Source: Thermofilum pendens Hrk 5 (GTDB taxonomy: Archaea; Thermoproteota; Thermoprotei; Thermofilales; Thermofilaceae). From it: 32,000 bases of DNA. Location of the stretch: assembly GCF_000015225.1 (NCBI RefSeq), contig NC_008698.1, positions 570,001 to 602,000 of the forward strand. The letters are read 5' to 3'. The translations under genes were made by a program, and so were the position numbers. Below the pieces are notes generated by a model that worked only from the letters and a program-made list of their open reading frames with translations, was not told the DNA's origin and ran no database searches. Shown here piece by piece: positions 1 to 32,000 of this stretch; within the stretch, counting starts at the first letter, position 1; every line of letters begins with the position of its first letter.

Positions 1-2
1 CC

Positions 3-605
3 GTTGGCCCCCTCTTTCTAAGCGATACGTATCAGCCGGTACAAGTATCCGCTACCTTTGCCTCAAAGAGTGCAGGCGTACCACTCGGAGTCTACCTGCT
101 GGCTGTACTGGTGCTTCTACTAGTAATGGGAGCGGTTTACTACAGCTCGAGAAGGCGCATCTCGGAGGCAAAGGCGGAGGCCTTGGAGAAGTCGCTGTCC
201 CAGAGGCGGGGACTCGAAGAGCTGGAAAGGATACTGGTAAGCCGTGAGAGAGCCTTGGAGGAGCTCGTCGAGCAGCTAAGGGATCTCCGGGGAAGAAAAG
301 CCGGTATAACTAAGGTGACTTCCGTTCTAAGACTTATGGAGCAGAGGAACAGGGAGTACGACAAGTTGCTCAGGGATGCGCTTAAAGGCCTCGAGGGTGA
401 CTGGTCGAAGATTTTCTCCGAGCTAGACGAATTTGCGAGAATGGTTGAAGAAAAGATCCGAGAACTCGAGAAAATAGAAAGGGCGTATAGGTCGGGTAGA
501 CTCGCCAAGAAAGAGTACGTTGAAAGCGCCGAGAAAATAGAGGAGGAAATCCTGAGCCTTGCTCGCGAATTTACAAGAAGAGTCACCAGGCTGCTTAGCG
601 CCTAA
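3..605 (+). CDS. C-terminal part of a membrane-anchored coiled-coil protein; the 5' end lies upstream of the window
   Basis: The frame of ORF 111..605 stays open back to base 3. The extra residues complete a hydrophobic segment (..GVYLLAVLVLLLVMGAVYY), followed by about 140 aa of E/K/R/L-rich coiled-coil-like sequence. No recognisable family. Confidence 0.4.
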   Translation, partial: VGPLFLSDTYQPVQVSATFASKSAGVPLGVYLLAVLVLLLVMGAVYYSSRRRISEAKAEALEKSLSQRRGLEELERILVSRERALEELVEQLRDLRGRKAGITKVTSVLRLMEQRNREYDKLLRDALKGLEGDWSKIFSELDEFARMVEEKIRELEKIERAYRSGRLAKKEYVESAEKIEEEILSLAREFTRRVTRLLSA

Positions 606-678
606 CTCTTCTCATGGTATAACTTAGAGTAATACAAAGCAACGGTTTTATTTCAGCGCGCACCGCGCAGAGATAGCG

Positions 679-2385
679 GTGGTCTACTTGGGTGATAAGG
701 CTAGGCGCAAGTGGCTAGTACTCGCCGCGTGGCCCTATGCGTACGGAGTACCACACCTCGGTAACCTCATAGGCTCGGTGCTCTCGGCAGACGTTGCCGC
801 TAGGTTCCTGAGGTTAGCGGGGGATGAAGTGGTCTTCGTTTCTGGCTCTGACATGCACGGTACGCCTATCGAGGTTGAAGCTTTGAAGCGGGGAGAAAGC
901 CCCAAGGATTTGGCGGAGCGGAACCACGAAAAAATTAAGGAGCTTTTCGAGAGGTGGGAGATAAGCTTCGATAACTACTCTAAGACTGAGAGTCCCACGC
1001 ACATAAAGTTCGTCCAGGATTTCTACAGGAGGGTCTACGAAAACGGGTACGTTTTCTCGGATACCGTGCAACTGTACTACTGTCCTAAGGACAAGATATT
1101 TCTCCCCGACCGCTACATAGTAGGCACGTGCCCGTATTGCGGCTACGACCGTGCATACGGCGATCAATGTGAGAACTGCGGGCGCTTGCTCGAACCTACC
1201 CTTCTCCTGAACCCCAGGTGTGCAATATGTGGGTCAACGCCCGAGCTTAGGACTACTACACACTGGTTCTTCGACCTTCCGAAGCTGACGGATGCCTTGA
1301 AGCGGTACATCGAAGAAAACGAAAACCTCCCTCCAAACGCGCGCAACATGAGCCTCCAGATACTGAGGGACGGGTTAAAACCGCGAGCCCTCACACGAGA
1401 CAACAAGTGGGGCATACCGGCACCCTTTCCTGGGGCCGAGGATAAGACAATCTATGTTTGGATGGAGGCAGTGCTAGGATACATCTCGGCTACAATAGAG
1501 TACTTCGCCTCGAAGGGAGAGCCGGAGAAGTGGAAGGAGTTCTGGCTCGACCCGGAGACGAGGAGCGTATACTTCATAGGAAAAGATAACATACCTTTCC
1601 ATACGTTGATCCTTCCAGCGTTGCTTATTGCGAGCGGGGAGAAGTACGTTCTGCCGTGGACCGTGGCCTCCACGGAGTACTTACTCTTCAGGGGGTTGAA
1701 GTTCTCGAAGAGTCGAAGGATTGGTGTCTGGATTGACGAAGCGCTGGAAGTCTTCCCGGCGGATTACTGGAGATTCGTACTCGTCTCTCTTAGACCGGAG
1801 CAGAAAGACATGAGCTTCACGTGGGAGGAGTTCCTCAGAATAGTGAACAACGACCTTAACGACAATATTGGGAACTTTGTGCACAGAGTGCTGGTGCTTG
1901 TGCAGAGAAAATTCGGAGGCATAGCGCCAGCTCCCCTGGACTTCGCAGATGAGGACTTGAAGTTCAGGGAGGAGATCCTGGCGAGATCCCGTGAAGTCGC
2001 GGAGTTCATGTACGCTTTTCGCTTCAAGGAAGCTTTAACGCACATACTATGGCTCTCCAGCTCGGGCAACTCCTATCTCAACTTCCGGAAACCCTGGGAA
2101 CTAGACTCCGAGTCTGCGAGAACCCCTGCGTTCCTAGCCCTACACGCTGTCAAAGCATTAGCAATAATGCTCTATCCAATAATCCCCAGGAGCAGCCAGG
2201 AGATGTGGAAGCTCCTAGGGTACAAGGACGACATAGCGAATCACCGTTGGCACGAGATAAACGAAGCTGTACCGCCGGGTCAAGAACTCCCAAGCCCGAG
2301 ACCCCTGTTCAGGAAGATAAGCGAGGAGGAGCTGAAAGCAGCAGTGGAGAAGATCGAGGAGCTACGCGCAAGCCGTAGCAGCTAG
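679..2385 (+). CDS. metG: methionyl-tRNA synthetase
   Basis: 568 aa. Class I HIGH-type motif (PHLGNLIGS), KMSKS-type motif (KFSKSRR) and Cys knuckles CPYCG..CENCG / CAICG typical of MetRS. GTG start about 30 nt after a TTTTATTT box. Confidence 0.95.
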   Translation: MVYLGDKARRKWLVLAAWPYAYGVPHLGNLIGSVLSADVAARFLRLAGDEVVFVSGSDMHGTPIEVEALKRGESPKDLAERNHEKIKELFERWEISFDNYSKTESPTHIKFVQDFYRRVYENGYVFSDTVQLYYCPKDKIFLPDRYIVGTCPYCGYDRAYGDQCENCGRLLEPTLLLNPRCAICGSTPELRTTTHWFFDLPKLTDALKRYIEENENLPPNARNMSLQILRDGLKPRALTRDNKWGIPAPFPGAEDKTIYVWMEAVLGYISATIEYFASKGEPEKWKEFWLDPETRSVYFIGKDNIPFHTLILPALLIASGEKYVLPWTVASTEYLLFRGLKFSKSRRIGVWIDEALEVFPADYWRFVLVSLRPEQKDMSFTWEEFLRIVNNDLNDNIGNFVHRVLVLVQRKFGGIAPAPLDFADEDLKFREEILARSREVAEFMYAFRFKEALTHILWLSSSGNSYLNFRKPWELDSESARTPAFLALHAVKALAIMLYPIIPRSSQEMWKLLGYKDDIANHRWHEINEAVPPGQELPSPRPLFRKISEEELKAAVEKIEELRASRSS

Positions 2386-2406
2386 GCATGGTTTTTCTCC
2401 TTAACG

Positions 2407-3693
2407 CTAAGCAAGCACTTTGCCTATTAGGCTGACCGGCGTGGCGTCGACTATCTTCACTCTAACTATCTCCCCGACCCTTGCTTCTTGATCCTTAATA
2501 ACGACAGGCTTATACTCTATCGTTCTTCCAACAAGGTCTCCGCGGATAGAGGTGCCCTCCACTACAACTTCCCTCTCTTCTCCCACGTAGCTCCTGTTTA
2601 TCTCGTACGCGACTTCTAAGGCGACCCTCGAGGCAAGCCTGCTCCTCTGCTTCTTCACGGGCTCAGGTACACCCGACATCACGTACCCCTCCGTAAAGGG
2701 CCTAAACGTGTAGCGAGCAACGTGCACCTTGTCGAACATTACTTCCCTTAGGAACTTTAGGGTATTTTGAAACTCCGCCTCACCCTCTCCCGGGAACCCC
2801 ACTATTATGTCCGTGACTATGCTGAACTTCCACCCTGAGCCTCTGATCGTGTTCACGATCCCCTTATACTCCTCTACTGTGTATTTGCGCCGCATGAGCC
2901 TCAGCACTTTGTCGTCTCCAGACTGCGCTGGGATATGGAAGTACCTGTAAAGCCTCTCGTCTCTGAAAAGCTCCAAGAGATTTTTGAGAAACCTCCCCAA
3001 GAGCATGGGCTCCATCATGCCGAGCCTAACCCTGTACTCTCCGTCCACCTCCTCAAGTATCCTCTTCACGAGCTCGTAGAGGTTTGTCCCCAAGTCGTAG
3101 CCGTAGGCTGCTACGTCCTGGCCTGTTAGGAAGATTTCCCTAGCACCCTTAGAGACAGCGGCCCTCACGTTCTCAATTATCACATCGATCGGGTAGCTCT
3201 TAACGCCGGTACCCCGTGTAACCCATTCGATGCAGAAAGCACAGGAGCCGAGGCATCCGCTCTCTATTGGCACGACGTGGACGGCCCCCCCGCTGTAGTC
3301 TGGAAGCACGTTTCGGGAAGCTTTATACTGCCGAACGATGAGAAGCTTGTCCTCGGATTCGACAACCTCGGGTATTTTTTCGATAGCGTCGGGCTCCACT
3401 AGTGAAGCGCTGGGCGCGACGTCAAGTATGCTCTTAGGGCGTACGTTGACGAGGCACCCGCTGACTACGAGCCTAAACCCCCTCTTTTGCCTTAATTCTT
3501 CCAGCTCTCTTAGCCTCCTGAAAATTTTCGTCTCGGTGTCTCCTCTAACTGCACAGGTATTGAGTATGACTACGTCTGCGTTCTCGATACTTTCTACTAC
3601 CTTGTGTCCTCTCCTCTTGAGCAGTGTTGCCATTATGTTGCTTTCTCCTTTATTGAGCCAGCAGCCAAAGGTCTCGATGTAGACTCGCGCCAT
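2407..3693 (-). CDS. radical-SAM methylthiotransferase, MiaB/CDKAL1 (MtaB-like) family, tRNA modification
   Basis: 428 aa. N-terminal MiaB-type domain (VYIETFGCWLNKGES..ILNTCAVR), radical-SAM CxxxCxxC (CLGSCAFC) and a C-terminal TRAM-like beta domain. Confidence 0.85.
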   Translation of the reverse strand: MARVYIETFGCWLNKGESNIMATLLKRRGHKVVESIENADVVILNTCAVRGDTETKIFRRLRELEELRQKRGFRLVVSGCLVNVRPKSILDVAPSASLVEPDAIEKIPEVVESEDKLLIVRQYKASRNVLPDYSGGAVHVVPIESGCLGSCAFCIEWVTRGTGVKSYPIDVIIENVRAAVSKGAREIFLTGQDVAAYGYDLGTNLYELVKRILEEVDGEYRVRLGMMEPMLLGRFLKNLLELFRDERLYRYFHIPAQSGDDKVLRLMRRKYTVEEYKGIVNTIRGSGWKFSIVTDIIVGFPGEGEAEFQNTLKFLREVMFDKVHVARYTFRPFTEGYVMSGVPEPVKKQRSRLASRVALEVAYEINRSYVGEEREVVVEGTSIRGDLVGRTIEYKPVVIKDQEARVGEIVRVKIVDATPVSLIGKVLA

Positions 3694-3704
3694 GGCCCTG
3701 TTCT

Positions 3705-5003
3705 TTACGCGGTCCAGCTCCTTAAGTATTCTACCTGCTTCGGCGTCAGCCTCTCTATCCTTACTCCCAGGGACTTCAACTTGATCAACGCTATTCTTCT
3801 GTCCAGCTGAGCAGGTAGCCTGTAAACCTTTGGCTTGAGTTTTCCCTTCTTCTTCCAGAGGAGGTGAACTGCCAGCGCCTGGTTACCAAATGAGAGGTCC
3901 ATGACCTCGCTGGGATGCCCTTCCGCCGCGGCCAAGTTGACGAGCCTTCCCTCGGAGAGCAGGTAGAGCTTTTTACCGTTCCTAAGAGTATATTCCTCCA
4001 CGTTTTCGTTAATCCTTCTCTTGGACGTAGAGATTCTCTCGAGGTCCTCGACAGAGATCTCCACGTTGAAGTGCCCTGCATTCGCGAGTATTGCCCCGTC
4101 CCGCATTTCCAGGAAGTGCTCTTCGCGTACAACGTCTCTGTTTCCCGTAGCGGTTATGAACACGTCGCCAATCTTGGACGCCTCGCGCATGTCTGTAACG
4201 TAGAAGCCTTCGTAGTAGGCCTCGAGAGCCTTTATAGGGTCAGCCTCCACGACGATGACACGGGCGCCCATGCCCCTAGCCCTCCAGGCTATTCCGCGCC
4301 CGACCCAGCCGTAACCCGCGACTACCACGTTCTTCCCGGCGAGGAGGATGTTTGTAGCCCTGAGTATCCCGTCAAGGGTGGACTGCCCCGTACCGAAGCG
4401 GTTGTCGAACATGTACTTCGTCATCGAGTCGTTTACAGCGATGACTGGGTAGAGAAGCTTGCCTTCTCTCTCGAGGGCTCTTAGACGTATAACCCCCGTC
4501 GTCGTTTCCTCCGTTCCTCCGACTACGCGCTTGTAGGCATCCGGTGGAACAATTTCTTTGGCAACCTCGTAGTCCAGCCCCTTAGCCTCTCCAATGCTCA
4601 GTTTGTGAAGCATTACCGTTAGGTCTCCCCCATCGTCCATAGTGATATCCGGCTCTATTGATGCAGCCCGAGCAATAGACTCGAAGTACTCCCTTTCAGT
4701 CATACCCTTCCAGGCAAACACGCTTACACCCTCGCTCGCAAGATACGCGGCTACAGGGTCCTGCGTCGAGAGCGGGTTTGAAGCCGCGAGTGCTATCTCT
4801 GCACCGGCAGCCTTTAGTGTAAGCATGAGCACAGCGGTTTCCTTGGTTACATGCATGCACGCCGCTATCTTGACCCCCTTGAGCGGCTGCCTCTCCGAGA
4901 ACGACTCCTTTATAGACCTAAGAACGGCCATGTGCCTTTCAGCCCATTCGACCATCAGCCTTCCCTTAGGCGCTAGCGAGATGTCCTTCACACGGTACTC
5001 CAT
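3705..5003 (-). CDS. ahcY: S-adenosyl-L-homocysteine hydrolase
   Basis: 432 aa, full-length adenosylhomocysteinase pattern: MEYRVKDISLA..GR..W N-terminus, NAD-binding GYGWVGRG, and HFNVEI / EGRLVNL motifs. Confidence 0.95.
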   Translation of the reverse strand: MEYRVKDISLAPKGRLMVEWAERHMAVLRSIKESFSERQPLKGVKIAACMHVTKETAVLMLTLKAAGAEIALAASNPLSTQDPVAAYLASEGVSVFAWKGMTEREYFESIARAASIEPDITMDDGGDLTVMLHKLSIGEAKGLDYEVAKEIVPPDAYKRVVGGTEETTTGVIRLRALEREGKLLYPVIAVNDSMTKYMFDNRFGTGQSTLDGILRATNILLAGKNVVVAGYGWVGRGIAWRARGMGARVIVVEADPIKALEAYYEGFYVTDMREASKIGDVFITATGNRDVVREEHFLEMRDGAILANAGHFNVEISVEDLERISTSKRRINENVEEYTLRNGKKLYLLSEGRLVNLAAAEGHPSEVMDLSFGNQALAVHLLWKKKGKLKPKVYRLPAQLDRRIALIKLKSLGVRIERLTPKQVEYLRSWTA

Positions 5004-5055
5004 GCTCTACACCAGCGCAGTGAAAAACATAGGGCTTTTTATATATCACGCGCGA

Positions 5056-5844
5056 CTAAATGAGTGCTTCGTCGAGTGCGCGTGCGCATTGACACTTTCT
5101 TTCCTCAGGTATGCTCGGTATAAGGTCTGCTAGGAGCCTCTTCACCTTTTCTGTGTTCTCCGCCATAACCCTTGCTACTTCGTGAGCTGTTACTGGTTTC
5201 TCGGCCCAGACGTCGTAGTCAGTTACCATTGCGATGTTTAGGAAGCACATCCTGGCTTCTCTCGCAAGGTTAACCTCGGGTACGAGCGTCATGCCTATGA
5301 TGTCGGCGCCGAACTGGCGCCATAGCCTGGATTCCGCCCTGGTGGAGAACCTCGGCCCCTCAATGCAGATGTAGGTGCCTTTCTCGTGCATAGTTATGCC
5401 CAGCTTTCTAGCGCTCCTTATACAGAGCTCCCTAAGCTCGGGGCAGAAGGGGTCTGCCATCGATACATGTGCCACGACCGGGCCATCGTAGAACGTATAC
5501 ACCCTACCCTTAGTCATGTCGATAAACTGGTCCGTGCATACAAAGTCTCCGGGCTTGTAATCCTCGCGTAGGCTTCCCACCGCCGAGACGGAGATAAGTC
5601 TCTCTACTCCAAGCTCCTTGAGAGCGTATATGTTGGCGCGGTAGTTGACCTTGTGTGGTGGTATCTCGTGTCTCTTACCGTGCCTGGGTATGAATGCAAC
5701 CTTTCTCCCAGCGATTTCCCCTATAACCACGTGAGAGGAGGGCGGGCCATACGGTGTGTAGATTTTCTCCTCCTTGGGGTTAGTCAGGAAGTCCGGAGAA
5801 TAGAGGCCGCTTCCTCCTATGATGCCAATCTTTACTTTCTCCAT
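5056..5844 (-). CDS. mtnP: 5'-methylthioadenosine phosphorylase (PNP family 2)
   Basis: 262 aa. [12 protein letters not shown]-terminus, [21 protein letters not shown]; typical MTAP architecture. Confidence 0.9.
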
Positions 5845-5901
5845 ACGTTTATTACGTGCGCGCCCGGGATAATAATCTTTCCGGGGATCTTCCCCGAGAT
5901 C

Positions 5902-6531
5902 CTACATAAGCCACCTAAACGAGAAGTATTGAATCTTTCCGTCTACCGGGTCTCTATAAGCGAGTATGAAGTGTTTCCTCACGGAATGCGAAAGTCTCCC
6001 AGCCCTTATGATCTGTATAGGGTCAAGCTTGTCGTTATACTTCAAGACATCCACCAAGAAGATCGAGTGGTCAATGCCGGGACCGAACTGGTACACGGCA
6101 AACGTGGAACCGAATTTCATTCCCGACTTCACTACGTAGCCTCTTCCCCTCAGGTCCTTGTAAACAGCATAAGCGTCGTAGAAGTTTTCATAGATTCTGG
6201 ATGCAAGCTCGAAAAGCTCCGAGGGAGAAACAGGGCTCCCGTCCTCTCTTTTAAGGTCTAGGCAGCCCTGTTCCAGAAGGTACATTGCGTCGAAAAGAGA
6301 CAGTTCTAGCTCTTTGCGTACGTCTGGGAGCTTCGGCTTGGGCACCGTGAAGAAGCGTCCGTAGAAACCTCCTTTGAAGTACAACTGGTTTCCTTGAAGA
6401 GGATCCAGTACTACCACCCTCGTTCCGAGGAGGACTGCCTCTATCTTCGTGCACTCCGAGGGAGGCTTTCCATGCATACAGTGTCCCGTGTGCATGTCGG
6501 GGTCTGTGTCTCTGAAATACTTTGCGATCAA
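5902..6531 (-). CDS. endA: tRNA-splicing (intron) endonuclease, catalytic-type subunit
   Basis: C-terminal catalytic domain pattern YAVYKDLRGRGYVVKSGMKFGSTFAVY..H..SVRK, and an N-terminal ..LYFKGGFYGR segment. The start is uncertain; internal Mets (e.g. 6477) are equally possible. Confidence 0.8.
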   Translation of the reverse strand: MIAKYFRDTDPDMHTGHCMHGKPPSECTKIEAVLLGTRVVVLDPLQGNQLYFKGGFYGRFFTVPKPKLPDVRKELELSLFDAMYLLEQGCLDLKREDGSPVSPSELFELASRIYENFYDAYAVYKDLRGRGYVVKSGMKFGSTFAVYQFGPGIDHSIFLVDVLKYNDKLDPIQIIRAGRLSHSVRKHFILAYRDPVDGKIQYFSFRWLM

Positions 6532-6684
6532 AGATACTTACTTCGCCTCTGCGCATTAGTATGCTACACTAGGAGACCGGGCGCCGCTTCTTCCATGGTC
6601 TTATCGCGTGCGAACCACTTGCCCGCTCATGTGACTAAGAATTGCGCGACGAAAGCTTTTTCTTCATGCACAGTAAAACTCTAT

Positions 6685-7365
6685 GTGACAACAAAAACAA
6701 AGGTTAACACTAAGTTAGTTCTATGGGAAGAGGTCGTCGAATGGTGCAGGTCTTTAGCTGAAAAAGTGAAGTCCTCGGGGTTTACGCCGGACATTGTGGT
6801 GGCGATAGCTAGGGGTGGGTACGTCCCGGCGAGGCTTCTCTGCGACTTTCTAGACGTGCACGACCTAGCAAGCATTCAGGTTCTGCACTGGGGGAGAGCT
6901 GCGGAGATAACCTCGGTGGCGCACGTCAAGTATCCTTACCAGCTCAACCTCTCGGGGAAGAGGGTTTTGCTCGTAGACGATATAGTGGATACCGGGGACT
7001 CAGTAATCGTGGCTAGGGATTACATACTCTCCAACTGGAAGCCTGCAGAGCTTAAAATCGCGGCTATGCAGTGGATCTCTCCCGTAGCTAAGATAAAGCC
7101 CGACTTTTACGTGGAAGAGGTGAAAGAGTGGGTCTGGTACCAGTACCCGTGGACACGCGCAGAGGACACTACCAACTTCCTCGAGAAGATAGTATCCGAA
7201 GGGCGGAAAACAGGTAAAACCGAGTGGACTTTCGAGGAACTGGTCTCGGAGTTCAGAGAGATCTACGGGATAGACGTCGGCGAGAAGTACTACCGGTTAG
7301 CGCTGAACAGGTTGGTGGAGATGGGATTGCTGGAAAAGAAAGGGGAGAGGTATATAGCGAGGTAA
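6685..7365 (+). CDS. purine (hypoxanthine/xanthine-guanine type) phosphoribosyltransferase with a C-terminal winged-helix-like extension
   Basis: PRTase core: PDIVVAIARGGYVPARLL and the PRPP loop VLLVDDIVDTGDS. Tail EELVSEFREIYGIDVGEKYYRLALNRLVEMGLLEKKGERY resembles a wHTH. The track ORF start (6394) overlaps endA. I prefer GTG 6685, about 25 nt after AAAGCTTTTTC (leaderless-type spacing); ATG 6595 is an alternative. Confidence 0.7.
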   Translation: MTTKTKVNTKLVLWEEVVEWCRSLAEKVKSSGFTPDIVVAIARGGYVPARLLCDFLDVHDLASIQVLHWGRAAEITSVAHVKYPYQLNLSGKRVLLVDDIVDTGDSVIVARDYILSNWKPAELKIAAMQWISPVAKIKPDFYVEEVKEWVWYQYPWTRAEDTTNFLEKIVSEGRKTGKTEWTFEELVSEFREIYGIDVGEKYYRLALNRLVEMGLLEKKGERYIAR

Positions 7366-7388
7366 AGTTTCTTTCTCTCTGCCCGGTT

Positions 7389-8357
7389 ATGCAAGGCGTC
7401 ACAGTGCTCGTTGATCACGGTGTCGTTGTACAGGGCGGCAGAGCCACCGTTGTATTTGACCCCACGAGAACGCCCGCCCTAAAGCCGAGCGTAGTCATAG
7501 TATCCCACGCGCACAGTGATCACTACTCGCTTAGAGCGCTAAGGTCGCTCCCCAACACCCCGATAGTTATGAGCAGAGCCACCAGGGAAATCATAGACCC
7601 CTCCCTCAGGCTTCGGAATGTCGTATACATCGAGGACGGAGAGGAGGTGGAAGTAGAGGGTGTTCGCATAGATGCGTTTAGCTCGGGGCATATAGTTGGA
7701 AGCCTACAATTCTTAATCGAGCTCGAAGGTAAGCGGATCGTGTTCACGGGGGATTTCAACCTCGAGAAAAGGCTTGTCCTAAAACCGGCCAGCGTGGTGA
7801 GAGCAGACGTGGTCATAATCGATGGGACCTACGGTTCCCCTGAGTACGTCTTCCCCCCGAGAACAGAGCTGTACCGTGGACTAGTAGAATTCGTGAAGAG
7901 CAGGATGGAGGAGGGGACTCCCGTACTCCTTAAAGGTAGGAGGGTGGGAGTAGCCCAGGAGTTGACGGCACTGATGTACATGTCAATGGATGTCGTTCCG
8001 CTGGTGGAGGAGAGCGTGGCGTCCGTGAATAGGGTTTATGAGAAGTACGGAGAATGGCTCGGAAAATACGCTCCGTGGGTGGGCAGTATTCCGGAGCGTG
8101 CAGGGCCTGTGATCACGCACCTTGCCTCTAGGCACGATGCCAGGCTACCACACTGCCTCTGCACGGGGTGGGCCGTTAAGGGGGGTGGTTTCCCACTGTC
8201 GTCCCATGCAGACTTCTCGCAGATAGTGAGGTACGTAAGGGATAGCGGCGCCGAGGTTGCCATACCGTTCTGCGGCTATAGAAGCGAGTTGGCAGAGTCC
8301 TTAAAGAGGCTTTTAGGAGTCGAGGCTTACGCGGAAAGAGAGGTGACGATCACCTGA
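7389..8357 (+). CDS. metallo-beta-lactamase fold hydrolase of the beta-CASP type
   Basis: MBL motifs SHAHSDHY, SSGHIVGS and FTGDF. Beta-CASP motif A-like IIDGTYG and motif B-like LSSHADF. ATG 7389 chosen because the upstream part of the track ORF overlaps the previous gene. Confidence 0.65.
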   Translation: MQGVTVLVDHGVVVQGGRATVVFDPTRTPALKPSVVIVSHAHSDHYSLRALRSLPNTPIVMSRATREIIDPSLRLRNVVYIEDGEEVEVEGVRIDAFSSGHIVGSLQFLIELEGKRIVFTGDFNLEKRLVLKPASVVRADVVIIDGTYGSPEYVFPPRTELYRGLVEFVKSRMEEGTPVLLKGRRVGVAQELTALMYMSMDVVPLVEESVASVNRVYEKYGEWLGKYAPWVGSIPERAGPVITHLASRHDARLPHCLCTGWAVKGGGFPLSSHADFSQIVRYVRDSGAEVAIPFCGYRSELAESLKRLLGVEAYAEREVTIT

Positions 8358-9483
8358 AGTTCAGTAGCCTGGCCTTTCCGTTGAGAACCATGTAGACAGC
8401 GAGGAAGAGGGGGACCTCCAGTTTTCCCTCTTCCACCTTTTCAAGACTGTAGTAGAGAACTTTTCTCGGAGGCTTCTCTATGGCAACCTGCACCTTTTCA
8501 TCCGGAAATACTATCGCTCTCTTTAGAATGGAGTCTGAGTCGAGGTTTTCGAGCTCGTTTACGCTCATCGAGAAGACCTTTAGCCCTGTTTTCCCGTGGA
8601 GGCTTCCAGGTAGTCTTATGAGTCTTTTTGTGTCTATCGTGACCTTTTCGTCGACTTTTACGGAAAGCTCGGAGACGGCCTCCTTTATCGTCTTTTCCCA
8701 CTGCTCGTACTCCATGGAGAGGGATTCCAGCTCTCCATTCTCGCCAGCTTGGAGGAGCCTCAGCAATAGGTACTTCGCGATTCTCCCCGCCCACCCCGGC
8801 GAGGTGGCAGAGTACTTGTACGTGTACAGACTTTTCCCGGCGGGCTTCAGGTAGAGTTTCACGTCTATGCCTATGCCTCTCACGTAGTCGGTGATCTCTC
8901 TTCTTGCGTCCTGGTCTAGGTCTTTTACAGCTTCGCTTTCAACGTGTAGGTGGAACCCCCTGTGTCCGGAGAAAGCTACTCGCATCTCTGCTCTATCGAA
9001 CCCGAAGTCGTCTTCCAGGATCTCGACGAGCTTGATCATTTCCTCTCTGGCTACGTTGATGCAAGTACTACATACCCACTTGCTCCACTCGAGCCGCTCG
9101 CTACCGCAGGAGGGGCATTTCTTCGTGAATCCCCAGCCCTCCGCACCGCAGTCCTGGCAACGCCAGCGATCGTGGAGGTCCTTGCAAGGGGTGGGGATGT
9201 GGTCTACATCGATATCGAAGACTAGGTCTGCGCCGAGCCACCCTTTCTCCCCCATTTCCTGGGCTGAGGGGTACTGGTAGTACGCGGAGGAGTAGTATGC
9301 GTGCTGGGGGACGTTTACGCGGATGTAGTCGTCGAGCTCTTCTCGGGTACTGAAGGATAGATGCCTAATCATCGAGGTTGAATTAAACATTGAGAACGCG
9401 AACTCCCTCTTTGAGAGCTCTGATGGAGCCTCCACACTGGTTCTCGCGTAGTACCGGGCGAAAAGCCCCCGAATCAGTGCCAT
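8350..9483 (-). CDS. priS: DNA primase small (catalytic) subunit PriS
   Basis: AEP primase catalytic motif DLVFDIDVDH, Zn-binding CQDCG..CPSCG, SGHRGFHLH. Met-13 (9483) is preferred as the start because it avoids overlap with the priL stop (9491); 9519 is the alternative. Confidence 0.9.
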   Translation of the reverse strand: MALIRGLFARYYARTSVEAPSELSKREFAFSMFNSTSMIRHLSFSTREELDDYIRVNVPQHAYYSSAYYQYPSAQEMGEKGWLGADLVFDIDVDHIPTPCKDLHDRWRCQDCGAEGWGFTKKCPSCGSERLEWSKWVCSTCINVAREEMIKLVEILEDDFGFDRAEMRVAFSGHRGFHLHVESEAVKDLDQDARREITDYVRGIGIDVKLYLKPAGKSLYTYKYSATSPGWAGRIAKYLLLRLLQAGENGELESLSMEYEQWEKTIKEAVSELSVKVDEKVTIDTKRLIRLPGSLHGKTGLKVFSMSVNELENLDSDSILKRAIVFPDEKVQVAIEKPPRKVLYYSLEKVEEGKLEVPLFLAVYMVLNGKARLLNFR

Positions 9484-9490
9484 GTCGGAC

Positions 9491-10561
9491 TTAGCTGAGC
9501 TCTGTGACGCGCGGTGCACGCCCCCTCGCCGCTTTAAAGAAAAACTGTAACGGGTGCCTTATGTTTTCGCATCTCCACCTGCAGAGACCGTAAGACCTCA
9601 TGTTATCACACTTGTATGGGAGGTACTTAGTCCTGGAGCCGCGCATACCGGCTATGTGTTCCACTTGGTACCGGGCGATATCCTCCCGGTAGTCCGGCGA
9701 AAGCTTGAACACCTCCAGTACCTCGTCAACAGAGAACCCAACGCTTAGAAGGAAAGATGCAAGCGCAAACCTGGCGCTGTGAGGAAGGTTTTTCCCAGCC
9801 GAGATGTCCTGGATTATCGCGCGAATGCAGGGGGGAAAGAGGTCCTCCCTTTTACCCTTAGAGGCGTTCCTCGCATACGTTAACAGCTCCTCGCGTTGCT
9901 TAGACCAAATGCTGGCTATCTCTTCTACTGCGCTGTAAAGCTTAGGAGGTATCCTTGCCTCATCGACCTTAGTTTGCTCAATAAGCCTTAACACGTACTT
10001 TTTCACCCCGGTTTCTATGAGCCTCAGGAAACTCTCTTTTCGAACCTCCACGTAACCTTTATCCAGCAACCTGTTCACGAGCTTCCATTCCCCGGTGTAC
10101 TCTGGGACCCCAGAGAGGTAGTCCTTGTATCTCAACCTGATCAACGTTCCTTTTTCGTCTACGTCGAAGGACCATCCGAGAACAGAGCTAGCTATGTGGA
10201 AAGCTATCTCGATGCGTTCCTCCTTCTCTTCCTCTTTCAGGTTTTCACTCACTTTTTTAGAGAATGCTACGGCGAATCTTTCGCTCAGTGCGCTGTCGCC
10301 GATCTCGGAGAGAATAACTATGCATGTTAGAAAAGCAGGGACTTCGTTTTGGTAGTCGTCGATGGAAGGGTATTCGCCGCGCGTTATTACACTTTTTATT
10401 TTCTCTTTCGCGTCGTCTACCGCGTCGAACCTCTCTAGATCTTCAAGCGTTAACCCAGTCTCCCTGATGCTTTCTACAGCCTCTCTCAGGAAAGGGTATT
10501 TAGCGTAGTCCTTTGTATCTAATATAACTCTGATCGTGTGTGCGCTGGAGCTTGGCCACAT
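9491..10561 (-). CDS. priL: DNA primase large subunit PriL
   Basis: 356 aa. C-terminal Fe-S domain cysteines (PPCIRAI.. and YKCDNMRSYGLCRWRCENIRHP). Lies immediately upstream of priS in the same operon. Confidence 0.9.
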   Translation of the reverse strand: MWPSSSAHTIRVILDTKDYAKYPFLREAVESIRETGLTLEDLERFDAVDDAKEKIKSVITRGEYPSIDDYQNEVPAFLTCIVILSEIGDSALSERFAVAFSKKVSENLKEEEKEERIEIAFHIASSVLGWSFDVDEKGTLIRLRYKDYLSGVPEYTGEWKLVNRLLDKGYVEVRKESFLRLIETGVKKYVLRLIEQTKVDEARIPPKLYSAVEEIASIWSKQREELLTYARNASKGKREDLFPPCIRAIIQDISAGKNLPHSARFALASFLLSVGFSVDEVLEVFKLSPDYREDIARYQVEHIAGMRGSRTKYLPYKCDNMRSYGLCRWRCENIRHPLQFFFKAARGRAPRVTELS

Positions 10562-10572
10562 GATTAGGGCTC

Positions 10573-11316
10573 CTACTCCATTCTAGGAGCTAAAAGGTAC
10601 TTCAGTGTACCTCCGCCGGCTATGTCGAACGTCATTTCGAGAGGCATGTTCGTGGCAAAGCGCAGGCCGAGTATATCGCTGATCCTGTACGCCTTCGACA
10701 CTATCTTATCCAGGAAGTCTATCCCGTAGCTCGCCTCTGCCGCCTCTTTAACGTCTATCTCGACGAGGCTTCCCGTCTCTATGGAGAAGCGGCTCTCTAT
10801 CTCTCCTTTATCGCTTCTGGCCAGTAGCCACAGCGACTCGTCTTCTGCTTTGAGCTTAACGGACTCCGAGACGAGCGACGCGTCCTTTAACGCGTCCCTA
10901 AAAGTATCGCTCAGCATTTTAGCGGCTACTGTGAAGTTAAGCTTCGGTGATGGTAGCTCTTGCCCAGCTATATCTATCAACGGGAACTTAAACCTTCTCT
11001 CGGCTCTCCCGGATAGCGTTATGATCAGCCTGCCCTGGGATACCTCGAAGGATATTTTGTCGTCGCTTTTAGCCCTTTTGAGGACCTTGTCGATATCGTC
11101 TAGGACGGCGCTTATCTTCGTCTCCTGGTCTACCGAGTACTCTTCGAAGAGGTTCGAGGGTATGAAGAGGTCGACCATGGCGATACGTCCGGGGTCGAGC
11201 GCCCTCAGCTTCAGTCCCTCGGGCGATGCGACGAAGTTTGCCTCGTCGACTATTGTTGCAAGGCTCTCTATTATGTACTTCCATTCACGGGCATCAGGAA
11301 ATACGAATTTCACCAT
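10573..11316 (-). CDS. pcn: DNA polymerase sliding clamp PCNA
   Basis: 247 aa with a two-domain PCNA pattern (MVKFVFPDAREWKYIIESLATIVDEANFVASPEGLKLRALDPGRIAMVDL..). Forms an operon with priL-priS. Confidence 0.95.
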   Translation of the reverse strand: MVKFVFPDAREWKYIIESLATIVDEANFVASPEGLKLRALDPGRIAMVDLFIPSNLFEEYSVDQETKISAVLDDIDKVLKRAKSDDKISFEVSQGRLIITLSGRAERRFKFPLIDIAGQELPSPKLNFTVAAKMLSDTFRDALKDASLVSESVKLKAEDESLWLLARSDKGEIESRFSIETGSLVEIDVKEAAEASYGIDFLDKIVSKAYRISDILGLRFATNMPLEMTFDIAGGGTLKYLLAPRME

Positions 11317-11427
11317 TTTTCCACCAACCTTACAAGCATCAGGCTACATTAAAACCTATCATTAAGAATTGCCTGGTTTGAGCCAGTATAGAAGTTTTAA
11401 AGCTATGAGGTAGCTGTCTTCTTACGT

Positions 11428-11757
11428 CTAGGCGTACTCCCGGTAAACCTTCCTGCACTTTGTGCATATATAGAACCTAGTTGCAGGCTCGTCCCCAGCG
11501 CGTGTCTGTAGCTCGTAGACGTATGCTTTGTCGTTTCCGCAGTTCTCGCATTTAAAGCTAACAACGGGTAGCACTGATACGTCGACGTCTACGAGCGTGA
11601 CTACATCCTTCGGAGTTCTCTCAATCCTATGAGAGACTCTGTACGTCCCCGGGTTGCTCTTCTCCACTATGTAGCCGCACCGAGAGCAGCGGAGTACCTT
11701 CTTCCCGTTCACCACGCTCGGTACCATTAGCCCGCCACACTTAGGGCAAAACTCCAT
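11428..11757 (-). CDS. tfs: transcription factor S (TFIIS/RpoM-like cleavage factor)
   Basis: 109 aa. N-terminal Zn ribbon CPKCG..CSRCG and C-terminal TFIIS ribbon CENCG..QTRAGDEPATRFYICTKC with an acidic DE loop. Confidence 0.9.
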   Translation of the reverse strand: MEFCPKCGGLMVPSVVNGKKVLRCSRCGYIVEKSNPGTYRVSHRIERTPKDVVTLVDVDVSVLPVVSFKCENCGNDKAYVYELQTRAGDEPATRFYICTKCRKVYREYA

Positions 11758-11837
11758 GGAAAACCGCCTGAGTGATTCTCCGGGAGATGCAGCTATTTTA
11801 AGCTTTTGTTCCTCGAGAACCCGACGACGGACAAGTG

Positions 11838-12401
11838 TTAAACGCCTATACGCATGCGGGCACGGAGATAGCCGTCGATGAAAGCTGCGACGACGCTTTT
11901 CACGGCCTCAACGTCGAGGGGGTAAGTATTCACTACAAGGTCAGCTACTGTGTAATCGCGTATGTCCAAGTTGTAGTACCTTCTCGCTCTCTCATAGTTG
12001 CTCTTTTCTCTGATCTTTATCTCTTCGAGAGCCTTCTCCAGCGGTATGGACTCCCTCTGCGCTATTCTACGAGCCCGAACCTCTAGCGGGGCGTCAAAGA
12101 TCACTTTCACGTCCGCTATGTCTTTTAGGAGCCAGACGGCTAGGTGCCCCTCTATGACGACGTTCCCCTTTTTAGCCTCCTCGATGGCCCTAGAGTCTAC
12201 GGCTCTATCTATGTCTTCGTTTTCCTCGGCCATCGAGTGAAGCCGGATAAGGTCTACTCCAAGTTTTTTCGCCATTTCTCGGAATAGAGAGCCGCTTGAG
12301 ACGTATCTCAGATTGTATCTTTCGGCGATAAACCGGGCATACGTGGTCTTTCCGCTCCCAGGAGTCCCGCTTACCGCTACTACTAGCCGGAGGGTCTCCA
12401 T
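11838..12401 (-). CDS. cmk: archaeal-type cytidylate (CMP) kinase
   Basis: 187 aa. P-loop VSGTPGSGKTT, then YVSSGSLFREMAKKLG typical of archaeal Cmk. ATG lies about 25 nt after a TATA box (leaderless spacing). Confidence 0.85.
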   Translation of the reverse strand: METLRLVVAVSGTPGSGKTTYARFIAERYNLRYVSSGSLFREMAKKLGVDLIRLHSMAEENEDIDRAVDSRAIEEAKKGNVVIEGHLAVWLLKDIADVKVIFDAPLEVRARRIAQRESIPLEKALEEIKIREKSNYERARRYYNLDIRDYTVADLVVNTYPLDVEAVKSVVAAFIDGYLRARMRIGV

Positions 12402-12504
12402 AGGGATTGGATGATATGCGCGATAAAAAGTTTGATGCGTGCTCGCGCGCGAAAAATATATAGCCTTACTTTTTAGCCCTCAATCAGCCAGGGTGGTGAG
12501 GGTC
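12402..12504. promoter_or_regulatory. divergent promoter region cmk <-> rpl34e
   Basis: TATA-like ACTTTTTATC on the minus strand (12422-12431). CGCGCGCG run (12444-12451). TATA-like AAAAATATATAG on the plus strand (12452-12463). SD-like GGTGGTGAGG (12492-12501) before ATG 12505. Confidence 0.55.
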
Positions 12505-12780
12505 ATGCCTCGCCCCGCGCTCAGGTCGAGAAGCAAGAAGAGGAAGCTTGTGAGGACACCCGGTGGGAGGCTAGCTCTCCACGTGATAGATAAAAAACAC
12601 GATTACCCAAAGTGTGCTATCTGCGGTCGGCCCATACAAGGAGTACCAAAGCTTACCAGTAGGCTTGAGCGGAGAGGAGTACGCATGCCCACGAGGCCTT
12701 ACGGTGGCTATCTTTGCCACGAGTGTTTAAGGAAGGGAATTAAGCTATCTGTTTGGATGTCTGCATCTAAACAGGAGTAG
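12505..12780 (+). CDS. rpl34e: 50S ribosomal protein L34e
   Basis: MPRPALRSRSKKRKLVRTPGGR.. with a CAICG..CHEC zinc motif. The internal ATG preceded by an SD-like GGTGAGG is preferred over the track start 12439. Confidence 0.9.
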   Translation: MPRPALRSRSKKRKLVRTPGGRLALHVIDKKHDYPKCAICGRPIQGVPKLTSRLERRGVRMPTRPYGGYLCHECLRKGIKLSVWMSASKQE

Positions 12781-12836
12781 GTGGCAAACAACCCTTTATA
12801 TAGCGTATACTTTTTGATCATTGCTATTGAGGCGCG

Positions 12837-14108
12837 TTGAGGATGAGTAGCGAGGGGGTAATCGAGGGCTGGGTTTCCAACGTGAAAATTTTAGGAAAGA
12901 TAGCGTTCATAGAGGTAATAGATGGCCTGAACCTTTCCCCGATAACCGTAGTCGTGAGGAAGGACTCGGGGAGCGTTGACTGGAGCAAGGTTTCGGCGGT
13001 CAAGCTGGGCTCGGCTATCAGAGTGAAAGGGGTGTACCCGGAGAAGGTTGTAAGCAAGAAAGGTAGAGAGATACACGCCGATGAGATTGAAATTCTCGCA
13101 GAGCCTAGAGACCTCCCGCCAATAGACGTAACCGGTAAGACCCCTGCAAGTTTCGAGGATTACATTAACTACCGCTATCTAGCGCTACGCCTGCCAAGGG
13201 TGCGCGCCGCTTTTCTCGCCAGGAGCTTGATAGTCAACGAGATTAGGAGTTTCTTCTCGGAGAGAGGCTTTCTCGAAGTTCACACCCCAAAGATAGTGAA
13301 AGCCGGCGCAGAGGGAGGAGCAACGCTCTTCGAGGTAGATTACTTCGGAGTAAAGGCTTACCTGGCTCAAAGCCCGCAGCTCTACAAGCAGATGCTCATG
13401 TGCGGTGTTCCCAGGGTCTTCGAGATAGGACCTTTCTTCCGGGCGGAGAAGTTCAGCACGACACGCCACCTGAACGAGAGCTGGGGGCTCGACGTCGAGA
13501 TGGGGTTCATCAAGGGAATGGAGGACGTACTGGAGGTGCTTTCTCAACTCGTGGTTCACCTGTCGCATAAGCTTAACGAAAGGCTTGGGGACGCGTTGCG
13601 GGGCCTAGGCTACAACGTTATTAAGCCGGTGACAAGCGTCCGTGTTTTAACGTACGATGAGGCTCTCGAAGTACTTAACTCTCTGGGCTTCAACCTAAAG
13701 TGGGGGGAGGACTTTGACCCTAAGGCCGAGAAGTCTTTGGGCGACTATCTAGAGGAGAAAGGTGTCCAGGCTTACTTTATAGTGGATTACCCGTGGGAGT
13801 CGAAGCCTTTCTACATAATGAAGAAAGACGAGAAAAGGGGCTACGCGTTCGACCTTGATATCCGCGGTATAGAGGTAGCATCTGGGGGGCAGAGGGAGCA
13901 TCGCTACGAGGTTCTCCGCCAAAACCTCCTGGAGAAGGGGCTCAACCCTGAAGATTTCAGCTTCTACCTAGAGGCCTTCAAGTACGGAATGCCTCCTCAC
14001 GGTGGCTTCGGACTGGGTATAGACAGGCTCGTAATGACGTTTCTCGGAGTTCAGAACATAAGGGAAACAGTGCTATTTCCGAGGGACCGCTTCAGGCTAG
14101 TGCCGTAG
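12837..14108 (+). CDS. aspS: aspartyl-tRNA synthetase (archaeal class IIb; discriminating status unknown)
   Basis: 423 aa. N-terminal OB anticodon-binding domain; class II motifs FRAEKFSTTRHLNE, QSPQLYKQMLM and GGFGLGIDRLVM. The start is TTG 12837 or ATG 12843. Confidence 0.9.
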   Translation: MRMSSEGVIEGWVSNVKILGKIAFIEVIDGLNLSPITVVVRKDSGSVDWSKVSAVKLGSAIRVKGVYPEKVVSKKGREIHADEIEILAEPRDLPPIDVTGKTPASFEDYINYRYLALRLPRVRAAFLARSLIVNEIRSFFSERGFLEVHTPKIVKAGAEGGATLFEVDYFGVKAYLAQSPQLYKQMLMCGVPRVFEIGPFFRAEKFSTTRHLNESWGLDVEMGFIKGMEDVLEVLSQLVVHLSHKLNERLGDALRGLGYNVIKPVTSVRVLTYDEALEVLNSLGFNLKWGEDFDPKAEKSLGDYLEEKGVQAYFIVDYPWESKPFYIMKKDEKRGYAFDLDIRGIEVASGGQREHRYEVLRQNLLEKGLNPEDFSFYLEAFKYGMPPHGGFGLGIDRLVMTFLGVQNIRETVLFPRDRFRLVP

Positions 14109-14109
14109 T

Positions 14110-14433
14110 ATGGTCACAGAAAAGTCTCTCGAACTGCATGCTCGAAGGGCTATCGCGGAGAAGAGGGTAAAACTCGTGAAGATCAAGGGAGCATACGGCG
14201 CTAGCGAGCTTTTCCTCGTGGAGAGCACGGATAGGAAAAAGGTGTATGTAGTAATCCCGGGAGTGTATTGCTCCTGCCCGGATTTCCTATTCCACGTACA
14301 CCTGGAGAGGAGCAGGAAGAAGTGCTACCACATGGTTGCAGTTGAGTTGGCTATACGCGAGAAGAAATACGTGGAGGAGGAAATAGAAGAGGACCGGCTG
14401 ACCGAGCTTGTAGTGAAATCCTTCTTGGAATAG
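14110..14433 (+). CDS. small SWIM-type zinc-finger protein
   Basis: 107 aa. CxCx16CxH signature (CSCPDFLFHVHLERSRKKCYH). The ATG lies 1 nt after the aspS stop, suggesting translational coupling. Confidence 0.6.
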   Translation: MVTEKSLELHARRAIAEKRVKLVKIKGAYGASELFLVESTDRKKVYVVIPGVYCSCPDFLFHVHLERSRKKCYHMVAVELAIREKKYVEEEIEEDRLTELVVKSFLE

Positions 14434-14520
14434 CCGCGCCCCTCAAGAACTCCCTGAAGAGCTTGCGTCGCGCGCGTAATGCTCTTAATAGGCTACTTCG
14501 GTATAGCTTTAGAAACAAGG

Positions 14521-15939
14521 ATGGACGAGTATAGCTGGCACGAAACTCCCCCGGAGGAAATCCTTATCGAGGAGATACTCAGACATAAGAGGAACCTTAC
14601 TCGGGAGGATCTCGAAAGGTTGATAAGAGAAAAGATAGAGGATTTCGGGGGCGTGATAAAGCGCGAAGCCGCAGTTTACCTACTAGCAAAGGAGATGGGG
14701 ATAAACTTCCTGAGAGAATTCCTGCCTGCATCTCTCACCGCTTTAAGGGTCAGGGACCTAGCCGTAGGCCTTAGAAACGTTGACGTGGAGGGGGTAGTGG
14801 TTTCCATGTACCCTCTCAGCGTTACTTCCGGCGGGAAGCAGTACCTACGCTTTGCGCTGGCGGATAGAGAGGCTATTATATGGTCGGTGGCGTGGGGAGA
14901 GAAGGCTTTGGAGCTTTCCGGCATGTTAACAGTCGGCAAAAAGGTGCTCGTGAAAGCAGTATCGGTGAAGAAGTACAGGGAGAAGAACGAGCTCATCATA
15001 GATAAGAACTCGAGCGTAGAAGTCTTGGGAGACGTTAGCTTCGACGAGTTACTAAGAATCGCGAAAACGCACTCCCTAAGGCTTCACGCGTTAAGCGTTG
15101 TCCACGTAGCCAAGGAATCCGGGCGGATTTTCCTCTACGGGTTCGACGAGGAGTGCAACCCTGCGGTAGCCGTACTCCCTGTCTTGGACAGGTTTTCCTT
15201 GGAAATAACTCCGGGGAGCACATTGTTGCTCGACAACTGCGGGAGGAGCACTGTAGGTGAGTACAACTACCTGGTGTGCAGGGAAAACTCAAACGTGCTC
15301 AAGGTTCAACGACGAGATGGGTGTAGCGATACGCATGCTTCACGCTTCTACCTAGAAGGATACGTTCTGGGCTTCGAAATTTTCCGTAGAGAGGGTGGAA
15401 GGGTGTACCTCCTTGTAAACGGTAAGCCTGAACCCTTGGTGCTATTCAGGGATTCCCTATTAAGCTCTCTCGCTGCGCTTTCGGCGAGAAAAGCAAGGAT
15501 CTGGGGGCTGCGAAGAACAGACGGAACTCTTCGCGAAGCCCCTTTTACCCAGGTGGAAGCTCTCGGAGAACAGTTGCAACTTCAGGTTGTTAAAGGCAAG
15601 AAGCTCCTGGAGTGTAGCGGCCTGCTTGAAGCAACGCTTACTCTTGTCAGTGCGGATCTAAGGTTTAGATGCATAGATGGTAGACCTCTCTATACAGTCT
15701 ACCTCGTGTTCGACGATGGCACGGCTACGATTAGAGCTGTATCGAACTCGCCGCAGATACTCGAAGAGGTCTATGAGCTCCAGGAAAGCGACCTCTGCGA
15801 ACTGGAAAGCTCTGTCATCGAGAAGATAAAGACTTACCGTGTAGAGAGAATCGGCGGGCTCGAGTACGCCACAAAGATTTTTGTAAACAAGTTTTCTCCG
15901 AAAACTGGATTCGTGTTTTCGCTACGCTCTCTAGGATGA
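14521..15939 (+). CDS. RPA-like multi-OB-fold protein (putative ssDNA-binding)
   Basis: The N-terminal helical module (..LTREDLERLIREKIEDFGGVIKREAAVYLLAKEMGINF) resembles the N-terminus of euryarchaeal RPA41. It is followed by an OB-like segment (LRVRDL..VDVEGVVVSMYP....LRFALADREAIIWSVAWGEKA...GKKVLVKAVSVKKYREKNELI), with more beta-rich repeats downstream. Assignment is by eye only. Confidence 0.45.
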   Translation: MDEYSWHETPPEEILIEEILRHKRNLTREDLERLIREKIEDFGGVIKREAAVYLLAKEMGINFLREFLPASLTALRVRDLAVGLRNVDVEGVVVSMYPLSVTSGGKQYLRFALADREAIIWSVAWGEKALELSGMLTVGKKVLVKAVSVKKYREKNELIIDKNSSVEVLGDVSFDELLRIAKTHSLRLHALSVVHVAKESGRIFLYGFDEECNPAVAVLPVLDRFSLEITPGSTLLLDNCGRSTVGEYNYLVCRENSNVLKVQRRDGCSDTHASRFYLEGYVLGFEIFRREGGRVYLLVNGKPEPLVLFRDSLLSSLAALSARKARIWGLRRTDGTLREAPFTQVEALGEQLQLQVVKGKKLLECSGLLEATLTLVSADLRFRCIDGRPLYTVYLVFDDGTATIRAVSNSPQILEEVYELQESDLCELESSVIEKIKTYRVERIGGLEYATKIFVNKFSPKTGFVFSLRSLG

Positions 15940-15967
15940 TGAGAGGAGCTTTATTCCTAGTTTCGCG

Positions 15968-16617
15968 CGCCCTCGCTCAATGGCGACTCGGTGGCGCTGA
16001 CGACCGCCTTCCTGGGAGACGACGGGCTCAAGTACTTTCTAAGGCTTAGATGGCTCTACTTCAGGGCTGGACAGGAGCACATCTACTTGCCGACGGAGAG
16101 CCCTGTTTTCAATGCCCGCTTAGCGGTCGAGCTTGCCTCTGAGTACGTTAAGTTCATCTCGTTGGCGATGAAGTGTCCAAAGATTAAACACTTCCTCTTC
16201 GTCGGCTTCGGAGCACCAGGCAAGAGGAGTAAGAAAAACGGGCAGAAGAACAACCCGTTCTACGCCGAGGTGGCAGGGGCGCAACTACACCTTGTTTACA
16301 TTTCTACGAAGAACCACGTCTACGCCCGTATTGTGGTCAACGACACGCCTCAAGGCTGGTACGAGAAGGCAATCGAGGAGGGCTGGGTTGTGCGTACAAT
16401 TAGTATGGGTGACAGGGAGTACTACCAGGTTACACACGCCTCTTTGATGGAGCACGCCCGTTACGACGCGGCTCTGCGTGAAACATTGATAGCCTTCGCG
16501 AAGGCGAAAGCCGAGCAGTACCCCAAGGCGCAGAGCCTCGTAGAACGCCTCGAAAAGCTGGGAAACCAAGACAGCTAAAGCGGAAAACCGCCAAGAAAAA
16601 GGCGCCCCGCCCCCCGC
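15968..16617 (+). repeat. 5'-truncated copy (copy A) of the multicopy unit, homologous to 27517-28164
   Basis: Collinear nucleotide and protein homology to the 3' third of the full copy, including identical blocks 16033-16063 = 27582-27612 (31 nt) and 16513-16556 = 28062-28105 (44 nt), plus the related C-rich tail 16576-16617. Confidence 0.85.
15991..16578 (+). CDS. stand-alone paralog of the C-terminal domain of the 483-aa multicopy-family protein (possibly a gene fragment)
   Basis: The intact 195-aa ORF aligns end to end with residues ~290-483 of ORF 26673..28124 (e.g. YFLRLRWLYF, NARLAVE.ASEYV, FYAEVAGA.LHLVYISTKNHVYARI, REYYQVTH, KAEQYPKAQSLVERLEKLG). GTG start follows a CTTTATTCC box (15949-15957). 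Confidence 0.6.
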   Translation: MALTTAFLGDDGLKYFLRLRWLYFRAGQEHIYLPTESPVFNARLAVELASEYVKFISLAMKCPKIKHFLFVGFGAPGKRSKKNGQKNNPFYAEVAGAQLHLVYISTKNHVYARIVVNDTPQGWYEKAIEEGWVVRTISMGDREYYQVTHASLMEHARYDAALRETLIAFAKAKAEQYPKAQSLVERLEKLGNQDS

Positions 16618-16658
16618 AGGGTTTATAACGTCAGAAAAAGTTGTTAAGCTGAGTTTAG

Positions 16659-16979
16659 ATGGGCAGAAGGAGGAAAAAGCGTGCTCGTAGAGTGGTCGTA
16701 GTTAAACGCAAGCTACCTACGGTCTTCCAATGCCCGAGATGTGGAGCCTCTGCCGTTGGTGTCTCAGTTAAGAAGGGGGGACGGGAAAACTACGTAGTTG
16801 TATCCTGCTCTAATTGCGGGTTGAAGGCTAGGTACGATTATGTTGAGTACCTAGAGCCGGTAGACTATTTTAGCCGTTTCCTGGACGACTATGAGGCTGG
16901 AAAAATTCCTTTAGAGGGATCCGTGAGTGGGGGATCTGATGAGGGGGCGAGTGAAGAACTACATACTGGAGAAGATTAG
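16659..16979 (+). CDS. elf1: transcription elongation factor Elf1 homolog (zinc ribbon)
   Basis: Basic N-terminus MGRRRKKRARR, then FQCPRCG..SCSNCG and the EPVDYFSRFLD motif as in eukaryotic Elf1. ATG lies about 30 nt after GGTTTATAAC. The acidic tail overlaps the next gene. Confidence 0.8.
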   Translation: MGRRRKKRARRVVVVKRKLPTVFQCPRCGASAVGVSVKKGGRENYVVVSCSNCGLKARYDYVEYLEPVDYFSRFLDDYEAGKIPLEGSVSGGSDEGASEELHTGED

Positions 16980-17706
16980 AGAGCATGGAGCTATCCACAT
17001 GACTCTCATAGACCCTGAGAAAACTACCCCAGAGGTAGCGGCGAGGATAGCCCGCGAGGTCGCCGAGGCAGGGACTTCGGCGATCATGGTCGGCGGAAGC
17101 ATCGGCGTAAGCGAGGCAATGACGGACGAAGTTGTGCTAGCGATCAAGCGGTCCACCGAGGTCCCGGTAATCCTGTTTCCCGGCTCTCCCACGGCTCTCA
17201 GCAGGCACGCGGACGCCGTATGGTTCCTGTCCGTGTTGAACTCCCAGAATCCGTATTTTATCACCGGTGCTCAGATGCAGGGAGCCCCCATAGTTAAGCG
17301 GTACGGCCTAGAGGTTCTTCCACTGGGCTACATAATAGTGGGCGAAGGGGGCGCAGTCTCCATAGTGAGCTACACTAGGCCGTTACCCTTCGCTAAGCCT
17401 GAGGTCGTGGCTGCCTATGCCCTGGCAGCGGAGTACATGGGCTTCCAGTTCGTGTACCTTGAAGGAGGCTCTGGGGGAGAGCCTGTACCGCCGAAAATCG
17501 TGAAAATGGTCAAGGGTGTCACTACGCTTCCGCTCATTGTCGGCGGAGGCATAAGGTCTCCTGAAGTTGCAAAGGAACTTGCCAAGGCAGGCGCCGACAT
17601 AATCGTTACTGGAACAATAGTGGAGGAATCCGAGAACATTAGGGAAACAATAGGCAGGATAGTGCGTGCCACCAGAGAGGGCGCCTTGGAGAGATCCAGG
17701 GAGTGA
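16939..17706 (+). CDS. pcrB: geranylgeranylglyceryl phosphate synthase (PcrB family)
   Basis: HMTLIDPEK, MVGGS, FVYLEGGSGG and IVGGGIRS motifs of GGGPS. The start is ATG 16939 or GTG 16927. Confidence 0.9.
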   Translation: MRGRVKNYILEKIREHGAIHMTLIDPEKTTPEVAARIAREVAEAGTSAIMVGGSIGVSEAMTDEVVLAIKRSTEVPVILFPGSPTALSRHADAVWFLSVLNSQNPYFITGAQMQGAPIVKRYGLEVLPLGYIIVGEGGAVSIVSYTRPLPFAKPEVVAAYALAAEYMGFQFVYLEGGSGGEPVPPKIVKMVKGVTTLPLIVGGGIRSPEVAKELAKAGADIIVTGTIVEESENIRETIGRIVRATREGALERSRE

Positions 17707-17768
17707 AGACACTCTGAGTTGACTGCTCCACTTTGCTATCTTTCTTCCGCCGCGCGTTATCCAGCTGC

Positions 17769-17966
17769 TCAGAGCACACCTGCATGGGCCAGGAGGACTA
17801 GTATTACTAACAGGAATGTTCCGGCTATCACAAGTTCTGGTCTAACCTTTATTCCACCTATATCTTCCTCGTAGAATGTGAGCAGACCGGCGGCAGGTAG
17901 CGCTGTGGGCTTTCTTTCCTTGCCACCTTCCTTCTTCTCCCCAGACTTCTTCTCCTTGCTAGACAT
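17769..17966 (-). CDS. secG: preprotein translocase subunit Sec61beta (archaeal SecG)
   Basis: Lys-rich N-terminus, then AAGLLTFYEEDIGGIKVRPELVIAGTFLLVILVLLAH, matching the archaeal Sec61beta pattern with a single C-terminal TM. Start MSSKEKK is preferred over 17978. Confidence 0.8.
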   Translation of the reverse strand: MSSKEKKSGEKKEGGKERKPTALPAAGLLTFYEEDIGGIKVRPELVIAGTFLLVILVLLAHAGVL

Positions 17967-18080
17967 ACCATTGTACACTATCGTGCGGGCAAAAATACTT
18001 AACGATGCGCAGAACAGCGGCGCGCTTTTACAGGGGGTACTGCTACTCGCGCGCTTACTTTGATAACATTATAGATTGCC

Positions 18081-18476
18081 GGTCGCGCGTGAAGTTGCAT
18101 TGTCTCAACACGCACAGAAAAAGCGCGTGGAAAAGGAGAAGGAAAAAGAGTGTTTTAGGTTTACTCTTTTGCTAGCTTTTCGATGGCTTTGATCGTTGCC
18201 TGGGCTACCCCGAGGACGGGGTAGTAGACGGTGACCTTGCCTACGCGCGTGTGCGCCGCAAGAGCAGAGACGAAGACCGCGAAGAGCTCCCAGGACTCGC
18301 TGTTCGAGCATGTGAGCGAGGACCCAGAACTCTGGGAGGCTCTCTATGCGTTCGCTAAGGCGGAGGTTAAGCCGGTTGCGGAGAAGCTATTCGAGGGATT
18401 GCTGAAAATACGCCTGCTGGGGGCACTAGAAAAGAGGTAAGACCAACAGAGAAAGACACCCCCGGTCCCCTCCTCC
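18081..18476 (+). repeat. internally deleted, degenerate copy (copy B) of the multicopy unit retaining left-end-like and right-end sequences
   Basis: Left part: GGTCGCGCGTGAAG..AGCGCGTGGAAAAGGAGAAGGAAAAAGAGTGTTTTAGG resembles 25501-25560. Right part encodes SLFEHVSEDPELWEALYAFAKAEVKPVAEKLFEGLLK, compare SLFEHARSDTELRATLLAFAKHKAEQYPKAQSLVERLEK. Tail TAAGACCAACAGAGAAAGACACCCCCGGTCCCCTCCTCC lies at 18438-18476. Confidence 0.6.
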
Positions 18477-18555
18477 GCTACGAGCATAACTAGTTGCAGC
18501 ATCGCGCGAGCGCATGTGCCGATAGGTAAAAAAAGGTTCTCATAACGATTGGTAA

Positions 18556-19398
18556 GTGTTCGAAATGCATGCGCGTGTAAAGGCTTTCCTAAGGCTTTCC
18601 AGGATAGAGCACGGAGTAATGTCAGGCTTGGCCGTTATAGCTGGGGCTTTGTCCACACAAGTGTTTGTAGCCGACAAGGCAGTGCTTGCTGCACTATCGG
18701 CATTCTTCGCCGAAACGTCGCTCTTCGCCTTTAACGACGTCTTTAACGTGGAGGAGGACAAGGTGAATAACCCTACGAGACCCATAGTCGCTGGTGAGAT
18801 TTCGCTCCGAGAGGCTCTTCTCTTTGCCATCGCCACAGGAATAATGTCGGTCGTATTCGCGTCTGCAATTGGCCCGTTCCCCCTAGCGGTCATAGCCTTA
18901 GCCCTCGGGCTCGGAATACTTTACGATGCCATGTTGAAGAGGCACGGCTTCCTGGGAAACCTTATAGTCGCGGGGCTGACGGCGTTTACATTCCCGTTCG
19001 GCGCAATAGCGGTGACGGCTTCTCCAACAGAGAAATCACTTCTCTTCTTTGCAGTAGCTTTTCTGGCAAACGTTGGCAGAGAAATCGTAAAGGGTATCAG
19101 GGACCTCGAGGGGGACATGAAGGCGGGTATCTGCACGTTGCCATGTGAAGTAGGAGAAAAGCCTGCCGGCGTCATCGCCGCTGCCTTCATGTCGCTGGCT
19201 GTTGTCCTCAGTTTTTCGGGTCTAGCGTTTGTAAGCTTAAAGCACCTCTACCTCGCGCTTATACTGGTAACGGACGTCATCTTCGCTTATTCGGCAGCTG
19301 TGATGGCTCTTAAGGCGGACAGGCACCACGCGGAGGTTGCGAGAAGAATAACGTTGCCGGCAATGCTCCTAGCAATAGTAGCGTTCACGTTGCCGTAG
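18556..19398 (+). CDS. UbiA-family prenyltransferase, probable digeranylgeranylglyceryl phosphate synthase
   Basis: 280 aa, polytopic membrane protein. Asp-rich motif NDVFNVEEDKVNNPTRP and a second motif region REIVKGIRDLEGD. The start is GTG 18556 or ATG 18565, about 28 nt after GGTAAAAAAAGG. Confidence 0.8.
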   Translation: MFEMHARVKAFLRLSRIEHGVMSGLAVIAGALSTQVFVADKAVLAALSAFFAETSLFAFNDVFNVEEDKVNNPTRPIVAGEISLREALLFAIATGIMSVVFASAIGPFPLAVIALALGLGILYDAMLKRHGFLGNLIVAGLTAFTFPFGAIAVTASPTEKSLLFFAVAFLANVGREIVKGIRDLEGDMKAGICTLPCEVGEKPAGVIAAAFMSLAVVLSFSGLAFVSLKHLYLALILVTDVIFAYSAAVMALKADRHHAEVARRITLPAMLLAIVAFTLP

Positions 19399-19411
19399 TT
19401 CACGCGAATTT

Positions 19412-20065
19412 CTAGCGAGAGGGTGAGAGTCTTTCTCGAAGAGTCTCGGCAACTCCCAGCGCGAATATACGGTGGGCGTCCCGCATGTGATCGTCAAGCC
19501 TCTTGATGGCTTCATCGCCGAGTACTCCGCTTGTAAGCCGCCTTACCCTTTCTTCGTCAATTATCTTCACGACGAGCTTTCCTAAGGGAATATTTCCCAA
19601 GTCTGGGAAGTACCGGGCACCGTAACTTCCAGCGAAAACAATAATTCTCTGGAAGTAGTTCGCGAGCTTCGAGATTACATCTATCAGAGTTTCCTGGGGA
19701 ACCGTGGTCCATACGACTGGCGTGTACTTAACGGCAAATACCACACCGGAGTGTGAGGCACCAGGATCCACGCCGAGCAACACTTCCTCCGATGCTCCCG
19801 TCAGGCGTGAATACACGTAAACCGGTATCGCTAGGCCGGCCACCTTCTCGTCTATTAGTTCGCACGGAATCTTCACACTCTCAGATCCCAAAGGGATCAA
19901 GGAGAAGTCCCATCCGTAGATAGACACGAGCTTGGCGAGCAAGCTCCTTTTCTCCGAGCACGAAGAGTCGGGTTCAACGGTCACAGGTACTGACTTTGCA
20001 TGGTATATGTGCTTATAGCCTTGAAGTTTCGCGCCCACCGAGCCAAGATGTTCCATAACACACAT
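19412..20065 (-). CDS. hypothetical protein with RuvC/RNase H-like nuclease signature in its C-terminal half
   Basis: LLGVDPGASHSGVVFAV (RuvC motif I-like GxDPG), acidic KIIDEE, and C-terminal DDHMRDAHRIFALG (RuvC-like D/H..DA..IA). Identified by eye only. Confidence 0.4.
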   Translation of the reverse strand: MCVMEHLGSVGAKLQGYKHIYHAKSVPVTVEPDSSCSEKRSLLAKLVSIYGWDFSLIPLGSESVKIPCELIDEKVAGLAIPVYVYSRLTGASEEVLLGVDPGASHSGVVFAVKYTPVVWTTVPQETLIDVISKLANYFQRIIVFAGSYGARYFPDLGNIPLGKLVVKIIDEERVRRLTSGVLGDEAIKRLDDHMRDAHRIFALGVAETLRERLSPSR

Positions 20066-20094
20066 AAATTTCTTTTCTCTCTCGGTGTCTTTCC

Positions 20095-20727
20095 TCAGAC
20101 GTCTAACGATTTATGGTAGACCTGTGAAAGTAGTTCTCCGGGGTCCATTGAAAGCCTAAGAACAGTGTTGAGGTCTTTATCCCTAACTTCAACTACAAGA
20201 TTTTCTCCGTTTCTCGAAAGAAAAGTGTACTCGGAGGCGTAAGGTCTAAGTGCGGAGAAAAACCTGGGCTTTGAATCAAGCCCCGGCATAGTCACGATGA
20301 GCACTGTACACCGGCTCTTCTCGGCTACTTCGTAGAGCTTCGCGGCCACAAAGGTATTAGCCCTAAGAACTGGGTGAGACTTTCCTAGGGTCAACAGGGG
20401 GGATGTGAGCGAGGCGAAGCCGTCGTACACGATAACTGTATTTTCATCGCTGACCTGCTCTAAGCGCAGTAGAGCGGCGACCTCCTCTTTGAAACTTAGT
20501 GCTCTGAGAACGAGAAAATCCTTTGAGAAGCTACTAGGGAAATCCAGGAATGCATGCTTCGCTAGCCCAACGTAGACCTTCCTCTCTTTCTTCATGGACT
20601 TTGCGAGCAGTAAGGCAAAAGTTGTTTTTAGCGAGCCGGGCTCGCCATATACTACGTGAAGCCCAGACCTAGATAGTATTCGTAGCAACCTTCCGTATTT
20701 TTCTCCTCGTGGCGTCGGAGACCCCAT
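20095..20727 (-). CDS. RecA-superfamily (RadA-paralog/KaiC-like) single-domain ATPase with a deviant P-loop
   Basis: VVYGEPGSLKTTFALLLA (Walker A with Leu in place of the second Gly of GxxxxGKT). Walker B-like TVIVYDGF and CTVLIVTM strands. 210 aa. Confidence 0.6.
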   Translation of the reverse strand: MGSPTPRGEKYGRLLRILSRSGLHVVYGEPGSLKTTFALLLAKSMKKERKVYVGLAKHAFLDFPSSFSKDFLVLRALSFKEEVAALLRLEQVSDENTVIVYDGFASLTSPLLTLGKSHPVLRANTFVAAKLYEVAEKSRCTVLIVTMPGLDSKPRFFSALRPYASEYTFLSRNGENLVVEVRDKDLNTVLRLSMDPGELLSQVYHKSLDV

Positions 20728-20728
20728 G

Positions 20729-21088
20729 CTACTTGAAGTTTGTGTAGATGAATAGCAACAGGAGCAGCGATACCGCCACTACAGCTACACCGCTCACGAG
20801 CGTGAAGTAAAACGCGGAGCGCTGAGGGCTATACTTAGTAGAGTCGTATATGATCAGTAACCCTACGATCGCCATCGCGTATAGGAAGAGGACTATGATC
20901 ATCTCGGAGACTGTCTGGCCGCCGCCGGACGGGTAAATCAGTTGCACTCCGAGCGAGAAGGGCGGGCGCTCCGAGAGGACGTAGAAAACCCCAGAAGCTA
21001 TCAAGAGTATCACTGCTAGCAGTGCCGCGGCGAGAACCCTGAAATCTATACCACGCTTCGATACTCTTAGAGCCACGAGTTTCTCCAT
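20729..21088 (-). CDS. small integral membrane protein (3-4 predicted TM segments)
   Basis: Hydrophobic stretches AAALLAVILLIASGVFYVL, MIIVLFLYAMAIVGLLIIY and FYFTLVSGVAVVAVSLLLLLFIY. Its stop lies 1 nt from the ATG of the ATPase gene. The TATA-like box is only ~10 nt from ATG 21088, so GTG 21076 may be the real start. Confidence 0.5.
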   Translation of the reverse strand: MEKLVALRVSKRGIDFRVLAAALLAVILLIASGVFYVLSERPPFSLGVQLIYPSGGGQTVSEMIIVLFLYAMAIVGLLIIYDSTKYSPQRSAFYFTLVSGVAVVAVSLLLLLFIYTNFK

Positions 21089-21120
21089 TCACGAGAGTAT
21101 AAATTGTTTGCGCAATGCTG

Positions 21121-21167
21121 GGAGGAGAGGGCCGGGGCGCCTACTCCCTGCCGGTCTTACTCTTTAG
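21121..21167 (-). repeat. solo 3'-tail repeat (copy C) of the multicopy unit, inverted orientation
   Basis: The reverse complement reads CTAAAGAGTAAGACCGGCAGGGAGTAGGCGCCCCGGCCCTCTCCTCC. Its first 23 nt are identical to 28121-28143, and the remainder matches the C-rich tail. Confidence 0.85.
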
Positions 21168-21248
21168 TTGTTTCGCCCCCGCGCGCAGGTGCACGCAAAG
21201 CTTATGCTTGTGTCTTTTGACCATGTAATGGGGGTTGTGTGCGTGTAC

Positions 21249-21428
21249 ATGGTTAGGTGCTCGAAGTGTGGGTATGCGTTCTACAGAGGGGAGAAAATGC
21301 CGAACTTGTTCAAGGTCTACTCATCGGTGGGGGGAAAATGCCCCAGATGTGGAAACGCTATTGGCTGGGTTCCTAAAAGTATCAACGTAGTCAAACGCTC
21401 GGCGTCCCGAAGAGGCGCTCGAAGCTAA
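21249..21428 (+). CDS. small zinc-ribbon protein
   Basis: 59 aa from the internal ATG: MVRCSKCGY..GKCPRCGN with a basic tail. The upstream part of the track ORF (21168..) overlaps the tail repeat. Confidence 0.45.
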   Translation: MVRCSKCGYAFYRGEKMPNLFKVYSSVGGKCPRCGNAIGWVPKSINVVKRSASRRGARS

Positions 21429-21558
21429 CCACGGGCGGATGGGAGAAGTAGAGACCCCCTTTAACAGGTTCACTCGCCAAACGCGCGCGGCGCGCGAAAG
21501 AAAGAGATATATTTGGCGTGGTATAGCGGTTTTTACAGCGAATATGCGGGTGTAGGGC

Positions 21559-23754
21559 GTGGCGAGAGGCGAGAAGGTTGTTGGAAAGCTGGTATCTGCC
21601 TTGGAGTTTCTAGGCAGCCCGAAGGTTGTCGTCGCTGTTCTCCTACTTATGTCGTTCACAGTAACGTTGCTTGCAAGGCTCACACCCATGCATTGGGGCG
21701 TGTATCTCAACGAGTTCGACCCTTACTACGAGTACTACCTTTCTGAGCAGTTACTCGCACACGGCAACGGCAACTACTTCGCAGGGGTTGCGTGGTGGTA
21801 TCACTGGTGGTTCGAAAACCCCAAACCTAGAGACACGCTTTTCTGGGCTCCGGAAGGGAGAGACCTTAGAGGGACAAGCCAACCTGGACCAGCGTTCTTT
21901 AGCGCTGGTGTCTATACTCTCTTGAGGACTCTCGGCTTCGACGTTTCGCTGTACTACGTCCACGCTTTCCTAGTACCCTTTGTAGCGTCACTAGCGGTGT
22001 TCACGGCCTACTTGCTGGGGAGCGAGCTAAAGGACTACAGAGCGGGCGTGCTAGCGTCCGTACTCATAGCTCTAAGCTGGGCGTACATGTACAGAACGAA
22101 TCTAGGCGCGAAGCACGAGGCGATAGCCATTCCATTCATGTTGCTTGGTTTTTACCTGTTCCTTAAAGGCTACAAGAAAAAGTCGCTACTACTGTCGATA
22201 CTGGCCGGGCTCTCCCTCGGAGTAGTAGTTCTCGCGTGGGGAGCCTACGTTTACCCGTGGAACCTACTGGCGCTCGTCGTCCTCTTCTGGCTATTCTTCC
22301 ACCCGGACGATACCGCGATAGCCAGGTCGTACGTAGCAACAAACCTTGTGGTAACATTCTTCGTGGCTACGACGCCCAGGTTCGGCCCCTCCGTAGCGTT
22401 CATGTCTTTCTTGGGCTTCCTGCCGCTAGTGGCCACCCTAGCTTCGATACTGGTAATCTTCGGCATAAGGGTTCCCTCGAGTAGCCTTGGGGCCAAGAAG
22501 ACACGTAGGACTTTACTCGTACTTCTCGTCGTCTTGCTCGTAGTTTTCGCCTTGGGGACTTACCTCGGAGTGTTCCGGGGGCTTGCCGGCAGAATAATGG
22601 CTGTAGTCATGCCCCTTGTACGCGAGCCTGGCGTTACCACGGTGGCCGAGCACCAGGTTCCCACGTGGAACCAGCTCTTCGACGACTTCCAGACCTCGCT
22701 TATATTCGCGTTTTTCGCAGGCTACCTCTACTTCCTTAAGTCGAAGGATGACTTCAACAGCGCCTTTATCTCGCTCTTCATAGCTACGGCGGTGTACTTC
22801 TCCGCCTCCATAGTTAGGCTTCTTCTACTCCTCTCCCCCGCCGTCGCGATTGCAGGGTCTCTCGGTCTCGTCGAAATACTGGATAGGCTGGCACTACCTG
22901 CGGAGAGAAGCTACGACAAGAGACACAGAGGAGCCTCCACCCAGACAACGCGCCACCTAGCGATCCTGATAGCGGTAATCCTGTTGCTCCTCTTCTCCCC
23001 GTCTATACTCGCCTCAAAAATACCGCTGAACTCCCACCAACCACCACTCATACTCACGTCTTCCGTGCCCCTAGTGCGGTACGACTACGAGTACATGGAC
23101 TGGCTGTCCGCCCTTCAGTGGATATCCGAGAACGTGCCTAGGGATGCGACGATAGCGACCTGGTGGGATTACGGGTACTGGATAAGCGTGAACACGGGAA
23201 GGAAGACTACGTGTGACAACGCTACTATAGACACGAAGCAGATACAGAAGATAGCTAAGGCCTTTATGAGCGACGAAGACACCGCGCTAAGGATATTCAA
23301 GGAGCTGAACGTCTCCTACGTCGTAGTGTTCGAGCCTCTCCAACAGCTACAGCTCTCGAACGGCCTCACGGTATGGTTCTCGATGATGCACCCCGCGCTC
23401 GGCGGAGACATAGCTAAATCTCCGCAAATGCTCAAGTGGATCGGGCTCAGCGCTAACGACTACATATACGGGTATAACAACGGATCTTTCGCCTACCTGC
23501 AACAAGGGGGCTACACGCTCTACCTGATACTTCCAGCCAACACCCCGCAAGCGCTCAACGCGACGCTCTACAGGATGGTATACACGAGAAACCATAAGCA
23601 GCAAGTATTCATCTTTGACCCCTTCCTCTACCAGCTCTTCGGGCTCCAGGGATACAAAGGACCCACGTACACGTTCGCCCCCCTCAAGAACTTCGAGCTC
23701 GTATACGTGTCAGAGCCAAACGGGTGGGTAAAAGTTTTCAGGGTCAAGGGGTAG
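21559..23754 (+). CDS. aglB: archaeal oligosaccharyltransferase AglB (STT3 family)
   Basis: 731 aa. About 13 TM N-terminal domain, diagnostic WWDYGYWI motif and a C-terminal soluble domain. Confidence 0.95.
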   Translation: MARGEKVVGKLVSALEFLGSPKVVVAVLLLMSFTVTLLARLTPMHWGVYLNEFDPYYEYYLSEQLLAHGNGNYFAGVAWWYHWWFENPKPRDTLFWAPEGRDLRGTSQPGPAFFSAGVYTLLRTLGFDVSLYYVHAFLVPFVASLAVFTAYLLGSELKDYRAGVLASVLIALSWAYMYRTNLGAKHEAIAIPFMLLGFYLFLKGYKKKSLLLSILAGLSLGVVVLAWGAYVYPWNLLALVVLFWLFFHPDDTAIARSYVATNLVVTFFVATTPRFGPSVAFMSFLGFLPLVATLASILVIFGIRVPSSSLGAKKTRRTLLVLLVVLLVVFALGTYLGVFRGLAGRIMAVVMPLVREPGVTTVAEHQVPTWNQLFDDFQTSLIFAFFAGYLYFLKSKDDFNSAFISLFIATAVYFSASIVRLLLLLSPAVAIAGSLGLVEILDRLALPAERSYDKRHRGASTQTTRHLAILIAVILLLLFSPSILASKIPLNSHQPPLILTSSVPLVRYDYEYMDWLSALQWISENVPRDATIATWWDYGYWISVNTGRKTTCDNATIDTKQIQKIAKAFMSDEDTALRIFKELNVSYVVVFEPLQQLQLSNGLTVWFSMMHPALGGDIAKSPQMLKWIGLSANDYIYGYNNGSFAYLQQGGYTLYLILPANTPQALNATLYRMVYTRNHKQQVFIFDPFLYQLFGLQGYKGPTYTFAPLKNFELVYVSEPNGWVKVFRVKG

Positions 23755-23938
23755 ACGCTTTCGCGTTACCTTGTAGTAGCTGAAGCTTGATTTTTCGCCT
23801 ATACTCGCCGTACTTGTCATCAGGAGAAAACTTCGCCGGGTGCGGAGTTTTCACGGGGCCACCGCAGTACGGGCATTTATCTTGTCTGAGTGTGTATAGC
23901 CCGCACTTCTCGCACCTTCTCAGTATTCCTCGAGACAT
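23744..23938 (-). CDS. nop10: H/ACA RNP protein Nop10
   Basis: LRRCEKCGLYTLRQDKCPYCGGPVKTPHPAKFSPDDKYGEYRR. Conserved adjacency to aIF2alpha. The start is Met at 23938, or 23956 if overlapping. Confidence 0.85.
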   Translation of the reverse strand: MSRGILRRCEKCGLYTLRQDKCPYCGGPVKTPHPAKFSPDDKYGEYRRKIKLQLLQGNAKASTP

Positions 23939-23952
23939 GCGGGGCACCTGTC

Positions 23953-24750
23953 TCATGTCTCTAGGCGTTTATAGCTAAAGCTGCACCCGTTCTTTTTTGC
24001 TGCCTGCTCCATTACTGATATTATTTCGGCCAGGATTTTCTCTCCTTCCTTGTAGCTCTGTGCCTCAATGTCGAGCTTGTACCTAGGGGACCCGAGCGTG
24101 TACACCCTTACGCTGGCATCTCGGGGGATGCTTACCACGTTTTCCCACTCCGTGAGGGTGGACTTTACGCCCTCTATTCCCTTCGAGAGGCACTGGAGGT
24201 TTATAAGCGCAGAGAGCTTAACCTTCTTGGGCTTGATACCCTGTCTTGCTAGTTCTGCGAGCACCTTCGCCCACTGTTTACTGACTCCTGCCTCAAGCAA
24301 TGCCTCTTCTCCGCGCGCACTTGCCTCCTCTAGCCCCCTGAATATCTCTCCATAGTGATCCTCAAGCTTCCATCCTGCTTCCCTGTAGGCATCGTCCAAC
24401 GTTTTGTTAAGCTTTGAAGCAGCCATTTCCAGTATCTTCTCCGCCCTCTGTGCGCGCTTCCACTCTATGATCTTCTCCCTCCTTTCCTTCTCGGAAACTC
24501 TTCTAAGAGATACGTCTACGAGCTTCTTGTTCCTGTCTACCCTGATAACTTTTAAGACGTATTTCCGCCCTACCTTCAAAACATCTCGTATATTTTTAAA
24601 CCAGGAGTGGCTGACCTCTCCTAGAGGTATGTATGCCTTTAGCCCTCCAAACTCATCGAGAGAGACGAACGCTCCGTGATCCTGAATATCGATTACCGTC
24701 CCGACTACCAGCTCGTTTAGGCTCGGCACATCCTCCCTTCTGCGCACCAT
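23953..24750 (-). CDS. eif2a: translation initiation factor aIF-2 alpha subunit
   Basis: 265 aa. N-terminal S1 domain (VVGTVIDIQDHGAFVSLDEFGGLKAYIPLGEVS), then helical and alpha-beta C-terminal domains. Confidence 0.95.
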   Translation of the reverse strand: MVRRREDVPSLNELVVGTVIDIQDHGAFVSLDEFGGLKAYIPLGEVSHSWFKNIRDVLKVGRKYVLKVIRVDRNKKLVDVSLRRVSEKERREKIIEWKRAQRAEKILEMAASKLNKTLDDAYREAGWKLEDHYGEIFRGLEEASARGEEALLEAGVSKQWAKVLAELARQGIKPKKVKLSALINLQCLSKGIEGVKSTLTEWENVVSIPRDASVRVYTLGSPRYKLDIEAQSYKEGEKILAEIISVMEQAAKKNGCSFSYKRLET

Positions 24751-24867
24751 AAGACATCCTAGAGTTCTAGGAAGTATACTATAAAAAGATGTTGGAGTAC
24801 AATGGCTCGCGTGCGAGAGGAGAATTAACGCGTGCTGGAAGTATAGCGTTACGGAGAAATCAGCTCT

Positions 24868-25065
24868 CTATAGGACCTCGAGTATCTCGGCTATTATCAG
24901 CGCTTTGCCACCTGTAGGCTCTACTAGTATTTTACCGCACTTAGGACACTTGACCTTCGTTGACGCGTGGCTATACGTTACAAGGATATTGCCGCAGTCT
25001 GGGCATCGGATCTTGAGAAACTTGCTTCGTGGTTGTGGGATAAGGGCCTTGCGCTCGTGCCCCAC
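24868..25065 (-). CDS. rps27e: 30S ribosomal protein S27e
   Basis: 65 aa. Zinc ribbon CPDCG..CPKCG with [19 protein letters not shown]. Confidence 0.9.
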
Positions 25066-25067
25066 GC

Positions 25068-25355
25068 TTACTTCACCTTTTCTACTATTTCAAGCTTCTT
25101 CAGTCTGATACCTTCCTTGTGATACGTATAGCCGCAGACCTTGCACTTAAGCTTTAGAACCTGCTTCTTGGTCACTTTAGCAGTTCTCTTCTGTTCGGGC
25201 TTACGCTTCGAACCGTAACCTTTCTGCTTCCTAAGATAGCGTCTTTGCCCCTCGGCAAGGGTTCTTCTCTTCCCAGCCTTGTAAAGCGTTACTTCATGCT
25301 CTGTGTAAGTTTTGCACCGCGGACAGTAGGTGCGGATAACGCTTGGAACTTTCAT
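25068..25355 (-). CDS. rpl44e: 50S ribosomal protein L44e
   Basis: 95 aa. [30 protein letters not shown] pattern of L44e. Confidence 0.9.
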
Positions 25356-25392
25356 TTCACTTCACCGAGCCCACCCCTCTTCTATGAAATTA

Positions 25393-25407
25393 CATTATAA
25401 ACCTTAC
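25393..25407 (-). promoter_or_regulatory. BRE/TATA promoter of the L44e-S27e operon
   Basis: The minus strand reads GTAAGGTTTATAATG, about 40 nt upstream of ATG 25355, with an SD-like GGTGA in between. The same GTAAGGTTTAT core occurs in the EF-1alpha promoter. Confidence 0.6.
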
Positions 25408-25557
25408 GCATGCGAGAGACAAGCTTCGAGAGAACCTTGGCAGCCTTGTACCTGTTTAGCCTGGGCGCTATATCTCTTTGAAGCCTAAAATAAGGATCTT
25501 GATCGCGCGCGGTAGCGCGTGTTTACAAACCAGGGAAAAAGGAGAAAAAGGAGTTTT

Positions 25558-25788
25558 TTACGCTAGCCCTAGCTCTCTCAGCTCCTCAACGCCCTCCTCA
25601 AGCTCGCGCTCCAGCTCTTCGTCTTCCTCGACTCGCGGGGTCGCGCTTCCCACGGAGGTTAAAAACTCTTCGATTGCGTCCAACGCCTCTACTAGGCGCG
25701 CCTCGTACAGCCCGTCGCCCTTAAGAGTGCTCGCCAAAAGCCGCGAAAGCGCGCCTATCGTTCGCACGGTAACTCTCGGGTCGCTCAT
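25558..25788 (-). CDS. small acidic helical protein, unknown function (part of the multicopy unit)
   Basis: 76-aa ORF (MSDPRVTVRTIGALSRLL...EEDEELERELEEGVEELRELGLA). SD-like GAGGTAATGAGG lies upstream. A T/C-rich terminator-like tract after the stop is also partly retained at 18128-18160. Confidence 0.35.
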   Translation of the reverse strand: MSDPRVTVRTIGALSRLLASTLKGDGLYEARLVEALDAIEEFLTSVGSATPRVEEDEELERELEEGVEELRELGLA

Positions 25789-25896
25789 GCTCGGTCAACC
25801 CTCATTACCTCTTTCAACGCGGAAAAAACGGGAGAAAGCTCCCACGTTTACAAACGCAGGCAATAAATCCCAAAATCCACTATTAACATAGCAATC

Positions 25897-26672
25897 GGGC
25901 TCGCGGCCGAAAAGTGAAGCCGCGTCTACACCCCGGGAGGCGACACAGGCAAAGCCCCCGGGAGAGGCGCTCAACAGGTGAACCCCGCGGCCCAAAAATG
26001 AGCAATGACCCCAGACAGCCCGGCCGCGGGAGGACGGGGGAGGAGGGGGCCGAGGCGCAAGCAAAGACTAGGCCTGGGGGAGAAACCCTGCAATCCCCTG
26101 CCGCTAAAATTGAATTTTTTTCCCGCGTGTCTAACCCAACCCTCCCATCATTGGGGGCCCTCCCCGACAGGGAGGGGTTCAATGAGCCCCGCGCGCGGGG
26201 AGGCCCGGCGCGGGGCGAGGGAGGCGTAGCCCGCGGGGAGCCCCGGGGTTACGCCTCTCCGGGGCCCAGTGAGCGCCCCGGGGTGGGGAGGCCCTCCCGG
26301 GCGCGAGGGGAGCGCTTGGCCGCGGGGAGGCCCGGGCCAGGCGCTCTAGACACGCGGGGGCGGCGGGGGAGGCGGGGCTCTGGGGCCCCAGCCCCGGGCT
26401 GGGGCGTCTCTCCCCGGTTGGGGAGAGACCGGCCTAGGGGCCGATTCGTGAAGCCCGACACGATGAGCCGAAAGGTGACGGTCGCCCCTAGTAAACGACG
26501 CCGGCCTTCCCGGGGGGCCGGGCAAAGGCGGGCGAGGCCTTGGCCCCAGCGGGCCCGCCCGAGAAAGCAATCACTTCGAAGCACTCACCGCTCACGCCTC
26601 CCTCCCGCCACGCTGACCCCTGATAGCGCGCCCTCGCGGGGCGCCCCACCCGCCACGTGGAGGGTGGGTGAT
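25897..26672 (+). ncRNA. candidate large structured RNA and/or structured 5' leader (unclassified extreme-GC island)
   Basis: 149/180 G+C in 26221-26400 by my count. G>C skew on the plus strand. All frames are open but low-complexity. There are many perfect stems and an internal T7 run at 26115-26121. The strand is inferred only from G-skew, T-run and the upstream AT-rich box. Confidence 0.35.
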
Positions 26673-28124
26673 ATGAGTGAGGCCTTGATGAGGGGAAATG
26701 GAGCCGTGGGGGAGGGGGTCGAGAAGACTGTTAGGGAGGAGGTTTGGAGGCGTGCGGCTCTAAGCTTGTATGCCACCAGGACAGAGGATAAGAGGAGGTC
26801 CAGGGGTAAGAAGAAGAAGGGCGAGATACACTACCGCGGCCTGCACGATGCTGTGACCGAGGTCGACTGGGACTTTACCAGGTTCGCGGCACACGCGCTG
26901 ACCGTCGTGCCGGACGACGTCTACCCGAGGTTTTACAGGTTCATCGACATCGACGCGAGGAAGTACCTCTTGCTGAACAGCGACGAGAGGCCACGCGAAG
27001 GAAGCGCTGTGACGGAGCTCAAAGGAAGGTTGCAAGCAATAGTCGACGCCGGCGCCGACGGTCTTAGAGCTGAGAAGCATGGCAGAGTCTGGCACGTATA
27101 CATACCTAGAGAGAACTGGTATGTCGTCGTGAGCAAGCCCACTAACGGCTGGTCCGTGCACGTACCGCTGAAGGGTTACTGGGTTGAATCAGAGTTCCCG
27201 GAGGTTCTCGTGAGGACACCACCAGACGTGCTTAGAAGCCTGCAGAAAGGGTGGGTCTTAACGGATGTGACACCCCCTCGTGGACGCTTCAGCGACGTGA
27301 GTTTCGCCACGACGCAACCGTGGCAACTCCCCAGTACGCTCGCAAGCTTTCCGAGCGACGATATCAAGCTCGGCGTCACGGCGGGCATACTCGGCAGTAC
27401 CAGGCTGAGCATCCAGTGGCACGCGCGTGTCTACGGCTACGAGGAGGCGCTCTCCTGGGCTTCAAGGCTTATCGGCGAAGTTAAACGTGCAGAGTTCCGC
27501 AGGTTGGTCGAGGAGTGCAAAGCGCTCAACGGCGACCCAGTGGCTCTTTTCACTGGCTTCTTGGGGGACGGCGGGCTCGAATACTTTCTAAGGCTTAGAT
27601 GGCTCTACTTCAAGGTTGGACACGAGCTTCTCTACTTGCCGGCGGAGAGCGCCATTGTCAATGCTCGCTTGGCCGTGGAGAGGGCAAGCGAGTACGTGCG
27701 CTTTGTCTCGCTGGTAACTAAGTGTCCGAAGGTCAAACACTTCCTATACGTCGGCTACGGGATGCTGCAGAAGAGGGGCAGGAAAAACGGACAGAGAAAT
27801 AACACGTTCTATGCCGAGGTAGCGGGAGCTAGGCTACACCTAGTCTACATCTCTACGAAGAACCACGTCTACGCCCGTATCGCGGTCGAAGCTGTGCCTC
27901 AAGGCTGGGTGGAGGAGGCGCGCGCTCAAGGCTGGGACGTCCGGGTGGTTAACATGGGAGGCAGGGAGTACTACCAGGTGACTCACAGTTCTCTCTTTGA
28001 ACACGCGCGTAGCGACACAGAGCTACGCGCAACACTCCTCGCCTTCGCGAAGCACAAGGCTGAGCAGTACCCCAAGGCGCAGAGCCTCGTAGAACGCCTC
28101 GAAAAACTGGGGACAGAAGACTAA
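26673..28124 (+). CDS. 483-aa protein of a multicopy family, function unknown
   Basis: Normal composition resumes at ATG 26673, preceded by SD-like GGAGGGTGGGTGAT. The C-terminal ~195 aa are paralogous to ORF 15991..16578 and partly to 18290-18440. The track ORF start at 25914 merely runs through the GC island. Confidence 0.65.
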   Translation: MSEALMRGNGAVGEGVEKTVREEVWRRAALSLYATRTEDKRRSRGKKKKGEIHYRGLHDAVTEVDWDFTRFAAHALTVVPDDVYPRFYRFIDIDARKYLLLNSDERPREGSAVTELKGRLQAIVDAGADGLRAEKHGRVWHVYIPRENWYVVVSKPTNGWSVHVPLKGYWVESEFPEVLVRTPPDVLRSLQKGWVLTDVTPPRGRFSDVSFATTQPWQLPSTLASFPSDDIKLGVTAGILGSTRLSIQWHARVYGYEEALSWASRLIGEVKRAEFRRLVEECKALNGDPVALFTGFLGDGGLEYFLRLRWLYFKVGHELLYLPAESAIVNARLAVERASEYVRFVSLVTKCPKVKHFLYVGYGMLQKRGRKNGQRNNTFYAEVAGARLHLVYISTKNHVYARIAVEAVPQGWVEEARAQGWDVRVVNMGGREYYQVTHSSLFEHARSDTELRATLLAFAKHKAEQYPKAQSLVERLEKLGTED

Positions 28125-28164
28125 AGAGTAAGACCGGCAGGGAAAGGCGCCCGGCCCCCTCCCC
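28122..28164 (+). repeat. C-rich 3'-tail repeat of the full-length unit
   Basis: TAAAGAGTAAGACCGGCAGGGAAAGGCGCCCGGCCCCCTCCCC, starting at the ORF stop codon. Related copies lie at 16576-16617, 18438-18476 and 21121-21167 (reverse complement). Confidence 0.85.
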
Positions 28165-28175
28165 TTAGCTTGTCC

Positions 28176-28192
28176 TGAGTAAGGTTTATCTA
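28176..28192 (+). promoter_or_regulatory. duplicate copy of the EF-1alpha BRE/TATA box (function unknown)
   Basis: TGAGTAAGGTTTATCTA is identical over 17 nt to 28298-28314. The following ~80 nt loosely resemble the EF-1alpha 5' leader. Confidence 0.45.
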
Positions 28193-28297
28193 GCGCGCGT
28201 TGCGCGGCTCGCCGTAACTTACCTTGTCGTGAATTCCGCTATGGTAATGTATTGGTGCGCGGCTCCGCAGGCTCGCAGTGCCTAGTGCTACTATAGG

Positions 28298-28314
28298 TGA
28301 GTAAGGTTTATCTA
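28298..28314 (+). promoter_or_regulatory. EF-1alpha promoter (BRE/TATA)
   Basis: TGAGTAAGGTTTATCTA lies about 45 nt upstream of ATG 28356, with an SD-like GAAGGTG in the leader. Confidence 0.6.
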
Positions 28315-28355
28315 TACCGTTATTATCGTGATTTCTGCAAGCGAAGGTGTAAAGT

Positions 28356-29657
28356 ATGTCTGAGAAAAAGCCACACTTAAACCTGGTAGTGATAGGACAC
28401 ATCGACCACGGAAAAAGCACCCTAATGGGAAGACTCCTCTACGAGATAGGCGCGGTAGACCCCAGGCTGATTCAGCAGTACGAGGAGGAAGCGAAAAAGA
28501 TGGGTAGGGAGACGTGGAAGTACGCTTGGGTTCTAGACAAGCTCAAGGAGGAGAGAGAGAAGGGTATCACAATCGACCTCGGCTTCTACAAGTTCGAGAC
28601 TAAGAAGTACTTCTTCACGCTGATTGACGCGCCGGGTCACAGGGACTTCGTTAAGAACATGATAACCGGAGCTAGCCAGGCTGACGTCGCATTGCTCGTC
28701 GTATCTGCTAAGGAGGGTGAATTCGAGGCTGGCATAAGCCCTGCTGGTCAGACCAGGGAGCACGTCTTCCTGGCGAAGACGATGGGCGTAGACCAGCTGG
28801 TCGTGGCTATAAACAAGATGGACACGGTTAACTACAGCAAGGAGAGGTACGAGGAAATTAAGAACCAGCTGATAAGGTTGCTCCGAATGGTCGGCTACAA
28901 GGTGGACGAGATACCGTTCATACCGACTTCGGCGTGGGAAGGCGTGAACGTGTCCAAGAGGACCCCCGAGAAGACTCCGTGGTACGACGGGCCATGCCTC
29001 TACGAGGCGTTCGACTTCTTCAAGGAGCCTCCGAGGCCCATAGACAAGCCGCTAAGGATACCCATACAGGACGTCTACAGCATTAAAGGAGTAGGCACAG
29101 TTCCCGTTGGGAGAGTCGAGACAGGCGTACTCAAAGTTGGAGACAAGATAATCATCAACCCGCCGAAAGCAGTGGGAGAAGTCAAATCCATAGAGACCCA
29201 CCACACGCCGCTCCAGGAGGCTATACCAGGGGACAACATAGGTTTCAACGTGAAGGGCGTTGAAAAATCTCAGTTGCGGCGTGGCGACGTGGCAGGACAT
29301 ACAACGAACCCGCCGACTGTTGCGGAAGAATTCACAGGTAGGATCTTCGTCCTGTACCACCCGACGGCCATCGCGGCAGGCTACACACCGGTGCTGCACA
29401 TACACACGGCGACCGTCCCGGTAACGTTTGAGGAGCTACTTCAGAAGCTTGACCCAAGGACGGGTAGCGTTGCAGAGGAGAAGCCGCAGTACATTAAGCA
29501 GGGTGACTCCGCCATCGTAAGGTTCAAACCGAGGAAGCCGGTCGTCGTGGAGAAGTACTCTGAGTTCCCACCACTAGGCAGGTTCGCCATTAGAGACTCT
29601 GGCCGCACCATTGCTGCCGGAGTAGTAATCGACGTGAAGAAAGCCGAAGGCTATTAA
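28356..29657 (+). CDS. tuf: translation elongation factor EF-1 alpha
   Basis: 433 aa. [21 protein letters not shown] and SAWEG G-motifs, with full-length aEF1A architecture. Confidence 0.97.
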
Positions 29658-29728
29658 CGGGTGCTAACGCTTTTCAATGGAAAAATAAATATACACCCCG
29701 GATTTTTGTGCGTTCTAGGTGGGTCGCC

Positions 29729-30037
29729 GTGCCAAGCAAGGTACGCATACGTCTGAGCAGCACGAACATCGAGGATCTAAACGCTGTTTGCGAAGAGATT
29801 CGGCAAATAGCCCAGAAGACAGGCGTGAAGATGAGGGGGCCCATACCGTTACCCGTTAAGAGAATGAGGGTTGTCACTAGGAGAGCTCCATCGGGGCAGG
29901 GTTACGAGACATTCGATAGGTTCGAGTTGAGGATTCATAAAAGGTTAATAGACTTGGACGCAGATGAGAGAGCGACTAGGCTTCTTCTACGAACACGTGT
30001 ACCTCCCACTGTGCGCGTCGAAATCGAGGTTATCTGA
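29729..30037 (+). CDS. rps10: 30S ribosomal protein S10
   Basis: [55 protein letters not shown] 29729 is preferred; 29708 is the alternative. Conserved tuf-rps10 linkage. Confidence 0.9.
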
Positions 30038-30205
30038 AGCTAAGCCTTGTACGTCTTCTTCAAGGTTCCTCTGCATTCTCCACTAAGCTCCAAGCGCGGA
30101 ATGGAAGATTTTCCGAAGACGTATCGTTTCTATAAACGGTCTCCAGTTGTACTCGGTAGCCGCAAACCCGGTAGCTGTATGAAGGAATGACAAGCCACTC
30201 GAGGA

Positions 30206-30218
30206 AAAGTATAAAAAC
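30206..30218 (+). promoter_or_regulatory. TATA box of the tRNA gene
   Basis: AAAGTATAAAAAC lies about 35-40 nt upstream of the tRNA 5' end. Confidence 0.5.
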
Positions 30219-30251
30219 ATGGATTCAGAGACGACTTCTGGATTAGAATTA

Positions 30252-30348
30252 GGGCCCGTAGCGCAGTCAGGAAGCGCGGCGGCCACGCCTGCAGGGCGCC
30301 GCAGTCCTAAGCCGCAGGTCCCGGGTTCGATTCCCGGCGGGCCCGCCA
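30252..30348 (+). tRNA. tRNA-Arg (anticodon CCU) with a 20-nt intron at non-canonical position 32/33 and encoded CCA
   Basis: Acceptor GGGCCCG/CGGGCCC, D arm GCGC-AGTCAGGAA-GCGC, anticodon stem GCGGC/GCCGC, T arm CCGGG-TTCGATT-CCCGG, discriminator G and CCA. Removing 30285-30304 gives the loop C-U-CCU-A-A. The intron is flanked by a bulge-helix-bulge: GCGG / CCA / CGCC-TGCAG-GGCG / CCGC / AGT. Confidence 0.85.
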
Positions 30349-30361
30349 CACGGGCGGGGTT

Positions 30362-30964
30362 CTAGTCCGCGTTTTCTATAGCTACGCGGGAGTGAGGCCC
30401 GGCGATTACTGCGCTTACACCGTACACGTCGTCGAGAATCAGCGTGAAAGGGGTGAAGTCCCCCTCTGCTATACTGTCTAGGAGTTTGACCATGTCGTCT
30501 ACCCGGGCTTCTTCGTCCAGGGTCTTCAAGCGTAGCAAGGCGTCCTTGAAGAGTTGTAGCACTCCTTCCACGTTCGTTACAAACATTTCTGCGTCAAGTC
30601 CCGGGCGTAGCTCTAGGCCTAGCTCGGGTATGAATATTCTAGCGGTAGGCGACCTAACTACCTTTATGTAGAGATCCTCCTTTTTTTCCACCCTTAAGTA
30701 CACGCGGGTGTGTCTCTGGAAGGACAGAGGCACTATGTCTGTTCTCTTATAACCGCACTTCGCGCACTTCTTCGAGACAAGCAATGTCTTTCCCAGGCTG
30801 GGCAGCATGTACTCTACTTCTCTTACCTTCAGAGGTCCGCCGCACACAGGGCAAACGTCTTCAAACTCGCCGAGCAACCTCCCGTACTCTGTCACGTTCT
30901 CTCCGTCTCCTGCTACCTGCTCGACACCTTCAACGCCACCCTCCCCGGAACTCTGGGACGACAT
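30362..30964 (-). CDS. ZPR1-type zinc-finger protein
   Basis: 200 aa. CPVCGG..(22 aa)..CAKCGY followed by a beta-rich domain, as in the archaeal single-module ZPR1 family. Confidence 0.65.
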   Translation of the reverse strand: MSSQSSGEGGVEGVEQVAGDGENVTEYGRLLGEFEDVCPVCGGPLKVREVEYMLPSLGKTLLVSKKCAKCGYKRTDIVPLSFQRHTRVYLRVEKKEDLYIKVVRSPTARIFIPELGLELRPGLDAEMFVTNVEGVLQLFKDALLRLKTLDEEARVDDMVKLLDSIAEGDFTPFTLILDDVYGVSAVIAGPHSRVAIENAD

Positions 30965-31045
30965 CCGGATCCGCCACGTGCCCCGCGCGGCGTACTTATT
31001 AAGACGAGCAAAGCTTTATTTCTCTTTGCAGGCTTTTTGACTCTC

Positions 31046-31432
31046 GTGGAGCGAGAGGATAAGGAGGTAGTCTCTAGAATGGCTAACTTGCTCAAGTCTG
31101 GTGCCACGATGCTGGAAACTCTCTGCCCTACGTGCAGGGTTCCGCTCTTCCGCTTAAAGTCAGGAGAAGTGGTATGCCCCAAGTGTGGGCAACGCTACGT
31201 GATCGTAGCGAGCGAAGAGGAAGAGCACAGAGTGAAGGTAGATCTCGTACTCCTTGGTCTTGAACAGGTTACGGTGCAGAAGATAAGTAGTCTTAGCGCC
31301 TCTCTTGCGTCCTCGGAGACCTTCGACGAGATAACCGAGGTTAGCAGAGCTATAATCACGCTCCTACAGGTGCTACAACTTTCTAGGCAGATTAGAGGTT
31401 CGGAGAAAGGTGTACAGGAGAAAGGCAAGTGA
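31046..31432 (+). CDS. UPF0148 / autoantigen-p27-like zinc-ribbon protein
   Basis: ..VVSRMANLLKSGATMLETLCPTCRVPLFRLKSGEVVCPKCG followed by a helical tail. The start is GTG 31046 (about 30 nt after AAAGCTTTATTTC) or ATG 31079 (SD-like AGGAGGT upstream). The track start 30710 is antisense to the ZPR1 gene. Confidence 0.65.
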   Translation: MEREDKEVVSRMANLLKSGATMLETLCPTCRVPLFRLKSGEVVCPKCGQRYVIVASEEEEHRVKVDLVLLGLEQVTVQKISSLSASLASSETFDEITEVSRAIITLLQVLQLSRQIRGSEKGVQEKGK

Positions 31433-32000
31433 TGAGGTTCACGTCGTATACAGCGAGGAGACATGGAGGGTCTTCAGGGAGTTACGGGAGAAGGCGCGCG
31501 TGGCATTGCGGTGCTTGGACGTGTTGCGGATACCTGTGTACGTCGTTGGCAGCGTCGCTCGGGGCGACGTCACGAGAAAGAGTGATGTTGACCTCTTTCT
31601 GGAACGATGTGTTGCCCCATCGTATGTTACCGGCTTGCTCGAGGAATGTGGATTCTTGGTCGAAAAATACGAAGTCATATGGGCTTCACCACAGACAGCA
31701 GTGAAGCTAGTGATCCACGTAGAGGATAACGTCAAGGTGACTTTACCTGTCACCGATCTTTCGCCAGCAGAGAAGGAGTTCCCCCGATTCGCGGGAAGCG
31801 TGACCTCGGAAGACGTGGACGCTGGGAGAAGGGTAGCCGGGGTGAACAAGTTCTTGAGGTTCATCGAGCCAACCGAGGATGGCCACGTAGAGTGGTCTAT
31901 ACTGGGGCGCGAGGAGGAAGTCGCGAGGAGGCTGGGCATTTCGCTGGGCACTGTTCTCGAGAGAGAAGCTATGAGGATGAAGAGGTGGGCGAGGGGGAAG
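31410..32000 (+). CDS. Pol-beta-superfamily nucleotidyltransferase domain protein (partial; continues past the window end)
   Basis: Not in the ORF track because it has no stop in the window. My translation from GTG 31410 reads ..VYVVGSVARGDVTRKSDVDLFL.. (GS-x-ARGD..DxD NTase signature) and stays open to base 32000. It overlaps the upstream gene by 23 nt. The antisense track ORF 31439..31951 is therefore spurious. Confidence 0.6.
   Translation, partial: MYRRKASDEVHVVYSEETWRVFRELREKARVALRCLDVLRIPVYVVGSVARGDVTRKSDVDLFLERCVAPSYVTGLLEECGFLVEKYEVIWASPQTAVKLVIHVEDNVKVTLPVTDLSPAEKEFPRFAGSVTSEDVDAGRRVAGVNKFLRFIEPTEDGHVEWSILGREEEVARRLGISLGTVLEREAMRMKRWARGK

What the first reader, a model, noticed from the sequence alone, without database searches (positions are those of the whole stretch)
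25501..28164. Multicopy composite unit (small divergent ORF + GC island + 483-aa ORF + C-rich tail) with three decayed relatives in the same 32 kb
The 3' third of ORF 26673..28124 and its tail recur at 15968-16617. Both ends appear to recur at 18081-18476, with the interior missing. The tail alone recurs inverted at 21121-21167. One full copy, one 5'-truncated copy, one internally deleted copy and one solo end is the decay spectrum of a mobile or integrative element. However, I recognise no transposase, integrase, reverse transcriptase or Cas1 motif in the 483-aa protein, no clear terminal inverted repeats and no target-site duplication. From memory only, the region ..LRSLQKGWVLTD....TTQPWQL.. 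is reminiscent of multicopy PaREP2-type ORFs of Thermoproteales; I cannot verify this without a profile search. The association with a large GC-rich RNA-like island may be new.
Basis: partly seen in the sequence, partly recalled or inferred. Interest (0 to 1): 0.8.

Follow-up and report, generated by a model that had tools for sequence, protein, structure and literature searches.

The report
Structured-RNA plus LAGLIDADG-like gene element
The region is one copy of an undescribed multicopy element of Thermofilum-type archaea, made of a large conserved folded RNA joined to a gene for a distant relative of homing endonucleases, and it most resembles a mobile archaeal intron living outside any known host gene.

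Summary
The window is Thermofilum pendens Hrk5. The 483-aa ORF is Tpen_0646, wrongly annotated as 708 aa. It has at least 13 full-length paralogues in this genome plus decayed copies.

Pfam, NCBIfam and PDB sequence searches give no significant match, including to PaREP families. A good AlphaFold model and two invariant Asp-bearing motifs about 101 residues apart point to a divergent double-motif LAGLIDADG fold.

The GC island is non-coding. It is more conserved than synonymous sites and strongly folded. It is also conserved as an upstream GC island in many of the 80 loci examined, out of at least 497 metagenomic relatives found. A covariance model built only from those relatives finds the T. 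pendens island.

The 3' end of the unit pairs with the 5' RNA module. In relatives this helix has bulge-helix-bulge-like geometry. In T. pendens only the closing helix is seen.

Units sit directly upstream of promoters: tRNA genes and CRISPR leaders in relatives, EF-1α here.

Best reading: a selfish, intron-like homing-endonuclease element. Mobility, RNA excision and nuclease activity are inferred, not shown.

The parts
25504..25511 (.). Left-flank GCGCGCG motif. Homology with the second full copy (L001) starts just inside it, at about 25551.
25558..25788 (-). Divergent 76-aa acidic helical ORF. Only its C-terminal ~53 aa are conserved (79%) in copy L001. It is absent from the metagenomic relatives. 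Role unknown.
   Evidence: no Pfam or NCBIfam hit
25845..25867 (+). GTTTACAAAC motif (also at 25521-25530; repeated four times as GTTTGTAAAC in L001), followed by the TATA-like AATAAAT. Putative operator and promoter of the RNA.
   Evidence: Read from the sequence. Function is inferred.
25974..26076 (+). 5' RNA module. It holds a hairpin flanked by GGUGAAC and GGAGGA with an AUGAGCAAUGACC loop (K-turn-like). It also holds the strand that pairs with the unit's 3' tail: 26042-26052, 26054-26058 and, further on, 26096-26103.
   Evidence: CM R1, built only from metagenomic relatives, hits here at 23.6 bits, E 8e-5, and hits L001 at E 2e-6. Duplex shown.
26115..26121 (+). Conserved U7 run, present at the same place in all clades. 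It could be a terminator of a short RNA or part of an internal promoter.
   Evidence: function not tested
26122..26358 (+). Multi-hairpin module closed by the 12-bp helix CCCGCGUGUCUA (26122-26133) / UAGACACGCGGG (26347-26358). It contains a 76-nt tandemly duplicated hairpin unit, of which L001 has only one.
   Evidence: The equivalent closing helix in relatives has a different sequence.
26359..26627 (+). Further GC-rich hairpins, including the near-invariant stretch 26322-26500 and the K-turn-like CGUGAAGCC..GAUGAGCCGAAAGGUGACGG (26447-26481).
26628..26675 (+). Start module: conserved hairpin GCGCCCU-CGC-GGGGCGC (26628-26644), a second hairpin (26646-26668), a GGUGA Shine-Dalgarno-like element and the AUG at 26673.
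   Evidence: The same hairpin sequence lies upstream of the ORF in about 21 distinct relatives. Pair counts in relatives.
26673..28124 (+). 483-aa ORF (Tpen_0646 core). Motif A is LQKGWVLTD (res 190-198) and motif B is LFTGFLGDG (res 292-300). A separate C-terminal alpha/beta domain spans res 380-480.
28125..28164 (+). C-rich tail. It pairs with the 5' module: 28135-28142 with 26096-26103, 28147-28151 with 26054-26058, and 28152-28162 with 26042-26052.
28193..28199 (.). Right-flank GCGCGCG, immediately after the TATA-like GGTTTATCTA. This is the promoter region that follows the unit.
15974..16614 (+). 5'-truncated copy: the last 195 codons (ORF 15991-16578, = P0023) plus the tail. It begins 4 nt after a GCGCGCG. 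A TATA-like GGGTTTATAA follows the tail, and the next gene starts at 16659.
   Evidence: dN/dS 0.23
18231..18476 (+). Remnant of a second-subfamily copy: the last ~50 codons plus a tail-like end.
21124..21168 (-). Solo tail in inverted orientation. It is preceded (in element orientation) by GCGCGCG and followed by the TATA-like AATTTATAC and the start of the (-) gene ending at 21088.

Best explanation
The unit at about 25551-28164 is one member of an undescribed family of multicopy genetic elements. The family occurs in Thermofilaceae (shown for one relative host) and in other uncultured archaea from metagenomes whose hosts were not identified.

Each element has three parts:
- A GC-rich, modular, highly structured RNA. 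It is about 780 nt in T. pendens and 400-700 nt in relatives.
- A 420-490-aa protein whose core looks like a monomeric double-motif LAGLIDADG (homing-endonuclease-type) fold. Its start codon and first codons are embedded in the RNA structure.
- A 3' end that base-pairs with the 5' RNA module, so that the whole ~2-kb transcript is closed by a long-range helix.

In most relatives that helix has bulge-helix-bulge-like geometry, which is the substrate of the archaeal splicing endonuclease. The RNA-plus-ORF segment would then be excised, and probably circularised, as happens for archaeal rRNA introns that carry LAGLIDADG genes.

I infer that the element is selfish. The endonuclease-like protein would promote its spread or maintenance at sites immediately upstream of promoters. 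The structured RNA would control expression, or remove the insert from read-through transcripts. Copies that lose activity decay into the truncated copy, 3' remnant and solo tail seen in this window.

Shown: copy number, protein family and conserved residues, fold resemblance, RNA conservation and pairing, promoter-proximal placement.

Inferred: nuclease activity, homing, RNA excision.
For: Identity and copy number:
- The ORF is Tpen_0646. There are 13 close paralogues and more divergent T. pendens paralogues P0014, P0015 and P0022.
- A second full copy (L001) has the same architecture.

Protein:
- It is under purifying selection: dN/dS 0.25, dS 0.59.
- AlphaFold gives pLDDT 84.8.
- Foldseek PDB and BFVD top lists are dominated by LAGLIDADG enzymes. 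I-SceI gives prob 0.85-0.90; a BFVD I-SceI-like protein gives prob 1.00, E 2e-3.
- hhalign places LFTGFLGDGGL on LLGLIIGDGGL of I-DmoI.
- In 40 sequences down to 19% identity, G193, W194, D198, T213, Q218, D299 and G300 are invariant. The two Asp lie 101 residues apart.

RNA island:
- Indels of 1, 2, 4, 7 and 88 nt show it is not coding.
- It is 85% identical between copies, against 71% at third codon positions.
- Folding z-score is -7.3.
- Many of the 80 metagenomic loci examined, out of at least 497 confirmed as relatives, show an upstream GC island. In the clearest cases GC is 0.62-0.80 against 0.37-0.50 for neighbouring DNA.
- The module architecture is shared.
- CM R1, built from relatives only, hits the window at E 8e-5 and L001 at E 2e-6.
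- Start module: 91.5% of cells paired, 14 pairs with double changes, 0 of 500 shuffles reach this.

5'-3' helix:
- In relatives the duplex energy is -50 to -71 kcal/mol, against about -32 to -50 for shuffled tails.
- 92.5% of cells pair, against 32-47% with slid partners.
- Compensatory changes are seen between L017 and L013. The outer helix extends into flank-specific, covarying bases.
- In L013 the geometry is a 4-bp helix with a clean 3-nt bulge on one strand and a 3-nt AGA loop on the other. The middle G of that loop may pair with an opposing C.

Placement:
- A tRNA gene starts 37-59 nt after the ORF end in 11 loci, with further cases among truncated copies. A BRE/TATA-like AAAAATTTAAA sits at the junction.
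- T. pendens tails are followed by TATA-like boxes.
Against: - No sequence profile places the protein in LAGLIDADG families. The best Pfam result is E 0.083, in 1 of 10 members. hhalign gives E 0.03-0.07 over 16-28 columns only. All Foldseek E-values are above 1e-3, with TM 0.3-0.4.
- In T. pendens the 5'-3' duplex is only marginally better than shuffled controls: -54.7 against -46.6 +/- 3.8 for the window, and not significant for L001.
- The T. pendens duplex does not form a canonical BHB. There is a 40-nt insertion on one strand, and the AAA loop lies on the wrong side of the central helix.
- A conserved U7 run lies between the 5' module and the ORF. It could terminate transcription, in which case the pairing would have to act in trans.
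- No empty site, target-site duplication or near-identical copies were seen. Paralogues are 65-80% identical, as expected for old copies or for a host gene family.
- No host 'exon' function is known.
- The truncated copy still shows dN/dS 0.23.
Confidence: 0.55

Rival explanations
1. It is an ordinary, non-mobile host paralogous gene family. An example would be an RNA- or DNA-binding protein derived from a LAGLIDADG ancestor. Its long structured 5' leader would be a cis-regulatory element, such as an autoregulatory protein-binding site or an RNA thermometer. Copy differences would come from duplication and pseudogenisation.
For: - Paralogues are old: 65-80% aa identity, dS 0.59.
- They are under purifying selection, dN/dS 0.25.
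- The start codon and Shine-Dalgarno-like element are embedded in conserved structure.
- No TIR or TSD was found.
- No viral or plasmid relatives were found.
Against: - Truncated, internally lost and solo-tail copies occur within 12 kb.
- Closely related RNA+ORF units lie next to unrelated flanks, such as different tRNA genes and CRISPR leaders.
- Genes often lie at metagenomic contig ends.
- A 5'-3' closing helix that extends into the flanks is not expected of a simple 5' UTR.
Confidence: 0.22
2. These are two genes, not one RNA. The 5' module would be a separate ~150-230-nt small RNA ending at the U-run. It would act in trans on the 3' end of the ORF mRNA as an antisense regulator, or form a trans BHB as in split tRNAs. 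This would be analogous to type I toxin-antitoxin control of a harmful nuclease.
For: - A conserved U7 run follows the 5' module in all clades.
- TATA-like boxes lie about 25-30 nt before the module in relatives.
- The module has 25-30 nt of complementarity to the ORF 3' end.
- The 5' module is duplicated in tandem in some loci.
Against: - No transcript data are available.
- The module is always linked in cis and co-oriented with the ORF.
- No separate promoter for the ORF was identified.
Confidence: 0.12
3. It is a PaREP2-type repeat protein family of Thermoproteales, or a classical transposon or integrative element with an unrecognised transposase.
For: Multicopy and lineage-restricted, with decayed copies.
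Against: - No PaREP or transposase/integrase family matched in Pfam or NCBIfam at permissive thresholds.
- No TIR or TSD was found.
- Fold hits are to LAGLIDADG enzymes, not to DDE, tyrosine or serine recombinases.
Confidence: 0.04
4. The GC island is coding: an N-terminal extension of a 708-aa protein, as annotated for Tpen_0646.
For: The frame is open from 25914. The GenBank annotation is 708 aa.
Against: - Indels of 1, 2, 4, 7 and 88 nt between copies break the frame.
- The translation is low-complexity and Arg/Gly/Pro-rich.
- Other paralogues start at the internal Met, which is preceded by GGUGA.
- The second assembly aa.
Confidence: 0.02

Closest known systems
Archaeal bulge-helix-bulge introns of rRNA genes that carry LAGLIDADG homing-endonuclease ORFs (for example the I-DmoI intron of Desulfurococcus and the 16S introns of Thermoproteales)
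   Same: - A GC-rich stable RNA joined to a LAGLIDADG-type ORF in crenarchaeal hyperthermophiles.
- Unit ends brought together by a helix that, in relatives, has BHB-like geometry.
- HEGs are known to occur in archaeal BHB introns (PMC6125680).
- BHB sites are known outside tRNA and rRNA, in one mRNA and one 5' UTR (PMC7714728).
   Different: - It is not inside rRNA, tRNA or any recognised gene. It sits intergenic, directly upstream of promoters.
- The protein is more than twice as long, at 420-490 aa. This rests on the 194-aa I-DmoI sequence used and on my own knowledge of other intron enzymes.
- The protein is not recognised by the Pfam LAGLIDADG models.
- The RNA part is much larger, at 400-780 nt upstream of the ORF.
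- The T. pendens copies lack a canonical BHB.
Free-standing homing endonuclease genes (as in phage intergenic regions)
   Same: Intergenic, multicopy, diverged paralogues that decay. No TIR or TSD.
   Different: Those genes are not accompanied by a large conserved structured RNA or a 5'-3' closing helix. Here the host is a cellular archaeal chromosome, and no viral relatives were found.
Group I introns with LAGLIDADG endonuclease or maturase ORFs
   Same: A large structured RNA physically coupled to a LAGLIDADG-type protein. The ORF is closed by long-range pairing.
   Different: There was no match to the Rfam group I model at E <= 10 in the unit or at E <= 1 in nine relatives. No host gene is interrupted.
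Nuclease-plus-RNA modules of mobile elements (IscB/TnpB with omega RNA; HEARO)
   Same: A conserved structured non-coding RNA always adjacent to a nuclease-like ORF in a multicopy element.
   Different: - The nuclease fold is different: LAGLIDADG-like, not RuvC/HNH.
- The RNA lies upstream of the ORF and overlaps its start.
- Nothing here indicates a guide segment.
PaREP2 families of Pyrobaculum
   Same: Lineage-specific multicopy ORFs of Thermoproteales.
   Different: No profile match at any threshold tried.

Membership tests
LAGLIDADG homing endonucleases | Two LAGLIDADG helices about 90-120 residues apart, each ending in a conserved acidic residue | tested here: met
   Motif A is LQxGWxLxD (res 190-198) and motif B is LxxF/YLGDG (res 292-300). 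D198 and D299 are invariant in 40 sequences. Motif B aligns with motif 1 of I-DmoI. Motif A was assigned by inspection only.
LAGLIDADG homing endonucleases | Significant profile match to Pfam LAGLIDADG_1/2/3 or to solved LAGLIDADG proteins | tested here: not met
   Pfam gave nothing for the full proteins. LAGLIDADG_3 reached E 0.083 in 1 of 10 C-terminal halves. PDB profile searches found no LAGLIDADG chain. hhalign gave E 0.03-0.07.
LAGLIDADG homing endonucleases | Alpha-beta-beta-alpha-beta-beta-alpha fold duplicated around paired helices | tested here: inconclusive
LAGLIDADG homing endonucleases | Site-specific DNA cleavage and homing into empty alleles | not testable with these tools
   The only second T. 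pendens assembly is identical. Scans of the genome collection found nothing.
Archaeal BHB introns / BHB-processed RNAs | Two 3-nt bulges on opposite strands separated by a 4-bp helix at the boundaries | tested here: inconclusive
   Relatives have the central helix CCGC/GCGG, an AGA bulge, and a 2-4-nt A-rich bulge with 0-2 nt opposite. L013 is the closest to canonical: a clean 3-nt bulge on one strand, with the other 3-nt loop facing a single C. T. pendens is not met: a closing helix is present, but the bulge geometry is wrong. The strand geometry of the canonical motif rests on my own knowledge.
Archaeal BHB introns / BHB-processed RNAs | Interrupts a host gene whose function is restored by exon ligation; the excised RNA is circular | not testable with these tools
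   No host gene is recognisable around the unit. No transcript data are available.
PaREP2 | Match to Pfam PaREP family profiles | tested here: not met
Group I intron | Match to Rfam RF00028 | tested here: not met
IS elements / integrative elements | Transposase or integrase domain, terminal inverted repeats, target-site duplication | tested here: not met
   The flanking similarity reduces to a TATA-plus-GCGCGCG pattern that is common in the window.

The most novel reading that the evidence does not exclude
The family is a new class of archaeal mobile RNA-protein element. A ~2-kb RNA, made of a large ribozyme-sized structured domain plus the mRNA of a divergent LAGLIDADG protein, would be cut out at a BHB-like helix formed by its own ends and then circularised. 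This could happen in cis or between two transcripts. The DNA copy would home to the upstream edge of strong promoters (tRNA genes, CRISPR leaders, translation-factor genes). In effect it would be an 'intron without a host gene'. The protein might also bind its own RNA, as a maturase does.
Probability: 0.3. Interest if true: 0.88.

Novelty: new variant of a known kind. Interest (0 to 1): 0.8.

Why it matters
- Neither the protein nor the RNA is in Pfam, NCBIfam, PDB (by sequence) or Rfam. Full-text searches for the locus tags, and for Thermofilum pendens together with LAGLIDADG, found nothing.
- The module is nevertheless abundant. The metagenome scan confirmed at least 497 loci, and T. pendens alone has at least 13 full copies.
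- If the BHB-like closure is processed, it would extend archaeal intron and circular-RNA biology beyond rRNA, tRNA and the few known mRNA cases.
- It could also bear on how introns and homing-endonuclease genes move in Thermoproteales, where tRNA introns are known to transpose by an unknown route (my own knowledge).
- The stereotyped position, a few nucleotides upstream of BRE/TATA boxes of tRNA genes, would be a new kind of target choice in archaea.
- Practical points: Tpen_0646 is mis-annotated, and a 400-780-nt conserved structured RNA awaits description.

Tried and rejected
- Pfam and NCBIfam on the 483-aa, 76-aa and 195-aa products and on distant homologues: nothing.
- PDB sequence and profile searches: nothing meaningful. 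The designer-PPR hits are sums of one weak 24-residue stretch.
- AlphaFold with close paralogues only: pLDDT 43, unusable.
- Rfam at gathering and at E-value thresholds: only tRNAs and a CRISPR repeat.
- Genome-collection scans, one protein and one island motif: no hit, so the T. pendens genome is apparently not held there.
- First metagenome scan with T. pendens-type patterns: nothing.
- Most exact-protein look-ups of paralogues failed, so only two full T. pendens copies could be compared.
- Plasmid, phage and viral collections: no relatives.
- The T. pendens genome paper is not held.
- The third metagenomic clade (L053-L087): its 3' ends were not defined well enough, and duplex tests were not significant.
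- Considered and dropped: SRP or RNase P RNA (no Rfam hit), group II intron (no RT, no domain V), H/ACA guide cluster (not tested beyond inspection), and coding of the island (frame-breaking indels).
Full report
**Source and observation**

The 483-aa ORF (26673-28124) is identical to the C-terminal 483 residues of Tpen_0646 of Thermofilum pendens Hrk5, which is annotated there as 708 aa.

- The window has GC of about 0.52, and GC rises to 0.73 at 26001-26500.
- blastn confirms 27523-28159 against 15974-16614: 75.7% over 643 nt.
- It also confirms tail 28120-28162 against 21168-21124, inverted, at 91%.
- At 18231-18476 there is a genuine 3' remnant of a second C-terminal subfamily (P0021, profile E 1.8e-4).
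- No TIR or TSD was found.

**Copy number and relatives**

- The word-indexed protein search finds 13 T. pendens proteins of 65-80% identity.
- The exhaustive profile search adds divergent T. pendens paralogues (P0014, P0015, P0022) and metagenomic proteins.
- The second T. pendens assembly (CM138769.1) is 100% identical to the window over 13,645 nt, so it gives no polymorphism data.
- It did supply a second full copy, L001. That copy has the same order of parts: small divergent ORF, GTTTGTAAAC repeats, GC island, ORF, tail.
Of these, 497 were confirmed as relatives and 80 were kept.
- The host of one 170-kb contig carrying two copies is a Thermofilaceae member. Its S4e is 74% identical to T. 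pendens and 65% to Infirmifilum.
- No phage, plasmid or IMG/VR relatives were found.

**The protein**

- Pfam, NCBIfam and PDB sequence searches are negative, including for PaREP families.
- It is a real, constrained protein: dN/dS 0.25 between two copies.
- With distant homologues added to the alignment, AlphaFold gives pLDDT 84.8 (43 without them).
- Foldseek finds nothing at E < 1e-3. Even so, the top of both the PDB and BFVD lists is largely LAGLIDADG enzymes: I-SceI, I-CreI derivatives, I-OnuI, I-WcaI, I-Tsp061I, and a BFVD I-SceI-like protein at prob 1.00.
- hhalign's only alignment to I-DmoI places LFTGFLGDGGL on LLGLIIGDGGL and continues into the first hairpin. I verified the I-DmoI sequence.
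- In 40 sequences down to 19% identity the invariant residues are G193, W194, D198, T213, Q218, D299 and G300.
- So there are two G..D motifs about 101 residues apart, each at the end of a predicted helix. This is the layout of monomeric double-motif enzymes.

I therefore read the core as LAGLIDADG-like, with an extra N-terminal helical region and a C-terminal alpha/beta domain. Family membership is not established by any significant score.

**The island is a structured RNA**

- Between the two T. pendens copies it has frame-breaking indels. It is 85% identical, against 71% at third codon positions of the ORF, and about 180 nt are nearly invariant.
- It folds far better than shuffles, z = -7.3 on the + strand.
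- In many of the 80 metagenomic loci, the 400-700 nt upstream of the ORF are much more GC-rich than the ORF or the neighbouring DNA. An example is 0.69/0.59 against 0.34-0.46.
- The islands are homologous among loci.

The shared architecture is:
- a hairpin with covarying stems, flanked by (G/U)GAUGAAC and GGAGG, with an AUGACGAUGA-type loop;
- a conserved GGGGUGGG..CCGC..GAGUAGCC segment;
- a U-run;
- a multi-hairpin module closed by a long helix, whose sequence differs between clades (T. pendens 26122-26133 / 26347-26358);
- a start module with the near-invariant hairpin GCGCCCU-NNN-RGGGCGC, a second hairpin, GGUGA and AUG.

In one clade a ~35-45-bp helix pairs the region upstream of the start with the first ~15 codons. 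There, 91.5% of cells are paired, 14 pairs have changes on both sides, and 0 of 500 shuffles reach this.

A covariance model built from 11 metagenomic 5' modules hits the T. pendens island at 25974-26076 (E 8e-5) and L001 (E 2e-6).

Rfam has no family for any part of it.

**Closure of the unit**

- In the metagenomic clade the last ~30 nt of the ORF (GGCUACUCGAGCUCGCGGAAAACCCACCCC, encoding ..LLELAENPP) are almost invariant at the DNA level.
- They are complementary to the conserved segment of the 5' module. Duplex energies are -50 to -71 kcal/mol, against about -32 to -50 for shuffled tails.
- 92.5% of cells are paired, against 32-47% when partners are slid.
- L013 and L010 carry compensatory changes (GAGUAGCC/GGCUACUC to GAGCAGCU/AGCUGCUC; GGGGUGGG/CCCACCCC to GGGGCGGG/CCCGCCCC).
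- The outer helix continues into locus-specific flanks that covary with the 5' side.
- The geometry is outer helix, 4-bp CCGC/GCGG, a 3-nt AGA bulge on one strand, a 2-4-nt A-rich bulge on the other, then an inner helix of 13-14 bp. That is BHB-like, and closest to canonical in L013.
- In T. pendens the homologous 5' segment pairs with the tail: 26042-26052/28152-28162, 26054-26058/28147-28151 and 26096-26103/28135-28142. The energy margin is small, and the bulge layout is not that of a BHB.

**Placement**

- In 11 relatives a tRNA gene starts 37-59 nt after the conserved ORF end, on the same strand. Further truncated copies sit about 150 nt before tRNA-Glu. The anticodons vary.
- The junction reads ...CCCACCCC(U)-AAAAAUUUAAA, that is, BRE/TATA-like. 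Several ORFs have no stop before the tRNA.
- Higher-GC loci, which may be Thermofilum-like, are followed by TTTAGCGCGCG-type sequences.
- In T. pendens each tail is followed by a TATA-like box and a co-oriented gene: EF-1α, the ORF at 16659, and the (-) gene at 21088.
- One group of relatives abuts CRISPR leaders.
- Closely related units have unrelated flanks, and genes often lie at contig ends.

**Interpretation**

The combination is closest to archaeal introns that carry LAGLIDADG genes. HEGs are known in archaeal BHB introns (PMC6125680). BHB processing also occurs in rRNA precursors, one mRNA and one 5' UTR (PMC7714728).

It differs in four ways: no host gene, a much larger RNA, a longer and unrecognised protein, and promoter-proximal sites.

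I commit to a selfish, intron-like homing-endonuclease element whose RNA is processed or regulatory, at confidence 0.55. The main rivals are:
- a non-mobile host gene family with a structured leader (0.22);
- a two-transcript antisense or trans-BHB arrangement (0.12).

Mobility, cleavage and circularisation are inferences.

Noticed in passing
window, 20 sites (e.g. 12444, 14469, 15964, 18048, 21180, 21482-21496, 25504, 28193, 31494): GCGCGCG occurs 20 times against 5.9 expected (0 of 100 shuffles reach this). It lies mostly in intergenic or promoter-proximal positions, often just after a TATA-like box. It also marks the start of the truncated copy, the solo tail and both flanks of the full unit. 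It may be a Thermofilum promoter-proximal element or a recombination hotspot.
   Followed up: partly
window 28176-28192 and 28298-28314: The 17-nt promoter-like TGAGTAAGGTTTATCTA occurs twice, 122 nt apart, between the unit's tail and the EF-1α start (28356). The two copies bracket a segment of unknown function.
   Followed up: no
window 26416-26419 vs L001 ~5716: The loop of hairpin UCUCUCCCC-GGUU-GGGGAGAGA is exactly inverted (AACC) in the other copy. This suggests flipping of a DNA palindrome.
   Followed up: no
window 25914-28124: GenBank annotates Tpen_0646 as 708 aa by reading through the non-coding GC island. The second assembly aa.
   Followed up: yes
L017, L021, L024, L025, L029, L032, L035, L048 (and L015 7520-8655): CRISPR arrays lie next to the 5' side of the unit, separated by an AT-rich leader-like stretch. 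The repeat is CTTTCAATTCTTTC.GAGTTGCATC, whose reverse complement ends in ATTGAAAG. At least two different arrays are involved.
   Followed up: partly
L010, L015, L027, L040 and others: The ORF has no stop codon before the downstream tRNA gene, and the reading frame runs into the tRNA.
   Followed up: partly
L017 5293-6292 vs L021/L024: Orthologous loci differ by a ~1-kb insertion placed exactly at the unit's 3' boundary. It carries a (-) strand ORF of 303 aa at 5309-6220.
   Followed up: no
L014, L018, L033, L040: The 5' RNA module is present twice in tandem upstream of one ORF (two R1 hits each).
   Followed up: no
window 30252-30348: tRNA-Ala(CGC) with an intron of about 26 nt, 2 kb downstream of the unit.
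   Followed up: no
window 15991-16578: The 5'-truncated copy is still an intact 195-aa ORF (annotated, P0023) with dN/dS 0.23 against the full copy. It may be recently truncated or still functional.
   Followed up: partly

What the first reader, a model, noticed from the sequence alone, without database searches (positions are those of the whole stretch)
25897..26672. ~0.77-kb extreme-GC, G-skewed, hairpin-dense non-coding island: candidate large structured RNA of no family I can assign
Composition: G+C jumps from about 55% in neighbouring genes (33/60 in 28441-28500 by my count) to 149/180 in 26221-26400. G exceeds C on the plus strand (33 G vs 18 C in 26281-26340). Coding: every frame is open here (track ORFs 25914.. 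and 26005.. on plus; 25795.., 25883.., 26249.., 26346.. on minus). All translate to R/G/P/A low complexity, so the openness is compositional rather than coding. Stems: CGCGGC/GCCGCG 25902-25907:25919-25924. GAGGCGTA/TACGCCTC 26221-26228:26250-26257. A 12-bp GAGCGCTTGGCC/GGCCAGGCGCTC 26310-26321:26335-26346 (one G-U). A 10-bp GTCTCTCCCC-GGTT-GGGGAGAGAC 26406-26429. GGCGGGC/GCCCGCC 26527-26533:26553-26559. GCGCCC/GGGCGC 26628-26633:26639-26644. There is also a 15-nt direct repeat CGCGGGGAGGCCCGG at 26194-26208 and 26321-26335. Layout: one AT patch TAAAATTGAATTTTTTT (26105-26121) splits the island into a ~210-nt module ending in a T7 run (terminator-like, or a second TATA box) and a ~550-nt module running into ATG 26673. 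Interpretation: in hyperthermophiles local GC spikes classically mark structural RNA genes. I see no rRNA or tRNA features, no RNase P CR-I (GAGGAAAGUCC) and no SRP helix-8 GGAA-loop motif. A several-hundred-nt structured RNA or leader tied to a multicopy ORF would be unusual for archaea.
Basis: partly seen in the sequence, partly recalled or inferred. Interest (0 to 1): 0.85.

Follow-up and report, generated by a model that had tools for sequence, protein, structure and literature searches.

The report
Conserved structured RNA before LAGLIDADG-like gene
The GC-rich island is a real, conserved, heavily folded RNA that sits in front of a multi-copy gene for a homing-endonuclease-like protein in Thermofilum and related archaea, belongs to no catalogued RNA family, and has an unknown function.

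Summary
Window 25897-26672 (Thermofilum pendens) is 72% G+C against 53% for the window, and it folds far better than shuffles (z = -6.9).

It is not coding. It is the T. pendens version of a conserved sense-strand RNA upstream of Tpen_0646 (true start near 26673).

- **Layout:** TATA-like box, hairpin with UGA motifs, A/U patch with T7, multi-hairpin domain A closed by a 12-bp helix, domain B, then two hairpins before the ATG.
- **Paralog conservation:** the RNA domains are 90-92% identical to a paralog locus, against 80% for the ORF.
- **Wider distribution:** the same layout precedes distant homologs in hot-spring metagenomes and in cultured T. adornatum.
- **Covariation:** 15 of 34 pairs in domain A show compensatory changes (0 of 500 shuffles reach this). 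Conserved G.U pairs place the structure on the plus strand.
- **Rfam:** no match.
- **Protein:** predicted LAGLIDADG homing-endonuclease fold, distantly related to Pfam PaRep2b.

Function is inferred only. I favour a cis-acting leader or ribonucleoprotein that controls expression. A trans-acting partner RNA is not excluded. This appears to be an undescribed RNA family.

The parts
25558..25788 (-). Small divergent ORF (76 aa). It is conserved in the paralog locus L001 (3678-3851) and was found only in T. pendens. It is part of the repeated unit; function unknown.
   Evidence: no Pfam, PHROG or NCBIfam hit
25521..25530 (+). GTTTACAAAC motif, copy 1, just beyond the stop of the small ORF. Candidate regulator binding site.
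   Evidence: 2 matches in the window, 0.03 expected
25846..25855 (+). GTTTACAAAC motif, copy 2, in the divergent promoter region between the small ORF and the RNA. L001 has four inverted copies at the equivalent place.
25862..25868 (+). TATA-like box AATAAAT within the block ACGCAGGCAATAAAT, which is invariant in the paralog. The predicted start of the RNA is about 25 nt downstream, near 25893.
   Evidence: AT-rich boxes 25-35 nt upstream of the first hairpin in other lineages. Inferred, not mapped.
25893..26104 (+). Module 1. It holds a T. pendens-specific 5' extension with hairpin 25902-25907/25919-25924. It then holds the conserved M1 hairpin: 9-bp stem 25984-25992/26022-26030 with a loop carrying AUGA..AAUGACCCC, preceded by GGUGAAC.
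   Evidence: nhmmer hit to L035. The M1 stem is fully complementary but different in 7 lineages. There are weak C/D-box-like hits in T. adornatum.
26105..26121 (+). A/U patch TAAAATTGAATTTTTTT. An A run followed by a T5-7 run is conserved in the Thermofilales-type loci. It is a candidate attenuator or terminator, or a U-rich protein-binding tract.
26122..26358 (+). Domain A, a multi-hairpin domain closed by helix P1 (26122-26133 with 26347-26358). It contains hairpins Ha (about 26142-26158), Hb (26159-26178) and Hd (26221-26257), plus the extra hairpin 26310-26346.
   Evidence: Covariance model R1 hits 26118-26272 on the plus strand at 40.6 bits, E 1.4e-7. Covariation is shown. P1 has a different sequence in each lineage.
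26188..26275 (+). 88-nt internal duplication within domain A, absent from paralog L001. It is the source of the 15-nt direct repeat.
   Evidence: (D2, D3)
26359..26612 (+). Domain B, a G+C-rich multi-hairpin domain that includes the 10-bp hairpin 26406-26429. It is 92% identical in the paralog. In T. adornatum and L013-type loci this position holds a CA-rich, poorly structured spacer, so the domain is lineage-specific.
26628..26644 (+). Hairpin Hy, GCGCCC-N5-GGGCGC. The stem sequence is invariant in 22 of 22 aligned loci. Candidate protein-binding operator.
26645..26668 (+). Hairpin Hz, CCCACCC...GGGTGGG. Its 3' arm runs into GGGUGAU and the ATG, so it occludes a Shine-Dalgarno-like sequence and start region. 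Four of its 7 pairs covary across loci.
26673..28124 (+). ORF Tpen_0646 (483 aa from this ATG). It is a PaRep2b-like protein with a predicted central double LAGLIDADG-like fold. D198 and G298-D299-G300 are invariant.
28120..28162 (+). Conserved 3' tail of the repeated unit. It is also present after the truncated copy (about 16575-16614), as a solo copy at 21124-21168 on the minus strand, and in L001 at 6409-6451.

Best explanation
SHOWN. The island is an RNA-level element, structured on the plus strand and not coding. It is the expanded T. pendens version of a conserved multi-domain RNA. That RNA is encoded immediately upstream of, and in the same orientation as, a multi-copy gene. The gene's product is predicted to have a LAGLIDADG homing-endonuclease-like fold and is distantly related to Pfam PaRep2b.

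The conserved order is as follows. First comes a TATA-like box. Next is hairpin M1, with UGA-rich (k-turn-like) motifs at its base and in its loop. Next is an A run followed by a U5-7 tract. Next is domain A, closed by helix P1. Next is a variable spacer, which in T. pendens is the G+C-rich domain B. Last come the invariant hairpin Hy and the covarying hairpin Hz, which ends at the start codon.

INFERRED. One primary transcript starts near 25893 and runs through the U tract into the ORF. The leader acts in cis to limit and time expression of a potentially genotoxic endonuclease-like protein. Two mechanisms are proposed. The U tract would cause partial termination (attenuation), giving a short RNA of about 225 nt. 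Hz would occlude the ribosome-binding and start region. Hy and domain A would be the docking sites for a protein. The most likely candidates are the element's own product, since LAGLIDADG proteins are known to bind structured RNA as maturases, together with L7Ae at the k-turn-like motifs. Leader and protein would then form an autoregulatory ribonucleoprotein.
For: **Composition and folding.** These are confirmed.

**Not coding.** Indels against the paralog break the frame, the paralog has in-frame stops, and the family N-termini align at about 26673.

**Selection on the RNA.** Domains A and B are 90-92% identical between paralogs. The ORF is 79.8% identical, with 70.6% at third codon positions.

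**Same architecture before distant homologs.**
- G+C islands of 500-700 nt lie upstream of most of 80 metagenomic loci, including genomes of 42-48% G+C.
- nhmmer links window 25974-26181 to L035 at E 6e-10.
- Model R1 hits 27 loci on the sense strand upstream of the ORF. These include the window (E 1.4e-7) and cultured T. adornatum (124.7 bits).

**Covariation.**
- Domain A: 96.3% of cells paired and 15 of 34 pairs with changes on both sides. No shuffle of 500 reaches this, and slid controls give at most 8 pairs.
- Hy/Hz: 98.3% paired and 4 of 7 Hz pairs compensatory.
- The M1 and P1 stems are fully complementary but differ in sequence in each lineage.

**Strand.** G.U or U.G pairs are conserved at four positions in 11-15 of 17 sequences. 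On the other strand, or in a DNA cruciform, these would be A.C mismatches.

**Start-region occlusion.** The Hz 3' arm abuts GGGUGAU-AUG here and GGGGUGAG in other loci.

**Protein.** The AlphaFold model has pLDDT 85.9. Top Foldseek matches are LAGLIDADG endonucleases in two libraries: I-WcaI and I-SceI at probability 0.97-0.99, and a viral LAGLIDADG protein at E 8e-4. The GDG motif is invariant.
Against: There are no expression data, so the transcript ends, read-through of the T7 run and the stability of any product are all unknown.

A T7 run is a good archaeal terminator signal. Module 1 could therefore be a separate small RNA, and the rest might depend on rare read-through.

Module 1 alone does not fold better than shuffles (z = -0.4).

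The Shine-Dalgarno-like sequence lies 0-1 nt from ATG 26673. That is too close for a normal Shine-Dalgarno sequence, so the real start may be the next ATG (26688) and the occlusion argument is loose.

High paralog identity in the RNA could partly reflect gene conversion.

Covariation counts come from metagenomic sequences that are partly close relatives.

Protein binding to Hy or domain A is pure inference.

The LAGLIDADG assignment rests on fold matches with weak E-values (0.001-0.03) and low TM scores (about 0.4 on the target).

Some homolog subfamilies (for example L004 and L032) lack a long G+C-rich leader, so the RNA is not obligatory for the protein family.
Confidence: 0.5

Rival explanations
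1. Trans-acting partner RNA. The RNA, or a processed stable part of it such as domain A and domain B, is a functional non-coding RNA. It assembles with the LAGLIDADG-like protein into a ribonucleoprotein and acts elsewhere. It could act as a scaffold, a specificity factor or a guide for DNA or RNA recognition, by analogy with the HEARO/omega RNA encoded upstream of IscB.
For: - The position and orientation match HEARO-IscB: a structured RNA directly 5' of the ORF in a multi-copy unit.
- Sequence conservation of the RNA exceeds that of the ORF between paralogs.
- Extreme G+C in a hyperthermophile is typical of stable RNAs.
- The k-turn-like motifs suggest a dedicated RNP.
Against: - No variable guide-like segment matching the element's flanks or other loci was identified.
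- LAGLIDADG enzymes recognise long DNA sites through their own beta-sheets and need no guide.
- No orphan RNA copies without an ORF were seen among the fetched loci.
- Hz is physically joined to the start codon, which argues for a cis role for at least the 3' part.
Confidence: 0.2
2. Two separate genes. Module 1 (25893-26121) is an independent small RNA gene ended by the T7 terminator, with a C/D-box-like or other L7Ae-binding hairpin. The remainder is a separate leader or RNA with its own start.
For: - A TATA-like box precedes M1 at the right distance in several lineages.
- A T5-7 run is conserved at the end of module 1.
- The M1 hairpin of T. adornatum gives sub-threshold matches to three archaeal C/D box sRNA models (best 17.7 bits, E 0.026).
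Against: - No AT-rich box lies at -25 from the 5' arm of P1. In the window, L001, L035 and L015, P1 starts 0-3 nt after the T run, so a promoter in the A/T patch would cut off a helix that covaries.
- D and D' boxes are degenerate.
- The two putative guide regions are base-paired with each other, unlike working C/D guides.
Confidence: 0.15
3. Intron-like element with a maturase. The RNA is a self-processing or enzyme-processed (circularised) RNA related to mobile introns. The LAGLIDADG protein is its homing endonuclease and maturase.
For: - LAGLIDADG genes typically live in group I introns, archaeal bulge-helix-bulge introns and inteins, and some act as RNA maturases. This rests on established knowledge, and I-Tsp061I and I-SceI are among the fold hits.
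- Thermoproteales are rich in rRNA and tRNA introns.
Against: - The element lies between protein genes (L44e and the small ORF upstream, EF-1alpha downstream), not inside an RNA gene.
- There are no Rfam group I or group II hits.
- A search for a bulge-helix-bulge motif joining the 5' region to the 3' tail found nothing at homologous positions in the two T. pendens copies.
- Almost all the conserved RNA lies 5' of the ORF, with only about 40 nt 3' of it.
Confidence: 0.07
4. DNA-level element or non-functional by-product. The hairpins would be recombination, replication or protein-binding sites in DNA. Alternatively, the island is a compositional by-product kept uniform by gene conversion.
For: - The minus strand folds equally well by energy (z = -7.4).
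- The unit is repeated and leaves fragments, so DNA-level rearrangement does occur.
- Gene conversion could explain 90-92% identity.
Against: - Conserved G.U pairs are incompatible with a symmetric DNA cruciform or the opposite strand.
- Helices are kept by compensatory changes across lineages of 42-65% G+C. Gene conversion within one genome cannot explain that.
Confidence: 0.05

Closest known systems
HEARO RNA / IscB omega-RNA (Rfam RF02033) with its IscB ORF
   Same: A large, G+C-rich structured RNA is encoded directly upstream of, and co-oriented with, the ORF of a multi-copy selfish element. It was first recognised purely by comparative sequence analysis.
   Different: Rfam gives no match. 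The protein is not IscB: it has no RuvC or HNH domain and is predicted to have a LAGLIDADG fold. No guide segment was identified. The hosts are Thermoproteota archaea.
LAGLIDADG homing endonuclease/maturase genes in group I introns and in archaeal bulge-helix-bulge rRNA introns (for example I-SceI, I-AniI, I-DmoI, I-Tsp061I)
   Same: A LAGLIDADG-fold protein is genetically coupled to a large structured RNA. The acidic residue of the GDG motif is conserved. The taxon is known for such introns.
   Different: - The element is not inserted in an RNA gene.
- No group I core was detected.
- No conserved bulge-helix-bulge boundary was found.
- The RNA lies almost entirely 5' of the ORF.
- The protein is about 480 aa, with large extra N- and C-terminal domains.
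paREP2 / PaRep2b repeat family of Pyrobaculum (Pfam PF07775), described as putative transposons (PMC3558965)
   Same: The protein family is multi-copy, specific to Thermoproteales and of unknown function. One metagenomic member of the present family hits PF07775 above its cut-off (E 8e-8). Homologs occur in several copies in Thermoproteus sp. CP80 (at least 9) and Pyrobaculum sp. WP30 (2).
   Different: The window protein itself does not hit PF07775. Only 2 of 93 aligned members do so, and weakly. I found no report of an associated RNA or of a LAGLIDADG fold for PaRep2b.
Transposase leader control elements such as the IS200 5' UTR
   Same: A hairpin occludes the ribosome-binding and start region. 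An upstream terminator-like hairpin or T run could block or attenuate transcription into the gene of a selfish element.
   Different: This leader is 0.5-0.8 kb with several conserved multi-helix domains, far more than is needed for simple occlusion. The hosts are archaea, and no transposase domain is present.
Archaeal box C/D sRNAs
   Same: The base of hairpin M1 carries a C-box-like (A)UGAUGA or GGUGAA motif. Its loop carries tandem UGA motifs resembling C' boxes. There are sub-threshold matches to sR14, sR41 and sR28.
   Different: Scores are far below gathering (17.7 against 38 bits). D and D' boxes are degenerate. The two guide positions are paired with each other. The motif is only the first roughly 60 nt of a much longer RNA.

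Membership tests
Any Rfam 15 family (rRNA, tRNA, RNase P, SRP, group I/II introns, HEARO, C/D and H/ACA sRNAs and others) | Covariance-model score at or above the family's gathering threshold | tested here: not met
   The whole window at gathering gives only the tRNA at 30252-30345. The E-value scan of 25400-27000 gives nothing better than E 0.14 at 17.7 bits. Eight related loci give only a tRNA. The T. adornatum RNA gives only sub-threshold C/D hits.
HEARO / IscB omega-RNA system | The adjacent ORF is IscB (RuvC and HNH nuclease domains) | tested here: not met
   No Pfam, NCBIfam or PHROG domain is found. The fold matches are LAGLIDADG enzymes.
HEARO / IscB omega-RNA system | A structured RNA lies directly 5' of and co-oriented with the ORF in a multi-copy unit | tested here: met
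   (a resemblance in layout only)
Archaeal bulge-helix-bulge intron carrying a LAGLIDADG gene | Insertion within an rRNA or tRNA gene | tested here: not met
   The flanks are the L44e/S27e/eIF2alpha operon and the EF-1alpha gene. No rRNA or tRNA sequence abuts the unit.
Archaeal bulge-helix-bulge intron carrying a LAGLIDADG gene | A bulge-helix-bulge motif is formed by the two boundaries | tested here: not met
   A pattern search of the 5' region against the 3' tail gave 3 hits in the window and 6 in L001, none at homologous positions. Relaxed motifs inside the RNA were not searched exhaustively.
Group I or group II intron | Conserved catalytic core (P3-P7 for group I; domain V for group II) | tested here: not met
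   There are no Rfam Intron_gpI or group-II hits, even at E up to 10.
LAGLIDADG homing endonuclease superfamily (protein) | Alpha-beta-beta-alpha-beta-beta-alpha fold with two LAGLIDADG helices at the centre | tested here: inconclusive
LAGLIDADG homing endonuclease superfamily (protein) | A conserved acidic residue ends each LAGLIDADG helix (the catalytic Asp/Glu) | tested here: met
   G298-D299-G300 and D198 (after G193-W194) are invariant in 93 sequences. They lie at the ends of helices 289-299 and 184-195 of the model. Catalytic activity itself is not testable here.
Pfam PaRep2b (PF07775) | HMM score above the curated cut-off (20.4 bits) | tested here: not met
   The window protein has no hit even at E up to 10. 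A metagenomic family member, P0063, scores 31.6 bits, and 2 of 93 members hit weakly. The relation is distant, through intermediates.
Archaeal box C/D sRNA (for hairpin M1 only) | C (RUGAUGA) and D (CUGA) boxes, C'/D' boxes, and single-stranded 12-nt guides | tested here: not met
   C and C'-like motifs are present. The D and D' boxes are degenerate, the guide positions are base-paired, and scores are below gathering.
Protein-coding N-terminal extension (annotated 708-aa Tpen_0646) | The reading frame is preserved among paralogs and extended homologs align | tested here: not met
   Indels break the frame, L001 has 4 in-frame stops, and the extensions of P0001 and P0002 do not align.

The most novel reading that the evidence does not exclude
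The RNA and the LAGLIDADG-fold protein form a dedicated ribonucleoprotein of a new class of archaeal selfish element. In it, a large structured RNA would be an essential partner of a homing-endonuclease-like enzyme outside any intron. The RNA would act as scaffold, specificity determinant or mobility intermediate. This would be a LAGLIDADG counterpart of the IscB/TnpB omega-RNA systems, or a relic or precursor of the intron-maturase relationship.
Probability: 0.15. Interest if true: 0.95.

Novelty: new variant of a known kind. Interest (0 to 1): 0.72.

Why it matters
Large conserved structured RNAs beyond rRNA, RNase P and SRP are very rare in archaea, and Crenarchaeal mRNAs are mostly leaderless. 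Here a 0.5-0.8 kb RNA has several covarying domains and no catalogued family. It is tied to a widespread multi-copy protein family of unknown function, with more than 497 loci in hot-spring metagenomes, and that family now appears to be built on a homing-endonuclease fold.

If the RNA is a leader, it is an unusually elaborate expression control for an archaeal selfish gene. If it is a partner RNA, it would extend the idea of RNA-associated nucleases to the LAGLIDADG superfamily.

It also gives the PaRep2b-like repeats of Thermoproteales their first structural and mechanistic handle. It corrects the annotation of Tpen_0646 and similar genes, whose RG-rich N-termini are translated RNA genes. Finally, cultured hosts exist (T. 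pendens and T. adornatum), so the question can be tested directly.

Tried and rejected
**Coding extension.** Rejected, because indels break the frame, there are stop codons, and the family N-termini align further downstream.

**Known RNA families.** Rejected.

**IscB, retron, reverse transcriptase or transposase identity of the ORF.** No domain hits in Pfam, NCBIfam or PHROGs. The PDB sequence search gave only spurious matches to designed proteins.

**First AlphaFold run.** With 13 close paralogs it was useless (pLDDT 43). The 93-sequence alignment fixed this.

**Fetching the other T. pendens paralog loci.** This mostly failed. Eight of nine paralog look-ups were not on record. T. pendens is absent from genome contigs. 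Only L001 and the identical L002 were obtained, so T. pendens-specific domain B has only two sequences and no covariation test.

**Exact DNA-pattern scans of the T. pendens RNA.** Scans of viral and metagenome collections found nothing. The protein scan of viral contigs also found nothing.

**Bulge-helix-bulge boundaries.** Not found.

**Long-range pairing of the 3' tail with module 1.** The duplex energies are strong but no better than with other purine-rich parts of the island, so they are not informative.

**Small 76-aa ORF as a general partner.** Rejected, because it was found only in T. pendens.

Full report
**Source and context.** The window is from Thermofilum pendens. The ORF that follows the island is Tpen_0646. 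A second T. pendens assembly, GCA_054696865.1, is 100% identical to window 18356-32000. The island lies between the L44e/S27e/eIF2alpha genes plus a small divergent ORF on the minus strand, and Tpen_0646 followed by EF-1alpha on the plus strand.

**Observation.**
- G+C is 149/180 in 26221-26400.
- There are 33 G against 18 C in 26281-26340.
- The neighbouring gene has 33/60 G+C.
- The island is 72.3% G+C against 53.4% for the window.
- The G+C-richest 776-nt window of the 32 kb starts at 25895. Nothing elsewhere exceeds 58%.

The stems I checked, the 15-nt direct repeat and the AT patch with T7 are all present. Region 26115-26675 folds at -369 kcal/mol against -316 +/- 7.7 for dinucleotide shuffles, z = -6.9. 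The reverse strand is similar by energy (z = -7.4). The 5' module alone is not special (z = -0.4). A perfect 12-bp helix, 26122-26133 with 26347-26358, begins right after the T7 run and closes a first domain.

**Not coding.**
- The 13 T. pendens family proteins align from about the ATG at 26673. The long N-terminal extensions of the annotated Tpen_0646 (708 aa) and Tpen_0892 do not align with each other.
- Against the paralogous locus L001, the island differs by indels of 5, 2, 1, 1, 7, 2, 88, 2, 1, 1, 42 and 1 nt.
- L001 has four stops in the ORF's frame within the last 100 upstream codons.

**Conservation between paralogs.** L001 carries paralog P0003, which is 77% identical in protein. It has the same upstream region.
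- Domain A is 90-91% identical and domain B 92%.
- The ORF is 79.8% identical, with 70.6% at third codon positions.
- The loop of the 10-bp hairpin is inverted (GGTT to AACC).
- The hairpin before the ATG changes from CCCACCC/GGGTGGG to CCCCTCC/GGAGGGG, which is two compensatory changes.

The repeated unit spans about 25551-28162. It includes a small divergent 76-aa ORF and a conserved 43-nt 3' tail.

**The protein family is wide.**
- An exhaustive profile search found remote relatives in T. pendens and in metagenomes.
- A metagenome scan found more than 497 loci.
- The family occurs in several copies per genome in a Thermofilales MAG, Thermoproteus sp. CP80 (at least 9 copies), Pyrobaculum sp. 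WP30 and a Thermoproteaceae MAG, and in Thermofilum adornatum and Thermofilum sp. MAGs.
- One member reaches Pfam PaRep2b (E 8e-8). The window protein does not, and only 2 of 93 members hit weakly.
- PaRep2b elements have been called putative transposons (PMC3558965).

**Protein fold.** With a 93-sequence alignment, AlphaFold gives a confident model (pLDDT 85.9, pTM 0.71).
- The best Foldseek matches in the PDB and in BFVD are almost all LAGLIDADG homing endonucleases. They include I-WcaI, I-SceI, I-OnuI, the archaeal intron enzyme I-Tsp061I, WhiA and a phage LAGLIDADG protein. Probabilities are 0.97-1.00, with E 8e-4 to 0.03.
- Invariant residues sit at the ends of the two central helices: G193-W194...D198 and G298-D299-G300. 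This is where the catalytic acids of the superfamily lie.
- I treat the fold assignment as probable, not proven.

**The RNA travels with the protein family.**
- In most of the 80 metagenomic loci kept, the 500-700 nt upstream of the ORF are 60-83% G+C. This holds even where the contig is 42-48% G+C.
- nhmmer links window 25974-26181 to L035 (E 6e-10).

Reading the loci side by side gives one architecture:
- An AT-rich box.
- About 25-35 nt later, hairpin M1, with a 9-12 bp stem, a (A)UGAUGAA or GGUGAAC motif at its 5' base, and tandem UGA motifs in the loop.
- 64-95 nt further on, an A run followed by T5-7.
- Within 0-3 nt of the T run, the 5' arm of a long closing helix, P1.
- Inside P1, hairpins Ha (CCCACCC..GGGUGG) and Hb (CGCCCCC..GGGGGCG), a variable arm with a GAUGAGG motif, and hairpin Hd (GUCGCG..CGCGGC) followed by UAGGGGA.
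- A variable spacer.
- Hairpins Hy (GCGCCC-N5-GGGCGC) and Hz, followed by UGAG/UGAU and the ATG.

P1 and M1 are fully complementary in each lineage but have different sequences:
- Window P1: CCCGCGTGTCTA/TAGACACGCGGG.
- L035 P1: CTCCCCCTCTTCCTCT/AGGGGAAGAGGGGGAG.
- L013 P1: CTGGCCCCTTTCC/GGAAAGGGGCCAG.
- L019 P1: CTGCGCGCA/TGCGCGCAG.
- L034 P1: TCATGCTTC/GAAGCATGA.
- M1 has seven different stems.

**Covariance model and covariation.** A covariance model of domain A (R1, 168 positions, 34 pairs) finds 27 sense-strand sites upstream of family ORFs.
- The window is hit at 26118-26272 (40.6 bits, E 1.4e-7).
- Cultured T. adornatum 1505 is hit at 124.7 bits.

| Alignment | Cells paired | Pairs with changes on both sides | Shuffles reaching this |
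|---|---|---|---|
| Domain A, 17 best sequences | 96.3% | 15 of 34 | 0 of 500 |
| Hy/Hz, 22 sequences | 98.3% | 4 of 7 in Hz (Hy invariant) | 0 of 500 |

For domain A, slid controls give at most 8 pairs and about 60% pairing. Four positions hold G.U or U.G in 11-15 of the 17 sequences. On the opposite strand, or in a DNA cruciform, these would be A.C mismatches. The structure is therefore an RNA structure on the ORF's sense strand.

Caveats:
- The metagenomic sequences are partly close relatives.
- The alignment was fitted to the model.
- The T. pendens-specific domain B has only two sequences.

**Lineage differences.**
- In T. adornatum and the L013 group, the stretch between domain A and Hy is a CA-rich, weakly structured spacer.
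- In T. pendens it is the G+C-rich domain B. Module 1 and domain A also carry duplicated hairpins.
- The extreme 0.77-kb island is thus an expanded local version of a shorter conserved RNA.
- Thermoproteus/Pyrobaculum-type homologs have a different but also conserved leader.
- A few subfamilies have no long G+C-rich leader.

**Known families.**
- Rfam 15 gives nothing at gathering thresholds in the window or in eight related loci apart from tRNAs. It gives nothing credible at E up to 10.
- The M1 hairpin of T. adornatum gives sub-threshold matches to three archaeal C/D box sRNA models (best 17.7 bits against a gathering score of 38). This fits k-turn-like UGA motifs but not a working C/D guide, because the guide positions are paired with each other.
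- A search for a bulge-helix-bulge motif joining the 5' region to the 3' tail found nothing shared by the two T. pendens copies.
- The element is intergenic, not within an RNA gene.
- Literature searches found no description of this RNA.

**Mechanism.** What is shown is a conserved, sense-strand, multi-domain RNA structure. It is physically joined to the start of a multi-copy gene for a probable LAGLIDADG-fold protein. The rest is inferred.
- One transcript would start about 25 nt after the TATA-like box, near 25893. It must include the U tract, because P1 begins immediately after it and no AT-rich box sits at -25 from P1.
- The U tract may terminate part of the transcripts.
- Hz buries the GGGUGAU/GGGGUGAG sequence next to the start codon.
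- The invariant Hy stem looks like a protein operator.
- I therefore favour a cis-acting leader that forms an RNP with the element's own protein and L7Ae, and that restrains expression of a potentially harmful endonuclease (confidence about 0.5).

The main rival is a stable trans-acting partner RNA in the manner of HEARO/omega RNA (0.2). Lesser rivals are:
- A separate small RNA gene for module 1 (0.15).
- An intron-like or maturase relationship (0.07).
- A DNA-level or non-functional origin (0.05).

**Verdict.** The RNA appears to be an undescribed family. Its pairing with a LAGLIDADG-like, PaRep2b-related protein outside any intron is unusual. The function is open but can be tested in cultured organisms.

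Noticed in passing
window 15963-16614: A deletion derivative of the same element. It holds the C-terminal ~200 codons of a family ORF plus the 3' tail, 76% identical to 27523-28159. It is directly preceded by GCGCGCCCTCGC, the same 12-mer as the 5' arm of hairpin Hy (26626-26637). This looks like an internal deletion joining the leader to mid-ORF.
   Followed up: partly
window 21124-21168 (minus strand): A solo copy of the element's 43-nt 3' tail, 91% identical to 28120-28162, with no ORF attached.
   Followed up: no
window 25521-25530 and 25846-25855; L001 about 4096-4240: GTTTACAAAC occurs only twice in the 32 kb (0.03 expected). Both copies flank the small divergent ORF. The paralog locus has four copies of the inverse motif (GTTTGTAAAC or GTTTGCAAAC) between its small ORF and the RNA promoter. 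This is a candidate operator for a regulator, perhaps the 76-aa protein.
   Followed up: partly
window 30252-30348: tRNA-Ala(CGC) is 97 nt long, and the Rfam model spans it with about 23 extra nt. It probably contains an intron, as is common in Thermofilum.
   Followed up: no
L001 and L002 (GCA_054696865.1): This second T. pendens assembly (1,815,852 bp) is 100% identical to the window over 13.6 kb. It nevertheless carries about nine further diverged paralogs (65-77% protein identity) that do not carry Tpen_ tags of the 1,781,889-bp Hrk5 record. The 34-kb size difference is of the right order for those copies. This could mean collapsed repeats in the old assembly or real copy-number differences.
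   Followed up: no
L035 about 3000-3125 and 5265-5355: In this metagenomic contig another family ORF ends about 400 nt upstream of the RNA, giving a tandem arrangement. A tRNA gene follows the ORF within 45 nt.
   Followed up: no
L086, L087, L090, L091, L100, L101, L054, L064, L080 (upstream of the ORF): Thermoproteus/Pyrobaculum-type homologs have their own conserved non-coding leader. It includes an invariant palindromic hairpin, ACAGGGGGCTAGCCCCCTGT, and a block CGTGAAGGGGCCGGCCCAGACGGCGAATTCGATCAGCCGGACG. This is probably a second, related RNA family.
   Followed up: partly
P0018, P0019, P0052 and other metagenomic homologs; window 25914-26672: Many database proteins of this family carry RG/P-rich N-terminal extensions. 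These are translations of the G+C-rich RNA, so gene starts in this family are systematically mis-called.
   Followed up: partly
L108 2442-2500 (Thermofilum adornatum): The first hairpin of the RNA starts with a perfect box-C-like AUGAUGA. It gives sub-threshold hits to archaeal C/D box sRNA models sR14, sR41 and sR28.
   Followed up: partly
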